Shown: positions 1 through 64,000 of the stretch, in pieces
How the letters are laid out: each line of letters starts with the position of its first letter
Numbering within the stretch: the stretch's first letter is position 1
Origin: an uncultured Eubacteriales bacterium
Lineage (GTDB): Bacteria > Actinomycetota > Coriobacteriia > Anaerosomatales > JAAXUF01
Assembly (NCBI GenBank): GCA_964541225.1
Contig: CAZIPN010000003.1
Location: 10,007-74,006 of the forward strand
Length of the DNA stretch: 64,000 nt
Reading direction: 5' to 3'
Notes under the pieces: model-generated
What the model saw: only the letters and a program-made list of their open reading frames with translations
What the model was told of the DNA's origin: nothing
Databases searched by the model: none
Program-made: the position numbers and the translations under genes

Positions 1-86
1 AGAACGGTCATCCCCGGACTGAACTCTAGCCACGCCTCTTCGATCAAAGCCAGGTTGCGAACGTGCAGTTCGTCGAGCACGGTCAT
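1..86 (-). CDS. recN: DNA repair protein RecN, 5' end only (continues past window start)
   Basis: The reverse complement of 1..86 reads ATG ACC GTG CTC GAC GAA CTG CAC GTT CGC AAC CTG GCT TTG ATC GAA GAG... = MTVLDELHVRNLALIEEAWLEFSPGMTV, the usual RecN N-terminus ahead of the Walker A. An ATGA start/stop overlap joins it to nadK. nadK-recN adjacency is conserved synteny. Confidence 0.6.
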   Translation of the reverse strand, partial: MTVLDELHVRNLALIEEAWLEFSPGMTV

Positions 87-931
87 CCCCCAAGGAACTC
101 TGATTCGAGCGTCTCGTAGAAGTGGCGTCCTTCCAGCTTCACCAGCAGGACATCCGTGGCACCGCGGGTCACGGTGATCCGCTCAAGCGATCCTCGGCAG
201 GGAATCGAGTCCCCGTCAACGATCAGACACGCATCAGCGCGCGTTGGGTCCGGCAACGTGATTTCGACGCTGTCGCTCGGGTCAGTCACGATCGGCCGTG
301 AACGCAAGGTGTGCGGTGCAACCGGCACGACCACAATCCCGCCGAAGCCGGGAGCAACCAGTGGCCCGCCGGCTGACAGCGCGTAGGCTGTCGACCCGGT
401 CGCGGTGGCCATCACCATCCCGTCCGCTCGCGTGTGCATGACGCGGTGCCCGTTGACCGCGAGATCGAAGGCCACGACGCGACCCGAGGCCCCACGCGAA
501 ACCACGATCTCGTTGAGCGCGATGTGGCTGCCGACGGGACGGCCACCCATGGCCACGTCCGCGCGAAGCGTGGCTCGGCGCTCCACCCTGGCCTCACCCG
601 CGAGCGCAGTCTCGATTGCATCGCGCATGTGCTCGGGACTCGCGCCCGAAAGGAACCCCAGTCGCCCGAATTTCACGCCAAGCACTGGCGTCTCGGCACC
701 GCCGAGTAGGTGCACGGCCTTCAGTATCGTCCCATCTCCGCCCAGCGCGACGGTCAAGACCAAGTCTCCGAAGTCTGAGGGCGGCACGCCGAAATCCGAC
801 AGCCCACTCGCATCCGCATCGTTGTGGGCCAGCACCGGATCGAGCCCCTCGCCGAGAAGCCACGCCGAAAGCTCGGTCGTCGCCGCGACGGCTTCAATGT
901 TGCCTGTGTTGGGCACGAGTAGCACCCGCAT
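83..931 (-). CDS. nadK: NAD kinase
   Basis: ORF 83..1006. GGDGTILKA, NEIVVSRG and ATATGSTAYALSAGGP motifs are present. The start is moved to MRVLLVPN (ATG at 931), which has GGAGG 9 nt upstream and avoids overlap with tlyA (stop at 933). Confidence 0.9.
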   Translation of the reverse strand: MRVLLVPNTGNIEAVAATTELSAWLLGEGLDPVLAHNDADASGLSDFGVPPSDFGDLVLTVALGGDGTILKAVHLLGGAETPVLGVKFGRLGFLSGASPEHMRDAIETALAGEARVERRATLRADVAMGGRPVGSHIALNEIVVSRGASGRVVAFDLAVNGHRVMHTRADGMVMATATGSTAYALSAGGPLVAPGFGGIVVVPVAPHTLRSRPIVTDPSDSVEITLPDPTRADACLIVDGDSIPCRGSLERITVTRGATDVLLVKLEGRHFYETLESEFLGG

Positions 932-932
932 C

Positions 933-1730
933 CTATGAGCCTCCCAGAGTCTCGTGTGCTTCCTCGACCACCTCACGTGCGGTCGCTGCGGTCGGTGTGC
1001 CTCCAAATGCGGCCCACAACCAGAACTCGATGTTACCCTCCGGGCCCTTGATCGGCGAGAAGGTCATTCCGCGCACGACAAGTCCTGCCTCACGTGCGGC
1101 CTCCTCAACAGCCTCCAGCACCCCAATGTGAGCGGCCGACTCCTTCACCACTCCCCGTTTTCCCACGCGGCCCTTACCCACTTCGAACTGTGGCTTTACC
1201 AACGCCACGGTTTGCCCGCGCTCGCCGAGCAGCGCAACAACGTGCGGCAACACCGTGCGCAACGAGATGAACGCCACGTCGACGACCGCAAGGTCGAACG
1301 GAGCACCAAGCTGCTGGGCATCCGCGGACCTGATGTTGGTGCGCTCCACGACCGTCACTCGCTCGTCGCTGCGAAGCGACCACGCTAGCTGTCCGTATCC
1401 GACGTCGAGCGCAACCACACTGGCGGCGCCCCGCTGCAGCAGGCAATCGGTGAAGCCGCCCGTCGATGCGCCCACGTCTATCGCGCGCACTCCTGTGGCG
1501 TCGAGCCCAAAGACATCCAGCGCACCGGCGAGTTTGTCTCCACCGCGCGAAACGTAGCGCCGCCGGGCGGTAACTTCGATTGGGGCGTCTGAGTCGATCA
1601 TCTGCCCGGCCTTCGTGACGACGCGCCCAGCCACGCGTACCTCGCCCGCGAGGAGCGCCGCCTTGGCACGTTCGCGCGAGGCAAACAGACCGCGATCAAC
1701 GAGTGCGGCGTCGATTCGGCGCCGAGGCAC
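933..1730 (-). CDS. tlyA: TlyA-family 16S/23S rRNA (cytidine-2'-O)-methyltransferase
   Basis: ORF 933..1817. S4-like N-terminus RRRIDAALVDRGLFASRERAKAALLAGEVRV, then an FtsJ-type SAM-binding motif DVGASTGGFTD. The likely start is the GTG at 1730 (VPRRRID). The ORF-track start at 1817 would overlap dxs by 122 nt. Confidence 0.8.
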   Translation of the reverse strand: MPRRRIDAALVDRGLFASRERAKAALLAGEVRVAGRVVTKAGQMIDSDAPIEVTARRRYVSRGGDKLAGALDVFGLDATGVRAIDVGASTGGFTDCLLQRGAASVVALDVGYGQLAWSLRSDERVTVVERTNIRSADAQQLGAPFDLAVVDVAFISLRTVLPHVVALLGERGQTVALVKPQFEVGKGRVGKRGVVKESAAHIGVLEAVEEAAREAGLVVRGMTFSPIKGPEGNIEFWLWAAFGGTPTAATAREVVEEAHETLGGS

Positions 1731-3684
1731 GCGCGTCCGCCTTCCTCGCAAGCCGGGAACCCTCGACCTTGCCGGGCAGATCGGCCAACCTGCCGAGAAC
1801 GGCAGCCGTGATGCCATCCGGCGTCAGCCCCACGTCGGCCAGCAGCTTCGCGGTCGCGCCGTGGGTCACGAAACAGTCCGGCACCGCAAGACGCAGAATC
1901 GGCACGTCCAGGCGCAAGTCCGCCAGTGCCTCGCACACGCCACCGCCGAATCCACCCATGCCGGTGTTCTCCTCGACAGTCACCACAAGGCGATGCGAGT
2001 TGGCCGCCCACGACACCATCTCCAGATCGAGCGGCTTAACCCATCGCGCGTCAATCACACTTGCCGAGACGCCCTTCGCCTCAAGTCGCTCAGCGGCGGC
2101 CAAGCACGTGTGCACCATGCGCCCGACTCCGATCAGCGCGACATCGCGCCCCTCCCGGCGAACGCGGGCCTTCGCGGCATCCCACGGCCGGGCCTCGGCG
2201 GGCAACTCCAGTCCCACGCCGGCGCCACGCGGATACCGGATGGCGACTGGACCGTCGGCATCAAGCGCAGTGCGTAGCGCCTCGGCGAGCTCAACCTCAT
2301 CGGAGGGAGCCATCACCATCATGTTCGGAATCGACCGCAGATACGTCAGATCGAACACGCCATGGTGCGTCGGCCCGTCCTCGCCGACAAGCCCCGCGCG
2401 GTCGAGACAAAAGACCACGTGCAGGTTCTGCAGCGCCACATCCATGATGAGCTGGTCGTAGGCTCGCTGCATGAACGTCGAGTAGATGGCAACAACCGGG
2501 ATGCGGCCTCCGATCGCCAGCCCCGCCGCCATCCCAACGGCATGCTCTTCGGCGATACCGACATCGTAGAAGCGATCGGGGAACTCACGCGCGAATCTGT
2601 CCACCCCCGTGCCCGATGGCATGGCCGCAGTGATCGCCACGATCCGATCGTCTCGCGCGGCCTCGGCGACCAGCGCACGCCCAAACGCCTCGGTGTAGCT
2701 CATCGGACCGCCGGAACCGTTTGGCTTGCCCGTCTCGATCGAGAACGGCCCGATGCCATGGAATGCATCCGGCTGGTTCTCGGCGTGTTCGTAGCCGTGC
2801 CCTTTGTGAGTTACCGCATGAATGATCACGGGGCGGTCTGAGGACTTCGCACGCTCGACGGCTTCCTGCACCTGCGAGATGTCGTGACCGTCGATGGGCC
2901 CCACGTACTTCAGGCCAAGCTCCTCGAAGAGCATCCCCGGCACGAGCAGTTGCTTGAACGACTCCTTGACCGCCTCGCCGGCGCCCACCATCGCTCGTCC
3001 GATGGCACTGGTCGCCAACGCGGATTCGACACCGTCGCGCAGCTTGGTGTAGCGCGGATCCAACCTCACTCGAGCCAGGTAGCTCGCCAGCGCGCCCACG
3101 TTCTCAGAGATAGACATCTCGTTGTCGTTCAGAACGATCACCAATCGCGGGCCCAGATGGCCGATATGGTTGAGCGCCTCAAACGCCATGCCGCCCGTCA
3201 TCGAGCCATCGCCAATCATCGCGAGGATCGTCTCCTCGCCACCCCGAGCATCGCGCGCAAGTGCCATGCCCAGCGCAACCGACAGCGAGTCCGACGCGTG
3301 ACCGGTGTCGAACGCGTCATACGGGCCTTCGTTGCGCTTGGGGAAGCCACTCATGCCACCGTACTGGCGCAGCGTCGAGAAGCGCTCGCGTCGTCCCGTG
3401 ATCAGCTTGTGGATGTAGGACTGGTGCCCCACATCGAAGACGATGCGGTCGGTCGGACAATCGAGCGCCCGGTGAATCCCCAGCGTCAACTCAACCGCGC
3501 CAAGGTTCGGCGCGAGATGACCACCGTTCGCCGAGACAACCCGGACGAGTTCCTCTCGGATCTCCTCGGCAAGAGTCGCCAGCTGCGCGTCAGTCAGTCC
3601 TTTGACGTCACACGGTGCGTCTATCGTGTCAAGGATGCGTTCGGGCACGTGGCCCATCATCTCCGTCATGTTTCGGGGCACCAT
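1696..3684 (-). CDS. dxs: 1-deoxy-D-xylulose-5-phosphate synthase
   Basis: 662-aa ORF with full-length Dxs pattern (GHLAPNLGAVELT, GHQSY.HK, GDGSMTGGMAFEALN, transketolase-like C-terminus). The exact start among M1/M6/M9/M10 is uncertain. Confidence 0.95.
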   Translation of the reverse strand: MVPRNMTEMMGHVPERILDTIDAPCDVKGLTDAQLATLAEEIREELVRVVSANGGHLAPNLGAVELTLGIHRALDCPTDRIVFDVGHQSYIHKLITGRRERFSTLRQYGGMSGFPKRNEGPYDAFDTGHASDSLSVALGMALARDARGGEETILAMIGDGSMTGGMAFEALNHIGHLGPRLVIVLNDNEMSISENVGALASYLARVRLDPRYTKLRDGVESALATSAIGRAMVGAGEAVKESFKQLLVPGMLFEELGLKYVGPIDGHDISQVQEAVERAKSSDRPVIIHAVTHKGHGYEHAENQPDAFHGIGPFSIETGKPNGSGGPMSYTEAFGRALVAEAARDDRIVAITAAMPSGTGVDRFAREFPDRFYDVGIAEEHAVGMAAGLAIGGRIPVVAIYSTFMQRAYDQLIMDVALQNLHVVFCLDRAGLVGEDGPTHHGVFDLTYLRSIPNMMVMAPSDEVELAEALRTALDADGPVAIRYPRGAGVGLELPAEARPWDAAKARVRREGRDVALIGVGRMVHTCLAAAERLEAKGVSASVIDARWVKPLDLEMVSWAANSHRLVVTVEENTGMGGFGGGVCEALADLRLDVPILRLAVPDCFVTHGATAKLLADVGLTPDGITAAVLGRLADLPGKVEGSRLARKADARASAPNRRRTR

Positions 3685-3747
3685 TCGCGCGTGGCATCAG
3701 ATGAGCATACCGCCGTCGCCGTCTGCCGTACAACGCGCTGGCAACAT

Positions 3748-4182
3748 CTACCTGCCGTCGTCAGCTGCGTCCGGGACGTTCTCAACGTCGCTCGCAACCG
3801 CCGACAAGTCACTCTCTTTGGCGGCCGCCTCTTCCTCAGACGACGGGTCATCGCCCAATCCTGGTGCGTCCGCCGCCTGAGCCGCACCGACCGTCTCGCT
3901 GGTCTCAGCTACAGCCGTGCCGTCCTGCGCTGCGACATCAATGTGTCCACTGTCGGTTGCCACTTTGGCACTCGCCGCGTTCGGCTCGGCAGGTTCCTGC
4001 GCAGAAGCTACGCTCTCCCAATCCTGCCGGTCGATCAGTTCCGTGCACGCGTTAGCCAGCCGAACGCCTTCCTCGAGCAGATCGAGGCTCTTCTCCAGCG
4101 ACGTGTCCTTCTTGCGCACTTGCGTGACGATGTCTTCTAGCCGCGCGCGGGCTGTGCTGAAGCTGTACGACTCGTCAGTCAT
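3748..4182 (-). CDS. xseB: Exodeoxyribonuclease VII small subunit with long acidic C-terminal extension
   Basis: From MTDESYSFSTARARLEDIVTQVRKKDTSLEKSLDLLEEGVRLANACTELI the sequence matches the XseB helical-hairpin pattern. The start at 4182 sits just after the nusB stop (4187). About 85 extra D/E/A-rich residues follow the XseB core. Confidence 0.8.
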   Translation of the reverse strand: MTDESYSFSTARARLEDIVTQVRKKDTSLEKSLDLLEEGVRLANACTELIDRQDWESVASAQEPAEPNAASAKVATDSGHIDVAAQDGTAVAETSETVGAAQAADAPGLGDDPSSEEEAAAKESDLSAVASDVENVPDAADDGR

Positions 4183-4186
4183 GCCC

Positions 4187-4609
4187 CTACAACTCCTGAC
4201 TCGTTTGCTCGGTCCACTTGATCGCGATCCTGCCGAGCACCCCATTCACGAACTTCGAAGAGTCGTCCCCACCGTAGACCTTGGCAAGTTCAACCGCCTC
4301 GTTGATAGCGACGCTCGCGGGCACCTCGGCATCGTGCAGAATCTCATACGTCGCGATGCGCAGTATGTTGCGGTCGACGAGCGGCATTCTCGACACCGCC
4401 CAATGCTCAGAGACCTGGCCGATCACCTCGTCAAGACCGCTCACGTGCTGCTCGACGCCGACGGCCAACCGCTTGCAGTACTCATCCGGTTCGCCGTCTT
4501 CTACCGAATAACTCCCATGGGCGAGTATATGACTCACGCTTTCGCCGGTGATGTCACGTTGGTAGAGGATCTGCAGCGCCTGTCGGCGCGCTCGCGTTCT
4601 TTCCAGCAT
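4187..4609 (-). CDS. nusB: Transcription antitermination factor NusB
   Basis: 140 aa. Typical NusB sequence ([10 protein letters not shown]..., [38 protein letters not shown]). Confidence 0.9.
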
Positions 4610-4612
4610 CCG

Positions 4613-4963
4613 CTACTCGACGAACACGATGCCATCGACGTACACGTCCACCCCGCCGACGTCCACGCCTACCTGACCCGAAACCGCGTCAGCAACCGAG
4701 TGCTGCACGGCGTTCGCCACATCCTTGATCTTGTGACCGTACTGCACCTGCAAGTGAATAGTCGCTGTGATTGCCCCGTCCTCGCCAACGCACACATCAA
4801 CTGCTCGCGCACCGCCCTTGCGGGCTCCCTTCTGCACGAGTCCCGCGAGCCCGGGCGCACCAACAGCTGCTACGCCCTCGACACCCTCGGCAGCCATCGT
4901 CACGATGGTGTCGAGCACGCCAGGCGCCACACCCAGTCCCTCGAGTCTGATCTCGTCTGACAT
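4613..4963 (-). CDS. Asp23/Gls24-family envelope stress protein
   Basis: 116-aa product MSDEIRLEGLGVAPGVLDTIVTMAAEGVEGVAAV...VDVYVDGIVF fits the Asp23 family. ATG at 4963 is preceded by GGAGGGAG. The longer track ORF (to 5236) overlaps accC and is rejected. Synteny matches Bacillus yqhY-nusB. Confidence 0.85.
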   Translation of the reverse strand: MSDEIRLEGLGVAPGVLDTIVTMAAEGVEGVAAVGAPGLAGLVQKGARKGGARAVDVCVGEDGAITATIHLQVQYGHKIKDVANAVQHSVADAVSGQVGVDVGGVDVYVDGIVFVE

Positions 4964-4982
4964 CGCTCTCCCTCCATCGTGC

Positions 4983-6338
4983 TCAGGCGCCCGAAAGCTC
5001 GGTTTCCACGAAGTCAGTATAGACGTCGCCTCGCTGAAACGCCTCGTTCTCGACGACAGCCTGATGGAACGGAATCGTTGTCGGAATGCCGACGATGATG
5101 AATTCGTCCAGCGCGCGACGAGCGCGCGCAATCGCCTCGTCACGCGTCTCGCCCCACACCACCAATTTGCCGAGCAGGGAGTCATACGTTGGTGGAACGC
5201 GGTATCCCGAGTACACGTGGCTGTCAACGCGCACACCGAATCCGCCCGGTGGGTTGAAGACCTCGATCAGCCCTGGATGCGGCCGAAAGTTGTGCGCCGG
5301 GTCTTCAGCGTTGATCCGGAACTCGATGGCGTGGCCTCGCTTGACGATCTCCTCCTGCGTCTTGTGGCGCATTTCCTCGCCAGCGGCGATTCTCAGCTGC
5401 TCCTTGATGATGTCGACGCTCGTGATCTGCTCCGTGATCGGGTGCTCAACCTGAACGCGTGTGTTCATCTCCATGAAGTAGAACCTGCCGTCGGTGTCGA
5501 GCAGAAACTCAATCGTACCGGCGTTCTCGTAGCCAACCGCGCGCACGGCCTTCATCGCTGCCTCGCCCATCGCCTTGCGCAGCTCGGGCGTCATAGCCGG
5601 GCTCGGGGCCTCTTCAACAAGCTTCTGATGACGGCGCTGAATCGAACAGTCGCGTTCGTACAGATGCACGGCGTTGCCATGGGAATCCGCGAGAACCTGC
5701 ATCTCGACGTGGCGCGGGCGAGTGAGGTACTTCTCGATGTAGACCTCGTCGTTTCCGAACGCCGCGCCGGCCTCAGTCTTTGCTGCAATGAGGTTGGTCT
5801 TGAGCTCCTCGGCGTCCTCGGCCACCCGCATCCCTTTGCCGCCGCCACCGGCGCTCGCCTTGATCAGCACGGGGAATCCGACCTGGTTCGCGAACGAGAG
5901 TGCCTCCTCGTACGTTTCGACGACCCCGTCACTGCCCGGAATTGTGGGAACGCCAGCTGCAGCCATGGTCTCGCGGGCAACCGCCTTGTCCCCCATCCGG
6001 TCGATCGCCTCCGGCGATGGGCCGACAAACACGAGCCCGGAGTCAGCACACGCACGGGCAAATGCGGAGTTCTCGGCAAGGAATCCGTACCCCGGATGGA
6101 TGGCCTGCGCGCCAGTGCCAATCGCCGCCGCGATGATGTTGGACATGTTGAGATAAGACTGCGCCGCAGGTGCCGGACCAATGCACACGGCATGATCAGC
6201 CACAACCACGGGCAAGGAACCTCGGTCCGCCTCCGAAAAGACGGCGACGGTCTCGATGCCCATCTCCTTGGCAGCGCGAATGACGCGAAGCGCGACTTCG
6301 CCGCGGTTCGCAACGACAATGCGATCGAACACCGGCAA
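4983..6338 (-). CDS. accC: Biotin carboxylase (AccC / pyruvate carboxylase subunit A type)
   Basis: 451 aa with a full-length ATP-grasp biotin carboxylase pattern (RGEVALRVIRA, GYGFLAEN, GGGGKGMR, EMNTRVQVEHPITE). Confidence 0.9.
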   Translation of the reverse strand: MPVFDRIVVANRGEVALRVIRAAKEMGIETVAVFSEADRGSLPVVVADHAVCIGPAPAAQSYLNMSNIIAAAIGTGAQAIHPGYGFLAENSAFARACADSGLVFVGPSPEAIDRMGDKAVARETMAAAGVPTIPGSDGVVETYEEALSFANQVGFPVLIKASAGGGGKGMRVAEDAEELKTNLIAAKTEAGAAFGNDEVYIEKYLTRPRHVEMQVLADSHGNAVHLYERDCSIQRRHQKLVEEAPSPAMTPELRKAMGEAAMKAVRAVGYENAGTIEFLLDTDGRFYFMEMNTRVQVEHPITEQITSVDIIKEQLRIAAGEEMRHKTQEEIVKRGHAIEFRINAEDPAHNFRPHPGLIEVFNPPGGFGVRVDSHVYSGYRVPPTYDSLLGKLVVWGETRDEAIARARRALDEFIIVGIPTTIPFHQAVVENEAFQRGDVYTDFVETELSGA

Positions 6339-6350
6339 CCTCCGGGGGCC

Positions 6351-8195
6351 CTAGGCGGGCTCGTAGTAGAACAACACGGCGCCAAAGTCGACGAGTTCAC
6401 CGTTCTTGGCCGCCACCTCGCGGACGACCCCGCCTTCGTCGGCAGAGATCTCGTTCATCAGCTTCATCGCCTCAAGAATGCACAGCGCCTGGCCCTCGGC
6501 AAACGAGTCACCAACGGCAACGAAAGGTGCTGATCCTGGTGAAGGCGCCTCATAAAACGTGCCCACCATGGGCGAGGTGATCGTCTTCCAACTCGCTGGG
6601 CGATCGGTGGTCTGTGCGCCGGATCCCTCACCCTCGGTCACGGTCGATGCGTGCGCCACTGGTGCCGAGGTGGTGACAACTGGTGCGACATCTCCTCGGC
6701 GAACCGTGACCTTGGCATCGCCTTCCTCGATGACGATCTCGGAGATGTCCGAGGCCTCGACAACCTTGATGAGTTCACGGATTTGATTGACGTCCACCGA
6801 ATCGTCCTCTCTGACTGCGTGCAGCTCCTCGCTCATCAAGAAGACCGCCTTCTCGGCGCCTTCCTTGTGCGCACTCAAGTACGCTTTCGCCTCGTTCGGG
6901 AAGAGTGCGTACATGAGCACGTCTTCCTCGCTCCGGGCGAGATCGCCAATCTCAGCTTCGACTTCAGCATACGTCGTCGTAACCAAAGAACCTGGTCGCA
7001 CATCGGGCGAAAGAGGTTCATCTTCTCCGAGCACTCTGTCGACGACTTCCTTGTTCATCGGACCCGGCGCTTTGCCGTAGTATCCCTTGATGTAGTCCCT
7101 CATCTCGGACGGCACCACGTTCCAGCGCTTGCCCGTGAGTACGTTGATTACCGCCTGAGTGCCGACAATCTGCGAGAGCGGCGTGACCAGCGGCGGATAG
7201 CCCACCTCAGCACGCACACGCGGAATCTCAGCCAGGACATCGGGAAGCTGATCGCTGGCCTTCTGAACCTCAAGCTGGCTAACGAGATTGCTCATCATGC
7301 CGCCCGGGACTTGATGGCTGAAGACCTCCATCGAAAGAAGCGTGGTGATGCCGCGCTTCAACCCCTTGCGTTCACGAACAGACTCCCAGTACTCGGCGAT
7401 CTCGAAGAGGAGGTCCAGGTCGAGATTGGTGTCGTAGGGTGATTCCTTGAGCGCCGCAACAATCGTCTCGACAGCCGGCTGACTGTTGCCGAATGCAAGC
7501 GCGACCACAGCCGTGTCGACAATGTCAGCGCCTGCCTCGGCAGCCTTCACGTAGTTCATCGGAGCCATGCCGCCGATGTAGTGGCAGTGCACGTGAACCG
7601 GCAACCCGATCTCGGTCTTGAGCGCTCGGACCATCTTCTCGGTCCGAAATGGTGTGAGCATCCCAGCCATGTCTTTGATGCAGATGGTGTCGGCGCCAAG
7701 ATCCTTGAGCTGTTGGGCGTACTCGAGGTAGGAATCGAGCGTGTGCACAGGGCTCACCGTGTAGGAAAGCGCGCCCTCGAACAGACCTCCGCATTCCTTG
7801 ACCGCGGCCGCGGAGGCTTCAACGTTGCGGATGTCGTTGAGTGCGTCAAACACCCGGAAGACATCGATGCCGTTGCGCTTGGCGGCTGCCACAAACCGCA
7901 TGACGATTTCATCAGAGTAGTGGTGATAGCCGACGAGATTTTGGCCGCGCAGGAGCATCTGCAGCGGCGTGTTCGCGCAGTGCTTCTTGATCGTGCGAAG
8001 CCGCTCCCACGGATTCTCGTCGAGAAAACGCAGACACGAGTCAAACGTCGCGCCGCCCCACACTTCCATCGACCAGTAGCCGACGCTATCCATCTTCGGC
8101 AGGATAGGCAGCATGTCGCCGATCTCCATGCGCGTCGCCCACAACGACTGATGCGCGTCGCGCAGCGTCGTGTCGGTGATGTGCACAGGTCGCAT
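6351..8195 (-). CDS. Carboxyltransferase (5S/PycB/OadA-type) fused to C-terminal biotinyl carrier domain
   Basis: 614 aa. The N-terminus has the TIM-barrel carboxyltransferase pattern (ITDTTLRDAHQSL.ATRM, CIKDMAG, HVHCH). The C-terminus carries the biotinylation motif CILEAMKLMNEI. ATG at 8195 has GAGGAG upstream. Confidence 0.85.
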   Translation of the reverse strand: MRPVHITDTTLRDAHQSLWATRMEIGDMLPILPKMDSVGYWSMEVWGGATFDSCLRFLDENPWERLRTIKKHCANTPLQMLLRGQNLVGYHHYSDEIVMRFVAAAKRNGIDVFRVFDALNDIRNVEASAAAVKECGGLFEGALSYTVSPVHTLDSYLEYAQQLKDLGADTICIKDMAGMLTPFRTEKMVRALKTEIGLPVHVHCHYIGGMAPMNYVKAAEAGADIVDTAVVALAFGNSQPAVETIVAALKESPYDTNLDLDLLFEIAEYWESVRERKGLKRGITTLLSMEVFSHQVPGGMMSNLVSQLEVQKASDQLPDVLAEIPRVRAEVGYPPLVTPLSQIVGTQAVINVLTGKRWNVVPSEMRDYIKGYYGKAPGPMNKEVVDRVLGEDEPLSPDVRPGSLVTTTYAEVEAEIGDLARSEEDVLMYALFPNEAKAYLSAHKEGAEKAVFLMSEELHAVREDDSVDVNQIRELIKVVEASDISEIVIEEGDAKVTVRRGDVAPVVTTSAPVAHASTVTEGEGSGAQTTDRPASWKTITSPMVGTFYEAPSPGSAPFVAVGDSFAEGQALCILEAMKLMNEISADEGGVVREVAAKNGELVDFGAVLFYYEPA

Positions 8196-8336
8196 CGAGT
8201 CTCCTCATCGAGTTGGCGTCAGGGTGGTGGCTTTCGAACCTGAGAACGGCCGGACGTGCAGTCCATGGATTATATACGAGGCCGAGCGTGGCAGATACGC
8301 CCGCGCCCGGCCGCAGTGTGCGAACCGCGTACGGGA

Positions 8337-8897
8337 CTAGACGCGAGTGACGTAGCGCCCATCACGCGTATCGATCCTGAGCGTGTCTCCCGTGTTGATA
8401 AACATCGGCACCTGGATTACCGCACCTGTCTCCAGCGTCGCGGCTTTGGTACCTCCCTGCACGGTATCGCCCTTGAACCCGGGGTCGGTTTCTCTGACTT
8501 CGAGTTCGACGAACATCGGCGGTTCGACACCCATGTACTCGCCGTCGGCGGTCATGACCTCGACCTCATCGTTCTCCTTCAGCCACTTCGCCTGCTCGCC
8601 AACGAAGTCCCGATCAAGCTCAATCTGCTCGTAGCTCGCCGTGTCCATGAAGAAGTACGTCGATCCGTCGTTGTACAGATACTGCATCTTCTTAGTTTCG
8701 ATGCGCACATCATCGAACTTCTCGCCAGAGCGAAACGTGTAGTCCACCACGCGTCCGCTCTGAAGCTCCTTGAGCTTCGTACGGACAAACGCACCGCCCT
8801 TGCCGGGCTTGACGTGCTGGAAGTCCACAATGACCCAGCGCTTGCCATCGTGAACAATGCACATTCCGTTCTTGAACTGGGCGGTCGTGACTGGCAC
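8337..8897 (-). CDS. efp: Elongation factor P
   Basis: 186 aa, canonical EF-P sequence (FKNGM.I..DG....IVDFQHVKPGKGGAFVRTKLK). GTG start at 8897 with GAGGAG upstream. Confidence 0.95.
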   Translation of the reverse strand: MPVTTAQFKNGMCIVHDGKRWVIVDFQHVKPGKGGAFVRTKLKELQSGRVVDYTFRSGEKFDDVRIETKKMQYLYNDGSTYFFMDTASYEQIELDRDFVGEQAKWLKENDEVEVMTADGEYMGVEPPMFVELEVRETDPGFKGDTVQGGTKAATLETGAVIQVPMFINTGDTLRIDTRDGRYVTRV

Positions 8898-8975
8898 GTG
8901 TGCACTCCTCTTCGTGTGTCATCGGCGCGGTGAGGATGCCTCACACCCCTCGGCGATTCGCGCGTCCGAGCATTT

Positions 8976-10070
8976 CTACAGCTCTAGCAGGTCCGTGGTC
9001 GAGCGCGTGAGCACGCGCGCGCCGCCCTGTTGGACGACTGCAAGGCTTTCGATTCTAACACCGCCAAACCCCGGAATGTAGATGCCGGGCTCGACGGTGA
9101 CCACCGCACCCGCGGGTATTGATGACTCAATCCGAGGACCGATCTTGGGCAGCTCATGGATCTCTCTCCCGACCCCGTGCCCCAGGCCGTGCCCGAAATA
9201 CTCAGCGAGGCCAGCTCCCGCAATAACCGACCGCGCGGCTGCATCGACCTCGCGCGCCGTCACACCGGCCCGCAGCGCGGACTCGCCGGCGGCGTTGGCG
9301 GCTCGCACAACGCCGTATATCGTGCGTTGGCGCTCACTCGCCGAGCCGATCACGACTGTCCGAGTCATGTCGGCACAGTACCCGCCGACGCGTGCGCCAA
9401 AATCAAGGACCACGAAATCTCCCGTCTCAAGCCGTCTCGTCCCCGGAATCGCATGGGGAAGCGCCGCGTTCGGGCCACTTGCGACGATCGGCGGAAACGC
9501 AACGCCGTCGCTTCCCTCTCGGCGCATGAAGAACTCAAGTTCAAGTGCGATGTCGCGTTCCGCGACTCCGAGACGAAGCACCTCTTCGGCGAGAAGGTGA
9601 TCGAAGGCTCGGTCCGTCAGTTCCTGCGAACGTGCGATCGCAGCCAGCTCGTTGGCGTCCTTGACCGTCCGAATCTCTTCAACCCAGTCAGTGGCCTCCA
9701 CGACGTCTCCCGCGAACGCCCCAGCGAGCGCCTGAAAGCGCGAGTGTGGCGTACTCGCCTCGATGGCCAGGATCCTTGCTCGCGAGGCCGCAAGACACTC
9801 ACCAACCGCCGTGGCCATCGGCGCTGTCACGAGCTCGATTCGCCACGCTGAGCCAACAGCGGCCTGTCGAATAGTCTCGGCGTAGCGCGAGTCGGTAAGC
9901 AACACGAGTTCGGTATCACTGACGAGCGCGACGTGCGCGGGTTCGTCGTCAAAGACACCTTCAAACCCGGTGCAGTACGCGATGTTGACTACACTCGTCA
10001 GCGCGAGCACATCCGACCTGCTGTCCATCAGGCGACGGCGAAGAGACCGAATGCGATCCTCAGCGTCCAC
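8976..10070 (-). CDS. Xaa-Pro aminopeptidase / M24B family peptidase
   Basis: 364 aa. Creatinase-like N-domain plus M24 metal ligand pattern (DFGA..GGYCADMTRT, HGLGHGVG.EIHE, VTVEPG.Y). GTG start has a GAGGGAGGGG RBS. pepP-efp synteny. Confidence 0.85.
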   Translation of the reverse strand: MDAEDRIRSLRRRLMDSRSDVLALTSVVNIAYCTGFEGVFDDEPAHVALVSDTELVLLTDSRYAETIRQAAVGSAWRIELVTAPMATAVGECLAASRARILAIEASTPHSRFQALAGAFAGDVVEATDWVEEIRTVKDANELAAIARSQELTDRAFDHLLAEEVLRLGVAERDIALELEFFMRREGSDGVAFPPIVASGPNAALPHAIPGTRRLETGDFVVLDFGARVGGYCADMTRTVVIGSASERQRTIYGVVRAANAAGESALRAGVTAREVDAAARSVIAGAGLAEYFGHGLGHGVGREIHELPKIGPRIESSIPAGAVVTVEPGIYIPGFGGVRIESLAVVQQGGARVLTRSTTDLLEL

Positions 10071-10100
10071 GTGCCCCTCCCTCTGACGTCAAACGCAGAT

Positions 10101-10121
10101 CGGGCCGCGCAAGGCGGCCCG
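10101..10121 (-). terminator. GC-rich hairpin downstream of minor-pilin operon (candidate intrinsic terminator)
   Basis: CGGGCCGC-gcaag-GCGGCCCG is a perfect 8-bp stem with a 5-nt loop, 28 nt after the stop at 10149. On the minus strand it is followed by AUCUGCGUUUGACG, only a weak U-tract. Confidence 0.5.
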
Positions 10122-10148
10122 ACGCTTGTTTCATGGTAACGCTATCGA

Positions 10149-11564
10149 CTACTGCTCAACCCAGGACTTGATGTAGAGACTACCGTCTCCGAGGGTCGGG
10201 AAGTTGGGAGGCGTGTTGATGTCGAGGCTCGGGTCATACCAGTAGTCGCGCGTCTCGAAACCACAGATCGTATTGCCCCACCAGTCCACGGTCTTGATGA
10301 ACCCCTGCTCCAACATTGCTTCTGTCCCATAGATCTTGAGATGGTTCTTCACGTGGTAGTCGACCCAGTCGGCGTGAATCGAGCCGTGCGACGAAAGCAT
10401 TGCCGCCTGGATGGTTAGGTTCGTCGGCGTCACCGAGTCCGGATACTCTGACGTGAAGCTGATGTCGCCCGGAGTCACGATTCCGCACACCTGATTGTGG
10501 TTGTTGGGATCTTGGGCCTGCAAGTTCTTCCACAGATACACGGACGAGTTCGCTTGGTTCTGGTCTCCGGTCCTCGACGACGGATTCAGTCCGCTCGCCC
10601 CAGGGTCTCCGCCCGTGTACGGGTTGCGGGTGGTTCCAGGATCCGTGACGCCCTTCCCGACCACAACGGTCACTTTGGCGGAGTACGTACCGCTCAGCCA
10701 CACAGGGTCGTCGAAGTACAGAACGCCGTCGCCCGGTGTCGTGAAGGTTCTCGTCGTAGTCGGATCGATCACCATCGCGCCGGTGCCGGTGTCAATGCTC
10801 TTGACCTTAGACACCGTCCCGCCGTTGCCACTCAGCGTGACACAGTAGCCCCAGTAGTGTCTCCAGCTGGTACCAGAGCCAAACGCGCCCGAGTCAGGGA
10901 AGTAGGTGCCATCTGCTTGAGCCATGGTCATGAGGTCACCGTATGGCACGACTGCAAACGACTGGGTCTTGTACCCGGGATACAGCGACTTGTCGAAGAG
11001 ACCGCTCCCAGAGATGTAGGAGGACGCGTAGACATCTCCAGTGATCTCGCCATCGTTGTTCACGTAGCTATTGCTGCGAACGTTGCCCTTCACCAGGCCA
11101 CCCGCACCGAGGTTGAAGTACTTGTCGAGCAAGAACATGTAGTCCGAGAAGCTCGCAAGTCGAATCGTCGCGACAACCTTTCGGGTTGTGGCGGGGGCAA
11201 GGCCCTGAGCCGGGATCGTTCCTACGGCAGTCAACGTGGCGATACAGCTGCCGGGATCTTGTGGAGGAACAGTCACGGTCCAAGACGAGTCCTCCGTGCT
11301 GCCCGTGAGCGTCGAAGGATGCTCGCCCATCGAGAGTCTGTAGACGTACGCATCAATACCGGCGTCGGCAGCAGCCAAAGCCTTCGTGCGCTGCACCTGA
11401 TCGGATGCCGCCACCTGTCCCTGCGTTGCGAGCATTATCAGCGTACTAGAAAGCAGAAAGAGGATCATTGAAATCGCGGCAACTGTGGCCAGCGCCATGC
11501 CGTCGTCTCGACGAAGCGCAGACACCCATTTGCGAGTTCCCGTGTTCTCAGTCATGCAGCGCAT
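10149..11564 (-). CDS. PilX-N-like pilus-associated protein (large, single N-terminal TM helix)
   Basis: The N-terminus GMALATVAAISMILFLLSSTLIMLA...QRTKALAAADAGIDAYVY resembles the PilX N-terminal domain (hydrophobic helix followed by A..AEAG). It is the last gene of a three-gene set whose first two members have prepilin signals. Confidence 0.55.
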   Translation of the reverse strand: MRCMTENTGTRKWVSALRRDDGMALATVAAISMILFLLSSTLIMLATQGQVAASDQVQRTKALAAADAGIDAYVYRLSMGEHPSTLTGSTEDSSWTVTVPPQDPGSCIATLTAVGTIPAQGLAPATTRKVVATIRLASFSDYMFLLDKYFNLGAGGLVKGNVRSNSYVNNDGEITGDVYASSYISGSGLFDKSLYPGYKTQSFAVVPYGDLMTMAQADGTYFPDSGAFGSGTSWRHYWGYCVTLSGNGGTVSKVKSIDTGTGAMVIDPTTTRTFTTPGDGVLYFDDPVWLSGTYSAKVTVVVGKGVTDPGTTRNPYTGGDPGASGLNPSSRTGDQNQANSSVYLWKNLQAQDPNNHNQVCGIVTPGDISFTSEYPDSVTPTNLTIQAAMLSSHGSIHADWVDYHVKNHLKIYGTEAMLEQGFIKTVDWWGNTICGFETRDYWYDPSLDINTPPNFPTLGDGSLYIKSWVEQ

Positions 11565-11578
11565 CTCGACACCCCTGT

Positions 11579-12211
11579 TCAGTCCCTCAGCCCTTGATCG
11601 TTGGCCCGCATGTGGACTGTGGTCGTGGGAATGGCGACAGCCACCTTCTGCGAACCCGAGGTCGCGGCCGTCGTGAGCGATATCTTGACCGCCATCACGT
11701 CAGATTGCTTGGTAGTCGTGGTCGGCGTGGTGTTGCCGGGACCGTTGTTCCAGTACTGGAAGACGGTCCCCACGCTTGGGTCCACTTCGGCAATCTTGAC
11801 CGGAGTCGAGTCTGGACCGAAATCGGTCGATGCAGGTTCTATGTCACCGGAATACGCAACGGCTCGAGTCAGAGTACTGCCCGAAACCGTGTACGTGACG
11901 CGGTCAAGAAGGCCGTCGTGGTTGATGTCCGCATAGAACATCACCCGCTTCGCCTCCATCACGGGAAAACGTTTGTCATCGCTGGTCGGCTGGACCATGC
12001 GCAGCTCGCGCACCATCTTCTCTACCGCGAGCTGACCCTGATCTTGCGCCTGATTCCGCGCCATGATCCCATCCGACACCACCGTGACCATGTCAATGGC
12101 CATGTACGCAGCGGCCAAGATCACGCTTAGCAACGCCGTCACGACCATGAGTTCTACGAGACTGAAGCCATCCTGCCGCGCAAGTGGTGATGTGTCTGTG
12201 TGTCGCTTCAT
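11579..12211 (-). CDS. Minor pilin (prepilin-type N-terminal cleavage/methylation domain)
   Basis: MKRHTDTSPLARQDG|FSLVELMVVTALLSVILAAAYMAI has Gly-1, Phe+1 and Glu+5. The start is set at the ATG at 12211 (M19 of the track ORF). Confidence 0.75.
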   Translation of the reverse strand: MKRHTDTSPLARQDGFSLVELMVVTALLSVILAAAYMAIDMVTVVSDGIMARNQAQDQGQLAVEKMVRELRMVQPTSDDKRFPVMEAKRVMFYADINHDGLLDRVTYTVSGSTLTRAVAYSGDIEPASTDFGPDSTPVKIAEVDPSVGTVFQYWNNGPGNTTPTTTTKQSDVMAVKISLTTAATSGSQKVAVAIPTTTVHMRANDQGLRD

Positions 12212-12221
12212 TGTTGTCACA

Positions 12222-14072
12222 TCAGCTCGGAGCAGTGAGGTCCGTGAAGTAATAGGTGCCGCCATTCGTCAATCCCGGAGGGGTCATCGGGTAGTTCGTA
12301 TATCGGCGCCTGACGTCGTCTGGTCGGATCCCGTTCCAAGGTGGCGACACGCGGTTTCCACAGACCACGACCGTATACATGCCCGGAGGCTCAGTGAACA
12401 GCAGTGTGGAATCCCAGCGAGTCACCACACCCCGCGCCACCTCGTGGTCACTCGAGTCATAGACAGCCACATCCCGGGACCATGAGCCCCATCCTCCTGG
12501 AACCACCGCAACCGAGATGGTCCCCGGGTTGATATCGATTTGGTATTGAGCCGCTGGGCTCCCGGCGGACAGCGCGACGTTCGGCCCGGTGTAGGTGATC
12601 CCGTTGTAGACCGCCGAAACGGAGTACGTTCCGTCTGCGGGAATGGGGAATTTCACCGTTCCATCGGACCCGGTCACACCCGGGTTCGCCCCGGATATGC
12701 TCGGAATCGACACGTGTGTGCTGGTGTTGGTGACAGTGACCCTTGCCCCCGGCAAGCCGCTGCCGCCGTACCGTACCAGCACTTCGAACACGGGCTGCAT
12801 CGGCACAACGCACGATTGGTTGTGATCCGTCGCATTGGCATAGAACACGAACCCCGTGTTGTCAGCGAAGCCGCTCACACCCGTGACAATCGCGGTGTAG
12901 TTGCCCGCAGTCGTGATCTGAAATGTCTCGGAATCTGCGTCCGACTCGCGAGTGCTGCCCACCGTCGCGCCATGGGGATCCTTCAACGTGACCGTCCAAT
13001 GTACCCCGTTAAGCGGCGCACCAGAGGCAACCTTCTTTGACACGGTGATGCTCGGCGGCTCAGTAATGGTCAACTCAAGACCGTTGAAGTTCTGGCCGCC
13101 TGTGGTCAGCGAGAAGCTGCCCGAGGCAGTGCCTCCATCATTCGTCGCGATCGCCGTGTAGTCCCCTTCCCACAGGCCCGCCAGACCACCCACATTGCCA
13201 GCTGCAGCGCTGAATGTGGCCCAGCCTCTCGAGTCGGTCACGGCGGTGTATGTCAAACCACGTGCAGCGTTCGTTATCTTCACCGTGGCCCCGGATACGC
13301 TGGGCACGGTCGTTGATCTCACGTGTATCGCCGCAGTGCAAGGCCTCTGGCAGTACAGGTAGCCGAGGTTCTGGGGACCGCTCACAATGGTGGGGCTGCC
13401 AAGCCCCGAGACATCCACGAGCCAGAGCTTGTTGGCAGTTCCCGGATCAAGAAACGTGGCCCTCCCAATCGGCGTCTGGCCGAAGAAGAGCAGGCCGTCG
13501 ACATCGCTCGTGGCACGCATGTCACTTCCGGAATAGGGGCTCATCAGGACCGTTGCGCCTGAAACATGCACGGTAGGATTGTCCACGTCCACCGCATGGA
13601 GCTGAACGTCCCCTACGTTGCCGACAGTGGTCTGGCTGAACACTGAAGTCTGAATGGTGACGCTCCCCGCAGTGGGCTCCGTCCATGAGACCGTCACTCG
13701 TACGTTCTTGTAGGTGCTCTCAGTAGCACTCGGCCACCATATTTCGGTGTTGACCGTGTAGGTGCCCCGCTCATTGGTGACCGTGGCCACCGCAGGGACG
13801 GTAGCTCCCTGCATGCTGACCGTTCCATCGGGATACACGACCCCGAGAGTCGAGTAGGGGATGTTGCGGTCTGTCTCGACCTGATCGTTGGCGATGTCGA
13901 TGGCACCTTCGCGCATCGAAGCCATGCGGGTCGATGCGCCCGCGTACTCGACCGCGCCGAGAACCCCCATCAGGACTGTGAAGAGGATTGCCGCAGCCGC
14001 CACGAATTCGGCTACGGTGAAACCCGCGCTGTACACCGTCTGCCGAGCGACGTTCGAATCGATGCGCTTCAT
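12222..14072 (-). CDS. Giant minor pilin / putative pilus tip adhesin (prepilin signal + repeated beta-sandwich modules)
   Basis: MKRIDSNVARQTVYSAG|FTVAEFVAAAAILFTVLMGVL has Gly-1, Phe+1 and Glu+5. About 580 further residues are rich in T/S/G/V, with CarboxypepD_reg-like repeats (e.g. GARVTVTNTST...GSDGTVKFPIPADGTYSVSA). The start could be 14072 or 14102. The track start (GTG at 14192) is less likely. Confidence 0.7.
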   Translation of the reverse strand: MKRIDSNVARQTVYSAGFTVAEFVAAAAILFTVLMGVLGAVEYAGASTRMASMREGAIDIANDQVETDRNIPYSTLGVVYPDGTVSMQGATVPAVATVTNERGTYTVNTEIWWPSATESTYKNVRVTVSWTEPTAGSVTIQTSVFSQTTVGNVGDVQLHAVDVDNPTVHVSGATVLMSPYSGSDMRATSDVDGLLFFGQTPIGRATFLDPGTANKLWLVDVSGLGSPTIVSGPQNLGYLYCQRPCTAAIHVRSTTVPSVSGATVKITNAARGLTYTAVTDSRGWATFSAAAGNVGGLAGLWEGDYTAIATNDGGTASGSFSLTTGGQNFNGLELTITEPPSITVSKKVASGAPLNGVHWTVTLKDPHGATVGSTRESDADSETFQITTAGNYTAIVTGVSGFADNTGFVFYANATDHNQSCVVPMQPVFEVLVRYGGSGLPGARVTVTNTSTHVSIPSISGANPGVTGSDGTVKFPIPADGTYSVSAVYNGITYTGPNVALSAGSPAAQYQIDINPGTISVAVVPGGWGSWSRDVAVYDSSDHEVARGVVTRWDSTLLFTEPPGMYTVVVCGNRVSPPWNGIRPDDVRRRYTNYPMTPPGLTNGGTYYFTDLTAPS

Positions 14073-14158
14073 GTTCTCATCACCGCCTGCGCGCCTTGCC
14101 ATCGCGCGCCTGGTTCTGGAACCCCATTGACAGCCTAGACCCGCTGCCGTGGCTATGC

Positions 14159-14174
14159 CGTGACCGCTGTCACA
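14159..14174. promoter_or_regulatory. CRP/FNR-type inverted repeat upstream of minor-pilin operon
   Basis: cGTGACCGCTGTCACA matches TGTGA-N6-TCACA at 9/10 positions. It lies in the aroQ/minor-pilin gap. A TAGGCT -10-like hexamer at 14132..14137 would put the site centre near -41.5. Confidence 0.4.
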
Positions 14175-14210
14175 CACGTTTGACCCCGTCACCTTGTCTC
14201 AGTTCTCCTT

Positions 14211-14663
14211 CTAGGCACTGCCGCCTCTAGCAGCGACGATGCCGACTGCCGCCCTCAGCCCAAGCAGGTAGCTCTCGGACCCAAATCCGGCGATCTGTCC
14301 CGCACACGCCGGGGCAATCACGCTTTCGTGCCTGAACGCCTCTCGCGCCGAGATATTGGACAAGTGCACCTCCACCACCGGCACCGAAATCGAGGCCACC
14401 GCGTCGCGCAACGCGTACGAGTAGTGCGTGTACGCCCCCGGATTGAACACCACGGCGTCACTTGTCTTGTCGGCGTCGTGCAGCGCGTCTATGAGCTCAC
14501 CTTCGTGATTGCTCTGCACGAATGCCGCCTCGACGCCCATCTCCGCAGCAGACGCAGTCACCTGCGCCTCAATCTCGGCAAGTCCGCTCAACCCATAGAC
14601 GGCGGGCTCCCTTGATCCCAGAAGATCGAGATTCGGTCCGTTGAGCACTAGCACTCGAACCAT
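14211..14663 (-). CDS. aroQ: Type II 3-dehydroquinate dehydratase
   Basis: [21 protein letters not shown] ... H.SN...RE.FRH.S is the canonical AroQ pattern. The start at 14663 abuts the aroB stop (14666). Confidence 0.9.
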
Positions 14664-14665
14664 GG

Positions 14666-15772
14666 TCAGTCCCTTCGTTTCGAGCCAGCCCATGCGTCCA
14701 GATGCTCGCGGATCACTCGATCCTCAACCGCGGAGCACGCCCACGACCCGGGCTTGTCGGCAAGTACGAACCGCACCGACCCCGAACGCGCCTTCTTGTC
14801 CGAGTGCATCGCCGACAGCAATTCATCTGACGACCACGCGCTCGTTAGCACATCAAGTCCCAGAGCATCCAGTAGCGCATCCTGCCGACGAACGAACTCA
14901 CGGGAGGCTCCCGCAACTTCTACAGCAAGACGCACCACGAACCGCATGCCCTCGGCAACAGCCAGGCCGTGTGGAATGACGCCGTACCCCGCCACATTTT
15001 CAATGGCATGCGCGAATGTGTGTCCGTAGTTCAAACACTCGCGCACACCTTCTTCCTTCTCATCGGCAGCCACGACATGCGACTTGAACGCCACGCAACG
15101 CCTGACCGCCTCCTCAACTGCAGCCGGATTGCGCGCGAGCAAGGAGTCCGCGTTTTCCTCGACCCATGCGGTGAAGATCTCGCTGTCAACCACCGCGCTC
15201 TTCGCCACCTCGGCCAGCCCGCTTCGCCACTCGCGCTCCGGCAAGGAAGCCAGCACATCGACATCCGCAAGTACCAGCAACGGTTGTTTGAACGCTCCCG
15301 CGAGGTTCTTGCCTGCGCGCAAATCGACCCCCGTCTTCCCTCCGACGGAACTATCAACCTGTGCGAGCAGGGTGGTCGGCATCTGCACGAAGCGAACCCC
15401 CCGCAGATAGGTGGCAGCGGCAAATCCGGCGATATCCCCGACGACTCCGCCACCAAGCGCGATGACAATGTCCGTCCGGTCGAGTCCGGCGTCAGCGAGC
15501 GCCTCGAGTAGCTCCCCGGCAACCTGCCAGTTCTTCGACGACTCTCCGGCTGGGAACCTGAACGGGAAGACTTCGTACCCAGCCGCGACGAGTTTCGCGC
15601 TCACCTGCACCCCGAAACGCTCAGCGACGGTGGAATCGCTCACCAGTGCGACCTTGCGCCCAGGAACACTGTCGCGAAGGATCTCCCCCGCATCGCCGAG
15701 AAGGCCCCTGCCGATCACCACGTCGTAGGGTGCGCCGGCCACCTCAACACGCACGCGCCGTGGATGGCTCAT
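14666..15772 (-). CDS. aroB: 3-dehydroquinate synthase
   Basis: 368 aa with AroB motifs ([47 protein letters not shown]). Confidence 0.9.
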
Positions 15773-16284
15773 GCGCGACGCTCCTTGATCGACGCGACAG
15801 CGTCTGCGATGACATCGTCGATGTCTCGTCCAACCGTGTCGATGGTGACATCCGCCACGGCCGTGTACAGAGACTCGCGCGCTTCGAGCAAGCGAGTTGC
15901 CGCAAGTACTCCGCCAGGCCCAGAAAGCAGCGGCCGAGTGCCATCCGCACCCACTCGCGCCAGTGTCTCGCCGGGCGATACGCGCAGGTAGACTACCAGG
16001 CCCAGATTCTTGAGCATCGCGCGGTTCTCATCTCGCACCACGATGCCTCCGCCGCAGGCTACGATGCTGGGATCGGCCCCAGATAGCGCGGCTAGCTGAG
16101 CACTCTCGAGTTCACGGAAGGCTTCCTCACCTGCGTCCTCGAAGATCTCCCGCACGCTCTTGCGAGCAGTGGCCTCAATCTCGGCGTCCAGATCGACCCA
16201 CGGACGATCCAGCTGCAGAGCGACCTGCTTGGACACGGTGGTCTTGCCAGCCCCCATGAAGCCTATGAGGAAGACGTGGCTCAC
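15769..16284 (-). CDS. aroK: Shikimate kinase
   Basis: 171 aa. Walker A LIGFMGAGKTTV, then CGGG.V. 4-nt overlaps with aroC and aroB. Confidence 0.9.
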   Translation of the reverse strand: MSHVFLIGFMGAGKTTVSKQVALQLDRPWVDLDAEIEATARKSVREIFEDAGEEAFRELESAQLAALSGADPSIVACGGGIVVRDENRAMLKNLGLVVYLRVSPGETLARVGADGTRPLLSGPGGVLAATRLLEARESLYTAVADVTIDTVGRDIDDVIADAVASIKERRA

Positions 16285-17432
16285 CGCGCAATCCTCCGCA
16301 CATATGCGTCACGCGCGGCACGTATGTCCACCAACGTGTCGGCACCGAACTTCCGCTGGTACGCATCCGCCAGCACCAGTGCAACCTCGGCTTCGGCGAC
16401 AACCGCAGCGGCGGGAACCGCGCACACGTCGCTGCGCTCTTTGCTGGCGTCAATCGGCTCCAGCGTGTCGAGATCCACACTGGCCAGCGGACGCATCAGA
16501 GTGGGAATCGGCTTCATGGCCGCTCGGAGGATCAGCGGCTCTCCATTGGTCATGCCACCCTCGAGCCCCCCCGCATGGTTGCTCGGCCGGTAGTACCCGC
16601 GTTCGCTGTCATGATGGATTGGGTCGTGTGCCGAGCTACCGCGCACCTCGGCAAGACGGAAGCCGTCGCCTATCTCGACGCCCTTGATCGCCGGAACAGA
16701 CATGACCGCCGCAGTCAACGCGGCATCCAGGCGCTCCGAGGCCTCGGCATAGCCTCCCAAGCCGGGCACCATCCCCGTCGCAGTCACATAGAAGGAGCCG
16801 CCGACCGACTCGCCATCGGCTCGCGCCGAGTCAATCTCGCGCATCATCGCTTCGGACGACTCCGCGTCCGGACATCGGACTTCGCTCGCTTCGACGTCCT
16901 CGGGGTTGACCGCTGAAGGATCGGGCGGAAACGCCATGTGCACCGAGCCGATCGAGTGGACGAACGAGTACACGCTCACACCGAGCATTCCGAGGAAAGC
17001 TCGCGCGACTGCTCCCGCTGCCACGCGCGCAGCGGTCTCTCGCGCACTCGCACGCTCAAGCACATCCCTGGCGTCATCAGATCCGATCTTCAGCACACCC
17101 GACAGATCCGCGTGACCTGGCCGAGGATGCGTCTCCCTGATACCAGCGGGCTTGTCGCCCGAGACGGACATCGTCGCCACCCAATTGCCCGAGTCGCGAT
17201 TCGCGATCTCAAGGACTACTGGGCTACCTATCGTCGTTCCGAATCGTACGCCGGAGAGGATAGACACGTGGTCGGTCTCGATGGACTGACGTCCCCCACG
17301 ACCGTAGCCGCGCTGCCTGCGAGCGAGATCCGCATCCACGTCAGCTGCGGACAGGGCAACGCCTGCGGGAACATCCGTCACCAACGCAGTCAGCGCACGA
17401 CCGTGGGATTCGCCGGCAGTGACATAGCGCAT
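16281..17432 (-). CDS. aroC: Chorismate synthase
   Basis: From MRYVTAGESHG.AL the sequence follows the canonical AroC pattern (RPGHAD, SARETAARVAAGA). ATG at 17432 has GGAGG upstream. The 58-codon N-terminal extension in the track ORF is rejected. Confidence 0.9.
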   Translation of the reverse strand: MRYVTAGESHGRALTALVTDVPAGVALSAADVDADLARRQRGYGRGGRQSIETDHVSILSGVRFGTTIGSPVVLEIANRDSGNWVATMSVSGDKPAGIRETHPRPGHADLSGVLKIGSDDARDVLERASARETAARVAAGAVARAFLGMLGVSVYSFVHSIGSVHMAFPPDPSAVNPEDVEASEVRCPDAESSEAMMREIDSARADGESVGGSFYVTATGMVPGLGGYAEASERLDAALTAAVMSVPAIKGVEIGDGFRLAEVRGSSAHDPIHHDSERGYYRPSNHAGGLEGGMTNGEPLILRAAMKPIPTLMRPLASVDLDTLEPIDASKERSDVCAVPAAAVVAEAEVALVLADAYQRKFGADTLVDIRAARDAYVRRIAR

Positions 17433-17488
17433 GAGCAGAGCCTCCAGATGGGTCAAACCGGACTTTGAAGAGCCATTCCGAAGAAGTC

Positions 17489-17515
17489 TAGCGCCTTGCA
17501 ACGAAGCTGGCGCTA
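17489..17515 (-). terminator. Hairpin overlapping stop codon of the PilP-like gene (candidate terminator/attenuator before aroC)
   Basis: TAGCGCC-N13-GGCGCTA forms a 7-bp stem that includes the TAG stop. The minus strand continues GACUUCUUCGG. The stem-loop is modest, so this is tentative. Confidence 0.35.
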
Positions 17516-18136
17516 CTTCGTGAGACCCTGGCCCACGGTCAGTGTCACCTCTGTGTCGCCATACAGCATCTCGACTTCGGCCTCGCCAACAGTGACGACC
17601 TTCCATGGCGTGCCCGAGAGCGTGTCGCCATTCCCAAGCGTATGCTCGCTACCGTTCCAGATGAAAGTCGCTGTCTTCTCGCCGTTCTCGGTCTGGATGC
17701 TCTCAAGGTACAGCGTGTCCGTTGGAACGTCGGAGGGTTTCACCGATGTGGCCGTCGTCGTTGATGGAATGGCGGTCGGCATCTTCATCGTGGGCGCAAA
17801 GATGTTGCGGAAGGTGAACGTGGACTCAAGCGGTTTCTCGGGAGGATTGGTGATTGGCTGACTGTCGGTCCCGGCGGTCGAAGACGTCGTCGCGCTCCCC
17901 CGACCGACGCTACTCGTTGCCGCGGGAACTGCTCCGTTCGATGAGCCGGAGCTTTGGACGAAGAATCCCACCACGAACATGCTCAGCACGCCAAGGAGCA
18001 CGAGCACCACGATGCCTCCTGCGACGCCGACTATCACCTTGCCACGGGTGCTCGCAAGGAAGGAGGAGCGTTCGGGACTCGGCGCCGGAGAGACTGGCTG
18101 CGAATCGCTGCTGTTGGAAAGATCGGTCACAGTCAC
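17513..18136 (-). CDS. PilP-like pilus assembly protein (TM anchor, S/T/P-rich linker, C-terminal beta domain)
   Basis: It lies directly after pilM-pilN-pilO. It has one TM helix (VIVGVAGGIVVLVLLGVLSMFVVGFFV). The C-terminal ~70 aa (LYLESIQTENGEKTATFIWNGSEHTLGNGDTLSGTPWKVVTVGEAEVEMLYGDTEVTL) has the pattern of PilP/GspC HR-type domains. The call rests on position and pattern only. Confidence 0.45.
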   Translation of the reverse strand: MTVTDLSNSSDSQPVSPAPSPERSSFLASTRGKVIVGVAGGIVVLVLLGVLSMFVVGFFVQSSGSSNGAVPAATSSVGRGSATTSSTAGTDSQPITNPPEKPLESTFTFRNIFAPTMKMPTAIPSTTTATSVKPSDVPTDTLYLESIQTENGEKTATFIWNGSEHTLGNGDTLSGTPWKVVTVGEAEVEMLYGDTEVTLTVGQGLTK

Positions 18137-18142
18137 TCCCTC

Positions 18143-18763
18143 CTACTGCCCGGTGCTCGTCGTTGCGGTGCTGCTCGCTGTCGACGAGGCTGGGATCATG
18201 TACGCCTCAAGTTCAATAGACGTCATCTCCGAGTAGTCTGGGACCGCAGCGTTTTCCTGGCTGGCGAGCGCAGTGTTGTTGGTGACATTGGACGTGGAGC
18301 TTACGAGGCGCACCCCGCGGTTGAGCTTGTACACGCGTTGAAGAAAATCGACAGTGTCAGCCCAGGTTCCAGCTATGTCAACCTTTATCGGAATCGCGTA
18401 GTACTTTGCGCCGGACGTCGGCGCTGAAGGAGTCACTCCGAGTACTTGGACGCCCGACGCAAACGCCGTGTCCTGAAGTTCGACAATGAGTGACGGCAGA
18501 TCCGGATTCTCCGGAACGAGATTCTCAAGCCGAAGCCAGTGCGCGTCCGTCTCGGCAGCTCGGCTCTTGCTCTCCTCAAGCGTCGACAGTTGCGCTTTCT
18601 GCTGGTTGGATTCGGTGTTCGCGCTGGAGATCTGCGCATCGAGACTACTGCGCTGCTGGAATTGCGGAAGCAACAGCACTACGACGAGCACGGCGATGAC
18701 GACCGCGATCCCCACTCCGGCAATGATTATCTGTTCACGCGGGCCGATTTTCATCTGCTCCAC
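18143..18763 (-). CDS. pilO: Type IV pilus assembly protein PilO
   Basis: The order is N-terminal TM helix, coiled coil, then a C-terminal ferredoxin-like region (LPSLIVELQDTAFASGVQVLGVTPS...). Position after pilN. Confidence 0.75.
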   Translation of the reverse strand: MEQMKIGPREQIIIAGVGIAVVIAVLVVVLLLPQFQQRSSLDAQISSANTESNQQKAQLSTLEESKSRAAETDAHWLRLENLVPENPDLPSLIVELQDTAFASGVQVLGVTPSAPTSGAKYYAIPIKVDIAGTWADTVDFLQRVYKLNRGVRLVSSTSNVTNNTALASQENAAVPDYSEMTSIELEAYMIPASSTASSTATTSTGQ

Positions 18764-19510
18764 CTACTGCGACACGCTGGTTGTCGCGGAATTCGCCTTC
18801 GTCACTGCGTTCTGCGCGCCCGCGCCGGGCGAACTCCCGCCCGCGCTCCCTGAGGCGCTTGAACCCGAACTCGTCGCGCCGGACGAACTCGCCCCCGGAA
18901 CAACGACTCTGCCACTCGCGATGAACGACACAACGGTGACCGACCCCGGAGCGCCGCTCGTGTCGGTCGACGCCGGCGGGGTCGCCCAGGTATTCCAAAC
19001 GGTGTTGTTGGCGCTCGTCAGCCACACGTCACTGAGTTCTGAGAGTTCACTGAGACGCACAAGCGTCTTGGCTACCGACTTGTACGCCACATTGTCGGAC
19101 TCACCCAGAGTACGCGGCGTATTCGCGGTAACGACTATCCCCGTCTTCTCATTGATAACCAGGGTATCGAGCCACACTTCATCCGGGAGCACTAGCGAGA
19201 TGTCATTGGCCACTTGCCCAATGTTGGCCCGGCCGGCCAGAGCTGACTGTGCGACAGTCTCACGCTGTTGAAGTTGCTCCTCCTTGTTGCGGAAGATGGA
19301 AAGTTGTTGAGCGGTCGTCGAGTACCGCTTCGTCTGCTCCTGGATGGACTGCAGATCGTTTCGTTTCGAATTCACATCGAACATGAGAAGGAAGTAGAGC
19401 CCCGCGACGATGACTAGGAGAACGACTGCCGCAACGAAAATACGTGGGTACCAGTCCTCGTATCTGCGACGTTCCAGCACTTCCTGCGGGAGCAGGTTTA
19501 TCTTGAACAT
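18764..19510 (-). CDS. pilN: Type IV pilus assembly protein PilN
   Basis: MFKINLLPQEVLERRR is the conserved PilN INLLP motif. A TM helix and coiled coil follow. The gene directly abuts pilM and pilO. Confidence 0.8.
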   Translation of the reverse strand: MFKINLLPQEVLERRRYEDWYPRIFVAAVVLLVIVAGLYFLLMFDVNSKRNDLQSIQEQTKRYSTTAQQLSIFRNKEEQLQQRETVAQSALAGRANIGQVANDISLVLPDEVWLDTLVINEKTGIVVTANTPRTLGESDNVAYKSVAKTLVRLSELSELSDVWLTSANNTVWNTWATPPASTDTSGAPGSVTVVSFIASGRVVVPGASSSGATSSGSSASGSAGGSSPGAGAQNAVTKANSATTSVSQ

Positions 19511-20635
19511 CTACGCCAACTCCCCGAGCGCCAACCCGATGGCCGGAGCACAACCCATCCTATCCGCGAGAACAGCCTGCTCCACGTTCCCTGATGCCGA
19601 CACATGCGAGAGCGGATCGCCGACCACAACTTGCGTCTGCAGTCCCTTCTCCAAGTAGCCCGCGAGGTTGTTGAGCTGCGAACCCGTACCCGTAAGGTAG
19701 ATGCGGGTGATAGTCCGAGCCTGAGTGGCCTGCGTCAAGTAGTAGTCGAGAGAGCGCCGAACCTCGGCGATGAACTTGTTTCCCTCTCGCTCGAGCGCCT
19801 CCTGAGCAGATCGCACATTCGCGTCCGAGATCTCAGGGGAGACCCCCCCGGCTGCGTTCACATCGGGCAAGCCAGCCTGCGACTTCAAGACCTCGGCCTC
19901 ATCAAACGTCAGATTCAACACGTTGGCCACAGCCTGCGTGAATTGATTGCCTGCGAAGGACGAAACGCGAGTGAATCGCGGGATTCCTCGCTCGACAACC
20001 GCAATATTGGTCAAACCCGAGCTAACGTGCACGATGCCGACTGCCTCGCTTGGATTCTCTCCACCTTCATTGAACCAGCTGGGGGTCGTTCCAAGCAGAG
20101 CTCGCACGAGTGCAAATGCGGTGACGTCGACTTGCGCCAGTCGCAACCGCGCGCCCTCAACCGCCTGCACCGCACTTGACACGATCTCGCTTGGCGCTGC
20201 TACCAAGAGCACTTCCATCATGTGCTCGTCGGCTGGCGTCATGTACTCACCGATGATCTGGAAGTCCAGAATGGCCTGATCAACCGGGTATGGAATGTAG
20301 TCTTGGGCCTGGTACTGGATCGCCTTGCTCAGCTCGTCCTTCTCCATGAACTGCAAGTCGATCAGACGGACTACGACTTTCTGACTCGATATCCCGATCG
20401 CGACATCAGAGATCTTGAATCCGTGACGGCGCCACAGTTCTCGGAGTGCTCCCGAGACAGCCTCGGGATCAACGATTTCGCCTTCGACAACAGCTCCAAA
20501 AGGCATGGCTACCCAGCCGTAGTTCGTGAGAACAGGACCGTTGCTCGTCGACTTGATCTGAGCAGCACGAATGAAGTCGGTCCCTATGTCGAGACCCACA
20601 GGTGGTTGCGGGGCGCCGAGAAATCCGGGTGCCAA
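19511..20635 (-). CDS. pilM: Type IV pilus assembly ATPase-fold protein PilM
   Basis: 374 aa with an actin-like/FtsA-like fold pattern (GLDIGT..IR.A, VDV.A.AL.R, LTGTGSQL..L). TTG start at 20635 with GGAGGAGGG 8 nt upstream. Confidence 0.85.
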   Translation of the reverse strand: MAPGFLGAPQPPVGLDIGTDFIRAAQIKSTSNGPVLTNYGWVAMPFGAVVEGEIVDPEAVSGALRELWRRHGFKISDVAIGISSQKVVVRLIDLQFMEKDELSKAIQYQAQDYIPYPVDQAILDFQIIGEYMTPADEHMMEVLLVAAPSEIVSSAVQAVEGARLRLAQVDVTAFALVRALLGTTPSWFNEGGENPSEAVGIVHVSSGLTNIAVVERGIPRFTRVSSFAGNQFTQAVANVLNLTFDEAEVLKSQAGLPDVNAAGGVSPEISDANVRSAQEALEREGNKFIAEVRRSLDYYLTQATQARTITRIYLTGTGSQLNNLAGYLEKGLQTQVVVGDPLSHVSASGNVEQAVLADRMGCAPAIGLALGELA

Positions 20636-20704
20636 CGCTTACCCTCCTCCGATTGCTACTACGTCTAGTCTGCGAATACAGCTGTAGCGATGGTCCCGTG
20701 GCAG

Positions 20705-20735
20705 ACTATACCACATACATCAGCACTGCCTGCAA
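20705..20735 (-). promoter_or_regulatory. Candidate sigma-70-type promoter for pilMNO
   Basis: The minus strand reads TTGCAG-N19-TATAGT with an extended TGg upstream of the -10. It is ~70 nt upstream of the pilM TTG start, in a lower-GC stretch. Confidence 0.3.
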
Positions 20736-20900
20736 TCCTTGCAGAAACCGCCCCTGAACTGCTGTTTAGCCCTTTTGCACGCTCTTGATTCGAGCCCTCT
20801 TCGCACGCACTCTATCGCGTACGCCAGTCCATCCGAGCGGTACTACCCTCTTGCTCTGCATGTGTATCGACACCACGACCGATCGACTCAAGCCCTTTCT

Positions 20901-20916
20901 TGTGACGAATGTCACG
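20901..20916. promoter_or_regulatory. CRP/FNR-type inverted repeat in the pilin/pilM intergenic region
   Basis: TGTGACGAATGTCACg matches TGTGA-N6-TCACA at 9/10 positions. A GCATGCTC-c-GAGCATGC palindrome lies 7 nt away (20923..20939). Confidence 0.35.
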
Positions 20917-21037
20917 GAACTTGCATGCTCCGAGCATGCCACTCTCTGTTGAGGAATCCAATGCCATTTAGACAGGAGCACGATTCCGCACGTGCGCGAC
21001 GAACAGAATGCGCCTACGCGCCCAAAGTGCTGAGCCT

Positions 21038-21436
21038 TTAGCGATAGAGCCCGTGTGTTGTCGAGCAGTCCGAACCACCGGTTGGCAGGACGACGTGCCC
21101 GTGGACATCGTAGCCATAGGCGTAGGTCGAAGTCGGCGCCCCATTGGCGAGCGGACATGTCGGCCAAGCCCGGAGGTAGCCAGCGGCAATGAGGGGACAC
21201 GTGTCGCCTGCTGTGGTACCCGCTGCAATAGCGGGAGGAGAGGCATCCGCAGCCATTCGGTACGACTGCAAGGCACCTTCGATCGTGCGCTGATTCGCGA
21301 AACACGCTTTTTGCTTCACGGAGGCGTCTGGCGCACTGAATACCGGAACGGCTATGGCAACCAGAAGCCCAATGATCAGCACAACGACCGTGAGTTCGAC
21401 GAGGCTGAAGCCCGCGTCTCTGCACGATTCCTTCAT
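21038..21436 (-). CDS. Type IV pilin, paralog 2 (short-leader prepilin)
   Basis: MKESCRDAG|FSLVELTVVVLIIGLLVAIAVPVF has a 9-aa leader, Gly-1, Phe+1 and Glu+5. ATG at 21436 has GGGGGAGG upstream. It shares KACFAN.RT.EG...SY and a C-terminal DVHG with the other pilin. Confidence 0.8.
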   Translation of the reverse strand: MKESCRDAGFSLVELTVVVLIIGLLVAIAVPVFSAPDASVKQKACFANQRTIEGALQSYRMAADASPPAIAAGTTAGDTCPLIAAGYLRAWPTCPLANGAPTSTYAYGYDVHGHVVLPTGGSDCSTTHGLYR

Positions 21437-21534
21437 CCGATACGCCTCCCCCATGAGCAGAACACGCTGCTGGTATGTATCGACGTCGCGCCGAGCACAC
21501 TGAAGGCTACATTCCGCGCCCCAACATCCCAACG

Positions 21535-22380
21535 CTAGCCCGCAAGGTGGACCAGACCCGAATACCAGGACCACAGTTCCGGTCCATACAGCGTGGCAAC
21601 AACGGCCCCCGCGGCAATGAATGGCCCGAAGGGGAATTTGTGTTGCCCACCCTGACCGCTGCGTACTGCGGACGCGATTCCGTATGCGGATCCCAGCAGG
21701 ACTGCGGCGAACAATGCCACGAGCGAATACAAGCCCAGGTAGAGGCCAATCGCGGCCAGCAGCTTGACGTCCCCAAACCCGTACCCTTGGGCCTTCCGAA
21801 TCCGGGAGTACACGAACCCGAGCGCGAAGATCGGTACAGCCGCGACGAGCGCACCTGCCGCAGACGCCACAAGTGGTTGACCCAGCAATCCAGATGCACC
21901 GGTGGCAAACGGAACGATCTTGACGTGGGTGAACTGAGAGACCGCTGATCCCGCCACGCCGACGGCGGCAAGTGATCCCACCAGCGAATTGAGCAACCGC
22001 ATGGTATCCACATCAATGAACGCAAGAAGTAGAAGCAGGTAAAACATGGCAATGGCGGCAACCGCAGTCGGCGTCATCCCAAACCTGAGTCCCGCGAGGA
22101 ACCACAGGACCCCGGAGAGAAGCTCCACAAGCGGGTACCGCAACGGTATGGGCTGTTTGCAGCCTCTGCACTTCCCTCCCAGCACCATCCACGAGATCAA
22201 GGGCACGTTGTCATACCATGCGATGGGAGAACCGCAGTTGGGACAGTGAGACCCGGGGTGCGCAAGCGATTCACCCCTCGGGAGACGCCAGATGACGACG
22301 TTTCCAAACGAGCCAAACACAAGGCCGAACAGGAAGAGAGCTGCCTCATAGAGGGCCGCATTCGCGCTGATGCCAATCAC
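21535..22380 (-). CDS. pilD: Prepilin peptidase / N-methyltransferase (A24 family)
   Basis: 281 aa. Cys-rich N-terminal domain (HCPNCGSPI...CRGC), polytopic membrane region, catalytic Asp contexts IDVDT and GFGDVKLL. GTG start at 22380. Confidence 0.85.
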   Translation of the reverse strand: MIGISANAALYEAALFLFGLVFGSFGNVVIWRLPRGESLAHPGSHCPNCGSPIAWYDNVPLISWMVLGGKCRGCKQPIPLRYPLVELLSGVLWFLAGLRFGMTPTAVAAIAMFYLLLLLAFIDVDTMRLLNSLVGSLAAVGVAGSAVSQFTHVKIVPFATGASGLLGQPLVASAAGALVAAVPIFALGFVYSRIRKAQGYGFGDVKLLAAIGLYLGLYSLVALFAAVLLGSAYGIASAVRSGQGGQHKFPFGPFIAAGAVVATLYGPELWSWYSGLVHLAG

Positions 22381-22474
22381 CCAACACTTCCATCATTCTC
22401 AGGGCTCGTGCCAGGGCACAGCCAACCGCTATCTGCTTCAGGCGCGCGTGACTCGTCACCCGCAGAATACGCAA

Positions 22475-22500
22475 CAGAGGCTGGCGATCGCCAGCCTCTG
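22475..22500 (-). terminator. 26-nt perfect palindrome after pilin gene (candidate terminator/attenuator)
   Basis: CAGAGGCTGGCGA|TCGCCAGCCTCTG gives up to a 13-bp GC-rich stem, 45 nt downstream of the pilin stop (22545). It is followed on the minus strand by UUGCGUAUUCUG. This arrangement is typical for major-pilin genes, allowing read-through into pilD. Confidence 0.5.
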
Positions 22501-22544
22501 CTAGGTTCTTCTTCGAGAACCAACACGCTCATGTACTGCTGCAG

Positions 22545-22931
22545 CTAGTCAGTGTAGTTCCCGTGGACATCGCAATCCATCGTTACGGAGTTGCCGCCGG
22601 TGCCAACGGTGAACGTATAGACGCCATTAGCCGGACACGATGCGGTCGTCTTGACGTACGTGGGCACAAATGTGCCGCCGTCGGGGTCAGCGATGGCCTC
22701 GAACGCGGCCTGAGTCATGTCCCCAGCTGTCTGGGGCGTGCCGCCGGAACCCAGGTAGGACTGGTAGCCGCCCTCATACGTACGCTCATTCGCGAAACAG
22801 GCCTTCGTCTGCGCACTCTTCTTCGCGGCATTGAAGATCGGAACGGCGATCGCAACAAGGATACCGATAATAAGCACGACGACCATGAGTTCCACGAGAG
22901 TGAAGCCCTCGTCCTTGCGGAATGTATTCAT
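22545..22931 (-). CDS. pilA: Type IV pilin, paralog 1 (probable major pilin)
   Basis: MNTFRKDEG|FTLVELMVVVLIIGILVAIAVPIF has a 9-aa leader, Gly-1, Phe+1 and Glu+5. ATG at 22931 follows a consensus AAGGAGGTG RBS. It has its own upstream 257-nt intergenic region and a downstream hairpin. Confidence 0.85.
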   Translation of the reverse strand: MNTFRKDEGFTLVELMVVVLIIGILVAIAVPIFNAAKKSAQTKACFANERTYEGGYQSYLGSGGTPQTAGDMTQAAFEAIADPDGGTFVPTYVKTTASCPANGVYTFTVGTGGNSVTMDCDVHGNYTD

Positions 22932-23066
22932 GACCTCGCACCTCCTTCCCCTTTGTAGGGATAGCGTGGGCAACCTGATGCTGTCCACTTGTGACAACGT
23001 GTGTATCGGTCGACCTCTCGGCGACTTGAGCATTCTCGGCACATTTCACCAAAGAACGCGCTCGCA

Positions 23067-23082
23067 CGTGACGCGGGTCACA
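23067..23082. promoter_or_regulatory. CRP/FNR-type inverted repeat upstream of the probable major pilin gene
   Basis: cGTGACGCGGGTCACA matches TGTGA-N6-TCACA at 9/10 positions. Its centre is ~143 nt upstream of the pilin ATG. Confidence 0.35.
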
Positions 23083-23188
23083 CTCTCCGAGGTTGTCGCG
23101 GCAACATGTCTCGTCCGACCAGCCATCGAACGTAGGTCCGCAGGAACCCTCCGGTAGTCCCGCCGTAAGCGACGGTTCAGAGGCGACG

Positions 23189-24409
23189 TCACTTGACGAG
23201 TGTGACGACCTGGAACATGGGAAGGTACAGCGCGATGATCATCCCACCGACGATGACGCCGAGAGTGGCCATCATGAGGGGCTCAATCAGAGATGTCAGA
23301 CCATCGGTTGCGGTAGCGACTTCCTCATCGTAGAAGTCGGCAACCTTGTTGAGCATGGTATCGAGCGCACCCGTTTCTTCGCCAACACCAATCATCTGGA
23401 CAACCATAGAGGGAAAGACCTTCGACTCCGCCAGTGGCTTGGCCAGGGTCTCCCCTTCTTTGATCGCCGAGCGTGCGTGCCGAACCGCACCCGCAACGAT
23501 GTTGTTGCCTGAAGTGTCCGCGACAATGTCAAGCGCAGTCAGGATGGGTACGCCAGCGGAAACCAGTGTGCCGAACGTCCGGCAGAATCGGGCGAGGGCG
23601 ATCTTTCGGACCATCGAGCCGAACACAGGCATGTTGAGCTTGGCTGCGTCCCAGATTGTCTTGCCCGGACCACGTGACCACCACCGGAAGCCGAAGACGA
23701 TGCCCGCCAATGCGACAAGTACCACCAGTCCACCCCACCCCGCAACGAAGTGCGATGCGACTACCAGTGCTTGGGTTACGGCGGGCAGCTCCCCTCCCAT
23801 ATCGTGGAACATCTTCTCAAACGTCGGCACGACGAAGATCATCATTGCCGCCATGACTATGAGGACGAGAGATCCCATGGCGATTGGATAGGTCATCGCG
23901 GACTTCACTTTGGCCCGCAGCGCAAGTTCAGACTCCAGGTGATCCGCCACACGCTGCAGAACCTCGTCAAGCACACCGCCGGTCTCACCAGCGCGAACCA
24001 TGTTCACGAAGATCGGAGGGAACGTCTTCGGGTGCTTGGCAAGTGAATCTGACAGCGATTGCCCGGCCTCCACGTCCTTGCCCAGCTGAGCGATGATCTC
24101 GCGAAGCCCCGCGCTCTCGGTCTGCTGGGAGAGGATCGTCAGGCACTTGGTGAGAGAGAGTCCCGCATTGATCATCGTTGCGAACTGACGCGCGAATATG
24201 GAGACGTCCTTCGACTTAACCCCACTGCCGATCTTGAGCTCGCCAAGTTGCGACAAGGCGCTCTGCTGATCAAGCTCGAGAATGATGTAACCCATCTGAG
24301 CCAGACGGGCCTGCACAGCATCCTTGTTGTCGCCATCAAGCCGACCTTTGACCACCTTGCCGGCCTTGTCGCGAACTGAGTATATGAATGTCGCCATGAT
24401 CTCTCCCAA
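23189..24409 (-). CDS. pilC: Type IV pilus inner-membrane platform protein PilC (GspF family)
   Basis: 406 aa with two GspF-type repeats (FARQFATMINAGLSL...; FCRTFGTLVSAGVPIL...GEETG.LD..L). Confidence 0.9.
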   Translation of the reverse strand: MGEIMATFIYSVRDKAGKVVKGRLDGDNKDAVQARLAQMGYIILELDQQSALSQLGELKIGSGVKSKDVSIFARQFATMINAGLSLTKCLTILSQQTESAGLREIIAQLGKDVEAGQSLSDSLAKHPKTFPPIFVNMVRAGETGGVLDEVLQRVADHLESELALRAKVKSAMTYPIAMGSLVLIVMAAMMIFVVPTFEKMFHDMGGELPAVTQALVVASHFVAGWGGLVVLVALAGIVFGFRWWSRGPGKTIWDAAKLNMPVFGSMVRKIALARFCRTFGTLVSAGVPILTALDIVADTSGNNIVAGAVRHARSAIKEGETLAKPLAESKVFPSMVVQMIGVGEETGALDTMLNKVADFYDEEVATATDGLTSLIEPLMMATLGVIVGGMIIALYLPMFQVVTLVK

Positions 24410-24428
24410 TGCCTCTTGTCAGTCGTCA

Positions 24429-26180
24429 TCAGACGATGACGCGCATGACCTCTTCTATCGAAGTCATGCCTTGCCTGGCCTTCTCAAGCCCATCTTGTCG
24501 CAGGGTCAGCATGCCTTGATCGATCGCGACTTGCTTGATCTCTTCAGCTGTTGCGTTCTCCACACACAGCCTGCTGATTTCCTCACTCATCATCAGCACT
24601 TCGTGGACCCCGACTCGCCCTCGATACCCCGTGTTTCCGCACTTCTTGCAACCCACAGCGCGATACACGACCTCAGGTAGATTGTCGGCAGGGTAGCCCG
24701 CATCTATGAGGACTTCGGGCTTCGGCCGCCACTCCTCTTTGCAGTCAGGACACAGCCTGCGCGCCAGCCGTTGGGCCAGAACGCAGTCAACTGCCGAGGA
24801 CACAAGGAACGGCTCGACCCCCATCTCCGTTAGACGGGTTACTGCGCCCGCCGAGTCGTTGGTGTGCAAAGTGGACAACACCAAGTGCCCGGTCAACGCG
24901 GACTCAACAGCAATCTGCGCGGTCTCCTCGTCACGAATCTCGCCCACCAGAATCACGTCTGGCGAACAACGCAGGAAGGAGCGAAGTGCTCGCGAGAAGG
25001 TCAATCCGGAACGAGCACTTACCTGACATTGGTTGATACCGGGGAGCCGGTACTCGACCGGGTCCTCGGCAGTCAGTATGTGCCGCGATGGGTTGTTCAG
25101 GACGTTGATCGCGGCATACAGGGTGGTCGACTTGCCAGACCCCGTTGGTCCCGTAACCAAGATCGCTCCGTACGGTTTGGTGAAGGACGCCTCGAACCGC
25201 TCAAGCGCCTGCGGCAGGAAGCCAAGATCGGTGAGCTGCAGCAGAATCGAGTCGGTTCTTAGAATACGCAGCACGATGCGTTCGCCGTAGACCGTCGGCA
25301 GAGTCGATACACGGAAGTCCAACTTGTGCCCGCCAACCGTGATCGCGCAGTGGCCGTCTTGCGGCTTGCGTGACTCGGCAATGTCCATTTCTGCCATGAT
25401 CTTGAAGCGGCTGATGATCGAGGTTTGAATGGCCTTTGGTGCTGGCGGCATGGCCTCGTGGAGCACGCCGTCGATGCGAAATCTCACGCGCAAGTCGTTC
25501 TCTTGTGGCTCTATGTGAATGTCAGACGCGCGGTCGGCAACGGCCTTCTGGATGATGTAGTTGACCAGTTTCACCGCCGGCGCCTCTTCGACGACGTCGG
25601 TGAGCTTGTCGAGATCCTGATCGCCGCCAAACTCGTCGACACCGGTCAGCAGTTCCGAGTCTTCTTGTTCTGCGACTTTGTAGTACTCATCGATGGCCGC
25701 GACTATGTCGTCCTTGGTGGAGATGGCCGGTTTGATGTCGTGGCCGGTGATGATGCGCAAGTCGTCGAGCGCGAGAACGTTCTGTGGATCGGCCATCGCG
25801 ACGACAAGAACGTCATCCACGAGTTCAATGGGCATCAGGATGTAACGCGCGGCAAGGTCTCTGCTTACCAGTGCGACGGCCGCAGGCTGTGGACGTCGCT
25901 CGGAGAAGTCGATGTACTCGATACCGATCTGACGCGCCATGACGGAGAGAATGGCACCCTGACTTGCGTAGCCAAGATCTACGAGCACGCGTCCGATCGG
26001 GCTTCCCGTCGCGCGGTACACTTCCAGCGCGTCGTTGAGCTGCTTCTCGGTGATAATCCCGGCCCGCATCAACAACTGACCGAGTCTCTGCCCAGTTTCC
26101 GCCACCAGCGACCTCTTTAGAGATTGCGCTCCCCAACAAGGCGACGCGCTCACGACATTGGAGGCCGGTGCTTCGCGCAT
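24429..26180 (-). CDS. pilB: Type IV pilus assembly ATPase PilB (GspE family), copy 1
   Basis: N-terminal T2SE_N/MshEN-like domain (RLGQLLMRAGIITEKQLNDALEVY-RATGS-PIGRVLVDLGYASQGAILSVMARQ), Walker A GPTGSGKST, VGEIRD, TGHLVLSTLHTN, tetra-Cys CPDC...CKKC. The start is set at the ATG at 26180, 16 nt after the upstream stop. The 250-codon Pro-rich extension of the track ORF is an out-of-frame shadow of 26197..27480. Confidence 0.85.
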   Translation of the reverse strand: MREAPASNVVSASPCWGAQSLKRSLVAETGQRLGQLLMRAGIITEKQLNDALEVYRATGSPIGRVLVDLGYASQGAILSVMARQIGIEYIDFSERRPQPAAVALVSRDLAARYILMPIELVDDVLVVAMADPQNVLALDDLRIITGHDIKPAISTKDDIVAAIDEYYKVAEQEDSELLTGVDEFGGDQDLDKLTDVVEEAPAVKLVNYIIQKAVADRASDIHIEPQENDLRVRFRIDGVLHEAMPPAPKAIQTSIISRFKIMAEMDIAESRKPQDGHCAITVGGHKLDFRVSTLPTVYGERIVLRILRTDSILLQLTDLGFLPQALERFEASFTKPYGAILVTGPTGSGKSTTLYAAINVLNNPSRHILTAEDPVEYRLPGINQCQVSARSGLTFSRALRSFLRCSPDVILVGEIRDEETAQIAVESALTGHLVLSTLHTNDSAGAVTRLTEMGVEPFLVSSAVDCVLAQRLARRLCPDCKEEWRPKPEVLIDAGYPADNLPEVVYRAVGCKKCGNTGYRGRVGVHEVLMMSEEISRLCVENATAEEIKQVAIDQGMLTLRQDGLEKARQGMTSIEEVMRVIV

Positions 26181-26196
26181 CGACCATCGTTCCGAA

Positions 26197-27480
26197 TTAT
26201 CGGAACCGAGCGTTCTCCCCTTTAAGGTCGCCGAGAAGAACGTCGGCGTACTTGCGGAACTTCTCGTAGGTCTTTGTCCCGGCCTTGACGCCAACCCGAG
26301 ACTCCCCAAACCACATCTCGACCGGTGCAACCATCGTGAACTCGGCGTACTCGGCGCGCAGACCAAGCGGGAGTGCCTCCGGCGGGCGCTGGCTCGCGAG
26401 AGACGAACCCGCGGGCGTCTCCAGGTCGACCCGCACGTGCGCGCGCGGACGCACGTGTCGCGGCTCGGGCGAGACAGACGATGTCTGTGCGACGGGCGGC
26501 GCTGCCGCAGGCTCCGCAGCGCGAACGACTGTGGCAGGCCGGGTCTTGGGCACCTCAGGTGCGGGAGCCGGCTCGGGAACTGCAGGGGACACCCGCTCGG
26601 GCGCGACCGAGGGAACGGGCGCTGGGATGGACAAGGGAGGGGCCGCAGGGACGGCCGCAGGCGCAGGTGAGGGTATCGGACGCGGGGCTGGCGCTGGCAT
26701 CGGCTCGGGCTCGGGCTCGGGGGCCGGTATCGGCTCGGGTGCGGGCGCTGAGGGCGGCTCGGGTGCGGGGGCCGAGGGCGGCTCGGGTGCGGGGCCGGGG
26801 GTGGGCTCGGGTGCGGGGGCCGGTATCGGCTCGCGCGACACGGCTGGAGTCGGAGCGGGTTCTGGAATCCACTCAAAGGTGGGAGCAGGCACAACCGCAA
26901 CCGGCTGCGGCGCTTCCAGGCCCGTGTCATGAACTACTTGCGGGACAATGGATTCCAACTCCAAGGTCGCGGGTGCCGGCGGCCTGAGCGACGGCGTGGG
27001 CGAAGGTGGCACTTCCCCGCCGCCCGCTGGCGCGACAACGGGCGGTTGAGCCGGAGGCTCCAGCGGTGCTGGCGGCGTGACCGGAGACGCAGGCGCAGGC
27101 TGTGAGCGCGCCGCAGCCGATCCACCGGTCGTGGACGCAGGTTCGGGGGGCTTGAACGAACCAATGCGCTCGGCAAGCGAGACTTCCCCAAGGCGGCTCG
27201 CCGGAGCAGGTTCGGCGGCGGGTTCCCAATTGCCGACCTTGAGTGGAGCGCGTAGCGACGCGCTGAGGCTATCGGGGTTCATCGGCAAGTCGAGCCCTTC
27301 GAGACTCGCGTCGATGACGCGGTCGGGAGCTGGCGGGAGAGCTGGCCACTCGCCAGGCTGCTGGACCGGCTCGAACTCCTCGTGCTTGCGTGCCGAGCGA
27401 ACAACTGCTGAGAGAAACGCTACCAGCGCGACGAACACGAAGAGGAGCGCCGCTGCGAGGATAGCAAGACGCACCTCCAC
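26197..27480 (-). CDS. Proline-rich single-pass membrane protein (function unknown; part of GTPase cassette)
   Basis: 427 aa. N-terminal TM helix LAILAAALLFVFVALVAFLSAVV, about 300 aa of P/A/E-rich sequence with PAPEPPSA repeats, and a non-repetitive C-terminal block MVAPVEMWFGESRVGVKAGTKTYEKFRKYADVLLGDLKGE. A 2-nt gap from the GTPase stop suggests translational coupling. Confidence 0.6.
   Translation of the reverse strand: MEVRLAILAAALLFVFVALVAFLSAVVRSARKHEEFEPVQQPGEWPALPPAPDRVIDASLEGLDLPMNPDSLSASLRAPLKVGNWEPAAEPAPASRLGEVSLAERIGSFKPPEPASTTGGSAAARSQPAPASPVTPPAPLEPPAQPPVVAPAGGGEVPPSPTPSLRPPAPATLELESIVPQVVHDTGLEAPQPVAVVPAPTFEWIPEPAPTPAVSREPIPAPAPEPTPGPAPEPPSAPAPEPPSAPAPEPIPAPEPEPEPMPAPAPRPIPSPAPAAVPAAPPLSIPAPVPSVAPERVSPAVPEPAPAPEVPKTRPATVVRAAEPAAAPPVAQTSSVSPEPRHVRPRAHVRVDLETPAGSSLASQRPPEALPLGLRAEYAEFTMVAPVEMWFGESRVGVKAGTKTYEKFRKYADVLLGDLKGENARFR
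26722..26835. repeat. 24-nt tandem repeat (~4.6 copies) encoding PAPEPxxA octapeptides
   Basis: The core cggctcgggtgcggg recurs at 26731, 26755, 26779 and (gggctcgggtgcggg) 26803 with exact 24-nt phase. It lies inside the proline-rich CDS. Confidence 0.8.
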
Positions 27481-27482
27481 GG

Positions 27483-28010
27483 CTACTCCATGCTCTTGAG
27501 GATCTCGTACAGCAGCCCAAGCAGTGCTGCCTTCACCGAATCGCGACTGCGAGCATCTACGGGCAAGAGAGGGGTGTCGTCGGTGAGCTCCAGGTCCGAA
27601 CGCACTCTGCGCAGTGTCTCCTGATCGTCGGCCGAAACCTTGTTCGCGGCAACGATGAATGGCACGTCGGACATCTCTGTGAAGAACCGGATCATGCCTC
27701 GGGTGTCTTCGAACGTGCCGGGTTCATCGGCATCAACCAGCACCACGAAACCGAGCATGCCTTCGGAAAGTGTCTCCCACATGAAGCTGAATCGCTCCTG
27801 CCCGGGAGTCCCAAAGAGGTAGAGCACGACGTCGTCAGAGACCGTGATGCGTCCGAAGTCCATGGCGACAGTCGTCTCACCGTCGCCCTCCCCCGCTGCG
27901 GCACTGATCTGCCGCTCGGTCGAGAGTACGGTGATCTCGCTCACCGACTTGATGAACGTCGTCTTCCCCGCATTGAATGGACCTGTGACAACTACTTTGA
28001 CGGACTGCAT
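27483..28010 (-). CDS. Small P-loop GTPase, CvnD/MglA-like (COG2229-type)
   Basis: 175 aa. G1 is GPFNAGKT. TTVAMDFGRI and LYLFGTPGQERFSFMW follow the Streptomyces CvnD pattern closely. The switch II box lacks Asp, as in MglA. G4 is degenerate (NKVS). Confidence 0.8.
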   Translation of the reverse strand: MQSVKVVVTGPFNAGKTTFIKSVSEITVLSTERQISAAAGEGDGETTVAMDFGRITVSDDVVLYLFGTPGQERFSFMWETLSEGMLGFVVLVDADEPGTFEDTRGMIRFFTEMSDVPFIVAANKVSADDQETLRRVRSDLELTDDTPLLPVDARSRDSVKAALLGLLYEILKSME

Positions 28011-28027
28011 GCGGTCAGGCTCTTCCT

Positions 28028-30469
28028 CTACAGGCTCTTGATACCATCAATGATCTTCATCAGCGTGTCACGATCGACACGCGCGTCTCGGCGAAGCAGC
28101 GCTTCACCTTCGGCCGGCAGCTTCCGGACACTCGCCGATGGCCTCACTGGACGATCGGCACCGGTCAGTGCCGACAGCTCGTCGGTGAGTTCACCGGAGA
28201 AACTGAAATCCTTCTCCAGCGTCAGGTCGTCGAGATACGCATCCGTGGAGATCACACCCGCAGTGGGCTCTGATGGCTCCTCAAGCAGCGGATTCAACTC
28301 GGCCTCGGGCGCTGGAGCGGCCTCAGCGGCGCCAGCATTCTGCGCATCATCGGCGCTGATATCCAGCGATTCCAGCAAGGCCGAAAAGTCCGCCTCTCCG
28401 CCGACTTCTTGGCCAGCCACGCTGGCAGCCGCCTGCGATGCGGCGACTTCCTCGGACGGCCCCGCGATGCCCATCGGTTCGACAACCGGCTCAAACCCGG
28501 GCGCCTCGGCCTGGGTCTCAGGCACGACCTGCAATTCCTCAGCAGGCGCCTCAGACGCCGGTGCGGTTGGCTCTTCGGATTCGGCGAGTTCTGCTGGCAT
28601 CTCGCCCAGCCCGAGCGCCATCAGGTCATGCTCGAAATCGCCCGGTTGCCCCGCCTCAGCGGTTGGAGCGACCGGGCTGGCCTCGGCGGTCGGCTCAGGT
28701 ACTGCCTCGGTCTCGGGGAATGCGGCCTCGGCCTCAGCAGCGGACACCGCCTCGGGTGAGACAGCCTCCGGCTCACCGGCAGCTACGACCTCAGGAACGA
28801 CGCTGGAGAGAGGCTCAACCTCGGTGACCGCCTCCTCTTCCCCCGGCACCCCCTCGGATTCTGCAGCAGCGGGAACGATGACGAACGTGCCCGGCTCAAG
28901 CGGCGGTGCTGGCTCCGGCGTGACACTTGGTTCTTCGAGGGCCTCGGCAACCGACTGCAACTCGGGCGCGAGTTCGTGCACCGTCACCGGCTCAGGCTCT
29001 GCGGTCTCTTCCGGTGCGGCTTCAGGTGCAGCAGCTTCGAGGACGGTCTCCTCGGCCGACACTTCGGGTGGTGCCTCAGCAGGGACCTCGGGGGCGGCAG
29101 CTTCAGGTGGTGCCTCGGCAGGGACCTCGGGAGCGACCTCAGCAGAGGCCTCGGGCGCGGCGGCCTCAGGTGGTGCCTGGCGAGCGGCCTCGGGTTGCTC
29201 CTCGGGGGCAACCTCCGCTTCCAGCTCGATCGGGGCTTCCTCGGCAGGCGGCGCGAGTTCGGTGAGATCGCCGAGCAACTCCTCGACCGACGGCACCGAG
29301 AGATCTGGACCGGCCTGCGCTTCCTGCGACGCGGCGATGAACGCCGGTTCCTCGCCGGGCGTGTACGGAGCTGCCGGCTTCTTCTCGGCGGGAGCGGCGG
29401 GCTCATGGGGCGCATGCTCCAGCACGGCGCCCATCGCGGCCTCGAGTGCCGCGATATCCTCGGCGGTCGCGGGTTGTGGCTCCGCCCCCAGAAACGTCGG
29501 TACCTCGGCCGCAGCGGCAGGACCGCTCGTGGCTTCGCGCGCGGCTTCCGCCGACTCCTCAGCACCTTGCTCCTCGGCGACTTGGGCCTCGGCGACTTGG
29601 GCTTGCGCGGGGGCAGTCACCTCGGGTTCCTCGGCGACGTGCGGAGCGGCAGCCTGTTCGGCCTCAAGCTCGGCCGCCCTCTGCTTGTCCAACTCCGCTT
29701 GCTTCGCCTCTCGCTCAAGGCGCTCGGCGCGCAAGGCGACGGCTTCTTCGTCGGAGGCAAACTCAAGAAGACCTGCCGAGAACAGACCGTAGACGACGCG
29801 CGCCACCTCAAAATCGGTGGTGTTGATGGCGACCGCAAGCTCAGCAACGGATCGGCTGCCGTCCACGAGCAACAGCAGGTTCCACTCAATCGGCTTCAGG
29901 GATATCTCGAACGTGCCTTCCCCTGGTGCCGTGGCCATCTTGAAAACGATGTCGGTGGACGGGATCTTCTTCTTGATCCGATTCCACTCTTCGAGACGTC
30001 GGCTTCCCTCCATGATCACGTTCTCGATGGAGACGGTCAGGCCGATGTCTTCTTCCAGGGCTTCGGGCATGGCTTCGAACTCGAAATCGCCGTCGTCCCA
30101 GCGCATGAGGTCGAAGATGGTGTCCTGAATCTGCTCCTGTACAAAGACCTCGAGCACCTCATCCGTGATGTAGCCTTCTTCGACAAGAATCTCGCCGAGG
30201 CGCTTTCCACCTTCCGGTTCCGCAGCCCTAAGCTCCAGTGCCCTCTCAAGCGCCATCGGCGTGATGCGCTGCGCGCGCACGAGACGCTCGCCGAGCGGTT
30301 CCGTGCGCCAATTTGACTGGGCGAAGAACACATCCCCCTCGCGGAACCACACGCTGCCCTGTGCGCCGTCTTCTCGGCGAATGCGCAGCACACCGGTCTT
30401 CCCGCTGAAAGTGACCAGCTGGAAGATATCCGGGAGACTCAGTTCCTTGAGATTGCCACGCAATGCCAC
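28028..30469 (-). CDS. DUF4388/PATAN-domain protein with T2SE_N/MshEN-like segment and ~500-aa acidic low-complexity region
   Basis: The N-terminus GNLKELSLPDIFQLVTFSGKTGVLRIRREDGAQGSVWFREGDVFFA fits DUF4388. Next comes LGERLVRAQRITPMALERALELR...KRLGEILVEEGYITDEVLEVFVQEQ (GspE-N-like). A long A/E/P-rich region follows, then a short conserved-looking C-terminus. GTG start at 30469. Confidence 0.75.
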   Translation of the reverse strand: MALRGNLKELSLPDIFQLVTFSGKTGVLRIRREDGAQGSVWFREGDVFFAQSNWRTEPLGERLVRAQRITPMALERALELRAAEPEGGKRLGEILVEEGYITDEVLEVFVQEQIQDTIFDLMRWDDGDFEFEAMPEALEEDIGLTVSIENVIMEGSRRLEEWNRIKKKIPSTDIVFKMATAPGEGTFEISLKPIEWNLLLLVDGSRSVAELAVAINTTDFEVARVVYGLFSAGLLEFASDEEAVALRAERLEREAKQAELDKQRAAELEAEQAAAPHVAEEPEVTAPAQAQVAEAQVAEEQGAEESAEAAREATSGPAAAAEVPTFLGAEPQPATAEDIAALEAAMGAVLEHAPHEPAAPAEKKPAAPYTPGEEPAFIAASQEAQAGPDLSVPSVEELLGDLTELAPPAEEAPIELEAEVAPEEQPEAARQAPPEAAAPEASAEVAPEVPAEAPPEAAAPEVPAEAPPEVSAEETVLEAAAPEAAPEETAEPEPVTVHELAPELQSVAEALEEPSVTPEPAPPLEPGTFVIVPAAAESEGVPGEEEAVTEVEPLSSVVPEVVAAGEPEAVSPEAVSAAEAEAAFPETEAVPEPTAEASPVAPTAEAGQPGDFEHDLMALGLGEMPAELAESEEPTAPASEAPAEELQVVPETQAEAPGFEPVVEPMGIAGPSEEVAASQAAASVAGQEVGGEADFSALLESLDISADDAQNAGAAEAAPAPEAELNPLLEEPSEPTAGVISTDAYLDDLTLEKDFSFSGELTDELSALTGADRPVRPSASVRKLPAEGEALLRRDARVDRDTLMKIIDGIKSL
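29062..29180. repeat. Imperfect 39-nt tandem repeat inside the acidic region (PEVPAEAPPEAAA units)
   Basis: 29062..29100 and 29101..29139 match at 33/39 positions. A third partial copy starts near 29164. Confidence 0.6.
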
Positions 30470-30510
30470 TTAGGTATCCGCCCCATGGTGTGATGGAGAA
30501 TTCAAGGCCG

Positions 30511-31131
30511 TCAGCCGAGAATCTCGGCGATCGTGTCGGCCGTATCTCGCATGTCGTACAGTACGAGCCCGAGCTTCGCCTCAACATCGGCGATGCACGT
30601 CAGCACCGCCTTGTCACCTGCGGCGATGAGCATCACGTAGCCGGTCTCCCCTTCGATGAAGACCTGCGTGAGAGCGCCCCGCCCGAGCTCAGCCGCCGCT
30701 CGCTCGCCGAGCCCAAGGATGGCCGCTGACATCGCACCAACGCGGTCGTCTTGCATGCTGTCTGGCAAAGCCGCAGCCATCGTGAATCCATCCAGCGAAA
30801 CAAGGGCCGCAGCCAACACCTCCTGGTTGTTCTCCATGAGCGCGTCAAGCGCTGCCGCCAGGCGTTCCTCACGACTCGGGCGGTGAGCCACTGCGGCAGC
30901 GCGCGGTTCAGGCGCAGGCGCTTGGACTGGGGCAGGCTCAACAGGAGCGGGAACCTCTGCCGGGGGAGCCGCCGCGGTCGAAACGGGCGGTTCGGCAGGC
31001 GGAGCCGCTTGGGCAGGAGCTTGGGCGGGAGAGCCCGGCACTACAACGGGCGCCGGGAGCAACTCGTCGTCTTCGGCGAAAGCGTCGTCTCCGTCGCTTA
31101 GGAAGAAATCGCCAAATGCATTGTCCGCCAC
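30511..31131 (-). CDS. Roadblock/LC7 (MglB/CvnB-like) domain protein with P/A-rich N-terminal region
   Basis: The C-terminal ~115 aa (LDALMENNQEVLAAALVSLDGFTMAAALPDS...GAMSAAILGLGERAA...VFIEGETGYVMLIAAGDKAVLTCIADVEAKLGLVLYDM) fits Robl/LC7. GTG start at 31131 with GGAGGTG 8 nt upstream. Confidence 0.75.
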   Translation of the reverse strand: MADNAFGDFFLSDGDDAFAEDDELLPAPVVVPGSPAQAPAQAAPPAEPPVSTAAAPPAEVPAPVEPAPVQAPAPEPRAAAVAHRPSREERLAAALDALMENNQEVLAAALVSLDGFTMAAALPDSMQDDRVGAMSAAILGLGERAAAELGRGALTQVFIEGETGYVMLIAAGDKAVLTCIADVEAKLGLVLYDMRDTADTIAEILG

Positions 31132-31282
31132 CAGAACGCACCTCCGAAAACCACTGTCAACAGCCTCGCCGAGCAGCGGCTACGCCGCCTCAAGACCACC
31201 GTCGGCAAGTCACCTCATACTGTCAGAAAGGCACGGGCGAAACAACCGAATCGGCCCCGCCAAGAAGCATTCCGATCTCACG

Positions 31283-32956
31283 CTAGACCACCACGCGAAG
31301 TATCTCTTCGATTGAGGTCAGGCCCATCTTCACCTTGGCGAATCCGTCGTCTCGCAGCGTGAGCATCCCTTCGTCAATCGCGGAGCGCGCCAACACGTCC
31401 GATGAAGCGTTCTCAACCGTAAGTCGCTCGAGGTTCTCCGACATCCGCATGACCTCGTGAATACCCATCCGGCCCTTGTAGCCGATGTCGTTGCACTTCT
31501 TGCATCCGCGAGCTCGATAGAGCTTCGGTGGATTCCCTGGCTCGAAGGGGAAGCCTATGCGAGTCAGCACCGCCTCCTCGGGCGTGTACTGTTCCTTGCA
31601 ATCGGGGCACAGGCGCCGAGCCAGTCTCTGAGCCATGACAAGCGTGATCGCGGACGCCGAAAGGAACGGCTCGATGCCCATCTCGGTGAGCCTCGTGATC
31701 GCCGAGGGCGCATCGTTGGTATGCAGCGTCGACAGCACGAGATGTCCGGTGAGCGCCGCCTCGATGGCGATCGTGCCAGTCTCCTTGTCGCGGATCTCGC
31801 CGATCATCACCTTGTCCGGGTCCTGCCTCAGGATGGAACGCAGGGCAGACGCGAACGTGAGTCCGGCCTTCTCGTGAACTTGCACCTGAGACAGGCCCGC
31901 AAGCCTGTACTCAACCGGATCCTCGACAGTGATGAGGTTCGTCTTGGGATCGTTCGTTTCGTTGATCGCCGCATAGAGCGTGGTCGACTTACCCGAACCG
32001 GTTGGACCGGTGACCAAGATGGCGCCGTACGGAAGCGCGAGCGCTTCCAGCAGCATCCGCAGGTTGTACTCCAAGAAGCCCAGGTCTTTCAGCGACATCA
32101 TGATCGCGTCCCGGCGCAAGAGACGAAGCACAGCCATCTCGCCGTTCACTACGGGCAAGACCGCCACCCGGAAATCAACTGCTTTGCCGTCCAGTACCAC
32201 GCCGAAACGACCGTCCTGCGGTATGCGCCGCTCGGCGATATCCATGCCGCAGCTGATCTTCAGGCGGCTCACCAGCTGTCGATGCAGCTTCTTCGGCAGT
32301 GTGTTGACTACCTGGCACACACCGTCAATCCGAAAGCGAATGCGCAAGTCACGCTCACCCGGCTCGATGTAGATGTCGCCCGCACCGCTGCGGATCGCCT
32401 CGGTCACAATCTGGTTCATGAGCCGAACGACCACCGACTCGGCGCTTGCCTCCTCGGCTTCCTCCTCGGCCGCAACGCCAACCTGCTGTTCGAGGTCACC
32501 GACCATGTCGCCAACGTTTGTCTGCGAGGCGCTGAATCTCTCGATCGCCGAGAGTAGCTCGCTCTCCGCAGCAACGACCGGTCGAATCTCCCTGCCGGTG
32601 ACGATGCGCACGTCATCGATCGCGAAGATATTGGCCGGGTCGGCCATGGCAATGATGAGTTCGTCGTCTTGCACCTTGATCGGCAGGACAGCGTAGCGGC
32701 GCATCAGATCCAACTTGAGCAGAAGCGCTGCGTTTGGATCGATCTCGTAGGCTCCGATGTCGACGTAGGGCAAGCCCATGGATTCAGCCACGGCCTTGGC
32801 GACGGTGACTTCGTCGGCGAAGCCGAGTTCGTCAAGAACGTGCGGAAGCGGACGACCGTCAGCGACTGCCACTGCCTCGGCAAGTTGCTTGTCATCAATC
32901 AAGCCGGTGCCCACAAGGAGCCGGCCCAATCGCATGCTGTTGGCCGCTGCCGCCAT
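31283..32956 (-). CDS. Type IV pilus/T2SS-type assembly ATPase (GspE family), copy 2
   Basis: 557 aa. N-terminal T2SE_N-like domain (RLGRLLVGTGLIDDKQLAEAVAVA), Walker A GPTGSGKST, IGEIRD, TGHLVLSTLHTN, CPDC...CKKC. The full-length PilB architecture distinguishes it from the shorter PilT. Confidence 0.85.
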   Translation of the reverse strand: MAAAANSMRLGRLLVGTGLIDDKQLAEAVAVADGRPLPHVLDELGFADEVTVAKAVAESMGLPYVDIGAYEIDPNAALLLKLDLMRRYAVLPIKVQDDELIIAMADPANIFAIDDVRIVTGREIRPVVAAESELLSAIERFSASQTNVGDMVGDLEQQVGVAAEEEAEEASAESVVVRLMNQIVTEAIRSGAGDIYIEPGERDLRIRFRIDGVCQVVNTLPKKLHRQLVSRLKISCGMDIAERRIPQDGRFGVVLDGKAVDFRVAVLPVVNGEMAVLRLLRRDAIMMSLKDLGFLEYNLRMLLEALALPYGAILVTGPTGSGKSTTLYAAINETNDPKTNLITVEDPVEYRLAGLSQVQVHEKAGLTFASALRSILRQDPDKVMIGEIRDKETGTIAIEAALTGHLVLSTLHTNDAPSAITRLTEMGIEPFLSASAITLVMAQRLARRLCPDCKEQYTPEEAVLTRIGFPFEPGNPPKLYRARGCKKCNDIGYKGRMGIHEVMRMSENLERLTVENASSDVLARSAIDEGMLTLRDDGFAKVKMGLTSIEEILRVVV

Positions 32957-32959
32957 GGG

Positions 32960-33859
32960 CTAGCCACTCACCTCCGAGCCATTGCGGACCGCGAGTTCGC
33001 GTTGGGCTGCGGCGCGCATGGTCTCTCGCGGGGTTCGCACTTGCGCATCGGCATTCCAAATGTCTACGGCGGTCGCGCCCTGTGCGACAAGCATGCCGAG
33101 ACCATCAAGAACGTGCGCGCCAGCTTCGCGACCGCCAGTGACGAGCCGCGTGGGAACGGCGGTGCCATATACCATGTCCAGCACTACCTGACCTTCCGTC
33201 AGCCATTCCACCGGCACGGGACTCTCTGCCTCGGGATTCATTCCGACCGGGGTGGCGTTGATGACGAGGTCGGCAGCGCCAACCACGTCTTCGGCTTCCT
33301 CCTGAGTGACGGCATCCAAGTCGATGCCTCCCGCCCGAGGAGCCATTCTGTCGAGAAGTTCTTCGGCACGTTCGAGGCTGCGGTTAACCACTGTGATCCT
33401 GGCGCATTTCGCCAGAATCAGCGCGACGAATGCGCCAGCTGCCGCCCCGCCTGCTCCTAGGAGCACCACCGACTTGCCGGAAGGATCGAAACTGGCATCA
33501 GTCGAGAGTGACTCGAGCAAACCTCGGCCATCCGTGTTGTAGCCGATCAGCCGCCCATCTGAGGTGCAGTGCACAGTGTTCACCGCCCCGGCCATGCTTG
33601 CCGCCATGGCTACCTCATCACACAGTTCGAGGATCTCTTCCTTGTAGGGCATCGTGATGTTGAACCCCACGAATGGCAGCGAGCGTATCGCGGTGACAAG
33701 ACTTCTCAGCCCGCCCTCGTCCTGCACGGCGAGGGGAACGTAGACCCAGTCCAGTCCCAGCTCCTGATAGACCGCGTTGTGCATCGCCGGTGAGAGTGAG
33801 TGATCGAGTGGCCACCCGATCACTCCCGCCAGTCTGGTCGTCCCCTGGATGCGAGTCAT
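32960..33859 (-). CDS. aroE: Shikimate dehydrogenase
   Basis: GVIGWP..HSLSPAMHN, NITMPYK and GAGGAA motifs. The start is set at MTRIQG (ATG at 33859) behind GGGAGGAAGG. Confidence 0.9.
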   Translation of the reverse strand: MTRIQGTTRLAGVIGWPLDHSLSPAMHNAVYQELGLDWVYVPLAVQDEGGLRSLVTAIRSLPFVGFNITMPYKEEILELCDEVAMAASMAGAVNTVHCTSDGRLIGYNTDGRGLLESLSTDASFDPSGKSVVLLGAGGAAAGAFVALILAKCARITVVNRSLERAEELLDRMAPRAGGIDLDAVTQEEAEDVVGAADLVINATPVGMNPEAESPVPVEWLTEGQVVLDMVYGTAVPTRLVTGGREAGAHVLDGLGMLVAQGATAVDIWNADAQVRTPRETMRAAAQRELAVRNGSEVSG

Positions 33860-33897
33860 GGAACCTTCCTCCCGTTCGCACAAGACGGCGGCGCCGC

Positions 33898-34419
33898 CTA
33901 CGACTGAGGCTGCCTCCCCGCCAGAAGCATCCTTTCGATCCGCCGAAGCAGCAGAGTGTGCGGCAGATCGCTGTGGGACAGCGGCAGCACCATGATCGTC
34001 ATGATGCCTAGAAGCTTGCCACCGAGCACATCAGTAAACATCTGGTCGCCGACAATCGCCGAGCGACTGCGCGTGGATCCCACCAGCTTGATGGCCCGCA
34101 GGAACGCAACCGGCAATGGCTTCACGGCTCTAGACACAAGCGAGAATCCCAACTCATCGGCAATCCTCTTGACGCGCTCGTGCCAGTTGTTGGACACGAG
34201 ACATACGGTCATGCCCTTGTCGGCAAGCTGCGCGCACCACTGCGCGATCTCCTCGGGTACGACATTCGTATCACGAGGCACGAGCGTATTGTCGAGATCA
34301 ACCAGGAGCGTGTCGATTCCACGTGCTCTCAGTTTGTCGACGCTGATTTCCCGAACGCTGCGCAGGTAGATATCAGGGCCGAATCCGTGGGTCTTGTTCG
34401 GTGATGGTTGCCTGGACAT
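33898..34419 (-). CDS. YqeG-family HAD-IIIA phosphatase
   Basis: LLVDLDNTLVPRD, VCLVSNN and VGDQMFTD motifs. yqeG-aroE synteny as in Bacillus. Confidence 0.75.
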   Translation of the reverse strand: MSRQPSPNKTHGFGPDIYLRSVREISVDKLRARGIDTLLVDLDNTLVPRDTNVVPEEIAQWCAQLADKGMTVCLVSNNWHERVKRIADELGFSLVSRAVKPLPVAFLRAIKLVGSTRSRSAIVGDQMFTDVLGGKLLGIMTIMVLPLSHSDLPHTLLLRRIERMLLAGRQPQS

Positions 34420-34425
34420 CCGCAG

Positions 34426-35151
34426 CTACTCGTTGTCGTTGCTGGTCGCGGATTGTTCCCACGCGTTGAGCAGGCCGAAGACGCCGCTCTTGCCGGACTG
34501 TGCCTCTGCCGAAACCCCGCCTCGGGCTTCCAGGTCCCTCTGCGCGGCGTTCAACGCTTGGGCCATCTGTTTGTCGCCAGCTATGATGAAAGCCGTGCGA
34601 AAGATGCCGTAGGACTCGTACTCGTCATCGACACTGGAGTACGTCATTCCTTTGCCGAGACCGATCTTCGTCTGCTTCAGCATCTCTGGCAGGTTGGCCT
34701 TCTTGTTCTGCATCATCAGTAGCTGTACGTAGTTTGCCCTCAGAAGCCCCGAAGTCGGGTTGTTGGCAATACCCTCCCGCGCCACCGCAAGTGCCGCGCT
34801 CTGTCTGCCTTTGAGCATCAGGACAAATGCAACGTAGTAGTACGGCTGCTCGAGCTGAGGGTTGAGCGCCTGGATCAACCGGAGCGAGTCAATTAGGTCG
34901 ATCCGGTTCAGGATTTGGCTGGTCCCATATTGATGAAACTGGGGATCAAGCCGCTGGTAGATCAGACCCGCGAGCATCACCCGCACCCCACCGAGATACG
35001 CAAACCCTGCTTGACCGATCACCTTGCTCTGAGACGTCTGCGCCACCGGCGGTGCGGACGCGTTCGCAAGTGTCTGGGCACCGACAATGACCGCTAGCGC
35101 GAGAAGAGCCGCCAGCACAAGCGCAACATAGGGATGGCGCCCCGCAGTCAT
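34426..35151 (-). CDS. Hypothetical signal-anchored alpha-helical protein coupled to the ABC-2 permease
   Basis: MTAGRHPYVALVLAALLALAVIVGAQTLA forms the signal/anchor. The start ATG at 35151 overlaps the permease stop by 1 nt (TGATG). I recognise no family. Confidence 0.5.
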   Translation of the reverse strand: MTAGRHPYVALVLAALLALAVIVGAQTLANASAPPVAQTSQSKVIGQAGFAYLGGVRVMLAGLIYQRLDPQFHQYGTSQILNRIDLIDSLRLIQALNPQLEQPYYYVAFVLMLKGRQSAALAVAREGIANNPTSGLLRANYVQLLMMQNKKANLPEMLKQTKIGLGKGMTYSSVDDEYESYGIFRTAFIIAGDKQMAQALNAAQRDLEARGGVSAEAQSGKSGVFGLLNAWEQSATSNDNE

Positions 35152-35885
35152 CACAGATCCCTCCCGGCAAACATGAGGGAACCGCCGAACATGAAGAGCG
35201 AAACCCACCCGCAGAAGGCGATCACCATTGCCACGAGGTAGACCCACGACACGCCGCCGCCAAGCGCAACCGGGTTTATGACGTTGAACACATCAAGTGA
35301 CGGGAACCACGCCGGCGCGCGCTCCAACTCTGAGAGGTGTAGAAACGAGACGACCCCGTGCCCAACGAAGGCCAGAACCAGCCCACCCACGACCGATGTC
35401 ACCGGCCCAAACAGAGTGCTCAGCATCACCGTAAACGCCATGATGATGCCGATCTCTAGCCAGACGGCAAACGTCGCCTCGAACAGCAAGAACATCGGAC
35501 GTGAGTAGGACACCCAACCAACTGCAATAGCGGCGACGGTGAACGCAACAAGGACCAGGCCGAGAACGACGAACATTCCCAGCCACGTCCCAACCACGTA
35601 CTGCCAGCGACGAACGTCACGGGCGACAACGTTGAACACCGTGCGTCGTTCGATCTCGACCGGAAGTCGTGTGGCAGCAAGCGCGAGCGCGACGATCAAG
35701 GCCGCCACCCACATCAGAGCGATCGCGACCTGCCGGAAGACGCCGTCAACGATGCCCACCCCGTAGCTCGGCAAAGCCGGAATCGCAATCGACATCAACG
35801 CCGCAAACACCACAACCGCCCACACGACCTTGCGCCTGATCGCATCCGTGATAACAGCTTGGGATATCGCGAACAACTTGTTCAC
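35151..35885 (-). CDS. ABC-2 type transporter permease
   Basis: 244 aa with about six hydrophobic segments. 4-nt overlap with the upstream ATPase gene. Confidence 0.7.
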   Translation of the reverse strand: MNKLFAISQAVITDAIRRKVVWAVVVFAALMSIAIPALPSYGVGIVDGVFRQVAIALMWVAALIVALALAATRLPVEIERRTVFNVVARDVRRWQYVVGTWLGMFVVLGLVLVAFTVAAIAVGWVSYSRPMFLLFEATFAVWLEIGIIMAFTVMLSTLFGPVTSVVGGLVLAFVGHGVVSFLHLSELERAPAWFPSLDVFNVINPVALGGGVSWVYLVAMVIAFCGWVSLFMFGGSLMFAGRDL

Positions 35886-36886
35886 TGAACTCCCTCCTCA
35901 CCCTGCGAGTTGGATCCAGCATCGGCCCTGTGCGACTCAAGCAGAGCCGCGAAGTAGTCTTCTAGAGATGCGCGTTTCGGCTGAAGCTGCACGATCTTCC
36001 ATCCGCCGTTGTAGAGCGCTTCTACGGCGGTCCGGGCGTCCGCGTCCTGCACAGAGAAGACAACTGTGCTGCCAGTAGCCGCGAGATCAGACATGACCGC
36101 AGAAACCGCCTGCGGCAGCTCGCCGTCACCAACGGCACGGATAGATGTCTGGCCTGAGACGTTGAGTAGGTCGTCAATGTGCCCTCGAGCCGCGACGCGA
36201 CCCAGATGAAGGATCGTGACCTCGTCAGAGACCGTCTCGACCTCCGACAGTTGGTGGGACGAAAGCAAGACCGTCTTGCCCTCGTCCTTCAGACTCAGCA
36301 TGAGGTTTCGCACATCGCGCTGGCCGACTGGATCCAATCCGGACGCAGGCTCATCGAGAACGAGAACTTCCGGAGAGCCGAGCAACGCCTGCGCGAGTCC
36401 GAGACGCTGAAGCATGCCCCGAGAGAACTTCGACAGCAGAGCCTTCTCGGATCCCTCGAGACCGACGCGAGAAAGCAATGAAGCAGCCTGCTCGGCAATG
36501 TCTGACGCCGAGAGACCCGTCAACTTGCCATACAGAGTCATCGCTTCCAGAGCCGTCAGCTGCTGCGGAAAATAGGGCTGCTCGGGAAGGAACCCCACTC
36601 GGGCGCGAGCTCCTGGCTTGCGGGCATCCATCCCTAGAAGTTCGAAACGCCCACCCGTGGGTCTCACGAGTCCAAGCAGCATCTTGAGAGTAGTCGTCTT
36701 GCCGGCGCCGTTCGGACCGAGGAGCCCATGAATTGCGCCACGGGAGACCGAGACGGATACGTCAGCTACGGCATCTCGTCGATTGCCGCTTGCTCGTCCG
36801 TAGATCTTGCGCGCGTGCTCGATCAGGATGGCGGGTGCGCCATCAGTCGGTGCGTCGTGCTTCTCTAGAGTCACCGCAACGTTCAT
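35882..36886 (-). CDS. ABC transporter ATP-binding protein
   Basis: Walker A GPNGAGKTT, signature LSKFSRGMLQRL, Walker B VLVLDEP. The start is set at MNVAVT (36886) behind GAGGAGAAGGAAGGA. The longer track ORF would overlap fur. Confidence 0.85.
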   Translation of the reverse strand: MNVAVTLEKHDAPTDGAPAILIEHARKIYGRASGNRRDAVADVSVSVSRGAIHGLLGPNGAGKTTTLKMLLGLVRPTGGRFELLGMDARKPGARARVGFLPEQPYFPQQLTALEAMTLYGKLTGLSASDIAEQAASLLSRVGLEGSEKALLSKFSRGMLQRLGLAQALLGSPEVLVLDEPASGLDPVGQRDVRNLMLSLKDEGKTVLLSSHQLSEVETVSDEVTILHLGRVAARGHIDDLLNVSGQTSIRAVGDGELPQAVSAVMSDLAATGSTVVFSVQDADARTAVEALYNGGWKIVQLQPKRASLEDYFAALLESHRADAGSNSQGEEGVQ

Positions 36887-36960
36887 GGGTCCTTCCTTCT
36901 CCTCTTCGACAATCGAGCCGGCCTGCCCCTCGTGAAGCGGCCACGCTGAGTGCTTTGGCA

Positions 36961-37452
36961 CTAGTCCTCGCCTCTTGAGGCACTGCATTTGGCGCACAGT
37001 CCGAAGATCTCGACGGAATGGGCTATGGCCGAGTAGCCCCGAGCGGCGGCTTCGCGTTCCACCAATCGATCAAGCTCACCGTCAGCAATCTCCAGGGCGG
37101 CTCCACATTGAGTGCACACCAGGTGGTGGTGGGCTGTCTGGCTGCACAGACGGTAGGCCGTCTGCCGGTCCATGGTCTGGACCGAGTGAATCGTGCCCTC
37201 GTCGGCAAGCCTTTGGAGGCTGCGATACACCGTCGTCAGCCCAATGCGAACGCCGCTGCCCATAAGTTCCGAGTGGATCTGTTGAGCGGTGCGGAATCGC
37301 CTCGTCGATCTCAGCACCGCCAAGACCGCACTCTGTTGTGCCGTTCGGCGACCAGAACTGCTTCCATTCCGGCCGCCGACAAGTGACTTCGCCACGTTGC
37401 CGCCTCTTGTCGATTCCAGCCCCACTGCTACGCGGCTGGGCAAATCATTCAA
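36961..37452 (-). CDS. Fur-family transcriptional regulator
   Basis: Winged-helix segment RFRTAQQIHSEL...GLTTVYRSLQRLADEG, then HHHLVCTQCG and GLCAKC (two CxxC pairs). The track start is a TTG with no convincing RBS, so the true start is uncertain. Confidence 0.8.
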   Translation of the reverse strand: MNDLPSRVAVGLESTRGGNVAKSLVGGRNGSSSGRRTAQQSAVLAVLRSTRRFRTAQQIHSELMGSGVRIGLTTVYRSLQRLADEGTIHSVQTMDRQTAYRLCSQTAHHHLVCTQCGAALEIADGELDRLVEREAAARGYSAIAHSVEIFGLCAKCSASRGED

Positions 37453-37484
37453 CTTCAGGAGGAGATATCGGCACGTATCGAAGA

Positions 37485-37503
37485 AATGATAACCGTTTTC
37501 GTT
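37485..37503. promoter_or_regulatory. Fur-box-like 19-bp imperfect palindrome upstream of the fur-family gene
   Basis: AATGATAAC-C-GTTTTCGTT pairs at 7 of 9 positions. It is AT-rich within a GC-rich genome and lies 33-51 nt upstream of the annotated start. It resembles GATAAT-type Fur/Zur half sites. Confidence 0.35.
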
Positions 37504-37571
37504 GTCCCGAAAGGGAAGGTATGCACTCTTCCCCCCGACCAGCCTCAGACGAGCCTCGTCGGAGAAGTCAA

Positions 37572-38648
37572 CTACTGACCAAACACCTGGTGGTATTTCT
37601 TGACCGCCGCGAGAAAGTCCTTGTACGTGGTCGTGAACGTCTGCGAACCGTCCTTGCCGGTCAACACGTAGTAGAGATAGGCCGTCTGTGCTGGCGCGGC
37701 GGCACCTCGGATCGCCTCGATTCCCGGGCTGCAGATGGGTCCGGGCGGCAGTCCCGCTTGACGATACGTGTTGTATGGGCTCTCGATAGAGAGGTCCGCA
37801 TTCGTGAGTTTGGTGGTTCCCTCCGGCGCGACGTAGAAGACGGTGGAGTCGAGCTGCAGACGCATTCGATCGTGCAAGCGATTGTAGATCACGGACGCCA
37901 CCAGCGGATACTCGCGCGAGAGTTTCGTCTCCCGCTGAAGGATCGAACCGATCGTCACGACGTCATTGAGCGTCAGGTTTTTCGACTTCGCGTACGAGAG
38001 ATCCAGGCCAGCGGTGGCAGAGTCGAATTTGTCCAGCATCATTTCGACGATAGCTGCGGGCTTCGTGCCCTTCTTCACCCGATATGTCGCCGGATACAGA
38101 TAGCCCTCAAGCGACCCACCTGCGGCACCGGCAAGATACGGATGCTTGGCAACGAACTGCGATGCACCCGACATCACAAGCGAGGTCATCTCGTCCTCGG
38201 AGACTCCCGCCCGCTTGGCGAAACGCGTCGCGATCTGCTGAGCGGTGAATCCCTCCGGAATTGGGACATCGTAGAACGTGACCTGGGGCCCGGCGGCGAG
38301 GCGCTTGAGCACCAGGTCATCCGGCATGCCCGTGGCCAGGAGATACGTCCCTGAACGCAGAGCAGTCTTCGCCATCTTCGCCCTGATCTCAAACATCAAG
38401 GAATTCTTGATGACACCATAGCTTGAGAGCATTCGGCCAATCTGCTCCGTGCCGGCCCCCTGCGGTATCCGGACTTCCACCTGGCGACCCTCGGCGACAG
38501 GATGTTCCGTGCGCGTCAGAAGCCACCACGCAACCGCCGAGCCCACCACAAGCACGGCGGCGACCACCATGACCGCCACGATGCCACCCCTGCTAGCGCC
38601 CCGCGCCTTCTTCTGTGGGGGGCTCGTCATCGTCGGCTGTTCGGACAT
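37572..38648 (-). CDS. mltG: Endolytic murein transglycosylase MltG (YceG family)
   Basis: 358 aa with an N-terminal TM helix and YceG pattern (IPEG.T..QI, LASI...E, SPYNTY...GLPPGPI..PG). Confidence 0.9.
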   Translation of the reverse strand: MSEQPTMTSPPQKKARGASRGGIVAVMVVAAVLVVGSAVAWWLLTRTEHPVAEGRQVEVRIPQGAGTEQIGRMLSSYGVIKNSLMFEIRAKMAKTALRSGTYLLATGMPDDLVLKRLAAGPQVTFYDVPIPEGFTAQQIATRFAKRAGVSEDEMTSLVMSGASQFVAKHPYLAGAAGGSLEGYLYPATYRVKKGTKPAAIVEMMLDKFDSATAGLDLSYAKSKNLTLNDVVTIGSILQRETKLSREYPLVASVIYNRLHDRMRLQLDSTVFYVAPEGTTKLTNADLSIESPYNTYRQAGLPPGPICSPGIEAIRGAAAPAQTAYLYYVLTGKDGSQTFTTTYKDFLAAVKKYHQVFGQ

Positions 38649-39083
38649 CTAGCGTTCTCCGCTCTGCTCGCCCTCTCGGTGAGCGTCGAGGTAACTCTGA
38701 AGGAAGATCGACGCGGCCATCTTGTCTAGGCGCCCGCGCGCGTGGCGAGAAGTCACGCCGGCAGCTTCCATTGTCCTGTGAGCTTCCGCCGACGAGAGAC
38801 GCTCGTCCACGAACTCAAACGGAACGCGCAAGAACCCTGCCAGCCGCGCTGCCACCGAACGCACTCTTGTCGCTTGCGGACCTTCGCTTCCGTCCATGGA
38901 CAACGGTAGACCCACAACCACTCTGTCAGCCTGGTACTCCTCGGCAAGTCCGACCAAATCAGCCCCGTCCTTCAAGACGCGACTAGCATCGAGAACCGTG
39001 AGTGGAGATGCCACTGTACCGGAGGGGTCTGACACCGCCACTCCGATACGCTTCTCTCCGATATCGAGCGCTAGCACGCGCAC
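38649..39083 (-). CDS. ruvX: Holliday junction resolvase-like nuclease RuvX (YqgF)
   Basis: MRVLALDIGEKRIGVAVSD is the canonical YqgF N-terminus. The gene abuts mltG and follows alaS. Confidence 0.9.
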   Translation of the reverse strand: MRVLALDIGEKRIGVAVSDPSGTVASPLTVLDASRVLKDGADLVGLAEEYQADRVVVGLPLSMDGSEGPQATRVRSVAARLAGFLRVPFEFVDERLSSAEAHRTMEAAGVTSRHARGRLDKMAASIFLQSYLDAHREGEQSGER

Positions 39084-39088
39084 CGCGC

Positions 39089-41704
39089 TTATCCGACGCC
39101 GAGAGTCCGCCGGGCGGCATCGAGTGCGGTGTCTATCTGTGAAGCATCCTCGCCGCCGCCTTGGGCCATGGCCGGCTTGCCGCCGCCTCTGCCGCCGAGA
39201 AGCGGGGCGATCGTGCGCACGACAGCGCCAGCATCGAAGCCCGCTTTGACGGCCGTATCCGAGCCGGCGGCAACGAAGATAGGCTTGCCGGACTCGGAGT
39301 CTGATGTCACGAGTACCGCTGCGTCGATGCCGCGCGCACGCAACACGTCCCAGAGACCGCGAAGTCCCTGAGGCCGCGCCTGTGGTGAGCGCGCAACCGC
39401 GAGACGGTAGCCATTGTCTATCGCCTCGCCCAGGATTCGCTCCACCTCATCTTCGTCGACAGAATCCTGTGCCCGGCCCGCGCCTGCCTCAAGTTGCTTG
39501 AGGCGTTGTGCGGTGTGCACGGCTCGCTCCGACACATCGAATCGCGGCACCCGCAGGGCGTCGGCAGCCCCAAGCAACTCGGCTTCTTCGCGAAGCGTGT
39601 AGTCATAGGCATCGAAACTGGTGACGGCCTCGATGCGTCGCAGATTCGCACCAACCGAACTCTCGGCAGTTATCTTGAGCAGGCCGATCTCGCTCGTGCG
39701 CCCAACGTGCGTGCCACCGCACAGCTCCTTGGAGAAATTGCCGATTTCTAGCACTCGTACGAACTCGCCGTACTTCTCGCCGAAGAGTGCGGTGACGCCA
39801 GACTCTTTCGCGGTGGCGATCGAGGTCTCGTACGCGCGAACGGGGTGGTTCTGGAAGATCTTCGCGTTCACAAGCCGCTCCACCTTGCCGAGCTGCTCGT
39901 GAGTCATGGCCTCGAAGTGCGTGAAGTCGAAGCGCAGACGATCGGGGCCGACGAAGGAACCGGCCTGCTTCGCGTGCCCGCCGACGATGATGCGCAGCGC
40001 CCAGTGCAGAAGGTGCGTGGCGGTGTGGTTGCGGCGAATGCGCTCGCGCCGCTCCACATCGATGACGGCACGCACGGTCTCGCCCGTCGCAATCGAGCCA
40101 GTCTCAAGACGTCCGACATGCGTGACGATGCCCTCTGCGATCTTGCTGCTCTCGACGATGAAGCGGCCGTTGGGTGCGTCGATCACACCCGTGTCACCGA
40201 TCTGTCCGCCATGCTCGCCGTAAAACGGCGTCACATCCAACACGATCTCAGCGGTATCGCCCACGGCGAGCTCTTCTGCGGCCAAGCCTTCCCGCAGAAT
40301 CGCAAGCACCGTTGCGTCGGCCTCATCGTGATCGTAGCCGACGAAGCGCGTGGAGCCGTGCTCTTTGGCGAGCTGCGATATCACGCCGCCGTACGTGCTC
40401 CACGACTCGTCCTTGACCGCAGCTCGGGCGCGCTCGCGTTGCGCCTCCATCTCGGCAGTGAACGTGTCGACGTCGACCGACACACCCTGCTCGGCGGCAA
40501 TCTCGGCGGTGAGTTCGAACGGGAAGCCATACGTGTCATGCAACGTGAAAGCCGTGCTGCCGTTGAGCATTCCGCCTGCCGAGAGTTCGGCGAGTTCGGC
40601 CTCGAGGAAGCCGATGCCCTGACGCAACGTGGCACCGAAGCGCTCTTCCTCGCTGCTCACGATGGACTCGATGAGCTGCTGGTGCTCCACGATCTCGGGA
40701 TACGCGCTACCCATGAGCTCGATCACACGCGACACCAGCGTCACGAGGAATGGGTCTTCCACGCCGAGAAGTCGTCCGTGGCGCACAGCTCGGCGCAGGA
40801 GGCGGCGCAACACGTAGCCGCGGCCTTCGTTGCTCGGCAGCACGCCGTCGGCGATCAGGAACGTCACGGCCCGCGCATGGTCCGCAAGGATGCGCAGCGA
40901 CGTCGAGCTCTTCTCATCGGCACCGTACTCGGTGTTGGTGATGCGACCGGCCAGCCTCATCAAGTCGCTCAAGATGTCGGTCTCGAAGTTCGAGTGCACA
41001 CCCTGCAGGATCGCAGCGATGCGCTCCAGGCCCATGCCGGTGTCGATGTTTTGCTTGGGCAGCGGTGTGAGCGTGCCGTCGTCGGCGCGGTCGTACTGCA
41101 TGAAAACGAGGTTCCAGTACTCAAGGTACCGATCGCAGTCGCAACCGGGCGCGCAGTCGGGAGAACCGCAGCCAACTTCCGGTCCCTGATCGTAGTAGAG
41201 CTCGGAGCACGGTCCACACGGACCGGTGGGTCCCGCCGACCAGAAGTTGTCTTTCGCGCCCATGCGCACGATTCGCTCGGCGGGAACACCGACCTCATTG
41301 GCCCAGATAGCCTCGGCCTCGTCGTCGTCCTCATAGATCGTGATCCAGATGCGCTCGGGATCAAGCTTGAGCACCTGGGTCGAGTACTCCCACGCCCATG
41401 CGGCCGCCTCGGACTTGAAGTAGTCCCCGAAGCTGAAGTTGCCGAGCATCTCGAAGAAGCTGTGGTGACGCCCGGTGGTCCCGATGATGTCGATGTCGGT
41501 CGTGCGCACGCACTTCTGCACGCTGGTCGCGCGCGTAAACCCGAGATTCTTCACGCCGAGGAAGACTGGCTTGAACTGCACCATGCCAGCGGTTGTGAGC
41601 AGCAGCGAAGGGTCGTCGGGAATCAGCGACGACGACGGCAGACGCCGAGAGCCCTTACTCTCGAAGAAGGCTAGGAAGCTCTCACGAATCTCGGCGGAGT
41701 TCAC
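39089..41704 (-). CDS. alaS: Alanine--tRNA ligase
   Basis: 871 aa, full-length AlaRS pattern (FF..KGH, FEMLGNFSFGDYFK, editing-domain HTATHLLH, C-terminal DHHA1-like GGGG). Confidence 0.97.
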   Translation of the reverse strand: MNSAEIRESFLAFFESKGSRRLPSSSLIPDDPSLLLTTAGMVQFKPVFLGVKNLGFTRATSVQKCVRTTDIDIIGTTGRHHSFFEMLGNFSFGDYFKSEAAAWAWEYSTQVLKLDPERIWITIYEDDDEAEAIWANEVGVPAERIVRMGAKDNFWSAGPTGPCGPCSELYYDQGPEVGCGSPDCAPGCDCDRYLEYWNLVFMQYDRADDGTLTPLPKQNIDTGMGLERIAAILQGVHSNFETDILSDLMRLAGRITNTEYGADEKSSTSLRILADHARAVTFLIADGVLPSNEGRGYVLRRLLRRAVRHGRLLGVEDPFLVTLVSRVIELMGSAYPEIVEHQQLIESIVSSEEERFGATLRQGIGFLEAELAELSAGGMLNGSTAFTLHDTYGFPFELTAEIAAEQGVSVDVDTFTAEMEAQRERARAAVKDESWSTYGGVISQLAKEHGSTRFVGYDHDEADATVLAILREGLAAEELAVGDTAEIVLDVTPFYGEHGGQIGDTGVIDAPNGRFIVESSKIAEGIVTHVGRLETGSIATGETVRAVIDVERRERIRRNHTATHLLHWALRIIVGGHAKQAGSFVGPDRLRFDFTHFEAMTHEQLGKVERLVNAKIFQNHPVRAYETSIATAKESGVTALFGEKYGEFVRVLEIGNFSKELCGGTHVGRTSEIGLLKITAESSVGANLRRIEAVTSFDAYDYTLREEAELLGAADALRVPRFDVSERAVHTAQRLKQLEAGAGRAQDSVDEDEVERILGEAIDNGYRLAVARSPQARPQGLRGLWDVLRARGIDAAVLVTSDSESGKPIFVAAGSDTAVKAGFDAGAVVRTIAPLLGGRGGGKPAMAQGGGEDASQIDTALDAARRTLGVG

Positions 41705-41713
41705 GTTGTGCTC

Positions 41714-42904
41714 CTATTCGGCAGTCGTATTCGACTCGGACGAGATCGCCTCGCTGTCTGCGCCGACCGCCCCCGAGACACGATGCTTCCCATGGCGGAA
41801 CAGCGCACCGTCCGTGCTGCCAAGCTGACGGTCTGTTCGTCGCTCATAGTAATAGACGAACAGTCCCTTGCCGGTGGCAGCAACCGGAATCGCGAACAGA
41901 AGGCCCGGTATGCCGAACAGCGTGCCCCCGACGAGCAGGGAGAATATCACGAGCGTCGGATGCAGGTCGACCTGGGACGACATCACTCTCGGCACAACAA
42001 CGAAGTCAGTGATGTTCTGCGCCACCACGACGCACAGAATCGCTGCCACAGCGGTCCACGGTCCAACGAACATTCCGAGAAGTGCAGCGATGAGTCCCGT
42101 CGTGACCGGACCGACATAGGGTGCGAAGTTGAAGAAGAACGCGATGAGCCAAAACACGAGCGCGTATCGCACGTGCAAGACCGCGAGTCCGGTGGTGGAG
42201 ATCGTTGCGGTCGTCAGTGACGCGATCGTCTGCCCGCGCAGGTACCCGCCGACAACGTGCGTGACCGTCTTTAAGAGATGCTCAGTGTCCGCCTCATGAA
42301 CGGGACCCGCGAGAACGACAAGTTCGTTTCGCATCTTCGGCATGTCTTTGAGCACCCAGAAAGCGATGACAACTGAGAGGAAGAGGTCCAGAAGCCCCGT
42401 CGCGATACGTCCCCCGGTGTTGATCGCCAGGTGCGCCAGTCCGTCACCCAACGTGACCACGAACTGCCCGAGCTGAAGCGAGGCGTTCTTGACCGCGGTA
42501 GCAAGCCATGCGGGCAGCACCATGGCCGAATAGCTGGTCTCGAGCGCCGTCTCGGCCTGCTGGACCCGCAGAAGGTAGTCTGGCGCGGCGCGCACAAGCG
42601 ATGCCACTTGCCTGCCAATTGCAGGCCCAAGCAATGTAAGCACGCCTCCGATGACGGCAAGCGCGACGACGATACACAACGACGCTGCTGTCCCGCGCTT
42701 CATGCCGCGCTTCTCAAGCGATGCCACCGGCGCGTTGAGGAGGAACACGATGATGAAGGCCATGATGAAGGGCACGAGCGCCGGGGCTATCCGCCCGAGC
42801 CCCCACAGCGCGGTGGCAACCAGAATCAGTGTCCCGACACTCGCCCACACGATCACGGCGGTAGTCCGCCACCGAACGAAACGCTCTTCGGGCGTCATCG
42901 CCAT
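41714..42904 (-). CDS. AI-2E family transporter (PerM/YrrI-like permease)
   Basis: 396 aa, polytopic, with the AI-2E pattern near the C-terminus (LHP..V.FSLL.GG.LFG..G...A.P). Confidence 0.85.
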   Translation of the reverse strand: MAMTPEERFVRWRTTAVIVWASVGTLILVATALWGLGRIAPALVPFIMAFIIVFLLNAPVASLEKRGMKRGTAASLCIVVALAVIGGVLTLLGPAIGRQVASLVRAAPDYLLRVQQAETALETSYSAMVLPAWLATAVKNASLQLGQFVVTLGDGLAHLAINTGGRIATGLLDLFLSVVIAFWVLKDMPKMRNELVVLAGPVHEADTEHLLKTVTHVVGGYLRGQTIASLTTATISTTGLAVLHVRYALVFWLIAFFFNFAPYVGPVTTGLIAALLGMFVGPWTAVAAILCVVVAQNITDFVVVPRVMSSQVDLHPTLVIFSLLVGGTLFGIPGLLFAIPVAATGKGLFVYYYERRTDRQLGSTDGALFRHGKHRVSGAVGADSEAISSESNTTAE

Positions 42905-42911
42905 CAGAGCT

Positions 42912-43697
42912 CTACTCCCTCACGATGTTCTCGCGCAACACCCGCAATGTCCGACGCAGCAGCCTCGACACCTGCATCTGCGAGATGTCGAGCTGGTTGG
43001 CGATCTCGGTCTGCGTCAGCCCCTCGAAGAACCGAAGGTAGAGCACTCGCTGCTCTTGCGGCGACAGTTTCGAGACGGCGGCCGACAGCGTGGCCCGATC
43101 CTCGACAACAGCCATGAGCGCATCGTCCTTGCCGACATACTCAAGAATCGAAAACGAGTCGCTGCCGTCACTGCTCCGATCGGTCTCAAGCGACACGAAG
43201 TTGTACGCCTCGCTTGTCTCCATCGCTTCGAGAACCTCTTCTGAGGTTACGCCGAGGTACTCGCCGATCTCAGCGATGGTCGGCGATCGCTGGAGTCTCT
43301 GCGTGAGAGCATCGACCGCCTGGTTGACCTTGAATGACAGCTCTTGCAGTCGCCTGGGCACCTTGATGGCCCAGCCTTTGTCGCGGAAGTACCGCTTGAG
43401 CTCGCCAACGATCGTGGGAGTGGCGTATGTCGTGAACTCCACTTGGCGATCAATGTCGAAGCGATCGATGGCCTTGATGAGGCCAATCGTGCCCACTTGC
43501 ACGAGGTCGTCCACGGGTTCGCCTCGGTTACGAAAACGACTCGCAAGGTACTTCACGAGATTCAGATACATTGTGACGAGCTCATCGCGAGCGCTCTCGT
43601 CGCCCTCGAGGCGATAGCGCCTGAACAGCTCTCTCGTGTAAGCCTTGTCCCAGGTCAGCTTGCGCGTCTGTTTATGGGCACTATTCCTGATTGCCAT
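42912..43697 (-). CDS. RNA polymerase sigma factor, SigB/F/G (group 3) type
   Basis: Region 2 is DLVQVGTIGLIKAIDRFD. Region 3 and region 4 (LSPQEQRVLYLRFFEGLTQTEIANQLDISQMQVSRLLRR) are present. The start is set at MAIRNS (43697) and is uncertain. Confidence 0.85.
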   Translation of the reverse strand: MAIRNSAHKQTRKLTWDKAYTRELFRRYRLEGDESARDELVTMYLNLVKYLASRFRNRGEPVDDLVQVGTIGLIKAIDRFDIDRQVEFTTYATPTIVGELKRYFRDKGWAIKVPRRLQELSFKVNQAVDALTQRLQRSPTIAEIGEYLGVTSEEVLEAMETSEAYNFVSLETDRSSDGSDSFSILEYVGKDDALMAVVEDRATLSAAVSKLSPQEQRVLYLRFFEGLTQTEIANQLDISQMQVSRLLRRTLRVLRENIVRE

Positions 43698-44082
43698 CGC
43701 CAGCCCCGACGCGCTTGATAAGGCGCAGGTGCGCGCCCGACTCATCATTCGCGAACTCGTAAAAATCACACACGGACTCAAGGATGAAGGTCGCGTACGC
43801 CGCGCGGCGCTCCGCCTCCTCATCCGAACTGAGATCCTGCTCGCCCACAGGAACGACGATCACGACCTCCTTGTCAGTGAGCGTGAAATCGAAGCAGACC
43901 TGAGCATCGTCGGAAAGCGTGTCCACGGCATAGACAAACGCCTCTTCAGCAGCCATGCGGATGTCATCGACTTCGTCATACGTCATGCCCATGCGACTCA
44001 CCAACGCGGCCGCTGTCATGCGAACCGTCTTCGCAAACTCTCCTCGTGCGGGAACGCAGAGTGTGATTCGGTCTGATGCCAT
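43681..44082 (-). CDS. RsbW/SpoIIAB-like anti-sigma factor with degenerate kinase motifs
   Basis: ITLCVPARGEFAKTVRMTAAALVSRMGMTYDEVDDIRMAAEEAFVYAV parallels B. subtilis RsbW [48 protein letters not shown]. The N-box Asn is Tyr here, and the Gly-rich G1/G2 boxes are absent. It lies immediately upstream of the sigma gene, overlapping it by 17 nt. Confidence 0.55.
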   Translation of the reverse strand: MASDRITLCVPARGEFAKTVRMTAAALVSRMGMTYDEVDDIRMAAEEAFVYAVDTLSDDAQVCFDFTLTDKEVVIVVPVGEQDLSSDEEAERRAAYATFILESVCDFYEFANDESGAHLRLIKRVGAGDGNQE

Positions 44083-44101
44083 GGCCTTGTCGAGCTCCTC
44101 C

Positions 44102-44557
44102 TTAGGTCGACGACGTCTCGTCGGCGTCGTCTTGAGCGGGTGCAGTATCCGTCGGCACCACTGACGGCGATTCCGATTCCTCGGCATCAGGAGCGGTCGA
44201 CTCGGCCTGCCGACGCTTCCACGCGCGTCGAACCCGATCGGCAATATCGGTCACAATCTCGGCTGGCGCGTTGGCCACCCCTTGCACGGTGCGTGTCGTG
44301 CTCTCAACCCGGTCTGTGATCTCCTCGATCCTGGAGACGATCGCATCTGCTCTCAGCAGCTCGGCGTTCACGGCATCAATGGTGACGTCGGCCTTCTCCA
44401 GCAAGGGCACGACTTGAGCGTCCAGATGCTGCGCAAGCGTCTTGAGCGAGCGTGACGCTCTGGCAGCTTCCACGGCAGCCCACACGCCTGCGATGCATAG
44501 AACACTTGCCACAATGAGAAGCACGGTGAGCAGGATGCCGCTCGTATCCACGCACAC
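44102..44557 (-). CDS. DUF948-like membrane-anchored coiled-coil protein
   Basis: An N-terminal TM helix is followed by a long helical region (AVEAARASRSLKTLAQHLDAQVVPLLEKADVTIDAVNAEL...), matching the DUF948 pattern. Confidence 0.55.
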   Translation of the reverse strand: MCVDTSGILLTVLLIVASVLCIAGVWAAVEAARASRSLKTLAQHLDAQVVPLLEKADVTIDAVNAELLRADAIVSRIEEITDRVESTTRTVQGVANAPAEIVTDIADRVRRAWKRRQAESTAPDAEESESPSVVPTDTAPAQDDADETSST

Positions 44558-44627
44558 CTCCAGCGCCAGTCGGGGACCAGGTCAGTGTAGCAGAGCAGAG
44601 CCGTCCCAAAGCCCCAAATGGCGCAGC

Positions 44628-45992
44628 CTACGAGGCTGATGGCTCACCACTCGAGGCTTCGTCCGAATCGCTCTCATCACTCCCCGACCGCCGACGGCGC
44701 AACGCGTCCAATATCCCCTGGCGATCGGCCTCCCAGCCCCTCGGCGACGAGCGGAAGAACGCTCCAGCCTCAAGACCCTGCGGCAAGTAGCGCTGTTCCA
44801 CGAACGCGTCGTCATCGCTGTGAGGATAGTGGTATGGGCCGTAGGCGTCACTACCCGGCCGATGGCGATCCCTGAGATGGCTCGGCACCACGCCTGCCGG
44901 ACCATCGCGCACCTCAGCAAGCGCCGCGTCGATTGCCGACACGGCCGCATTGCTCTTCGGGGCAAGCGCCATGTAGATCGCGGCCTGCGCGAGGTTGATT
45001 CGGCATTCCGGCCAGCCGATCGACTCGGCGGCTTTGAATGCGGCGTGTGCCACGAGCAGCGCCTGCGGATCGGCGTTGCCAATGTCCTCGGACGCCAGAA
45101 TGAGAATGCGTCTCGCAATGAACTTGGGATCCTCGCCGCCGTGAACCATGCGGGCGAGCCAGTAGACCGCGGCATCGGGGTCGCTACCTCGCATCGACTT
45201 GATGAACGCCGAGACGACATCGTAGTGGACGTCACCCCGCTTGTCGTACGGCAGCATGCGATCAGGTGTGGCGCGCTGAACCGCATCGTGCGTGATGAGA
45301 CCCGGCTCCCCTTCCGCCTGCACGAAAGCAGCCGCGAGTTCAAGCGTGGTCAGCGCAACTCGCGCATCCCCACCGGCCGAAACCACGATCGCTTCCTCGG
45401 CATCCGGCGCGACTTTTATGGCCCCACCGAAGCCGCGCTCATCGATGAGAGCTCTCTGCACGATGATGCGAACGTCCTCGTCGCTCAGGGGCTGCAGCTC
45501 AACGACGCGGGAGCGGCTGATCAGAGGCGAGTTCACTTCGAAATAGGGGTTCTCAGTGGTCGCGCCGACAAGCACGACCGTGCGATCTTCCACAGCGTGC
45601 AGAAGGGCATCTTGCTGCGACTTGCTGAACCGATGTATCTCATCCACGAACAGGATCGTTCGTTGACCCGAGTACCCGAGTCTCTCACCGGCAGCATCGA
45701 TCACCTTGCGCAAGTCAGCGACCCCGCTGCTCACAGCCGAGACCTCTTCGAAGTACGCCTTCGTTGCGGCGGCAACGATTCGCGCAAGAGACGTCTTGCC
45801 CGTGCCCGCCGGCCCGTACAGGATCACCGAAGAAAGGGCGTCAGCTTCAATCGCCGAGCGCAGCCAGGTTCCTTGGCCAACCGCCGCACCCTGGCCGACA
45901 AACTCGTCGAGCGATCTGGGACGCATGCGAACAGCGAGCGGCGCGAATCGATCCCGAGCCTGCTTGGCGCTATCGTCAAAGAGTGATGGCAC
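44628..45992 (-). CDS. rarA: Replication-associated recombination protein A (AAA+ ATPase)
   Basis: PLAVRMRP.SLDEFVGQ, Walker A GPAGTGKT, Walker B FVDEIHRF, and a MgsA C-terminal domain (HYD..SAFIKS.RGSDPDAA.YWLARM). Confidence 0.9.
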   Translation of the reverse strand: MPSLFDDSAKQARDRFAPLAVRMRPRSLDEFVGQGAAVGQGTWLRSAIEADALSSVILYGPAGTGKTSLARIVAAATKAYFEEVSAVSSGVADLRKVIDAAGERLGYSGQRTILFVDEIHRFSKSQQDALLHAVEDRTVVLVGATTENPYFEVNSPLISRSRVVELQPLSDEDVRIIVQRALIDERGFGGAIKVAPDAEEAIVVSAGGDARVALTTLELAAAFVQAEGEPGLITHDAVQRATPDRMLPYDKRGDVHYDVVSAFIKSMRGSDPDAAVYWLARMVHGGEDPKFIARRILILASEDIGNADPQALLVAHAAFKAAESIGWPECRINLAQAAIYMALAPKSNAAVSAIDAALAEVRDGPAGVVPSHLRDRHRPGSDAYGPYHYPHSDDDAFVEQRYLPQGLEAGAFFRSSPRGWEADRQGILDALRRRRSGSDESDSDEASSGEPSAS

Positions 45993-46007
45993 CGGCCCTC
46001 GCGCCGA

Positions 46008-46601
46008 CTAGCGCGCAGCCCTTTGAACCTCGCGCTCAAGAAACGCGTAGTCAATCAGGCCGTGGTGCTTGTAGATGATGTATCCCTGGCCATCAGTGAG
46101 CACGATGAACGGAGTGAACGTGACCCGTATCGCCGGGTCGCGGGCAAGCTCCACTGCGGCAACCGCCGAGGCGTTCTTCGCGAACTCGGGACTGATCGAC
46201 ACGCTACCGTCTGCGTTCACTGTTGCGTACTTGCCGATGTCGTAGGACGCCAGATCCACCAGTCCGCGATTCTCGGCGCGAACCGCGTCAATGACGATGC
46301 GCACTTCTTTGCTCGTCTGCTGTGTGGAGTCGTAGAAGTAGATCAGCGTCGGCTGCTTGTCGACAGTTACCTTCTGCTTCAGGTCAGCAGGAATGGCGCT
46401 CCCTGTTGGAAATGGCGTGAAGGTCGAGCTCTCGTTCACCGAGCGATCATCGATGGCAGGCAGCGACGTAGAACCCGATCCGCTGGACGGAGCTGCCGAG
46501 GTGCTGCCGGTGGTCGTGCTGGTCGTTGCGGATCCGCCCCCGCACCCACCCAACGACAGCGCGAAAACGAGTGCGATTCCTGCTACGACGAGTCTGCGCA
46601 T
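46008..46601 (-). CDS. Hypothetical lipoprotein
   Basis: MRRLVVAGIALVFALSLGGC contains a lipobox (LSLGG|C). ATG at 46601 has GGAGGAAG upstream. I recognise no family. A thioredoxin-like fold is possible but no CxxC is present. Confidence 0.55.
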   Translation of the reverse strand: MRRLVVAGIALVFALSLGGCGGGSATTSTTTGSTSAAPSSGSGSTSLPAIDDRSVNESSTFTPFPTGSAIPADLKQKVTVDKQPTLIYFYDSTQQTSKEVRIVIDAVRAENRGLVDLASYDIGKYATVNADGSVSISPEFAKNASAVAAVELARDPAIRVTFTPFIVLTDGQGYIIYKHHGLIDYAFLEREVQRAAR

Positions 46602-46854
46602 GCTGCTTCCTCCACTGCTACGATGTGCGCTCCGCCTTGTCGTCACTCGGCATGGTGAACCCGCCTCAGCAGGTGGGTGCCCTCACGTCGGCTTCGAGCT
46701 TCCCTTTGACAGGGATACCTTTCCGCCTGGCAGATCTGGAGCTCCCGTTTAAGAAGTGTTGGTTCGACCGTTAGCGCCGAGTAACGACAAGGCGAAGCAT
46801 GTCTAGAGTGTAACTCCGCTCACGAGCAGCGCCAATACACTTTCGCCATGCCAC

Positions 46855-48624
46855 TCAATCGACGCGAACGTGCGCGTCCTTTAGTTGTCGCCCAGATACC
46901 GAGTCCGGGGCACCCGTCATTGGGTCGCCGCCTGACGACGTCTTGGGAAACGCAATCACGTCGCGAATGGAGCCAGCGCCCGCCAGCAGCATGACGAGAC
47001 GATCGAGACCCAAAGCGATCCCGCCATGCGGAGGAGCTCCAAACGACAGCGCCTCGAGCAGGAAGCCGAACTTCTCGCGCGCCTCCTCCTCACCCATGCC
47101 CATCAGGCGAAACACCCGCATCTGAAGCTCCGGCGTCGGGATACGCAGCGTTCCTCCACCGATCTCATAGCCGTTCATCACGAGGTCGTAGCTGTAGCCA
47201 CGTGCACTACCCGGCGCGGACTCGAGCGCGTCGACGTCCTCGGCGTAGGGCAGCATGAAGGGGTTGTGACTGGCGTCCCAGCGCTCGCTCTCCTCGTCCC
47301 ACTTGAAGAGCGGGAAGCCGAGTACCCACAGGGTATCGAAGCCCGTGCGCTCGATGCCGAGTTCGTCGGCAAGTGTGAGCCGCAGCACACCAAGCACTTC
47401 GTTGGCGACCTCGCGTTTGTCGGCGACCATGCAGACGAGGTCACCCGGTTCGACGCTCGCTGCCTCGCGCAGCGCGGTCATCTCGGCGTCGGTGAAGAAC
47501 TTCGCGACGGGGCTCTTGATCTCGCCGTCGCCCGTGAACGCCACCCACGCCAGGCCTTTGGCGCCAGCATCGATTGCTGCCTGATTGAGCGCATCAATCC
47601 GCCCGCGACTCCAGTCGCCCGCTCCCTTGGCGTTGATCGCCTTGACGGCGCCTCCGCTGGACAAGGCCCCGGCGAACACCTTGAACTCGCTTGCCGAGAA
47701 CACCGCCGAGACATCCACGAGCTCAAGACCAAAGCGCGTGTCTGGCCGATCGCTGCCAAAGCGCTCCATGGCCTCGTGATAGCTGATTCGCGGAAGCGGA
47801 ACCTGCAGATCGTGACCCGCCTGCGCCATGACCTCGCGCATGACGTCTTCCATCATCGCGAGCACATCGTCCTGGTCGACGAAGGACATCTCGATGTCGA
47901 CCTGCGTGAACTCGGGCTGGCGGTCGGCACGCAGATCCTCGTCGCGAAAGCAGCGCGCGATCTGGTAGTAGCGCTCAACACCGGCGACCATCAGCAACTG
48001 CTTGAAGAGCTGCGGCGACTGAGGCAGCGCGTAGAACTTCCCGGCGTTGAGGCGGCTCGGCACGATGAAGTCACGCGCGCCTTCCGGTGTGGACTTCGTG
48101 AGGATGGGCGTCTCAACTTCGAGAAAGCCCCGGTGCTCGAGCGACTTGCGAAACCGCTGTGTGACGCTGTCGCGCAGCACCAGCGCCGAGAGGACCTCGG
48201 GGCGCCGGATGTCGAGATAGCGCCAGCGAAGGCGCGTGAGCTCGTCGGTGTCGATCCCGGCTTCGATCTCAAACGGCGGCGTCTCGGCTCGGTTCAGTAC
48301 TTCGGCGGCGCTCACCACGATCTCAACCTCGCCGGTGGCCATGTTCGGATTGGCCGTGCCCTCGGGACGACGCCGCACGATCCCGACGAACTTGACCACC
48401 CACTCGGGGCGAATCGTCTCGGCAATCGCGAACGCTGCCTGCGCGGACTCCGGATCGAACGTGGATTGCACCACGCCAGTCCGATCGCGCACGTCAACGA
48501 AGATGAGTCCTCCGTGATCGCGACGCTTCGACACCCAGCCCGCGATCGTGACCTCCTGGCCGATGTCGTCGGCAGTCAGAGAACCGCACGTGTGAGATCG
48601 CATCGAGTAGCGGGCGTCGAGCAT
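46855..48624 (-). CDS. aspS: Aspartate--tRNA ligase
   Basis: 589 aa, canonical bacterial AspRS (MRSHTCG.L, class II motifs FRDEDLRADRQPEFTQ and GGIALGLDRL). The start is M1 (48624, GAGGA upstream) or M8 (48603). Confidence 0.97.
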   Translation of the reverse strand: MLDARYSMRSHTCGSLTADDIGQEVTIAGWVSKRRDHGGLIFVDVRDRTGVVQSTFDPESAQAAFAIAETIRPEWVVKFVGIVRRRPEGTANPNMATGEVEIVVSAAEVLNRAETPPFEIEAGIDTDELTRLRWRYLDIRRPEVLSALVLRDSVTQRFRKSLEHRGFLEVETPILTKSTPEGARDFIVPSRLNAGKFYALPQSPQLFKQLLMVAGVERYYQIARCFRDEDLRADRQPEFTQVDIEMSFVDQDDVLAMMEDVMREVMAQAGHDLQVPLPRISYHEAMERFGSDRPDTRFGLELVDVSAVFSASEFKVFAGALSSGGAVKAINAKGAGDWSRGRIDALNQAAIDAGAKGLAWVAFTGDGEIKSPVAKFFTDAEMTALREAASVEPGDLVCMVADKREVANEVLGVLRLTLADELGIERTGFDTLWVLGFPLFKWDEESERWDASHNPFMLPYAEDVDALESAPGSARGYSYDLVMNGYEIGGGTLRIPTPELQMRVFRLMGMGEEEAREKFGFLLEALSFGAPPHGGIALGLDRLVMLLAGAGSIRDVIAFPKTSSGGDPMTGAPDSVSGRQLKDAHVRVD

Positions 48625-48803
48625 CAGAAGTCCTCGTCGATCGAAGGCGGATTGGCTTCGCAGAGTATACGCGAACAGCCCGACTGCGGCTGGCCACTCT
48701 CCTCAGCGCAGACGCCTGGTCTCGCGAGACGTCATCCCCGACCTGCCGAACGTCCCCGGCCTGGCTGCAGCCGCACAAGCAAGCGCGCGCGAAGAGCAGC
48801 GCT

Positions 48804-50114
48804 CTACCTGCCGAGAACCTGCCGGATCTTGGCAACCGCCTCGCCAAGCGACACGCGCGCTTCGGCCTTGGTGACCATGTCGCGCAGCGTCGCCTCCCCT
48901 GCCGCATACTCGTCGGGCCCGATCACAAGCACCAGTCGGGCGCCCAACTTGTCGGCCTGCTTGAACTGCGACTTCAGCGTTCGTCCCTGATGATCGATCT
49001 CGGCGGCGATACCGGCATCTCGCAACTCGGCAGTGAGCTTGAAGGCGGCTGCCGCAAGCTGGATCGCCGCACTCGGATCGCCCACCGCCCGATCATCTAC
49101 GCGCGCAACGTAGACGTCCGCTCGCGAGGGCAGCTCCGGCTCGGCCCCGGCAGCTTCCATCGCCAGAAGCGTACGCTCGAACCCGAGCGCGAATCCGAGC
49201 CCCGGTGTGGCCGGTCCGCCGTACTCCTGCATCAAGCGGTCGTAGCGCCCACCGCCGCCGATGGCGTTCTGACTGCCGAGTCCCGCGTCGACCTGCACCT
49301 CAAAGACGGTGCGCGTGTAGTAGTCGAGTCCGCGCACAAGCGAAGGGTCCTCCACGTAGGGCAGCCCAAGATCGTCCAAGTGGACCTTGACCGCCGAGTA
49401 GTGCTCGGCGCATTCGTCGCACAGCTCATCGCGAAGAAGCGGTGCGCCCGCCATCACCTCTCGGCAACCCGGCCTCTTGCAGTCGAACGCACGCAGAGGG
49501 TTGGTATCGGCTCGACGATTGCACTCGTCGCATAGCGATTCGGAGTGCGCGTGGATGTAGGCTGCGACCTTGTCGCGATACGCAGGACGACACCTCTCGT
49601 CGCCCATCGAGTTCAGGAGCAGCCGCATGGAATCGGCCGGGATTCCGCACGCCTCGAAGAAGCGCCATAGAAGCGCGATCATCTCGGCATCCGCGCTTGG
49701 CTCGGCCGCGCCGAGAAGCTCAGCGCCGATCTGCCAGAACTGGCGCATCCGACCCTTCTGGGGCCGTTCGTAGCGAAACATCGGACCCGCGTAGTAGAGC
49801 TTGGCGACTGCACCATTGGCGGCCAGGCTGTGCTCGAGCGCAGCGCGAACGACGCTTGCGGTCCCTTCGGGTCGCAGCGTGAGCGAGCGCCCGGCTTTGT
49901 CCTCGAAGGTGTACATCTCCTTGGAAACGATGTCGGTCGCCTCGCCGATGCCGCGCGTGAATACCTCGGTGTGCTCGAAGAGCGGCGTGTAGATGGGCTG
50001 GTATCCGTATCGCCCGAAGAGCTCCGCAGCTGTGCGCAACAGGTGCTCCCACACCAACGCTGTTGCGGGAAGCATGTCTGCGGTGCCTTTGGGAGCGCGG
50101 GCATCGAAACTCAC
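48804..50114 (-). CDS. hisS: Histidine--tRNA ligase
   Basis: APKGTADMLP, the YAGPMFRYERPQKGR motif and GGGRYD are present. The start is set at the GTG at 50114 (VSFDARAPKGT). The track start at 50243 would overlap the cytochrome gene. Confidence 0.9.
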   Translation of the reverse strand: MSFDARAPKGTADMLPATALVWEHLLRTAAELFGRYGYQPIYTPLFEHTEVFTRGIGEATDIVSKEMYTFEDKAGRSLTLRPEGTASVVRAALEHSLAANGAVAKLYYAGPMFRYERPQKGRMRQFWQIGAELLGAAEPSADAEMIALLWRFFEACGIPADSMRLLLNSMGDERCRPAYRDKVAAYIHAHSESLCDECNRRADTNPLRAFDCKRPGCREVMAGAPLLRDELCDECAEHYSAVKVHLDDLGLPYVEDPSLVRGLDYYTRTVFEVQVDAGLGSQNAIGGGGRYDRLMQEYGGPATPGLGFALGFERTLLAMEAAGAEPELPSRADVYVARVDDRAVGDPSAAIQLAAAAFKLTAELRDAGIAAEIDHQGRTLKSQFKQADKLGARLVLVIGPDEYAAGEATLRDMVTKAEARVSLGEAVAKIRQVLGR

Positions 50115-50194
50115 GGAGTGTGGCCTTTCGGGAGTTGTTCTGGCAGGGCGCCAGTGTACCGCGAGGCAGGCGGGCACGGCGAGCAGACCGCGAG

Positions 50195-52879
50195 TCAGTA
50201 CCACCAGGTGTACGTCTGCCCAGCGACGCTTGGTGTGATCCACATGCCGTAGGCACTGGCCTTCTCAACCACGTTGCCACCCGCGTCGTCAAGTTCACGT
50301 GAGTCGCACCACACCTGATACTGCTGCCCTATCGGAACGCGCACGTTCCAGTCGACAGCTCCCGGCGTGTCGCCGGCAAGGCTCGTGCTCGCGATCGACG
50401 CGCCGCTGGAGTCCAGGACGCTGAGTTGAGCCTTGGCTAGGCCCGTGGGCTCCCAGCGAAACGCGAGCGTGGCTTCAGTGTCCGCAGCCACTGTGAAGGT
50501 CGCGGTTTCGATCTGCTCGATGTTGCCCGCATTGTCTACCGACCAATACTCAAGCGTGTGCGTTGTCGCAGAGCTCACCGGCGGGGGCACCACCACGCTC
50601 GTGCTTTCGAGCGCCGCAGCGCCATCAAGCCGATAGTACGTCGCATTCACACCCGATCCGCCCGGGTTGTCCACTGCGACAAACGCGATGGTCGCCGTGC
50701 CAACATACGAGCTGAGCGCGTCGGTGACGGTGCTCGGCGCGGTCGCGTCCACTCCGGTGAGCATGCTCGCGGGCTGCACGACGGCACTGCCTGCGGTCGC
50801 GATCTGAGCATGGGGATCCCCGCCGCCATGGCAGTCCGTGCAGTCCTTCGTGGTGGGAACGCCGTCCGCATGGCACACGGCGCAGCTTGTGCGGACCGTG
50901 CTGGTGCTCTCGCTCGCGAGGACCACCTGTGCGGTTGATGTCGCGTCCACGTGCATGGACGCCAGGTCGCCCGAATGGCAGCCCGAGCCGCTCGTGCAAC
51001 TTGAGTTGTCGCCGAGGGGCGTGTGTGCCACGTCGATGTTGGCGTGCATCGGCGAAGTCGACGTCAGCGTGTGGCATCCAGCCTGCGCGCATGTGGTCGG
51101 ATCAAGTGCCGTCACTGTGTCGGCTGGCGACGGGTGGCACTCCGCACACCCGGCATCCGCTCCGGCTGAGCTGGACTTCGCATGCTCCGTAGCAAGATCC
51201 ACTGCGTGGCAGTCTGCACACGAATACGGACCATAGGTGGTCCCGTCGATGGATAGGGTGCTCGACAAGGGACTGAGTGTGTGGTCCGGTCCGGAGTATG
51301 AGTCGGCAGGATTGTGGACGTTGTGTCCGCCCGCGTCGTAGCTGTCACCATGACACGCGTAGCATGAGGTCGCGTCGCCCTTCTCGTGGCCAATCGTCGC
51401 CGATAGCTTCAGCGCACCTCCGCTTCTCGAAATCCCTTCGACCGTCGCGGTCGCCGACACGGGAGTGTAGGTCGTGTCTGTGCTGCTCCACCCCTCGCCG
51501 GTGTCAGCCGTCGTATGGCATGTCAGACAGAACTCGCGAACTCCCGCATCCGTGCTGGTTTCCAAGCTCGCACCGAGCTCATCTGAAAGCATCGAGCTGT
51601 TTGCGCGAGTCGAACCATGTGGGTTGTGGCAGTCGTAGCACGGCAGCGGAGAGCCGACCGGCAGAGTCCCCCCCGCAGTGACGATCCGGTGGCCTGCCGA
51701 GCTATCGGCTCCCGTGGCGAAGCGCTTGATATCGACGGTGGGGGTCGCGAACCCACTCGGCGTGACACCGCCGTGACACGCGAAACAGGAAGCAGCGTAC
51801 GTACCGTCGGCCTGATCGGACGCGAGTGTCGATGGGGTTGGCGGACGGTAGGCCGCCTTCAAGCCGTCGTACTTGTTGGGCCCGCGGTGCGCCGCATGAC
51901 AGTACAAGCAGTCACCCTCGGCACGCTTGACCGAAGCACCTGTCTCAACCGTCTGAGTCGATTCCGGGATCAGGCGATGTGCATTCGATGTGCTGGCATA
52001 GGCGTCTGGTCCGAGCCACGTCCCAGACACCGGATATCCGCTCGCATCACGCGACGGAGCGTCAGCGGAGGGGTAGTCGCTGCCGAACGCAGTGTTGGTG
52101 GCATCGTGGCAGGTTTCGCACCAGGCGGGGCCTGCCGCCGAGACAGTTGCGCTGCTGACATAGGCGGCCGACAGCATCGGGTTGTCGGCAGCTGAACCGT
52201 GCACCTGATGGCAGCTCGCGCAATCTTGGATAGATGACCCGGTGGTGCGCGACTCATCCATCGAGTGCCCGCTCGACAACCCGAAGGAGTCCACTGTGCC
52301 GGTCATGACATTTGCGGCGCCCCAAACCTTGCCGTCGTGGCAACCACGACACAGCGCGGTCGGATCGGGACTGCTTGATGAAAGCTCCGGCCTTCCAAGC
52401 ATCACCGTCGAACCATCGTGGGAAGTGTGGCACTCGACGCACACCGTCGAGTCCTTGCTCTCGTCAACGTGTGGCGTCGCTCCCCAGCTTGAGGTCACGG
52501 GACCACACTGCGCATAGGCGGTTTGATGCCCGTCCGCCAAGACGGCGGTCACGCGGAAGTGGTAGGCCATGCCGGCCAGGCCATCTACGAAATCGTAGTG
52601 GGTCACATTGGAAAGGCCAACGTAGCGATACGGTCCCTCGACGCTTGTCGCCTCGAAGATGAAGTAGCCCTTCGGCGAGACACCGCTCGGCTTGGTCCAG
52701 GACAGCGAGGCGATGATCGGTTGTGTTCCCTGGGTGGCAACCAAGTCGGACGGAGCATCCCCGTTCGCGGCAAAGACGAGTTTCGGTACGGCAAGAGCGG
52801 CGAGTGCGACAACGCATGCGGCCGCTGCCACAAGAGTTCTACGTGCGCCGATTCTCACGTTTGCGATCCGTCGGACCAA
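50195..52879 (-). CDS. Secreted multihaem c-type cytochrome with FN3-like N-terminal and Ig-like C-terminal modules
   Basis: 894 aa. Signal/anchor is RRTLVAAAACVVALAALAVPKLVFA. An FN3-like block follows (LSWTKPSGVSPKGYFIFEATSVEGPYRYVG...YHFRVTAV). There are 13 CxxCH motifs (CVECH, CRGCH, CASCH, CETCH, CLYCH, CFACH, CYDCH, CLTCH, CYACH, CADCH, CAECH, CAVCH, CTDCH), plus CAQAGCH and CTSGSGCH. The C-terminal module contains GSGVNATYYRLDG...HTLEYWSVDNAGNIE. TTG start has a GGGAGAGGG RBS. Confidence 0.85.
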   Translation of the reverse strand: MVRRIANVRIGARRTLVAAAACVVALAALAVPKLVFAANGDAPSDLVATQGTQPIIASLSWTKPSGVSPKGYFIFEATSVEGPYRYVGLSNVTHYDFVDGLAGMAYHFRVTAVLADGHQTAYAQCGPVTSSWGATPHVDESKDSTVCVECHTSHDGSTVMLGRPELSSSSPDPTALCRGCHDGKVWGAANVMTGTVDSFGLSSGHSMDESRTTGSSIQDCASCHQVHGSAADNPMLSAAYVSSATVSAAGPAWCETCHDATNTAFGSDYPSADAPSRDASGYPVSGTWLGPDAYASTSNAHRLIPESTQTVETGASVKRAEGDCLYCHAAHRGPNKYDGLKAAYRPPTPSTLASDQADGTYAASCFACHGGVTPSGFATPTVDIKRFATGADSSAGHRIVTAGGTLPVGSPLPCYDCHNPHGSTRANSSMLSDELGASLETSTDAGVREFCLTCHTTADTGEGWSSTDTTYTPVSATATVEGISRSGGALKLSATIGHEKGDATSCYACHGDSYDAGGHNVHNPADSYSGPDHTLSPLSSTLSIDGTTYGPYSCADCHAVDLATEHAKSSSAGADAGCAECHPSPADTVTALDPTTCAQAGCHTLTSTSPMHANIDVAHTPLGDNSSCTSGSGCHSGDLASMHVDATSTAQVVLASESTSTVRTSCAVCHADGVPTTKDCTDCHGGGDPHAQIATAGSAVVQPASMLTGVDATAPSTVTDALSSYVGTATIAFVAVDNPGGSGVNATYYRLDGAAALESTSVVVPPPVSSATTHTLEYWSVDNAGNIEQIETATFTVAADTEATLAFRWEPTGLAKAQLSVLDSSGASIASTSLAGDTPGAVDWNVRVPIGQQYQVWCDSRELDDAGGNVVEKASAYGMWITPSVAGQTYTWWY

Positions 52880-52957
52880 GCGTTGCCCTCTCCCATGTGC
52901 TCCCGACGCGACGTCTGCCAGAAGTTCTTGTGCGATGCCGGCCAGGGAAAAGACCCT

Positions 52958-52987
52958 CTCTCTAGAGAGGATGACGCGATTATATCA
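52958..52987 (-). promoter_or_regulatory. Candidate extended -10 promoter plus 12-bp perfect palindrome (operator?) upstream of the cytochrome gene
   Basis: The minus strand reads TGaTATAAT (52979..52987). Nine nt further downstream is CTCTCTAGAGAG (52958..52969), which would cover roughly +3 to +15. The surrounding intergenic region is AT-richer than the rest of the window. Confidence 0.4.
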
Positions 52988-53042
52988 CCGAAATAGTCTC
53001 AATATGTCGCGCATTCATGGAGAACTAGAGTGTTTCAGTCGC

Positions 53043-53081
53043 AAAAAGCTTGCCCATACGCGAACGTGCCTGAGGGCAAGC
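53043..53081 (-). terminator. Rho-independent terminator after relA/MBL-hydrolase genes
   Basis: GCTTGCCC-N18-GGGCAAGC forms an 8-bp stem. It is followed directly on the minus strand by UUUUUG, and starts 19 nt after the stop at 53100. Confidence 0.6.
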
Positions 53082-53099
53082 CTTCGTGCGAACGCGACC

Positions 53100-53738
53100 C
53101 TACGCGCGAGGAAAGAACGGATTCAGCTGCCGCTCTCGACCGATCGTCGTGTCAGGGCCATGGCCCGGATGCACGATCGTGTCGGCAGGCAGCCCGACCA
53201 GCTTGCTCGAGATCGACGTCGACAGCGCCCTTCCGTCGCCTCCGGGCAGATCGGTGCGCCCTACGCTGCCCGCGAACAGCGTGTCGCCCGAGAACAGTCG
53301 CGGCGGTGCCCCCGTGGGTTCCTCGGCGAACAGACAGATGCTGCCAGGAGTATGGCCGGGCGTGTGCAAGACCGTGAGTCGGAGCTGACCCGCCTCAAGG
53401 TGGTCGCCATCGTGCAGGAGGTGATCCGGTTGAGGTGCCGTCTCGTCAAACCCGAACATCGCCCCGCCTGTTGCAACTGGATCGCCGAGATCGGCAGAGT
53501 CATCGGCATGCGCGTACAGGGGAGCATCGGTAGCAGCCTTCAACTCCCGCACCGCACCGATATGATCGAAGTGCTTGTGCGTCAGAACGATGGCCGCGAG
53601 GCGTCGCTCCCCTACTGCGTCGAGAATGGCCGAGGCGTCGGCGGCCGGGTCCAGCACCACGGCAGGCCCTCCCACATCGTCCCTGACGATCCAGCAGTTG
53701 GCCTCAAGCGGACCCAACACGAGGCGTTGTACGAACAT
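53100..53738 (-). CDS. MBL-fold metallo-hydrolase (GloB-like)
   Basis: LTHKHFDHIG (HxHxDH motif), HTPGHTPGS and DTLFAGSVGRTD. 1-nt overlap with the relA stop. Confidence 0.85.
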   Translation of the reverse strand: MFVQRLVLGPLEANCWIVRDDVGGPAVVLDPAADASAILDAVGERRLAAIVLTHKHFDHIGAVRELKAATDAPLYAHADDSADLGDPVATGGAMFGFDETAPQPDHLLHDGDHLEAGQLRLTVLHTPGHTPGSICLFAEEPTGAPPRLFSGDTLFAGSVGRTDLPGGDGRALSTSISSKLVGLPADTIVHPGHGPDTTIGRERQLNPFFPRA

Positions 53739-55954
53739 CAGGTTTCACTCCCGCGTTTCTGACCCGCCTCGCCGGGCATCATTCGGCGAGCCTCGAACAC
53801 ACCTTCAACCCCACGCATTTCGCGCAGTATGCCGTCGAGCCTCGACAGGTCCCCTAGCTCGAACAAGAAGCGCATGTCCACAAGACCGTCCCTGTGAGTT
53901 GTGGTGGAGGACGCCAGGATGTTCACTCCCTGTTCGGCAAGTGCAGATGTCACATCCTGCAGAAGACGCAGCCTGTCCATGGCTTCAACGAAGATCTCGA
54001 CCTGGAACGTGGTGTCCTTGCCGAGATCCCACTCCACGTCGATTATTCGCTCCGGTGAGGACAGCAGCTCACGCGCGTTTGGACAGTCCTTCCGGTGCAC
54101 CGAGACCCCGCGTCCGCGGGTCACAAACCCGATGATATGGTCACCCGGAACCGGATGGCAGCAGTTCGCCAACCTGATCAGCGCGTCGTCGAGTCCCTTG
54201 ACCTTGACACCCCCGGCGGCCCGCCGGCGTTTGCTGCGTGGGGCAAGCATGGGTTTGTCGAGCGTGAACTCCTCGTGAGCTGGCTCTGGCTCGACCCCCT
54301 CGCCCTCCTTGGCCATAAGCTTGAGCAGCTTCGTGCCAACATGTTTCGCCGAGACCTTGCCAGCACCTATCGCCGCGATTATGTCGTCGGCATGCGCGTA
54401 GTTCATCTCATGCGACACCGTGCCGATTGCCTTCTCGGCGGTCTTCGACCCAATGCCGAGACCGTGCTTGCGCATCACCTTCGACAGCTCATCACGACCG
54501 CGGACGAGGTCATCCTCACGAGTGACCTTGCTGAAGTAGCTGCGGATCTTGCTCTTCGCCGATGACGTTCGGACGATGTTGAGCCAGTCGCGCGAGGGAC
54601 TCGCGTTCTTGTTGGTGAGGATCTCTACGCGATCGCCCATCTGCAGTTCATAGCCGAGCGGGACGATGGCACCGTTGACCTTTGCGCCCACGCAGTGATT
54701 CCCGACCTCAGTGTGGATCGCGTAGGCAAAATCGATGGGCGTCGAGCCTCGCTTCAAGCTGATAACGTCGCCCTTCGGGGAGAAGACGAACACCTCCTCC
54801 TCGAACAGGTCGATCTTGAGCGCTTCCATGAACTCACGTGGATCCTTGAGTTCTGTCTGCCACTCCAGCATCTGGCGCAGCCATGCTAGGCGCTCATCGA
54901 AGCTGTCTTCGCCGCGAACGCCCTCTTTGTAGCGCCAGTGTGCCGCAACGCCGTACTCTGCCGTCCTGTGCATCTCCTCGCTGCGAATCTGGATCTCAAG
55001 CGGCGCGCCCGTTGGCCCTATGACCGTCGTGTGCAGTGACTGGTACATGTTGAACTTGGGCATCGCAACGTAGTCTTTAAACCGCCCGGGCACCGGCTTC
55101 CAGATTGAGTGCACAGTGCCCAACGCGCCGTAGCAATCCTTGACCGAATCCACCAGCACTCGCAGCGCAATGAGATCGTAGATCTCGTTGAAGTCTTTGC
55201 CTTTGCGCGTCATCTTCTGATAGACGCTGTACAAATGCTTGGGTCGGCCGGAGATTCGCGCCTGAATACCGACGGCAGCAAGCTCATCGGTGAGCTCGTC
55301 GATCACACGCTGCATGTATTCTTCGCGCGCCTGTCGGCTCTCGGCGACCATGCGCGACACCTGATGGAACTTGTGCGGCTCGAGGTAGTAGAAAGACAGA
55401 TCCTCGAGTTCCCACTTGATGCTGGAGATGCCGAGCCGATGCGCCAACGGCGCGTAGATCTCCATCGTCTCGCGAGCCTTGTCGATCCGTCGGTCCTCAG
55501 GCAGCGCCGCGAGCGTGCGCATGTTGTGCAGCCGGTCGGCGAGCTTGATGAGGATGACGCGGATGTCTTTCGCCATGGCGATGAGCATCTTGCGCAAGTT
55601 GTTGGATTGCGCCTCGGACAGCGATTCGAACTCGATCTGCCCGAGCTTGGTGACCCCATCGACAAGTTCGGTGACCTCATCACCAAAACGCTTGCGCACC
55701 TCGTCAAGCGTCACTCCGGAATCCTCAACAACGTCATGAAGCAGCGCAGCCTTGAGCGTCGGCGTGTCCATGTGGAGTTCAGCGAGAATGAGCGCGACCT
55801 CGATGGGATGATTGACGAACGCCTCGCCGCTCTTGCGAGTTTGCCCTGCGTGGGATTGGACCGCGAAATCGTACGCGTCATCCAGACCGGTCAGATCGGC
55901 GTCAGGGTTGTACGCGAGGACCTGCGCCTCGATCTGCTCAAGAGTCGCGGACAT
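53738..55954 (-). CDS. relA: Bifunctional (p)ppGpp synthetase/hydrolase (RelA/SpoT homolog)
   Basis: 738 aa with an HD domain (HPIEVALILAEL, LLHDVVEDS), synthetase domain (YRSLHTTV-type: MYQSLHTTVIGP), TGS and ACT domains. Confidence 0.95.
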   Translation of the reverse strand: MSATLEQIEAQVLAYNPDADLTGLDDAYDFAVQSHAGQTRKSGEAFVNHPIEVALILAELHMDTPTLKAALLHDVVEDSGVTLDEVRKRFGDEVTELVDGVTKLGQIEFESLSEAQSNNLRKMLIAMAKDIRVILIKLADRLHNMRTLAALPEDRRIDKARETMEIYAPLAHRLGISSIKWELEDLSFYYLEPHKFHQVSRMVAESRQAREEYMQRVIDELTDELAAVGIQARISGRPKHLYSVYQKMTRKGKDFNEIYDLIALRVLVDSVKDCYGALGTVHSIWKPVPGRFKDYVAMPKFNMYQSLHTTVIGPTGAPLEIQIRSEEMHRTAEYGVAAHWRYKEGVRGEDSFDERLAWLRQMLEWQTELKDPREFMEALKIDLFEEEVFVFSPKGDVISLKRGSTPIDFAYAIHTEVGNHCVGAKVNGAIVPLGYELQMGDRVEILTNKNASPSRDWLNIVRTSSAKSKIRSYFSKVTREDDLVRGRDELSKVMRKHGLGIGSKTAEKAIGTVSHEMNYAHADDIIAAIGAGKVSAKHVGTKLLKLMAKEGEGVEPEPAHEEFTLDKPMLAPRSKRRRAAGGVKVKGLDDALIRLANCCHPVPGDHIIGFVTRGRGVSVHRKDCPNARELLSSPERIIDVEWDLGKDTTFQVEIFVEAMDRLRLLQDVTSALAEQGVNILASSTTTHRDGLVDMRFLFELGDLSRLDGILREMRGVEGVFEARRMMPGEAGQKRGSET

Positions 55955-56008
55955 TGGTACCCTTCGGATGCAAGGTGGAGCTAGGGGCTAGGACAGCACA
56001 GGAAACCG

Positions 56009-58861
56009 TCATTCACACACAACAGTGTACGTGACGGTCGTGGCATACGTCCCAGGATCGAAGGCCCACGGCGGTGTCAACACGAAATCGAATCGATAGT
56101 CGTGCTCCCACACATGGCCATCGCCTGCCGAGGTGTCTAGCTTGTACGGCGCGACCGTGAACGGCTGTTCCGACTGCACTATCCACCCGCTTGTGCTGTA
56201 CGTGAGCGTGTCGACTGGCATCGTCGGGGTGACCGAGCCGGAATCGGTGTTCGTGAAGTCCTCGGCACTGCACCACAGGTCATAGGTCAAGTCGCCAACA
56301 CCGCCGACCAGAACCGTCGTCGCGCTCGCCACCGTCGACGACTCGCCAGGATTGATTGCCCCCATGTAGACGGTATCCGCGGACAAGGACATCCATAGCG
56401 CGGCGTCTGGCGTCGTACCAACAACGGTGACACTGTGTGCCGAGGTAAGACCCGCGTGGTTGTAGGCCACGATGTAGTACGAGTAGCTGGTTCCTGGCGT
56501 CAGGCTTGTGTCCGTGTATGCAAGCGCTGTGGTGGTTGTCACCAACGATCCATCGCGATACACCGCATAGTAGGAGACGCCAGACTGAGCATCAGTCGAT
56601 GGCGCCCACGAGACCTCTATGCTCGTGGTGCTCACTGCGCTCGCGCCAACCGACGTGGGAATCGACGGCGGTGTCGTGTCGAGCTGCAGGATGGCCGTTT
56701 GCGCTGTCTCGATGTGCCCGACATTGTCGACCGAGTAGAAATTGAGCGTGTGAGTGCCATCGACCCCTGGGGGGAACGGCGCAGTGTAGTTGGCCCACGG
56801 GCTGCCGTCGTATCGGTACCTCGTGTAGGCGACACCTGAGCCGGCATCCGTCGCGGTGATGCTTATGCTCGGCAGCGAACTCGTCCATCCGACCGGGATG
56901 TTGCATGTGCTGATGGGCGGGAAGCTCTCAATGAGGAACGGTCCTATGCTCGTAGCAGTTGGGTTCCAGTTGTCGCGCCCGTCGACCGCTCGGACGTTGA
57001 AGTACCAATGGCCATCGCCTGGCGCGGCGGACGTGCTGTTGGGTGTAGGGACGACACCAACGATCGAGATCTCGTCCCAGTCGACGTACTCCGTCCACCC
57101 CCGCACATTCGCTCCGAAGCGAACCATGTAGGCGCTGCTCAAGTTCGGCAGGGCGACGCTGTGCTGCGTCCAGTTCTGCGCAGGGGGTCTTCCCGATACG
57201 TAATACAGGTCGGTCCACGTTGCTCCACCGTCAGTCGAATAGCTCACCGACTCGAAGTTGGCGTTGCGATTGAATGCACTGTGACTGTCCCACCACGTCA
57301 GCGTCGCGGACTGGAAGGCGGACAGGTCATACGTCTTGTAGAAGTAGTCCTCTCGGTACGTGTTGCTGTTGGCCCACACCTCGGCGGCGTTTGGAGCAAG
57401 GTGATAGCGTCCTGCGGCGCCGGTGATGCGCAGGAAGCCGTCGTTCGAAGCCGGCTCCGTCCAGTCCGCCGGGAACGAGGCGCCGTCAAACGCCTGGTTC
57501 TCCTCGGTCACCGAAGCGGTGACGCCCGGTGTGTAGGTGACCGTGTCGGTGGCGGTGTCTGGCAGCCCCGGCGCGTCTCTCGTCCAGCTGAAGCTGTACC
57601 CGGCGAGGCCACTCCCGGCATCAGTGGAGACACTCCATGCCGCTGTCATGGTTGCAACGCCAGACCATACATTCGGTACATGAGTTGGCGACCACGCCCA
57701 TGGCTGAGTGGGAGGCGTCGTGTCAACGACCGTGATCGTCTGCGTTGCCACCGTTGTCGCACCGTCGTCGTCAGTCGCCGTCCAAGTGACCTCAGTGCTG
57801 CCAAACGGCAGCAGACTCCCGGCGACGGGGTTCCGCGTGAACGAGACGACCGTGCCGTCGCCGTCGGTGGCCTGCGCGTCCGTGGCGCCGCTGTAGCCTG
57901 TGTAGCCGGTGGTCGAGTTGGCTTCGAGAGTCTTCGTCGTGAAGTCCAAACTGATAGTGGGTGGCACGTTCACAACCGTGCCGTTGCGCACTTGCCATAT
58001 GTAGCGCCCGAGGACGCCACCCGAGTCCAAGGAGTTCTGAATGAGCGATGTCGAAGAACTAGAAGAATCGAGAAGGGCACTCGGGCCACCCATCGGTGCG
58101 AGGGAGCCGGCCAGTTCGTAGGACCCGTCGGCGCCCTGCGCAGTCGACCAGCCGACAACGGCACGACCAGGCTGCCCACCGGTCGCAGTCCCCGTGTCCC
58201 AATTGATGGTGTTGTAGTTGAACATGATGTCGAAGTTGCCGGCCCCCGTGTCCGAGCGGTCAACAAGCACCATCTGAAACGAGTTCGTGTTCGCTGACGC
58301 CCACCCGTTGTTGTACGACATCACGTCAATCCAGTTGACGATGAAGCAGTTGTGTCCCTCGAACGTTGGTGGAGTCGCCGTCCCGCTGTAGGTGAGCTGG
58401 CCAGAACCACCGTTGCTCGTATCCACATCGGCGAAGAAGGGCGCGATGATTGGCAGATACGGCCGCGGCCACGCGTAGTACCGCGTGGTGGTCAGGTCGT
58501 GCGACTGGTAGGTTTCCGGATAGTTCGAGTCGCAATATGGATCCACGAACGTACAGTTGCCGTTCATGTTGATGTAGATCTGGCTGTAGGGCGTCCCCAG
58601 CCAGTTCATTGCGAACGGCAGATTGACGACTAGGTTGTTCGAGTCATCTCCACGGGCGACCGTGTTGTCTGCGTAGTGTGTCGGCGTGATGATCGCATCC
58701 GCATCCGCGAACGCCGAAACCGGCGAGACAGCGCACCAGGTCAGAAGAACCAGGAACGCCAACAAGCCCACGAGTACCCGTCCTCGCGGGCTGGCGGCAG
58801 GCCTAGACGCTTGCACGCCCAGAACCGGCCCTTCTCTAATGCTGGCTCTGCGCTCCTTCAT
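56009..58861 (-). CDS. Secreted multidomain surface protein: NIDO-like + HYR-like + jelly-roll + Ig-like + FN3
   Basis: Signal peptide is LVGLLAFLVLLTWCAVSPVSAFA|DA. NIDO hallmarks are IYINMNGNCTF, LPIIAPFFADVDT, TNSFQMVL, NYNTINWDTG and GRYIWQVRNG. The HYR-like block is PPTISLDF...FGSTEVTWTATDDDGATTVATQTITVVD. FN3 is IEVSWAPSTDAQSGVSYYAVYRDG...YSYYIVAYN. The start is set at MKERRAS (58861, GGAGAA upstream). Confidence 0.7.
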   Translation of the reverse strand: MKERRASIREGPVLGVQASRPAASPRGRVLVGLLAFLVLLTWCAVSPVSAFADADAIITPTHYADNTVARGDDSNNLVVNLPFAMNWLGTPYSQIYINMNGNCTFVDPYCDSNYPETYQSHDLTTTRYYAWPRPYLPIIAPFFADVDTSNGGSGQLTYSGTATPPTFEGHNCFIVNWIDVMSYNNGWASANTNSFQMVLVDRSDTGAGNFDIMFNYNTINWDTGTATGGQPGRAVVGWSTAQGADGSYELAGSLAPMGGPSALLDSSSSSTSLIQNSLDSGGVLGRYIWQVRNGTVVNVPPTISLDFTTKTLEANSTTGYTGYSGATDAQATDGDGTVVSFTRNPVAGSLLPFGSTEVTWTATDDDGATTVATQTITVVDTTPPTQPWAWSPTHVPNVWSGVATMTAAWSVSTDAGSGLAGYSFSWTRDAPGLPDTATDTVTYTPGVTASVTEENQAFDGASFPADWTEPASNDGFLRITGAAGRYHLAPNAAEVWANSNTYREDYFYKTYDLSAFQSATLTWWDSHSAFNRNANFESVSYSTDGGATWTDLYYVSGRPPAQNWTQHSVALPNLSSAYMVRFGANVRGWTEYVDWDEISIVGVVPTPNSTSAAPGDGHWYFNVRAVDGRDNWNPTATSIGPFLIESFPPISTCNIPVGWTSSLPSISITATDAGSGVAYTRYRYDGSPWANYTAPFPPGVDGTHTLNFYSVDNVGHIETAQTAILQLDTTPPSIPTSVGASAVSTTSIEVSWAPSTDAQSGVSYYAVYRDGSLVTTTTALAYTDTSLTPGTSYSYYIVAYNHAGLTSAHSVTVVGTTPDAALWMSLSADTVYMGAINPGESSTVASATTVLVGGVGDLTYDLWCSAEDFTNTDSGSVTPTMPVDTLTYSTSGWIVQSEQPFTVAPYKLDTSAGDGHVWEHDYRFDFVLTPPWAFDPGTYATTVTYTVVCE

Positions 58862-59007
58862 GTGCGTTTCTCCGTCCGGCACAACGGCGTCACGTCGCGT
58901 GTTCGTGTCACCAAGCACCGGGGTCCGGCGGATAACGCTTGTCCACCTAAGAATCGGCCGAAATCGATACCTCCTGAAGGTCGGGGCGCTTCCCGTGCAC
59001 TTCAACA

Positions 59008-62000
59008 TCAGACGGCTGGGAGGATCGGGCGGTTGAATCGGGCAAGCAGCTCATCGGCCTCGGCTGACAGAACCCAAGCCTTGAACCCCCGGAACTCCGC
59101 TATCTCATCCTTGCCTTCAGCGTATCGAAGGCTCTCGTCGAGGTTCACTTTCTGTTCGCTGGGCGTAAACGAGAGTCTCCGGTAGGAGCCGTGCCCTTCT
59201 CCAGCGACGAATCCCAGGTCACGCAGTATGCCGAGTGCCGAAGAGACCCCTCTCTCGTCGAGTTGGCAACTCCGCCGAACTCGCTTGCAGCGCTCGGCGA
59301 GTTCGGCGTTTGTGATCTCGAACAGGCGCCCCTCAGCTGCTGCGACATCGCGCAGCACGACGTAGAGCGCCGCCATGTCGTCGCGCTCGGGCGCCAGCGA
59401 GGACAAGATCGACTCGTTGATGCGCGCGTCCTTCCCACCGAAAAGCAAATGAATTCGCGCGACCGCACCGTCTCGGCCAGCTCGGCCGGACATCTGATTG
59501 AACTCGACACTGCTAAACGGCATGTGAAAGAGCACGACGTTGCGAATGTCGGGGACATTGACGCCCTCGCCAAACGCGCTCGTCGCGATGATTACGCTGA
59601 TCTCGCCCGCACGAAAAGCCCTCTCCACCGCATGGCGCATCGACCGACCCATACCGCCGTTGTAAAACGCTGTACGCATCGCAAGGTGCGGAACATGCTT
59701 GCGAAGTCGCCGTGCGAGTCGAACGGTCTGTTCGCGGGAGTTCACATAGACAACCGTCTTCTCTCCACGCGAGACGATCTCCTCGACGTACGCTTCTCGG
59801 TTCGCGACATCTCTGCGATCCTCGACCACCAGATTCTCTCGCACGGTCGGATCGAGAACGACCGCCGATATCTTCAATGAGGATCGGATCGCCTGCGCCG
59901 CAGCATCGTCCGCAGTCGCCGTGACGGCGAGAACCGTCGGGTTGCCCAGGGGCTCGAGTGTCTCGCCCAGTCGAGCGTACGCGGGCCGGTTGCCTGCGCG
60001 CGACAATCCTACGTGATGCGCCTCATCGATCACGAGGAAACCGACTCTCCCAGACTCGGCAAAACGCCCCGCGTAGAGGTGCAAGAACTCTGGCGTCGTG
60101 AGCGCGACGTCTAGAGTACCGTCACGCAAGTCGGCAAATGCTTGATCGCGTTCCGCTTGGCTGGATTCGCCGGTAATCGTCCGAACGGTGAGGCCGACCT
60201 CGGCGAAATCCTCCTCAAGGTGGTGCGCCTGGTCCGACACGAGTGCTCGCAACGGGTACACGAAGACACTTGCCCGCGCATGACGCAGCGCGATGCGAGC
60301 CGCGTGAAGATGGAAGATCAGTGACTTGCCGCGCCCCGTAGCCATGACGGTCAGCGTGGACTCGCCAGCTGCAAGATGGGAAAGCGCTTGCGTCTGCGCG
60401 ACGTGGAGGCTCCGCTCACCAAGGAAGCAGCGCACGAGTTCGGCATCAAGCGCCGCAGCGTCTAGCGCTGCAAGTTCCGCCCGCCGTCTCGCCCGCACGG
60501 CAGCACGCTCATCTTGAGTGTCGGCGGTGTCTCGACGGGTGAGAAGAACGTTGACCCCCAAAGACTGCCCGTCCGCTCCTCCTGTGACCTCCGTGACCTC
60601 AACGTCGTAGCCAACACCAGCGTCGATGGTCGGAGCGAGTGCCGCCGCCAGACGACGGTTCAGAAAGCCAACTTGATCCCCTTGGGGATCAAAGAGGGCA
60701 CACGCGTTGGTGTCGAATTGGTTCTCTGGTTGCCGTTCGAGTCGAAGTGGCGTTCCTGCCGAGACACGCACAAGCACCTCTTGACGGCCTTCGAACGTCA
60801 CACCAGCGAGCTTGGTGTGAAATGATGGCGCGTCGCCGATACCTGCGTACTCTTCGCGCGCCAGGATTTCATCGGCACGCGAGAACAGATCTTCGATCAG
60901 GTCGTGAGCTGGCGCGTCTTCTGAGGGCTCGTGCGCCACCGCATCCTCAATCCGCATCTGCACACGCCTGCGTCCACGCCACTCATCGACCGAGACGGAA
61001 AATGCCAAGTCCACCGCCGCCTCGTGTCCAGCCATCCGATCAATCTCGGGACACCGAAACGCAATGGCTTGCACGCTGACCGCCCCATCAAAGGCGGTGA
61101 ACCTCAGGTGGTTCGCCAGCTTGCCGACGCGCTGTCGACCGTTCATGAAGACTCCGCCGACGGCAAGAACTGGTCGGCGATTGCCATGCCCGAACGGCTC
61201 CAGTTGGGAGAGTTCTGTCGCCATCTCCACGCCGATGTCCGAGAGATCAACAAGCGCATCGACGCTGCGCTCGACGCGGAACTGCTCGGCAGGTAGCGCA
61301 TCGAGATGCTTGAGAAGATGTTCGGTGAACCGGTCGAGGTTCTCGGCAGGTAGCGCACAACCGACGGCTGCGGCATGCCCGCCAAAACGCGTAAGTACAT
61401 CCGAGCAGGACTCAAGCGCCCGGAAGAGATCAACGCTGCCCACAGACCTCCCGCTGCCTGAGGCGACCCCGTCATCGATGGCAAAGAGCAGCACCGGAAC
61501 CTTGAACCGCGCTGCCAGCCGAGATGCCACAATGCCCTTCACACCCTCGTGCCAGCCTTCTCCGGCCAGAACCAGCGCGCGCTGGCCGGAGTAGATACGG
61601 TCAGCCATGGCAGAAGCCGCCTCGCTCAGGTCAGCTTCCGTGGCCTGTCGTGTGCGATTGAGTTCATCGAGCGACCTGGAGAGCGACTCGGCGAGGACCG
61701 GATCATCCGTGAGCAGCAAGTCCAACGCGACCTGAGGATCAGCCATGCGACCAGCGGCGTTCATCCGGGGCGCGAGCGCGAAAGCCACTGAGTCCGTGGT
61801 GAATGAGTCCAGAGCGGTACCGGCCACTGCCGCCAATGCGGCGATCGCCACTCTTGGTTGCATGCGCATGCGCGCCACCCCGTCGGCAACCAATGCGCGA
61901 TTCTCAGATGTCAGCGGGACTATGTCAGCGACGGTACCGAGCGTCGCCAGATCCGTTAGATCTCGCCACACCTCGGGAAAACCAAGCCGCTCGCCTACAG

Positions 62001-62634
62001 CCTGTACGAGTTTGAGCGCGACACCAGCGCCTGCCAAGTCAGCAGACCCGCACGACGAGTCATCGAGTTTGGGATCGGCCACGGGTACGCCCGTTGGCAG
62101 CCGATCACCAGGTTCGTGATGGTCGGTTACCACAGTACGGACGCCCTTATCGGCTAAGAGCGCAATTTCGTCGGCCGCTGAGATACCGCAGTCGACGGTG
62201 ACGAGCAGATTCGGTCGCAGGGGCATGATCCGCTCTATCGCCGCAGCTGAAAGACCGTAGCCCTCGGTGAACCGGTGTGGAACCACCGCGGTTACCCGCG
62301 CGCCCATGGCTTGAAGGCCACGGGTGGCAACGGCCGCCGAGGATATGCCGTCGAGGTCAAAATCGCCAAACACGACGATATGTTCGCCGGCACGAACAGC
62401 CTCGGCAACAACTTCAGTAGCAGCGGCCATGCCAGGAATGCGCGTCGGATCGAGCCAATCGCGCTCCAGGCTCGGCGAGAAGAAGCGCTCAACCGCGTCC
62501 GGAGTGGCAATACCGCGTCCAACCAAGATGCGCGACGTTATGGCAGAGACGCCGGTCTGAGCACGTATTCTCTCAACAAGCGCTTCATCCGCAGCGACGA
62601 GTGACCATGGGTTCTCTGGCAGCAGTCTTGTCAT
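59008..62634 (-). CDS. recJ: RecJ (DHH/DHHA1 ssDNA exonuclease) - HIRAN - RecQ-like SF2 helicase fusion protein
   Basis: The N-terminal ~570 aa is RecJ (GDFDLDGISS, TVDCG, VVTDHHEPG, GGHAAAVG, OB-fold region). The HIRAN block is FHTKLAGVTFEGRQEVL...LERQPENQFDTNACALFDPQGDQVGFLNRRLAAAL. The helicase has ATGRGKS, DEAH, TATA and QMSGRAGRDG. The start is set at MTRLLPEN (ATG at 62634) to avoid overlap with secF. Confidence 0.85.
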   Translation of the reverse strand: MTRLLPENPWSLVAADEALVERIRAQTGVSAITSRILVGRGIATPDAVERFFSPSLERDWLDPTRIPGMAAATEVVAEAVRAGEHIVVFGDFDLDGISSAAVATRGLQAMGARVTAVVPHRFTEGYGLSAAAIERIMPLRPNLLVTVDCGISAADEIALLADKGVRTVVTDHHEPGDRLPTGVPVADPKLDDSSCGSADLAGAGVALKLVQAVGERLGFPEVWRDLTDLATLGTVADIVPLTSENRALVADGVARMRMQPRVAIAALAAVAGTALDSFTTDSVAFALAPRMNAAGRMADPQVALDLLLTDDPVLAESLSRSLDELNRTRQATEADLSEAASAMADRIYSGQRALVLAGEGWHEGVKGIVASRLAARFKVPVLLFAIDDGVASGSGRSVGSVDLFRALESCSDVLTRFGGHAAAVGCALPAENLDRFTEHLLKHLDALPAEQFRVERSVDALVDLSDIGVEMATELSQLEPFGHGNRRPVLAVGGVFMNGRQRVGKLANHLRFTAFDGAVSVQAIAFRCPEIDRMAGHEAAVDLAFSVSVDEWRGRRRVQMRIEDAVAHEPSEDAPAHDLIEDLFSRADEILAREEYAGIGDAPSFHTKLAGVTFEGRQEVLVRVSAGTPLRLERQPENQFDTNACALFDPQGDQVGFLNRRLAAALAPTIDAGVGYDVEVTEVTGGADGQSLGVNVLLTRRDTADTQDERAAVRARRRAELAALDAAALDAELVRCFLGERSLHVAQTQALSHLAAGESTLTVMATGRGKSLIFHLHAARIALRHARASVFVYPLRALVSDQAHHLEEDFAEVGLTVRTITGESSQAERDQAFADLRDGTLDVALTTPEFLHLYAGRFAESGRVGFLVIDEAHHVGLSRAGNRPAYARLGETLEPLGNPTVLAVTATADDAAAQAIRSSLKISAVVLDPTVRENLVVEDRRDVANREAYVEEIVSRGEKTVVYVNSREQTVRLARRLRKHVPHLAMRTAFYNGGMGRSMRHAVERAFRAGEISVIIATSAFGEGVNVPDIRNVVLFHMPFSSVEFNQMSGRAGRDGAVARIHLLFGGKDARINESILSSLAPERDDMAALYVVLRDVAAAEGRLFEITNAELAERCKRVRRSCQLDERGVSSALGILRDLGFVAGEGHGSYRRLSFTPSEQKVNLDESLRYAEGKDEIAEFRGFKAWVLSAEADELLARFNRPILPAV

Positions 62635-62707
62635 GGATGCATAGTAGCCGAGGGGGCTGACACAAGAGTGCCAGCCCCGCAGGACGCTTCCGCTGCGGGC
62701 ACGTCGC

Positions 62708-63619
62708 CTACGACGCGTTCGCGTACTTCTTGGCGAGCGCCTTGTACTTTGGCTCGGTTTCTTTCCAGATGGCAAAGATGGGCGCGGCAACCCCGATGGA
62801 CGAATAGGCTCCGGACGCCAGACCAATCACAAGCGCCAGCGCGTAGTCCTTGAGCGTCACTCCGCCGAAGATCAGCAGTACGACGACGGGAATCAGCGAC
62901 GTCAGCGACGTGTTTATGGATCGCATGAGCACCTGGTTGACCGACTCGTTCGCCATGCTCATGAAGGACTGCTTCACCAGCCCTGCCGAGTTCTCCTTCA
63001 TGCGATGGAACACGACGATCGTGTCGTAGAGCGAGTATCCGAGAATCGCCAGGAGCGCAGCCACGACGTTCGGCGAGACTTCCCATCCAACCAGAGCGTA
63101 GAGTCCGAGCGTGATCAAGATGTCGTGGACGAGCGCGACGATCGCGGTCACGGACATCTTGTATTCGAATCGGATCGACACGTACAGCAGAATCGCCAGG
63201 ATCGAAACCGCGAGCGCCACCAGCGAGCTGCTGGTGATGTTCTTGCCCCACTCCGGACCAATGGTCGTGACCTGGAAGCCGTCCGAAGGAAGCCCCACCT
63301 CGCTAGAGGCCTTCGCGGCCGCGGTGTTGGCGATCGCCGCACTCGTCTCACTACTTCGGACGATGTAGCCGCGCACGCCTCTGACAGTCGACTGCTGAAC
63401 CTGCACATTGGCAAGCCCCGCCTTCTTGAAGGCCTGACTCATCTGCGCCTGTGTGACACTGCCGGACTTGGAGACATTGACGACCGTTCCGCCTTCGAAT
63501 TCAACTCCGAACTTCAACCCACGAACAGCGAGGGCACCGATGGCCACGACAATGAGAACAGCGGAGACAATGAACATGATGTTGCGATTGCCCATGAAGT
63601 TGACGTTGAACTTATGCAT
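62708..63619 (-). CDS. secF: Protein translocase subunit SecF
   Basis: MHKFNVNFMGNRNIMFIVSAVLIVVAIGAL, GGT domain and C-terminal TM bundle fit the SecF pattern. 8-nt overlap with the secD end. Confidence 0.9.
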   Translation of the reverse strand: MHKFNVNFMGNRNIMFIVSAVLIVVAIGALAVRGLKFGVEFEGGTVVNVSKSGSVTQAQMSQAFKKAGLANVQVQQSTVRGVRGYIVRSSETSAAIANTAAAKASSEVGLPSDGFQVTTIGPEWGKNITSSSLVALAVSILAILLYVSIRFEYKMSVTAIVALVHDILITLGLYALVGWEVSPNVVAALLAILGYSLYDTIVVFHRMKENSAGLVKQSFMSMANESVNQVLMRSINTSLTSLIPVVVLLIFGGVTLKDYALALVIGLASGAYSSIGVAAPIFAIWKETEPKYKALAKKYANAS

Positions 63620-64000
63620 GCGAGGCACCGCCCTTCTTGCCAGTCGTCGCTCGCGCGGCGATCGCCTCTGGAGGTATCCCCCACAGCGCCGGAGACTTGG
63701 CAATCAGCGTCTCGCCCAGAAGCATGATGAGTGGTCGGCTGAACAGCAGCATCATGACCAGGTCGCACGCAATGCCGAGCATGAGCGTGAGCGCGAAGCC
63801 CTTCACGGGACCAACGGCGATCGCGAAAAGCGCCAGCGCCGACACGAAGGTCACGATGTCTGCGTCTGCGCTGGTGATGATCGCATGCCGCGTTCCGGAC
63901 GCGGCAGCAGAACGCACCGTCTTCCCAAAGCCGATCTCCTCACGAAAGCGTTCGTTGATGAGAATGGATGAGTCGGCCGCCAGACCAATCGTCAGCACGA
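63612..64000 (-). CDS. secD: Protein translocase subunit SecD, 3' end only (gene starts beyond window end)
   Basis: The open frame runs to the window edge. The C-terminal TM region is LTIGLAADSSILINERFREE...GFALTLMLGIACDLVMMLLFSRP, and secF follows. Confidence 0.85.
   Translation of the reverse strand, partial: VLTIGLAADSSILINERFREEIGFGKTVRSAAASGTRHAIITSADADIVTFVSALALFAIAVGPVKGFALTLMLGIACDLVMMLLFSRPLIMLLGETLIAKSPALWGIPPEAIAARATTGKKGGASHA

Follow-up and report, generated by a model that had tools for sequence, protein, structure and literature searches.

PATAN proteins occur widely, most of them being uncharacterised, and their association with GTPases has been noted since 2006. Conservons (AGPS) are regulators of antibiotic production and of fluoroquinolone tolerance. 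To our knowledge, little is known about the control of type IV pilus (T4P) extension in monoderm bacteria, and Myxococcus is the only case in which the route from a small GTPase to the PilB motor is understood; it uses lineage-specific adaptors. In this organism, MglA and MglB set T4P polarity (PMC11580455, PMC4316618) and MglA-GTP promotes the recruitment of PilB via an adaptor (PMC11580455). The conservons Cvn8 and Mfp affect gene expression or translation (PMC13343842, PMC11343762). In Mfp, the DUF742 protein MfpC is the exchange factor (GEF) for the GTPase MfpB, which it binds directly, and the Roadblock protein MfpD is the GAP (PMC11343762). Cyanobacterial PATAN binds the N-terminal domains of PilB1 and PilC and steers pilus activity; PATAN regulators are membrane-localised and bind motor proteins, and the authors argue against DNA binding (bioRxiv 10.1101/2021.06.11.447907). 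Finally, the MshEN domain is built of two tandem 24-residue motifs, RLGxxhhxxGhhxxxxLxxxLxxQ, with a 5-residue spacer (PMC5013675).

The 64-kb stretch of DNA analysed here (the window) carries a cassette of four genes, coding for a Roadblock/LC7 protein, a PATAN protein, a small GTPase and a fourth protein, P4. Judged from its sequence, the cassette is a CvnB-CvnC-CvnD-like module in conservon gene order, with the kinase missing. We consider it reasonably likely that it forms a self-contained small-G-protein switch of the actinobacterial T4P machinery, docked on PilB/PilC via PATAN; its most likely role would be to control when or where pili are built. As the first-pass annotation had stated, no characterised system with this four-part composition turned up in the literature searched.

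Layout of the locus and its recurrence in other genomes

All four genes lie on the minus strand, in the order Roadblock (30511..31131, 206 aa), PATAN (28028-30469, 813 aa), GTPase (27483..28010, 175 aa) and P4 (26197..27480, 427 aa). The stop-to-start gaps between them are 41, 17 and 2 nt, and 16 nt separate P4 from the downstream pilB. These co-directional frames and gaps, already described in the first-pass annotation, all held when the coordinates were re-checked, and the GC content is lowest at codon position 2 in all four genes, which fits the annotated frames. The short gaps suggest co-transcription with the pil genes; a promoter and terminator scan gave no informative signal. The downstream pilB (24429..26180, minus strand, 583 aa; start checked at 26180, MREAPAS...) is directly followed by pilC (23189-24409), and the pilus cluster continues on the same strand with genes for a pilin (22545-23042), a prepilin peptidase (21535-22380), PilM (19511-20635) and PilO (18143-18763). 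On the other side of the cassette, 151 nt from the Roadblock gene, lies a second pilB (31283..32956, minus strand, 557 aa, with T2SSE and MshEN domains). The pilus cluster is flanked by aroE (32960-33883) on one side and by aroC-aroK-aroB-aroQ (14211-17606) on the other. With PilB, PilC, a pilin carrying an N-methylation motif, a prepilin peptidase, PilM and PilO, the cluster is of the monoderm T4P type. No secretin was found in it, and no pilT within the 64-kb window.

The neighbourhood of the module was surveyed in 80 species-level genomes, fetched with the GTPase. With Robl always 5' of the GTPase gene, the Robl-PATAN-GTPase order is complete in 57/57 evaluable actinobacterial loci, and a pilB lies at most 10 kb downstream of the cassette in 50/51, which bears out the tie to T4P genes claimed by the first-pass annotation. 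In Actinomycetota, having the cassette is the norm, and with the identical synteny seen in dozens of genomes its arrangement is far from chance. The widespread gene order is aroE-Robl-PATAN-GTPase-(small protein)-pilB; the gene before Robl is pilB in the window and aroE in most other loci. Outside Actinomycetota, in Chloroflexia and Aquificota, the same trio occurs, with pil genes within 10 kb in 0/6 loci, which means that the module as such is not specific to pili. The trio found away from pil genes, together with the role of PatA, which acts in heterocyst patterning, would suit a module that simply rides in an aro/pil neighbourhood and controls, for instance, division or development. We regard this as most improbable, since the adjacency to pilB is kept across several actinobacterial classes despite shuffling of aroE, pilT and extra genes, and since the link between PATAN and PilB has independent biochemical support.

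The two PilB paralogs of the window are 49% identical and both have intact Walker A and Cys motifs. The upstream one matches T2SSE (E 2.2e-134) and MshEN (1.1e-24), but its c-di-GMP motif is weak, scoring 24.3 bits with NF053729, under the 38-bit cut-off. The downstream one (T2SSE, E 4.3e-138) reaches 56 bits against the same cut-off and has an intact MshEN c-di-GMP motif. It is the paralog common to single-pilB lineages, with 53-61% identity to the pilB found 3' of the cassette in other Actinomycetota. A second pilB upstream of the cassette was observed in 21/21 Coriobacteriia-like loci and in 3/32 other actinobacterial loci; the remaining 29/32 have a single pilB with the module. The first description, an insertion between two pilB genes, needs correction: the cassette does lie between them in the window, but it is the upstream copy that was added, in a restricted lineage. 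A cassette placed between two intact paralogs that differ in their MshEN motif (NF053729, 56 vs 24 bits) might be expected of a switch that picks one of two PilB ATPases for the PilC platform. The many loci with one pilB beside the same module argue against such a selector, as do the Nitriliruptorales, whose GTPase gene lies 12-81 nt ahead of their sole pilB, and we hold it to be quite improbable. Paralog choice is at most a lineage-specific elaboration and not the core function. Gating of which PilB engages PilC, suggested in the first-pass annotation, is accordingly out as a general function.

The GTPase and its Roadblock partner

The small GTPase matches PF03029 (2.8e-18), Ras (8e-8) and TIGR00231. 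It carries the motifs GPFNAGKT (G1), ETTVAMDFG (G2), GTPGQ (G3), NKVS (G4) and DAR (G5). These matches and motifs support the earlier view of a GTPase with a CvnD/MglA pattern, paired with Roadblock and PATAN proteins. According to the classification of Wuichet and Sogaard-Andersen (PMC4316618), three features place it in groups 2-5 of the MglA family: TT in G2, GTPGQ in G3 and the conserved DG pair of the MglB homolog coupled to it. The group-1 signatures, an intrinsic arginine finger beside the G2 threonine and TVPGQ in G3, are absent from the protein, whose G2 reads TT without the finger. Its motifs and its place in the GTPase tree point to it as the closest sister of conservon CvnD. NKVS in place of NKxD, noted in the first-pass annotation, is indeed present but is only a local variant, close relatives having NKVD, NKVA or NKVP. 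The guanine-specifying Asp is missing from G4 in this genome, so that the nucleotide preference is uncertain.

The Roadblock protein contains a Robl_LC7 domain (PF03259, E 7e-17, residues 94-181 in a domain search; about 30514-30852, minus strand) behind an acidic, A/P-rich extension (residues 1-90, 30862-31131, minus strand), in agreement with the domain and P/A-rich N-terminus recognised at first pass. Among solved structures, its best matches are those of actinobacterial Robl_LC7 proteins (7f8m_A, E 7e-23) and of CvnB5 (3leq). Like typical MglB partners of group 2-5 GTPases (PMC4316618), it has a DG pair, within SLDGF. The protein is probably a CvnB/MglB-like GAP of the cassette GTPase.

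The cassette resembles the MglA/MglB systems of Myxococcus xanthus and Thermus thermophilus in its putative control of PilB and T4P formation by a Ras-like GTPase and a Roadblock GAP acting via an adaptor (SgmX and SopA in the known systems). However, the GTPase belongs to another MglA group, with GTPGQ in place of TVPGQ and without intrinsic arginine finger; a PATAN protein, instead of a TPR protein, would be the adaptor; and the genes sit within a pil operon, with RomR/RomX/RomY partners absent. The Myxococcus precedent, in which MglA-GTP recruits PilB via adaptors (PMC11580455, PMC4316618), would suit a polarity oscillator, in which the GTPase and Roadblock proteins at opposite poles would mark the piliated pole and PATAN would be an SgmX-like adaptor. 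One diderm locus (L008) speaks for it: there, pilB-pilT-pilC have as neighbours PATAN, a trio of Roadblock genes and a MglA/SofG-like GTPase of group 1, with the motifs DRTLYFDF and TVPGQ. The cassette GTPase has neither the finger nor TVPGQ, RomR-, RomX- and MglC-type partners were not found, and the window has no pilT, which makes reversal-type motility doubtful. Polarity oscillation is thus unlikely here. It overlaps with the switch model favoured above, the sole difference being spatial versus on/off control.

The PATAN protein and its relation to conservons

The N-terminal core of the PATAN protein (residues 1-168, 29966..30469, minus strand) matches PF14332 with an E value of 1.4e-32 over residues 4-163, confirming the DUF4388/PATAN N-terminus proposed at first pass. 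This match spans 160 residues on a 122-position model and is interrupted by a helical insertion. In the AF2 model (pLDDT 91.9), four helices are inserted at 59-122, between strands 4 and 5 of PATAN. This "alpha-clip" (residues 58-113, 30131-30298, minus strand) passes the NCBIfam model NF053729, "c-di-GMP_motif, MshE-related", at E 1.4e-11 and 44 bits against a cut-off of 38, and is superimposed by Foldseek on MshE with c-di-GMP (5htl_B) over 59 columns, with an rmsd of 0.9 A and 29% identity. Motif II is a perfect RLGxxLVxxGYIxxxxLxxxVxxQ; motif I, with P for R and Q for G, is two positions off the relaxed pattern of PMC5013675, and the spacer has 8 residues, versus 5 in MshEN. The alpha-clip thus shares with MshEN receptors (MshE, PilB, PilF, NfrB) a four-helix bundle with a perfect motif II, but it is inserted within PATAN rather than being N-terminal on an ATPase. 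This putative MshEN-type c-di-GMP motif inside PATAN had been overlooked at first pass.

Behind the core come a beta-strand and a DUF742/CvnC-like winged helix-turn-helix (wHTH; residues 169-245, 29735..29965, minus strand), modelled by AF2 with helices 193-201, 208-214 and 219-231 and a strand at 235-237. An A/E/P-rich linker of about 520 aa follows (28145..29734, minus strand; A 24%, E 21%, P 13%; net charge about -109), which is presumed to be disordered; the corresponding linker is disordered (pLDDT <50) in the P0188 model. Linker length varies greatly between orthologs, whose total length ranges from 231 to 1273 aa. The protein ends in a helix motif, RDARVDRDTLMKIIDGIKSL-COOH (28031..28090, minus strand), matching the C-terminal end of DUF742 proteins, D..LL..(I/V).DGL..L. 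Such an ending is present at nearly all loci with the ORF intact to the GTPase gene (58 ORFs from Actinomycetota, Chloroflexia and Aquificota), and the terminal helix has a pLDDT of 84-88 in the P0188 model. When the tail with the linker removed was compared by hhalign with a DUF742 profile of only eight sequences, from eight canonical conservons, a probability of 93.5% was obtained (E 2.3e-7), as compared to at most 0.9% for shuffles. The alignment reaches the C-terminus of both. The E value is 1.1e-4 for the N-terminal 250 aa and 2.3e-6 for unspliced short orthologs, and reversed and shuffled controls score at most 15.9. The Pfam DUF742 model does not match the PATAN protein, even at E 10. 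The element therefore appears to be a fused, divergent homolog and not a DUF742 protein as such. In P0205, PATAN-wHTH is naturally fused to a degenerate GTPase-like half.

The winged-helix fold, predicted at high confidence, the weak MarR/HTH matches and the effects of Cvn8 and Mfp on expression or translation (PMC13343842, PMC11343762) raise the question of nucleic acid binding, by which the module would control pil transcription or translation. This seems hardly probable to us. DUF742 acts as a GEF through direct GTPase binding (PMC11343762), PATAN regulators act at the membrane on motor proteins (bioRxiv 10.1101/2021.06.11.447907), and the partner P4 is predicted to be membrane-anchored.

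The PATAN protein also shares the PATAN domain with alpha-clip insert with cyanobacterial PatA-type (PATAN-REC) proteins, PixE, PixG, LsiR and PilG. It differs by the absence of any receiver (REC; Response_reg) match, its C-terminal part consisting of the wHTH, the giant acidic linker and the DUF742-like terminal helix; the proposed input is a G-protein module instead of phosphorylation.

The likeness to conservons extends to the whole cassette. Its Roadblock protein resembles CvnB/MfpD, its GTPase has TT, GTPGQ and DAR in common with CvnD, and a DUF742-like wHTH and C-terminal helix are encoded between the two, giving the cvnB-cvnC-cvnD order of eight annotated conservons. In contrast, the cassette lacks a CvnA histidine kinase, whereas a CvnA-type gene (annotated NIT-domain protein, histidine kinase or ATP-binding protein) comes first in 8/8 reference conservons; its CvnC-like part sits behind a PATAN domain and is split by the linker; its G4 is NKVx, versus NxF[DHAY] in five CvnD sequences; a small membrane protein is added after the GTPase; and it lies inside a pilus operon, whereas conservons are stand-alone regulatory operons. 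The first-pass annotation had proposed that both kinase and DUF742 partners were replaced. The kinase is indeed missing, but the CvnC-type part appears to have been kept, fused to PATAN, because both the region behind the core and the extreme C-terminus are DUF742-like.

The cassette GTPase shares 44-47% identity with CvnD from canonical conservons and 52-58% with the pil-linked GTPases found in other actinobacterial classes. In the GTPase tree, 175/200 bootstraps recover CvnD as monophyletic, and CvnD adjoins the pil-linked clade but does not enclose it. PATAN-linked GTPases of Chloroflexia and Aquificota fall outside the group that unites actinobacterial pil-linked GTPases with CvnD, with a weak bootstrap of 113/200. 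A conservon ancestor with replaced partners, as implied at first pass, finds no support in this branching; it could just as well be the conservon that is derived.

Proposed mechanism

P4 has a single N-terminal hydrophobic helix (residues ~5-27; TM helix at 27400-27468, minus strand). A linker of about 330 aa, 28% Pro, leads from it to a conserved motif of ~35 aa at the C-terminus (residues 379-422, 26215-26346, minus strand); one TM helix, a P-rich stretch and a C-terminal block had been noted at first pass. Basic residues follow the helix, so that the positive-inside rule predicts a cytoplasmic tail. P4 has no Pfam or NCBIfam match. A motif HMM matches P4 of the window and ORFs at 56/88 fetched loci, always the same-strand ORF directly after the GTPase. 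P4 thus belongs to a family that is defined by this motif and encoded just 3' of the GTPase gene; the family had been overlooked at first pass.

In the model, the CvnD-like GTPase would cycle between GTP and GDP. The Roadblock protein would act as GAP, by analogy with MglB and MfpD/CvnB. The PATAN protein would be bifunctional, with a GTPase-acting tail and a motor-docking N-terminus: its winged helix and C-terminal helix would most likely be the exchange factor, as for MfpC, and PATAN would dock the switch on the PilB N-terminal region and the PilC cytoplasmic domain, as for Synechocystis PixE, PixG and LsiR. The PilB1-binding "PATAN" fragment of Synechocystis (residues 1-258) probably takes in the winged helix too, so that either part may make the contact. 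The alpha-clip may bind c-di-GMP or pair with MshEN of PilB. P4, as a bitopic membrane protein with a proline-rich cytoplasmic tether, might hold the GTPase or PATAN complex at the membrane beside the pilus base through its C-terminal module. The nucleotide state at the motor would then license or block productive PilB-PilC engagement, setting the timing, and possibly the site, of pilus extension. The contacts proposed here all draw on distant homologs.

Such a module would provide a compact, operon-encoded path from a GAP/GEF/GTPase switch to PilB/PilC, via a domain whose binding to both has been shown in cyanobacteria. It would join two separate subjects, conservons and PATAN proteins, and the CvnC-like tail offers a concrete GEF hypothesis for the whole PATAN-GTPase association. 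Its presence in many actinobacterial classes opens more than one organism to testing. A bolder combination, which we find doubtful, is that the pil-linked module is ancestral to conservons, with a GEF tethered to PilB/PilC and a c-di-GMP input. CvnC/DUF742 would then be the tail of a PATAN protein minus its PATAN domain, joined later by the kinase CvnA; the GTPase would be switched on only at the motor, where PATAN tethers the GEF; and the alpha-clip would read c-di-GMP, the G-protein relay having been built onto the pilus motor.

A type IV pilus cluster within a shikimate operon

On the minus strand of the window, a type IV pilus cluster is nested within a shikimate operon. At the upstream end, aroE (32960-33883) is followed by a first copy of pilB (31283-32956). 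Next come the four genes of the module, encoding a Roadblock protein (30511-31131), a PATAN protein (28028-30469), a small GTPase (27483-28010) and P4, a P/A-rich membrane protein (26197-27480). The second copy of pilB (24429-26180, start at 26180 verified) precedes pilC, a pilin gene, a prepilin peptidase gene, an unknown gene, pilM, a pilN-sized gene and pilO, after which aroC-aroK-aroB-aroQ are found. The gaps of 41, 17, 2 and 16 nt reported in the first-pass annotation are exact. Its Roadblock, DUF4388 and GTPase assignments were also borne out by profile searches (Robl_LC7, E 7e-17; DUF4388/PatA_N, E 1.4e-32; PF03029, Ras and TIGR00231, respectively). A promoter and terminator scan of 16000-34500 gave counts not above those of shuffled sequences.

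Three of the four module proteins carry long A/P/E-rich segments (30862-31131, 28145-29734 and 26371-27378), which are presumed to be disordered. These segments are greatly expanded in the Coriobacteriia-like branch as compared to orthologs elsewhere, the PATAN protein having 813 residues versus 231-450 and P4 427 versus 56-190. GC content per codon position supported the annotated frames, low-complexity stretches included. Together with the conservation of the protein ends across lineages, this ruled out that the P/A-rich ORFs are GC-rich artefacts. In other frames, the GC-rich linkers give rise to very long overlapping ORFs of up to 833 aa (26158-26990 and 28038-30316 on the plus strand, 24429-26930 on the minus strand), which very probably do not represent genes. 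That of 833 aa corresponds to the genuine pilB with a spurious 250-aa N-terminal extension overlapping P4.

The shikimate nesting spans 14211-33883. In most other actinobacterial loci too, aroE lies directly upstream of the module; in 'Solincola' loci it is located between the GTPase gene and pilB. No pilT, secretin or GGDEF gene was found within the window, where pilC directly follows pilB (23189-26180). A PilT-like ATPase is encoded between pilB and pilC in several related Coriobacteriia-like genomes and in most other Actinomycetota (loci L018, L020, L021, L026, L028, L031, L033 and L079 of the related genomes). Two ORFs of the pil cluster had no match in Pfam (20766-21500, 244 aa; 17513-18136, 207 aa). 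In related loci, the corresponding stretch between the peptidase gene and pilM is occupied by unannotated genes of larger size together with a second pilin-like gene.

Linkage of the module to pilB in Actinomycetota

Thousands of GTPase homologs with more than 80% identity are present in metagenomes. Those that are named belong to uncultured Coriobacteriia, Anaerosomatales or 'Actinobacteria HGW' MAGs, and other contigs carrying an identical GTPase display the same synteny. A GTPase alignment scan with one genome per GTDB species yielded 592 confirmed relatives. The best 80 of these (47-90% identity) were fetched with 10-kb flanks and the window proteins were mapped onto the loci by tblastn. 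In Coriobacteriia-like loci, the PATAN and Roadblock genes were each found upstream of the GTPase in 22/22 cases, with pilB downstream in 21/21. Very similar counts were obtained for the other Actinomycetota, including Nitriliruptorales, Geothermincolia-type 'Solincola' and 'Geothermocultor', Nanopelagicales, Frankiales, Acidothermus and Mycobacteriales MAGs (PATAN and Roadblock upstream, 35/35 each; pilB downstream, 29/30). In Chloroflexia, Aquificota and one gammaproteobacterial MAG, the Roadblock/PATAN-GTPase module stands alone amid unrelated genes: pilB was downstream in 0/6 loci and a second pilB upstream in 0/5, and PATAN and Roadblock were detected upstream by tblastn in part of the loci only. 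Because of these per-group counts, the linkage of the module to pilB is a strong, phylum-wide actinobacterial feature.

The upstream pilB behaves differently, as it was present in 21/21 Coriobacteriia-like loci versus 3/32 in other Actinomycetota. The first-pass annotation had described the cassette as inserted between two pilB genes and proposed that it plausibly gates which PilB engages PilC, or where pili are built. The survey shows that the upstream pilB is a lineage-specific addition, so that insertion of the cassette between duplicated pilB genes is ruled out and a choice between PilB paralogs is excluded as the core function.

Some loci show local variations. In Candidatus Solincola and relatives (L039, L040, L042, L048), three tandem Roadblock paralogs precede the gene of a giant PATAN protein (1081-1273 aa), and these loci lack the P4 motif described below. 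Extra genes are located between P4 and pilB in L061, L063 and L075, where the largest ORF of the gap encodes about 600-650 aa with strongly hydrophobic segments; similar gaps occur in L065 and L069 (Nanopelagicales-type or other actinobacterial loci). A diderm contig (L008 10001-19000; TamB/Omp85 present) has the order comEC, PATAN, TPR/Roadblock, Roadblock, GTPase, Roadblock, pilB, pilT, pilC, PAS kinase. Its 372-aa GTPase is group-1 MglA/SofG-like with a long C-terminal tail, and the locus appears to represent a linkage of PATAN, GTPase and pil genes that arose independently or is very old and that uses the other MglA group.

Relationship of the PATAN protein and the GTPase to conservons

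An AlphaFold2 model of residues 1-245 of the PATAN protein was confident (pLDDT 91.9, pTM 0.84). It shows a beta1-alpha1-beta2-beta3-beta4 ... beta5-alpha2 core, a four-helix insert at residues 59-122, which is the 'alpha-clip' familiar from PATAN proteins, and a winged helix-turn-helix (wHTH) at residues ~190-240. The N-terminal 250 residues alone aligned with DUF742, the family of the conservon protein CvnC, with an E-value of 1.1e-4 in hhalign. With naturally short, unspliced orthologs, the probability was 89% (E 2.3e-6 over the wHTH). Upon removal of the variable linker it reached 93.5% (E 2.3e-7) over 74 columns extending to both C-termini. As controls, one reversed template and 20 column-shuffled ones did not exceed a score of 15.9 (probability ≤0.9%), and a score of 14.4 was obtained with the PATAN core on its own. 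The Pfam DUF742 model did not match the PATAN tail. HMMs built from five or eight DUF742 sequences gave sub-threshold matches only (E 0.07-9), which fell preferentially in PATAN ORFs, at the position expected.

The C-terminus of the protein was then compared among orthologs, 58 of whose ORFs run intact up to the GTPase gene. In nearly all loci, the intact orthologs end with (R/T)D..V(D/N)..L(L/V)..(I/L)I.G(I/V)..L-COOH (RDARVDRDTLMKIIDGIKSL in the window), and DUF742 proteins end with D..LL..(I/V).DGL..L-COOH. In the model of a 366-aa Nitriliruptorales ortholog, the linker is disordered and the terminal helix is confident (pLDDT 84-88). In Coriobacteriia, about 520 residues (A 24%, E 21%, P 13%; net charge about -109) separate the wHTH from this helix. 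PATAN proteins not linked to a GTPase keep the wHTH and have no terminal helix. As judged from sequence comparison, the wHTH and the extreme C-terminus together resemble DUF742/CvnC.

Judged by the Wuichet and Sogaard-Andersen criteria (PMC4316618), the GTPase sequence assigns it to groups 2-5 of the MglA family and not to group 1. Its G2 motif, ETTVAMDFG, has TT where the arginine finger would be, G3 is GTPGQ, and the G5 motif, DAR, is shared with conservon CvnD. For G4, the window has NKVS and relatives have NKVD, NKVA, NKVP or NRTx, as compared to NKQD in non-actinobacterial relatives and NxF[DHAY] in CvnD. Identity to CvnD of canonical annotated conservons is 44-47%. In those conservons, genes for a kinase, a roadblock protein, a DUF742 protein and an ATP/GTP-binding protein follow one another, and the first of them is annotated as NIT-domain protein, histidine kinase or ATP-binding protein. 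When the GTPases were placed in a neighbour-joining tree, CvnD was monophyletic (175/200 bootstraps) and grouped with the actinobacterial pil-linked GTPases (113/200), with Chloroflexia/Aquificota sequences outside. The branching order of pil-linked GTPases and CvnD was poorly resolved, and therefore neither is firmly called ancestral. No solved structure was found for a CvnD-type GTPase or for DUF742.

The module thus appears to start with Roadblock, followed by a fusion of PATAN with a CvnC-like part and by a CvnD-like GTPase. It keeps the order cvnB-cvnC-cvnD but lacks cvnA. The earlier reading that PATAN had replaced DUF742 is corrected accordingly: a CvnC-like wHTH and C-terminal helix are fused to PATAN. 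With no kinase and a different G4, the module is not a conservon, nor is its PATAN protein a PatA-type response regulator. Conservons, like PATAN-PilB binding in cyanobacteria, were already known. As early as 2006, PATAN genes were reported to be associated with homologs of MglA/MglB (Makarova et al., as cited in PMC4316618 and in the Han et al. preprint), an observation repeated in 2014; both times the association was called occasional. Our literature search found no description of near-universal embedding of the module in actinobacterial pilus clusters, of a PATAN/DUF742 relationship or of the P4 family. The module is best filed as a combination of known kinds, relevant, with its predicted function, to research on pili, bacterial G proteins and conservons.

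P4, the alpha-clip and a possible mode of action

Across lineages, the P4 gene comes right after that of the GTPase and encodes 56 to about 530 aa. The N-terminus is variable: Coriobacteriia and Geothermocultor-type loci have a TM helix there, and Nanopelagicales-type loci a basic MRWLSRR..GRHA peptide. A P-rich linker of 0 to about 350 aa leads to a conserved C-terminal module of ~35 aa, V-E-L-x-F-x-D-G-S-x-h-x-L ... P ... F..hA..L (VEMWFGESRVGVKAGTKTYEKFRKYADVLL in the window). The tail is predicted to be cytoplasmic from the basic residues that follow the TM helix. Neither Pfam nor NCBIfam had a match for window P4 or seven orthologs from other lineages. An HMM of the C-terminal module built from 15 seeds matched the window and 56/88 fetched loci, every match being located immediately downstream of the GTPase gene and in its orientation. 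In the per-group survey, the motif was present in 23/23 Coriobacteriia-like loci, 27/38 loci of other Actinomycetota and 0/8 loci outside the phylum. Within Actinomycetota, it was missing from 'Solincola' and from loci of the Nitriliruptorales type, where the GTPase gene adjoins pilB.

The alpha-clip passed the NCBI curated 'c-di-GMP_motif, MshE-related' model (44 bits versus a cut-off of 38), aligned with the N-domains of MshE, PilB and PilF, and superposed on c-di-GMP-bound MshE at 0.9 A over 59 columns. As compared to the published motif (PMC5013675), motif II is a perfect MshEN motif, but motif I departs from it (P replaces R and Q replaces the turn Gly), the spacer has 8 residues versus 5, and RLG is wholly lost in Nanopelagicales-type orthologs. 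Given these deviations, c-di-GMP binding by the alpha-clip is possible rather than established, and we lean slightly against it. Of the two PilB proteins, only the downstream one has the c-di-GMP motif above cut-off (56 bits versus 24).

In the mycobacterial counterpart of conservons, MfpC (DUF742) is the GEF and MfpD (Roadblock) the GAP of the GTPase MfpB (PMC11343762; summarised in PMC13343842). In the Mgl system, MglB acts as GAP on MglA, and GTP-bound MglA brings about the recruitment of PilB by way of adaptors (PMC11580455). For PixE, PixG and LsiR, fragments comprising PATAN bind to PilB1 in its N-terminal part as well as to the N-terminal domain of PilC, and these fragments suffice for redirecting pilus activity (bioRxiv 10.1101/2021.06.11.447907). 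Starting from the observed domain identities, synteny and DUF742-like tail, we infer every protein contact, the way in which the signal flows and what the module brings about. In the most economical model, Roadblock would act as GAP of the GTPase, and the PATAN protein would bear a GEF-like tail with its head sitting on PilB/PilC. P4 would be the membrane tether, and c-di-GMP might feed in through the alpha-clip and through PilB. As its output, the module would license PilB and PilC to engage with each other, with control in time or in space.

A natural fusion of PATAN-wHTH with a degenerate GTPase-like C-terminal half (P0205, L007 10001-11221) hints, in the manner of a Rosetta stone, at direct contact between the PATAN protein and the GTPase. 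This half is 30% identical to residues 87-166 of the window GTPase and has lost the P-loop and G3. Located away from pil genes, P0205 has a GAF-GGDEF protein and a ParA-like ATPase as neighbours.

Follow-up and report, generated by a model that had tools for sequence, protein, structure and literature searches.

The gene analyzed here occupies positions 28028..30469 on the minus strand of a 64-kb window (the whole stretch of DNA that was analyzed, 64,000 nucleotides) of an uncultured Coriobacteriia bacterium and is located inside a type IV pilus cluster. It encodes a PATAN-family scaffold protein of 813 amino acids with a GTG start, as judged from the ORF and its translation, from a Pfam DUF4388 match (E=1.4e-32, aa 4–163, model positions 1–122 of 122) and from its N-terminus MALRGNL, which agrees with the N-termini of orthologs. 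PATAN domains are involved in the control of pilus polarity, phototaxis and heterocyst patterning, and their mode of action is poorly understood. All further features described below are likewise encoded on the minus strand.

Gene cassette and domain layout

[quoted passage not shown] The Roadblock/LC7 protein (30511..31131; Pfam Robl_LC7, 7e-17) carries an A/P-rich N-terminal extension, and its relatives in the PDB include CvnB5 (3leq). The GTPase gene (27483..28010) begins 17 nt past the PATAN stop codon and encodes a small Ras-superfamily GTPase with the P-loop GPFNAGKT and the G3 motif TPGQ (Pfam ATP_bind_1 2.8e-18, Ras 8e-8; TIGR00231 small_GTP), for which phmmer against the PDB returned Sar1, Ras and Rab on top and no close MglA ortholog. 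It is followed by the gene of a membrane-anchored Pro/Ala-rich protein, recognized from its translation (26197..27480), with a conserved C-terminal domain (EMWFGESRVGVKAGTKTYEKFRKYADVLLGDL) and no match in Pfam or NCBIfam.

About 80 species-level genomes show the PATAN gene in this position, with PilB2 on one side and PilB1/PilC on the other. Where a locus extends far enough, the GTPase gene is almost always the next one downstream of PATAN, as it also is in the non-pilus locus L084; the Roadblock gene lies upstream in many orthologous loci and also in L084 and L085, and is absent in L001 and L002. The Roadblock-PATAN-GTPase triad thus also occurs outside pilus loci. In 66 loci, the GTPase gene is succeeded by an ORF longer than 100 aa; among the 40 of these loci that were listed, it mostly starts within about 10 nt of the GTPase stop codon and has a hydrophobic N-terminal segment, and the listed ORFs that are complete and unbroken mostly end with the same C-terminal motif. 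A Pfam scan of the neighbouring genes showed no sensor histidine kinase flanking the cassette. The order of a Roadblock protein, a winged-helix-like middle protein and an ATP_bind_1-type GTPase is shared with MglA/MglB and with the conservon proteins CvnB, CvnC and CvnD, and the Roadblock protein is related to CvnB5. In contrast to the conservon, there is no CvnA histidine kinase nearby and the middle protein is built on a PATAN domain; in phmmer, the GTPase shows no close relationship to MglA of solved structure.

The two pilus ATPases on both sides differ in their N-terminal modules. PilB1 (24429..26105; Pfam T2SSE and MshEN, NF053729) is an extension ATPase of 558 aa starting at the GTG at 26105; an 833-aa ORF taken for this copy was discarded as over-extended, the real start being deduced from upstream stop codons in orthologs. 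Its MshEN_N tandem motif (25929–26087) passes the curated NF053729 model with 56 bits, and the two halves are separated by the 5-residue spacer (RLG...-RATGS-PIG...) that the original prediction had described. PilB2 (31283..32956, 557 aa; Pfam) contains a degenerate MshEN_N (32783–32932) with a proline at the critical glycine of motif II and remains below the cut-off with 24–28 bits, in line with its earlier description as the more degenerate copy. In all 12 PilB2 orthologs listed, RPLPHVL or a close variant lacking the glycine is found. PilB2 can thus serve as an internal control in which the motif has decayed and the critical glycine is gone in every ortholog examined.

Within the PATAN protein, the AlphaFold model of the N-domain (pLDDT 92.4) together with the Pfam alignment delineates a core that is split in two. 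Its N-terminal part (aa 1–57; 30299..30469) consists of a strand, a helix and three strands (E4–6, H12–22, E26–31, E37–43 and E46–52 in the model), its C-terminal part (aa 114–168; 29966..30130) of strand 128–133 and helix 148–168. Four helices (aa 59–122) are placed between strand 46–52 and strand 128–133, and they harbour the alpha-clip, an MshEN_N-type four-helix insert (aa 58–113; 30131..30298) delimited by NF053729, a family profile, Foldseek and AlphaFold. Without the clip, a PATAN construct still covers DUF4388 positions 1–122 with 87 bits; the clip alone aligns to model positions 44–85. The tandem motif, which had been placed downstream of DUF4388 in the original prediction, falls inside the DUF4388 envelope (aa 4–163) and is the alpha-clip, i.e., an alpha-helical insertion of two repeated helix hairpins inside the PATAN domain. 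A DUF4388/PF14332 core split by a helical insert is shared with Myxococcus xanthus MXAN_3211 and with Synechocystis PixE and PixG.

The core is followed by a winged-helix-like domain (aa 175–240; 29750..29947), modelled as E175–178, H193–201, H208–214, H219–231 and E235–237. A Foldseek search of the whole 260-aa N-domain model against the PDB gave only weak winged-helix matches over about 70 aa and recovered no PATAN structure, and the clip was subsequently modelled separately for the fold search. Weak matches were also obtained for the PATAN family profile with MarR and ArsR regulators (E 0.007–0.05) and for HTH families in Pfam (E about 0.08). An assignment of this region to CvnC/DUF742 was rejected, with no DUF742 match at E<=10. 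Neither Pfam nor NCBIfam shows a Response_reg match in the protein, whose last 570 aa consist of low-complexity linker and a conserved end of 75 aa; the absence of a REC domain means that it is not a PatA-type response regulator. Compared to PATAN proteins such as MXAN_3211, PixE and PixG, the present protein is devoid of REC and adds the winged-helix-like domain, an acidic linker of about 490 aa and a conserved C-terminal helix.

This linker (aa 245–738; 28256..29737) is acidic, A/E/P-rich and of low complexity, with repeats and conserved islands as seen from composition and orthologs. Residues 261–813 include 127 A, 105 E and 72 P among 553 residues and carry a net charge of -108; repeats are visible at the DNA level at 29074–29194 (period 63, 84% matches) and at 29555–29602. 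Ortholog linkers have a median length of 338 aa and a median net charge of -76, and tails in wider relatives reach roughly 1,100–1,200 aa and net charges down to -240. The chain ends in a conserved region (aa 739–813; 28031..28255) with the motifs ISTDAYL and DELSALTG and the terminal helix VDRDTLMKIIDGIKSL, which matches homolog C-termini in blastp, has an 80% consensus over 66 orthologs and keeps the terminal helix in relatives at 45–50% identity. The acidic A/E/P tail of about 500 aa with internal repeats that had been noted earlier is therefore borne out in composition, charge and repeats; it is not featureless, however, as it holds conserved short motifs and a conserved C-terminus of 75 aa.

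The alpha-clip and the MshEN_N module

The published MshEN motif, RLGxx(L/V/I)(L/V/I)xxG(L/V/I)(L/V/I)xxxxLxxxLxxQ, spans 24 residues and occurs in tandem, in the canonical case with a 5-residue spacer in a 53-residue domain; a relaxed form was taken from Wang 2016. The clip consists of motif 1 (PLGERLVRAQRITPMALERALELR, aa 58–81; 30227..30298), the spacer AAEPEGGK (aa 82–89; 30203..30226) and motif 2 (RLGEILVEEGYITDEVLEVFVQEQ, aa 90–113; 30131..30202), all delimited by motif scoring and orthologs, and with its 8-residue spacer amounts to 56 residues. Motif 2 is near consensus and fits 9 of the 11 fixed positions of the strict motif and all 11 of the relaxed form, which agrees with the likeness first noticed for the second 24-mer. 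Motif 1 is partly degenerate (7/11 strict, 9/11 relaxed), with P, Q, R and R at positions 1, 10, 11 and 24 and relaxed mismatches at positions 10 (Q) and 11 (R). Motif scoring and alignment hence both reproduce the degenerate first 24-mer and the spacer of 8 instead of 5 residues.

The residues that contact the ligand in MshE are retained. The clip has the position-3 glycine in both motifs (G60, G92) and six residues, L59, L74, L78, L91, L106 and V110, in place of the guanine-clamp residues L10, L25, L29, L39, L54 and L58 of MshE. In 84 orthologs, G60 and L74 are present in 100%, L59 in 99% and L78 in 95%, and R90, L91, G92, G99, L106, V110 and Q113 in 96–99% each; variable sites of motif 1 are 58 (P/L/Q), 67 (Q/G/N), 68 (R/K) and 81 (R/Q/H). 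Across these orthologs and 127 wider relatives (representatives at 40–88% identity), ligand-contact residues are about 95–100% conserved, so that the conservation in orthologs proposed beforehand as a check was indeed found. The spacer comprises 8 residues in 73 and 7 in 11 of the 84 orthologs; among the 127 wider relatives lengths of 5 (34), 7 (50) and 8 (39) occur, and these relatives often have the canonical G at 67, Q at 81 and the 5-residue spacer. Furthermore, R62, R/K68, E98, E107, F109 and E112 are invariant in the 84 orthologs although they lie outside the MshEN consensus.

Profile and fold comparisons, both suggested with the original prediction, point in the same direction. NF053729, the NCBIfam model of MshEN_N with 53 positions and a cut-off of 38 bits, matches the full protein over model positions 1–53 with 44.0 bits (E=1.4e-11), the N-domain with 46.1 bits and the isolated clip segment with 49.1 bits; the clip of MXAN_3211 scores similarly with 46.5 bits. 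The PATAN family profile finds PilF (1.4e-21), Geobacter PilB (7.7e-14) and MshE (5HTL, 1.2e-10) in the PDB, aligning to residues 5–62 of V. cholerae MshE, and in a phmmer search of PDB sequences with a 73-aa segment the top matches are MshEN-type N-domains only (PilF 7.7e-7, MshE 3.4e-4). AlphaFold predicts clip helices at 59–65, 71–83, 91–97 and 103–122. Among 350,542 chains, Foldseek ranks 5htl_B, i.e., V. cholerae MshE with c-di-GMP, first for the isolated clip model (rmsd 0.8 Å, 57 columns, TM 0.68), followed by PilF GSPII-B and GSPII-A, and the best five matches include no domains other than those of MshE and PilF GSPII. The anticipated four-helix fold is thus predicted at 0.8 Å from c-di-GMP-bound MshE.

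That a helical segment rich in Leu and Glu resembles the motif by chance, with no relation to MshEN, might be suspected from the Pfam model MshEN (PF05157), which does not match the PATAN protein at E<=1 whereas both PilBs match. This miss is uninformative, because PF05157 represents the C-terminal subdomain and not the four-helix motif; in PilB1 it covers aa 336–422, beyond the tandem motif at 282–334 (numbering of the 833-aa ORF). Beyond the clip, the chain re-enters the PATAN core, and neither Pfam nor AlphaFold shows an MshEN_C (T2SSE_N1) alpha/beta subdomain. Given the NF053729 E-value, the profile match to MshE at 1e-10 and the first rank of 5HTL in the fold search, chance similarity has a negligible probability and is considered refuted at the level of sequence and model. 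By sequence and predicted fold, the homology of the clip to the four-helix MshEN_N c-di-GMP module of pilus ATPases is real.

The clip was also considered as a recent duplicate of a neighbouring PilB N-domain. It is 34% identical to PilB1, 25% to PilB2 and 28–38% to MshE or PilF; being no closer to its own PilB1 than to MshE/PilF, it is an old feature of PATAN and not a recent copy. The insert and its likeness to the N-termini of pilus ATPases go back to Makarova 2006, as cited in Han 2021 (bioRxiv 10.1101/2021.06.11.447907), where a common partner, either shared or competed for, was suggested for PATAN and PilB. MXAN_3211 was listed among the predicted c-di-GMP-binding MshEN_N proteins (Wang 2016). 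The insert is hence a known hallmark of the PATAN family, the ATPase likeness and the share-or-compete idea are already published, and what is found here is for the most part a known relationship, recovered in a new, uncultured lineage.

Possible ligand binding or protein docking by the clip

For c-di-GMP binding by the PATAN clip itself, sequence and modelling together bring us close to an even chance, without quite reaching it. With NF053729, MshE scores 86 bits and PilF GSPII-B and GSPII-C score 64 and 85 bits, all well above the 44–49 bits of the clip, which is also outscored by PilF GSPII-A (54.6 bits). GSPII-A was experimentally proven not to bind c-di-GMP and was proposed to act as a landing pad; even with the ideal consensus restored it did not bind until context effects were removed (PMC12002112). 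Because this non-binder passes at 54.6 bits, the NF053729 score was rejected as a predictor of binding, and sequence scores cannot decide c-di-GMP binding, as binders are not separated from GSPII-A.

Like MshE (5HTL) and Thermus thermophilus PilF GSPII-B/C, the clip has two 24-residue motifs in tandem, the first of them partly degenerate, and is predicted to form a bundle of four helices; the position-3 glycine of each motif, all six hydrophobic residues of the clamp and the second glutamine are also shared. It differs in being inserted in PATAN instead of heading an ATPase, in the missing MshEN_C/T2SSE_N1 and in the spacer of 8 instead of 5 residues. Position 1 of the motif is K or L in GSPII-B, which binds with a KD of 6 nM, and P335 in GSPII-C, with a KD of about 460 nM (PMC11731258), and alteration of Arg9 or Gln32 in MshE shifts the affinity less than fivefold (PMC5013675). 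The deviations of motif 1 in the clip have precedents in PilF GSPII-B/C and in these MshE variants. Arguing against binding are the loss of the turn glycine in motif 1 (Q67), the basic residue at 68, the R instead of Q at 81 and the 8-residue acidic spacer, which adjoins the putative ligand site. In the literature searched, neither a binding assay nor a report of c-di-GMP binding was found for any PATAN clip. GGDEF, EAL and HD-GYP genes are absent among the ORFs scanned in the 64-kb window, which says little on the whole genome.

Alternatively, the alpha-clip might dock proteins without binding a ligand, in the manner of the landing pad proposed for PilF GSPII-A; we regard this as a serious possibility that stays somewhat below even. 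The MshEN_N fold and many motif residues would then be kept for structural or partner-binding reasons, and the PATAN protein would act on the motor solely through protein contacts and the switch formed by the GTPase and the Roadblock protein; it might occupy the site used by PilB N-domains. GSPII-A demonstrates that this fold can exist without c-di-GMP binding at 54.6 bits (PMC12002112), cyanobacterial PATAN domains, for which no nucleotide is known, act by binding PilB1 and PilC, the invariant R62, R/K68, E98, E107, F109 and E112 point to a protein interface, and motif 1 and the spacer depart from the consensus. However, ligand-contact positions decay where selection for binding is presumably absent, as in PilB2, XpsE and the PilB VC2424, whereas the clip keeps both glycines, the six clamp residues and Q113 at 95–100% in relatives down to 40% identity. 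GSPII-A and the clip share the MshEN_N fold, one good and one degraded motif and a similar NF053729 range; yet GSPII-A has an alanine at the second critical glycine (A41) and an N-capped extended helix alpha1 blocking the site, whereas the PATAN clip keeps both glycines and its Pro58 lies just ahead of helix 1, the first residue of which is 59 in the model.

It is very unlikely that the clip binds another cyclic dinucleotide, 3',3'-cGAMP or c-di-AMP, instead of c-di-GMP. A discernible, weaker interaction of cGAMP with MshEN was described (Wang 2016), and the half-sites differ (P for R and R for Q in motif 1), which could suit an asymmetric ligand. Against this, the literature searched shows no MshEN-type domain preferring another dinucleotide, and both halves retain the glycines and the leucines of the guanine clamp.

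A candidate c-di-GMP input to the pilus motor

The explanation that accounts best for the locus as a whole, to which we give slightly less than an even chance, is that the PATAN scaffold, the Roadblock protein and the GTPase regulate the pilus motor with the clip as a c-di-GMP pocket. The scaffold would cooperate with its two neighbours, the Roadblock protein and the small GTPase, in acting on the type IV pilus motor, whose genes flank it; its clip, a predicted four-helix hairpin pair in a loop of PATAN, is homologous to the MshEN_N c-di-GMP pocket of PilB/MshE. One c-di-GMP molecule may be bound at the junction of clip and core, where N-termini and C-termini of helices converge. Synechocystis PATAN domains were shown to bind PilB1 and PilC (Han 2021, bioRxiv 10.1101/2021.06.11.447907), and by analogy ligand occupancy might alter the docking of PATAN on PilB or PilC. 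The complex may be tethered or positioned by the switch of GTPase and Roadblock protein and by the long acidic tail, which bears the conserved short motifs and the C-terminal helix. From their sequences, PilB1 looks c-di-GMP-competent and PilB2 c-di-GMP-blind, and c-di-GMP would enter the locus via PilB1 and the PATAN clip, not via PilB2.

PATAN genes are known to adjoin MglA/MglB homologs (PMC4316618) and, as here, are linked to type IV pilus genes; the present gene differs from the known ones, among other things, in that its pilus cluster belongs to a monoderm (Coriobacteriia) and that a PilB paralog lies on either side of it. A more specific and rather improbable scenario is that the c-di-GMP-loaded PATAN scaffold together with the Roadblock/GTPase switch selects which of the two PilB motors engages the pilus platform, with the acidic tail and the membrane-anchored Pro-rich partner positioning the complex. 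If true, the locus would encode a module through which a second messenger gates polarity or the selection of the motor in the type IV pilus system of a monoderm, and a nucleotide receptor would have been demonstrated among PATAN domains for the first time.

With a near-consensus module in PilB1, an intermediate one in the PATAN clip and a decayed one in PilB2, the locus provides a clean test set within one operon. Should the clip indeed function as a c-di-GMP pocket, PATAN proteins in their thousands would have to be counted among the candidate receptors for second messengers (the PATAN N-domain is matched by 13,824 cluster representatives), and c-di-GMP would be linked directly to switches of the Ras-like GTPase type.

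The PATAN clip as an MshEN_N-like module

The PATAN protein is encoded on the minus strand by an ORF of 813 aa with a GTG start (28028-30469), in which the Pfam envelope of DUF4388, the PATAN domain, spans aa 4-163. The tandem motif consists of motif 1 (aa 58-81, PLGERLVRAQRITPMALERALELR), an acidic spacer of 8 residues (aa 82-89, AAEPEGGK) and motif 2 (aa 90-113, RLGEILVEEGYITDEVLEVFVQEQ). The original prediction had placed it downstream of DUF4388; it is instead located inside the domain, as in the AlphaFold2 model strand 128-133 and helix 148-168 complete the PATAN fold after the clip helices. The segment is an alpha-helical insertion, the alpha-clip, which is a known feature of the PATAN domain: upon its removal in silico DUF4388 is still matched in full length (87 bits), and the clip alone matches DUF4388 model positions 44-85. 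Motif 2, described as near-consensus, satisfies all positions of the relaxed MshEN motif of Wang et al. 2016, [RKPN]hGxxhhxx[GAS]hhxxxxhxxxhxx[QNKRYWST] (PMC5013675), and motif 1, described as degenerate, departs from it at position 10 (Q) and position 11 (R); the descriptions of both PilB N-termini were likewise correct upon sequence inspection.

Judged by four independent tests on sequence and predicted structure, the segment is truly MshEN-like. The curated NCBIfam model NF053729 ([quoted passage not shown], 53 positions, cut-off 38 bits) matches the PATAN protein with 44.0 bits (E=1.4e-11), aa 58-113 spanning model positions 1-53. PilB1 scores 56 bits and lies above this cut-off, PilB2 scores about 24-28.5 bits and lies below it. 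Compared by phmmer with every sequence in the PDB, the 73-aa segment retrieved MshEN-type N-domains as top matches (PilF 7.7e-7, MshE 5HTL 3.4e-4, Geobacter PilB 1e-3), and a profile of 66 homologs matched PilF (1.4e-21), Geobacter PilB (7.7e-14) and MshE residues 5-62 (1.2e-10), the latter being exactly the c-di-GMP-binding domain. Finally, AlphaFold2 predicted four helices (59-65, 71-83, 91-97 and 103-122) within the N-terminal 260 aa (pLDDT 92.4). With the clip modelled alone (pLDDT 77.7), Foldseek placed 5HTL, the structure of MshE with c-di-GMP, at the top of 350,542 chains (rmsd 0.8 Å over 57 columns, TM 0.68), followed by the c-di-GMP-bound N-domain GSPII-B of T. thermophilus PilF and then by GSPII-A, all with weak E-values (0.2-0.7) due to the short query, and 5HTL may have been learned by AlphaFold. 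That the likeness arose by chance is, given these matches, extremely improbable. Pfam MshEN (PF05157) is not matched by the PATAN protein, which is uninformative because PF05157 models a subdomain C-terminal to the four-helix bundle; in PilB1 it covers aa 336-422, beyond the tandem motif at 282-334.

Conservation of the clip and the putative c-di-GMP pocket

Orthologs were drawn in one scan of genome contigs from 80 species-level genomes, almost all of them MAGs of uncultured Coriobacteriia, and three further loci were added via protein look-ups; 84 sequences were compared. Genomes with orthologs include the complete genomes OW818687.1, OY968780.1 and Coriobacteriaceae bacterium EMTCatB1 (BDLO01). 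The motif is conserved, as originally predicted: the equivalents of the MshE ligand contacts are nearly invariant in motif 1 (L59 99%, G60 100%, L74 100%, L78 95%) and motif 2 (R90 96%, L91 99%, G92 99%, L106 99%, V110 99%, Q113 99%), and the non-contact "x" positions vary freely. The deviations of the clip recur consistently throughout the clade: P, L or Q occupies position 58, with Arg in just one of the 84 orthologs; position 67 has Q, G or N, position 68 invariably R or K, and position 81 R, Q or H; the spacer has 8 or 7 residues. Among 1.84 billion cluster representatives 13,824 relatives were found at E<=1e-3, 546 of them with E<=1e-30. These pocket residues also hold among 127 top representatives with 40-88% identity, in which canonical states are common (G67 in 76, Q81 in 63, a 5-residue spacer in 34). 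From these sequences, the family has a canonically MshEN_N clip, and the window protein is a member that has diverged mildly. Within a set of 66 diverse homologs, 47 have an NF053729 match at E<=1e-9. PilB2, which fails NF053729, serves as an internal sequence control in the same loci, with Pro or another residue replacing the critical glycine of its second motif (RPLPHVL and variants) in all orthologs listed.

The evidence for the clip as a c-di-GMP pocket cuts both ways, and this assignment is made tentatively. For MshE it was shown that binding rests on the leucine clusters and on the glycine at position 3 of each motif; substitution of G11 or G40 abolishes binding, and alteration of Arg9 or Gln32 shifts the affinity less than fivefold (PMC5013675). 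PilF GSPII-B, whose motifs begin with K and L, binds with 6 nM, and GSPII-C, one motif of which begins with Pro, binds with ~460 nM (PMC11731258). The turn residue Q67 should be positioned at the bundle end away from the putative ligand, judging by helix topology from the description of 5HTL. Binding of a different dinucleotide by the clip is a minor and improbable alternative.

The main rival, a considerable possibility, is that the clip acts as a ligand-free docking surface as in PilF GSPII-A. NF053729 was calibrated on transcribed segments of known or predicted binders and non-binders: the binders V. cholerae MshE, GSPII-C and GSPII-B score 86.2, 84.5 and 63.8 bits, Geobacter PilB (binding status not stated) 68.5 bits, the predicted binder MXAN_3211 46.5 bits, the predicted non-binder MXAN_1145 26.6 bits and window PilB2 28.5 bits, both below the cut-off, and the non-binder VC2424 PilB gives no match. 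The isolated window clip, a putative binder, reaches 49.1 bits and thereby ranks under the proven non-binder GSPII-A (54.6 bits). For GSPII-A an ideal consensus alone was insufficient and binding returned only after removal of the N-cap and of contacts between subdomains (PMC12002112), showing that context matters for binding. The putative ligand site of the PATAN protein would be placed at the bundle end joining the PATAN core, beside the acidic 8-residue spacer, which we counted against binding. The pocket and docking readings overlap, as one MshEN_N module can bind ligand and dock proteins alike.

The pilus cassette and the Roadblock-PATAN-GTPase triad

All relevant genes of the cluster are encoded on the minus strand, in the transcription order aroE (32960-33883), PilB2 (31283-32956, 557 aa), Roadblock/LC7 (30511-31131), PATAN protein, small GTPase (27483-28010), a membrane-anchored Pro/Ala-rich protein (26197-27480), PilB1 (24429-26105), PilC (23189-24409), pilin (22545-23042), prepilin peptidase (21535-22380), PilM (19511-20635), PilO (18143-18763), aroC (16281-17606) and aroK (15769-16284). 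The cluster is nested in shikimate-pathway genes (14211-17606 and 32960-33883): aroE lies upstream, and aroC, aroK, aroB and aroQ lie downstream. The aroE-PilB2 junction is likewise present in L001 and L002, two more distantly related orthologous loci that lack the Roadblock gene and encode short PATAN proteins of 327-374 aa. A second pilin-like gene with an N_methyl motif (11579-12265) is flanked within 10149-14192 (minus strand) by genes for a protein of 656 aa with CarboxypepD_reg/SpaA-like domains and one of 471 aa without family match, and the three may be minor-pilin or adhesin genes.

The 833-aa ORF taken as "PilB copy 1" (24429-26930, minus strand) was rejected as an ORF-extension artefact. 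Its first ~245-275 codons overlie the gene of the membrane-anchored protein out of frame, and stop codons directly upstream of VAE(A/T)GQRLG in PilB1 orthologs place the start at the GTG at 26105, yielding 558 aa, similar to PilB2. The membrane-anchored protein belongs to an unannotated family, with no match upon comparison with Pfam and NCBIfam, and comprises an N-terminal transmembrane helix, a Pro/Ala-rich linker of 150-400 aa and a conserved C-terminus of ~40 aa (VEMWFG[DE]xR[VI]GVKxGTKTYxxFxxYAxxLFxDL). In 66 loci (e.g., L004, L008, L017, L074) the next gene after the GTPase is an ORF of >100 aa, which in most loci listed starts within ~10 nt of the GTPase stop.

Virtually every locus of sufficient length shows the genes in the order PilB2, (Roadblock), PATAN, GTPase, (anchor protein), PilB1, (PilT), PilC. 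A PilT-like retraction ATPase is absent between PilB1 and PilC in the window (23189-26105, minus strand) and its closest relatives, and many orthologous loci carry a T2SSE ORF of roughly 350-380 aa there (L001 10324-11388, L002 10402-11538). In relatives at ~47% identity the triad is found away from pilus genes: in L084 (2192-7704), where the PATAN protein has 1136 aa, it includes three Roadblock paralogs in tandem and a GTPase of the ATP_bind_1 type and adjoins a NiFe hydrogenase, and in L085 (443-2632) it likewise stands outside a pilus cluster. By gene neighbourhood, the triad is thus the conserved functional unit and its pilus link specific to this clade. PATAN genes adjoining MglA/MglB homologs were noted earlier (PMC4316618). 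The triad mirrors the gene order CvnB-CvnC-CvnD of conservons, and DUF742, as in CvnC, had no match in its middle protein.

The acidic tail and the proposed role of the PATAN protein

The predicted acidic A/E/P-rich tail with internal repeats is borne out beyond aa 260 by composition (A 127/553, E 105/553, P 72/553), a net charge of -108 and tandem repeats at the DNA level. Full-length orthologs have medians of 658 aa in length, 338 aa in the linker, 52% A+E+P and -76 in net charge, the window protein being near the upper end of the length range. The last 75 aa, with ISTDAYL, DELSALTG and the terminal helix VDRDTLMKIIDGIKSL, are conserved at the 80% level, and relatives at 45-50% identity, with tail net charges down to -240, retain a recognisable version of this helix. 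Two islands of the linker (28256-29737, minus strand) recur in homologs (~aa 323-351, PTFLGAE...DIAALEAAMGAVL; ~aa 611-625, DFEHDLMALGLGEMP), which suggests docking peptides and not pure spacer, so that the tail looks like a flexible acidic tether with docking peptides. The Roadblock/LC7 protein has an Ala/Pro-rich N-terminal extension of ~90 aa, so that Roadblock, PATAN and anchor protein, encoded by consecutive genes, all have long low-complexity regions. In the giant relatives P0161, P0165 and P0168 (1,455-1,492 aa) the PATAN-clip-winged-helix module is repeated five or six times in tandem.

Han et al. attribute the alpha-clip of PATAN and its likeness to the N-termini of pilus ATPases to Makarova et al. 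Wang et al. 2016 (Supplementary Fig. 3c and Table 3; PMC5013675) implicitly went beyond this likeness by listing MXAN_3211 among the M. xanthus proteins predicted to bind c-di-GMP. This protein, named a PATAN-domain protein in PMC11580455, shares the PATAN-plus-clip layout of the window protein in its aligned segment "ASSNQPREFFGQFLINMGHLTEDQL...FHWDGDFLF". The original insight is sound but a rediscovery, as both the alpha-clip relationship and the MXAN_3211 prediction were previously published; the relationship between the domains, the curated HMM for it and the idea of mimicry are all already known. New are the Coriobacteriia family, whose four-gene cassette is flanked by two PilB paralogs, the occurrence of three MshEN_N modules in graded states within one locus, and the giant acidic tail bearing conserved peptides. 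In the mechanism we propose, the PATAN scaffold would couple the Roadblock/GTPase switch to the pilus motor via its PATAN-clip module, with the clip as a putative c-di-GMP pocket, a role tentatively favored at slightly less than even odds.

Follow-up and report, generated by a model that had tools for sequence, protein, structure and literature searches.

The open reading frame at 50195-52879 on the minus strand of the window (i.e., the whole 64 kb stretch of DNA analysed) is an intact gene for a multihaem cytochrome c of 894 aa. Most likely, the protein serves as an electron wire in extracellular electron transfer, either secreted or associated with the wall, a reading to which we assign a probability of about 60%. 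The initial annotation had described an extracellular multihaem cytochrome carrying FN3 and Ig-like modules. Our analysis supports this description, with export by Sec, and places the gene in a monoderm lineage, its relatives being found in Coriobacteriia/Anaerosomatales.

Gene, export signal and domain architecture

The gene was assigned from its open reading frame, regular-expression motif searches, Pfam and homologs. It begins with a TTG start codon, and the Shine-Dalgarno sequence GGGAGAGGG is located 6 nt upstream. The intergenic region upstream has a GC content of 0.55 compared to 0.62 for the window. It contains a terminator-like hairpin followed by a T-run (53041..53084, minus strand; sequence and RNA folding), which by its consensus-type features would close the relA-MBL unit, and a putative extended -10 promoter-like element recognised from sequence, TGATATAAT (52979..52987, minus strand). 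These features agree with the suggestion of the initial annotation that the gene has its own AT-richer promoter region. The TGATATAAT element is not conserved in the upstream regions of orthologs. Just downstream of it, a palindrome CCTCTCTAGAGAGAGG, then TCTTTTCC (52945..52972, minus strand; sequence and RNA folding), is a putative 5' UTR hairpin, attenuator or operator; a conserved operator was rejected because the palindrome is absent upstream of orthologs and relatives. Scanning the complete window with Rfam returned no matches and thus gives neither a T-box nor another leader close to hisS or the cytochrome gene.

The encoded protein opens with a Sec signal peptide and an FN3 domain. The nonahaem core comes next, followed by two c7-like trihaem units, then an OmpL47-type Ig-like domain and last a C-terminal beta domain. 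The predicted Sec-type signal peptide (residues 1-37; 52769..52879, minus strand) combines a basic n-region with a hydrophobic core of 17 residues, which is the only hydrophobic segment of the protein. Cleavage is predicted between PKLVFA and ANG, and a motif of PKLVFA followed by G or A is conserved at this point in the closest homologs. As the initial annotation had stated for LPXTG and lipobox, scanning the cytochrome sequence revealed neither of these motifs, nor any further transmembrane segment. A Tat signal (RR at residues 14-15) was considered and rejected because the closest homologs do not keep the arginine pair, and Tat export is accordingly judged unlikely.

The FN3 domain (residues 41-130; 52490..52759, minus strand) is sub-threshold in Pfam when the single sequence is used (fn3, 18.9 bits; cut-off 25). 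The FN3-like module noticed earlier is nevertheless confirmed by the family profile, which matches structures of titin and Fn3 (E from 4e-14 to 1e-9), and by the AF2 model, a seven-strand sandwich with pLDDT >90. A family FN3 HMM likewise matches at 2.5e-35, and every ortholog at the locus has FN3 immediately ahead of its haem core.

The nonahaem core (residues 134-526; 51302..52480, minus strand) is supported by alignment, a core HMM and AF2. All nine CxxCH motifs are invariant in 31 sequences, as are histidines 154, 205, 227, 301, 331, 397, 421, 498 and 522. With H137, conserved in at least 90%, this makes ten conserved non-motif histidines for nine haems. Exactly nine motifs are present in the core of 106 of the 121 homologs, and the cytochrome keeps every Cys, His, Gly and Pro that is invariant in the family. 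In this analysis we defined an FN3-nonahaem family by an FN3 domain followed by a module of about 395 residues with nine CxxCH; the cytochrome has this arrangement and scores 7e-183 with the core HMM. AF2 with 31 sequences gave a pLDDT below 50 in the haem region. With 121 sequences the core alone improved, to mostly >90, and confidence for the trihaem units remained low.

Behind the core lie c7-like trihaem unit 1 (residues 532-618; 51026..51286, minus strand; CADCH, CAECH and CAQAGCH), found by internal repeat and profile, and unit 2 (residues 619-700; 50780..51025, minus strand; CTSGSGCH, CAVCH and CTDCH), found by internal repeat. The two align with each other and carry three non-motif histidines each (533, 566, 612 and 619, 643, 690). 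The OmpL47-type/Ig-like beta domain follows (residues 709-801; 50477..50755, minus strand; NCBIfam, AF2 and BLASTP), with 52 bits to NCBIfam NF047446 over residues 725-797 (cut-off 40) and an AF2 pLDDT >90. The C-terminal beta-rich domain (residues 802-894; 50198..50476, minus strand) matches a family Ig-repeat HMM weakly (7.9e-6) and is modelled with low confidence by AF2; tentatively, it is probably a second, divergent Ig-like domain.

Regular-expression searches found 13 CxxCH motifs (residues 147, 177, 220, 254, 324, 365, 414, 451, 506, 554, 578, 666 and 680), plus the variant sites CAQAGCH (Cx4CH) at 597 and CTSGSGCH (Cx5CH) at 628, the same tally as in the initial annotation. The several CxxCHxxH sites mentioned there number four (147, 220, 324 and 414). 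Elsewhere in the 64 kb window, frame segments of at least 100 aa never hold more than one CxxCH, so the motif count of the cytochrome is far beyond chance. The protein also scores well above the Pfam cut-offs for Paired_CXXCH_1 (59.5 bits; cut-off 20.6) and Cytochrome_C7 (50.5 bits; cut-off 24.8).

Both variant sites were placed by homolog and repeat alignment. CAQAGCH (residues 597-603; 51071..51091, minus strand), in trihaem unit 1, aligns with CTDCH of unit 2, and Cx4CH is kept at this site in the closest homologs (CVQGGCH, CAQGGCH and others). CTSGSGCH (residues 628-635; 50975..50998, minus strand), in unit 2, aligns with CADCH of unit 1; homologs have CxxCH, Cx4CH or Cx10CH in this column and retain the CH and the downstream L...H. 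Within the family, Cx5CH occurs 31 times in 13 proteins. Because the variant sites align to canonical ones in both the internal repeat and the homologs, we read the protein as binding up to 15 bis-His haems, full occupancy and bis-His ligation being what the motif pattern suggests. A candidate distal histidine is present for every haem, and no CxxCK or other catalytic-haem signature was found in the protein, a combination seen typically in electron-transfer haems and not in catalytic ones. By its motifs, candidate distal histidines and export signal, the protein fits the class III-like, bis-His multihaem cytochromes c. Loss of the haem motifs in orthologs had been named as grounds for abandoning the earlier interpretation; the motifs proved conserved, and neither of the grounds that could be checked here was found.

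A cytochrome family in a conserved chromosomal slot

Homology searches at E<=1e-3 returned 138 homologs; identity to the top match is 46% among GTDB representative genomes and 52% in the protein collection. The nonahaem-core family comprises 273 representative clusters among 1.84e9 proteins, and those of its relatives that have a name come from MAGs of Coriobacteriia and Actinomycetota (OPB41/Anaerosomatales type) obtained from groundwater and comparable samples. The cytochrome is among the smallest complete members: orthologs in the same slot have 19-75 CxxCH, and homologs of like size and architecture are P0016 (902 aa) and P0006 (866 aa). Longer members have apparently gained their length through modules duplicated in tandem along a single chain, with 75 or more haems at the upper end. 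Anaerosomatales are described as having a Gram-positive wall, pili-like appendages and 17-18 multihaem cytochromes per genome, and one isolate of the order is an obligate Fe(III) reducer (PMC9686372). In the cultured relatives, no quinones were detected. Anaerosoma tenue does not reduce Fe(III) (PMC9686372) and yet has family members, so presence of the family does not predict metal reduction.

The gene is flanked upstream by relA (53738-55954) and a gene for an MBL-fold hydrolase (53100-53738; together 53100..55954, minus strand) and downstream by hisS (48804-50114, GTG start) and aspS (46855-48624; together 46855..50114, minus strand). The 80-nt gap between the cytochrome gene and hisS has no terminator-like site. 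FN3-nonahaem cytochromes occupy the relA-MBL/hisS-aspS neighbourhood in at least 10 related genomes, reaching 5121 aa with 75 CxxCH. The relA-MBL pair is also found upstream of cytochromes in related loci, and in one related genome the cytochrome is placed between hisS and aspS. The initial annotation had placed the gene correctly between relA-MBL and hisS-aspS, but its view that the gene interrupts an otherwise conserved backbone does not hold, given the filled slot in these relatives. A recent horizontal insertion was rejected on the same grounds and because GC3 (0.73) and overall GC resemble those of the neighbours. From these comparisons, the slot is a lineage-conserved, variable cytochrome island and not a recent insertion.

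Residues 730-797 of the cytochrome match residues 714-776 of a neighbouring 999-aa NIDO/FN3 surface protein (ORF 56009-59008) with 41% identity (BLASTP, E 2e-7). The matching OmpL47-type module (56681..56869, minus strand; BLASTP and NCBIfam) gives the neighbour 59.7 bits with NF047446 (cut-off 40). The module reported as common to the two proteins is therefore real, but what joins them is one generic surface-protein domain, and a functional link to the adhesin-like neighbour is not established by it. Similarly, the type IV pilus locus described earlier is present at about 10-33 kb of the window; its proposed connection with the cytochrome is circumstantial at a distance of more than 17 kb. 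In agreement with the initial annotation, no cytochrome c maturation genes were detected in the window by Pfam scans, tblastn with Anaerosoma tenue ResB/CcsA or a WWD-motif scan, and the 64 kb hold no partner cytochrome or quinol dehydrogenase. In Anaerosoma tenue, ResB and CcsA (System II) are encoded directly downstream of a family paralog.

Proposed function and alternative explanations

Under the electron-wire reading, the cytochrome would be exported by Sec, its signal peptide cleaved and no covalent anchor left. Up to 15 low-spin bis-His haems would form one continuous electron-hopping chain, and the mature protein would sit in or on the cell wall. Respiratory electrons would be relayed from membrane-proximal carriers to acceptors outside the cell, e.g., partner cells or Fe(III) minerals, or in reverse, while the terminal beta-sandwich domains may act as spacers or attachment modules. 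The cell-wall location, together with the direction and the partners of electron flow, is what we infer from the features above. Points against this reading are the family members of Anaerosoma tenue, which does not reduce Fe(III), the failure to detect quinones in the cultured relatives, and a window that holds no partner cytochrome, quinol dehydrogenase or maturation gene.

Electron flow could instead be directed inward, i.e., the protein would collect electrons supplied by Fe(II) minerals, by cathodes or by a syntrophic partner. Bis-His multihaem wires, as in Mtr/Mto-type systems, are reversible in principle, and no sequence feature of the protein sets a direction. We regard inward flow as unlikely, since no oxidative electron sink is encoded nearby and the cultured relatives, while growing lithotrophically, oxidise H2 or formate and reduce Fe(III) or sulfur compounds and are not Fe(II) oxidisers (PMC9686372).

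Alternatively, the protein could be one unit of a polymerising nanowire of the OmcS, OmcE or OmcZ kind, stacked head to tail outside the cell and perhaps forming the Anaerosomatales appendages seen on ferrihydrite. With H137 counted, the core has one conserved histidine to spare, which could ligate a haem of a neighbouring subunit, and Parvivirga makes its thin appendages only with ferrihydrite (PMC9686372). The type IV pilus locus in the window can, however, explain such appendages, and the similarity to OmcE (7tfs; E 0.0017-0.006) is weak, local and not significant, covering about 40 residues. Flanking FN3 and Ig-like domains, which to our knowledge the described nanowire subunits do not have, would hinder head-to-tail stacking, and tandem duplication within one polypeptide (75 or more haems) offers another route to length than polymerisation. 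Taken together, this makes a nanowire subunit quite improbable.

We give little credence to an extracytoplasmic redox enzyme, i.e., one that acts as terminal reductase on sulfur or nitrogen oxyanions or on another soluble substrate. Anaerosoma tenue reduces sulfur compounds (PMC9686372), and multihaem enzymes of the NrfA, HAO and OTR types are matched weakly by profile (E 5e-3 to 1e-7), but these matches are confined to CxxCH-rich stretches. The haem pattern is typical of electron transfer, as noted above, and the FN3/Ig flanks and extreme variation in haem number fit poorly with a fixed active site. That the gene is what is left of a larger ancestral cytochrome, decaying or unexpressed in a housekeeping cluster, as its small size, the unusual Cx5CH site and the lack of nearby partner cytochromes might suggest, is highly improbable in view of the intact 894-codon frame, the retained invariant residues, the good Shine-Dalgarno sequence and promoter-like element, the neighbour-like GC3 and the similarly sized and built P0016 and P0006.

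The electron-wire reading can be extended, although we put this forward as a speculative and rather doubtful proposal. The family may represent a length-tunable single-polypeptide haem wire at one chromosomal slot of OPB41-like Coriobacteriia, its haem number rising from 15 to 75 or more as nonahaem and trihaem modules are duplicated in tandem, with length setting the reach of electrons through or beyond the wall and with the undescribed spacings CX5CH, CX6CH and CX10CH used at CXXCH-homologous sites. Use of these spacings would imply an unusually tolerant System II haem lyase.

Electron passage across the thick Gram-positive wall is known from few proteins of Firmicutes, e.g., OcwA and OmhA, and the cytochrome belongs to a different, structurally unsolved family. 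Its fixed housekeeping locus with 15 to more than 75 haems would provide a natural series for studying haem-chain length in wall crossing, and the family offers candidate new haem-binding spacings. A cytochrome-based respiratory lifestyle has already been published for Anaerosomatales; this gene supports it and adds detail, with little surprise.

Comparison with known systems

A PDB sequence search with the single protein gave no match, and a Foldseek search of the core AF2 model against the PDB gave none at E<=0.001, a weakly informative result as multihaem folds are poor in secondary structure. The best solved-structure match of the core profile is MtrA (6R2Q chain A, E 7.9e-6), a motif-level similarity of the CxxCH(N)PHGS type, and the nonahaem core is close to no solved structure. 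MtrA/DmsE-type decahaem cytochromes are all-bis-His, wire-like and poor in secondary structure, as proposed here, but they hold ten haems in about 300 aa compared to the nine-haem core of our protein, which is outside the DmsE family by NCBIfam TIGR03508 (27.9 bits; cut-off 192.2). Unlike MtrA in MtrCAB, it has no porin partner and, the host being monoderm, no outer membrane to cross, and it carries FN3, c7 and Ig fusions.

For the trihaem region (residues 532-700), the family profile matches the c7 polymer GSU1996 (3OV0, E 4e-14). This dodecahaem protein of Geobacter sulfurreducens consists of tandem trihaem c7 units and resembles the cytochrome in that region only, where two units with variant Cx4CH/Cx5CH sites are fused to an unrelated nonahaem core. 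GSU1996 is moreover periplasmic in a diderm, in contrast to a cytochrome of a monoderm host. The OmcS, OmcE and OmcZ nanowires are extracellular multihaem electron conductors, the role proposed here, with a different domain architecture.

The role proposed here, extracellular electron transfer at or in a thick Gram-positive wall, is that of OcwA of Thermincola potens and OmhA of Carboxydothermus ferrireducens, two surface cytochromes from metal-reducing Gram-positive bacteria. OcwA reportedly has nine haems with mixed coordination and is related to the NrfA/OTR type, whereas coordination in this cytochrome is apparently all bis-His. No OcwA entry is among the PDB matches listed up to E 10 for the single sequence and two family profiles (for one profile, the best 60 of 117). 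An SLH domain as in OmhA was not found in the cytochrome.

The closest counterparts are uncharacterised 'cytochrome c3 family protein' genes of OPB41/Anaerosomatales Coriobacteriia, with a homologous nonahaem core at 35-60% identity; the multihaem cytochromes of Anaerosoma tenue and Parvivirga hydrogeniphila belong to the same lineage (PMC9686372). Like our protein, these OPB41/Anaerosomatales cytochromes combine nine CxxCH and distal histidines with recurring FN3/Ig-like domains, often in the same slot. Compared to them, the cytochrome described here is among the shortest of the complete versions, with 15 sites versus up to 76 or more, and has Cx5CH where they have CxxCH, Cx4CH or Cx10CH.

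Haem sites and domain architecture of the cytochrome

We found the open reading frame at 50195-52879 to be genuine and located on the minus strand, as are all identified genes around it. It encodes an 894-aa product from a TTG start, with GGGAGAGGG 6 nt upstream. The descriptive points of the initial annotation were all reproduced: a regular-expression count returned 13 CxxCH motifs (residues 147, 177, 220, 254, 324, 365, 414, 451, 506, 554, 578, 666 and 680) and two variant sites, CAQAGCH at residue 597 and CTSGSGCH at residue 628, and the Pfam models Paired_CXXCH_1 (59.5 bits) and Cytochrome_C7 (50.5 bits) both exceeded their cut-offs. Four sites have the CxxCHxxH form, and 30 of the 33 cysteines fall within these haem motifs. 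Of all other frame segments of 100 aa or longer in the 64 kb window, none contains more than one CxxCH.

The signal peptide (residues 1-37) is the sole hydrophobic segment, and neither a lipobox nor an LPXTG motif is present in the 894-aa protein. Because the closest homologs keep the c-region PKLVFA/ANG as PKLVFA/G but do not conserve the RR pair, we infer a cleaved signal of the Sec type. The FN3 domain that follows (residues 41-130) was modelled by AF2 as seven strands with pLDDT >90, and the family profile matches titin and Fn3 structures there (E 4e-14 to 1e-9). Next comes a nonahaem core (residues 134-526) with nine CxxCH and nine further invariant histidines. The initial annotation had made its reading depend on conservation of the haem motifs in orthologs; across a 31-sequence alignment all nine core CxxCH are invariant, together with His 154, 205, 227, 301, 331, 397, 421, 498 and 522, and 106 of 121 homologs carry exactly nine motifs in the core module. 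With a deeper alignment, AF2 gave a core pLDDT mostly >90 and a pTM of 0.73.

Two trihaem, c7-like units (residues 532-618 and 619-700) align with each other as an internal repeat, in which CTSGSGCH pairs with CADCH, each then followed by xxDLAxxH, and CAQAGCH pairs with CTDCH; each unit has three non-motif histidines. An OmpL47-type Ig-like domain (residues 709-801) was recognized by NCBIfam NF047446 (52 bits vs a cut-off of 40; AF2 pLDDT >90). This is the C-terminal module that the initial annotation had noted as shared with the neighbouring surface protein, a 999-aa NIDO/FN3 protein (41% identity, E 2e-7). The terminal beta-rich domain (residues 802-894) shows a weak likeness to family Ig repeats and was modelled poorly.

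The variant spacings recur across the family of FN3-nonahaem cytochromes. The Cx4CH column is also Cx4CH in the closest homologs (CVQGGCH, CAQGGCH, CVTAGCH and others) and CxxCH or Cx6CH in more distant ones. The Cx5CH column holds CxxCH, Cx4CH (CTSSGCH, CATSGCH and others) or Cx10CH, with the CH and the downstream L...H always retained. Among 232 family proteins, CxnCH was counted 3884 times for n=2, 190 for n=4, 61 for n=6, 32 for n=3, 31 for n=5 (in 13 proteins) and 17 for n=10, against ~10-13 per value of n in residue shuffles. A recent survey describes CX3CH, CX4CH, CX11CH, CX15CH and CX17CH; CX5CH, CX6CH and CX10CH are missing from its variant list (PMC11492766). By the column alignment and the spacing counts, both variant sites are homologs of haem sites and are, as a class, conserved; a haem number of 15 is probable, all being candidate sites.

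The relA-MBL/hisS-aspS neighbourhood

The gene order in the window is secF, recJ-HIRAN-helicase, NIDO/FN3 protein, relA, MBL-fold hydrolase (MBL), cytochrome, hisS, aspS, a 212-aa protein and rarA. Window neighbours were compared by tblastn with related loci (L-numbers), and gene-called contigs were used for three more. Seven loci (L008, L017, L034, L035, L003, L007 and L018) have a homologous cytochrome with relA and/or MBL upstream, and/or hisS-aspS downstream; both flanks are present in L017 and L034, and full-length relA matches have 72-75% identity. As for the gene-called contigs, L080 has relA-MBL, three more cytochromes with NHL and TPR genes, family protein P0016 and then hisS-aspS; L083 has relA-MBL-crcB, cytochromes with unknown genes, P0007 and then hisS-aspS; and L081 reads MBL-hisS-P0001-aspS, P0001 being the best homolog. 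At L081:977-8496, P0001 sits within what is usually the hisS-aspS operon, not between MBL and hisS.

The FN3-to-nonahaem order is common to all locus-resident genes, and a neighbour-joining tree of core modules, which is indicative only, places their FN3-linked cores in one FN3-bearing clade, the window core grouping with L081 and L080. Sizes range from the window protein (894 aa, 13 CxxCH plus two variants) through L017 (1156 aa, 19 CxxCH), L007 (1187 aa, 22), L008 (1237 aa, 22) and L018 (2653 aa, 33) to a single 5121-aa ORF at the relA-MBL slot of L035 (L035:6305-21667, plus strand) that has 75 CxxCH and six or more copies of the nonahaem module. Among the bigger proteins, the core is repeated in L035 and L018, N-terminal extensions are long, and L035 and L003 also bear Ig-like arrays. 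Since the slot is occupied in related loci and the cytochrome GC3 (0.73) is similar to that of its neighbours, the slot is a lineage-conserved, rearranging cytochrome island within a housekeeping cluster. The initial annotation, which saw a gene inserted between relA and hisS, was right about its position; on the same two grounds, a recent insertion is rejected.

Three features lie on the 5' side of the cytochrome: a terminator-like hairpin behind the MBL gene, then an extended -10 (TGATATAAT), and a palindrome that runs into a T-run. The palindrome, at 52945-52972 (minus strand) directly downstream of the promoter-like TGATATAAT, is near-perfect (CCTCTCTAGAGAGAGG, then TCTTTTCC) and was not found upstream of orthologs in relatives; candidate roles would be an attenuator, a 5' UTR hairpin or an operator. 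The 80-nt gap between cytochrome and hisS holds no terminator-like site and the entire window no Rfam match; co-transcription with hisS-aspS is possible.

Other genes of the window were also annotated, all on the minus strand. The NIDO protein (56009-59008) combines a Nidogen-like domain with FN3 and an OmpL47-type module. Its translation probably begins considerably further downstream than the first ATG, because residues ~71-103 form the only hydrophobic segment. L008 and L034 have an ortholog between recJ and relA; L017 and L080 have none. At 59008-62826, a 1272-aa fusion joins RecJ (DHH, DHHA1, RecJ_OB), HIRAN and a DEAD/Helicase_C helicase, and is kept in relatives (1215 aa in L080; ~60-63% identity in L008, L017, L034 and L035). 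A 207-212-aa protein without family match between aspS and rarA (46008-46646) has counterparts at this position in L034, L080 and L081. The type IV pilus locus (10149-33883) contains N_methyl pilin-like genes (11579-12265, 22545-23042), PilO, PilM, prepilin peptidase, PilC and two PilB-type ATPases, interleaved with the shikimate-pathway genes aroQ, aroB, aroK, aroC and aroE, and it includes large ORFs lacking a family match (10149-11564, 12222-14192). Between the PilB-type genes (27483-31131), three genes encode a 175-aa small GTPase of the Ras-like kind, an 813-aa DUF4388 protein and a 206-aa Roadblock/LC7 protein; the trio resembles a polarity module of the MglA/MglB type, in a lineage that has been described as non-motile. 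The gene for a Fur-family regulator (36961-37452) immediately precedes an ABC-transporter ATPase gene (35882-37452 in all) and two ORFs without family match (34426-35885); together they may form a metal-uptake unit.

Homologs, lineage and haem maturation

The cytochrome has 138 homologs, with a top identity of merely 52%; the named ones carry the title 'cytochrome c3 family protein' and belong to MAGs of Coriobacteriia and Actinomycetes and to the cultured Anaerosoma tenue. The nearest in GTDB representative genomes (<=46% identity) are Coriobacteriia, Actinomycetota and Anaerosomatales MAGs, groundwater-derived bins included; weaker, partial matches come from Zixibacteria, Ignavibacteria, Eisenbacteria and others. 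Searched exhaustively by HMMER with the core, 1.84 billion proteins yielded just 273 representative clusters; many of these are giants, 2000-4600 aa long, in which as many as 11 stretches match, P0178, P0144 and P0121 being examples. The median number of CxxCH per family member is 15; the highest, found outside the L035 slot, is 76, alongside 32 variant motifs in a protein of 4475 aa. Anaerosomatales (OPB41) have a Gram-positive wall, pili-like appendages and 17-18 multihaem cytochromes per genome, and one of their members, Parvivirga hydrogeniphila, is an obligate Fe(III) reducer (PMC9686372).

As first noted, the 64 kb window contains no maturation genes (ResB, CcsA or Ccm). In A. tenue, ResB, CcsA and a Rex-like regulator lie directly downstream of family member P0120; since ResB/CcsA adjoin a family member there, the lineage has System II. 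The paralogous A. tenue cluster (L082:5074-15684) comprises an NHL-repeat protein, two cytochromes, an NHL protein, a 1172-aa family member, ResB, CcsA and the Rex-like regulator; NHL and TPR proteins stand beside cytochromes in L080 as well.

Proposed function and comparison with known structures

Most likely the cytochrome is secreted, associates with the wall and works as an electron wire. Its fifteen haems, each bis-His, would line up in a single chain, the nonahaem core being lengthened by two c7 units; the beta-sandwich domains at both ends would act as spacers or attachment modules, and the role of the protein would be extracellular electron transfer by a monoderm. We consider it less likely that the protein is a subunit of a nanowire, takes up electrons inward or is an enzyme for a soluble substrate; a decaying remnant is likewise less likely than an electron wire. 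Multihaem cytochromes are already published for Anaerosomatales and the homologs are annotated generically; what is added here is a defined FN3-nonahaem-c7 architecture, a conserved yet size-variable island at relA-hisS-aspS, and variable CxnCH spacing.

A single-sequence search with the cytochrome returned no PDB relative. The best match of the core-only profile was 6R2Q chain A (E 7.9e-6, via CxxCHNPHGS-type motifs), which we take to be MtrA, given its 333-residue length, the file labelling it differently. OmcE (7tfs) matched weakly (0.0017 across ~40 residues) and NrfA-type enzymes more weakly still; no OcwA entry was among the matches listed. The likeness to MtrA/DmsE is at motif level, and membership is rejected because the protein reaches 27.9 bits with the NCBIfam decahaem model DmsE, far below the cut-off of 192. 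The family profile matches 16-haem HmcA and the Geobacter c7 polymer GSU1996 (3ov0, E 4e-14), the likeness to GSU1996 lying in the trihaem part.
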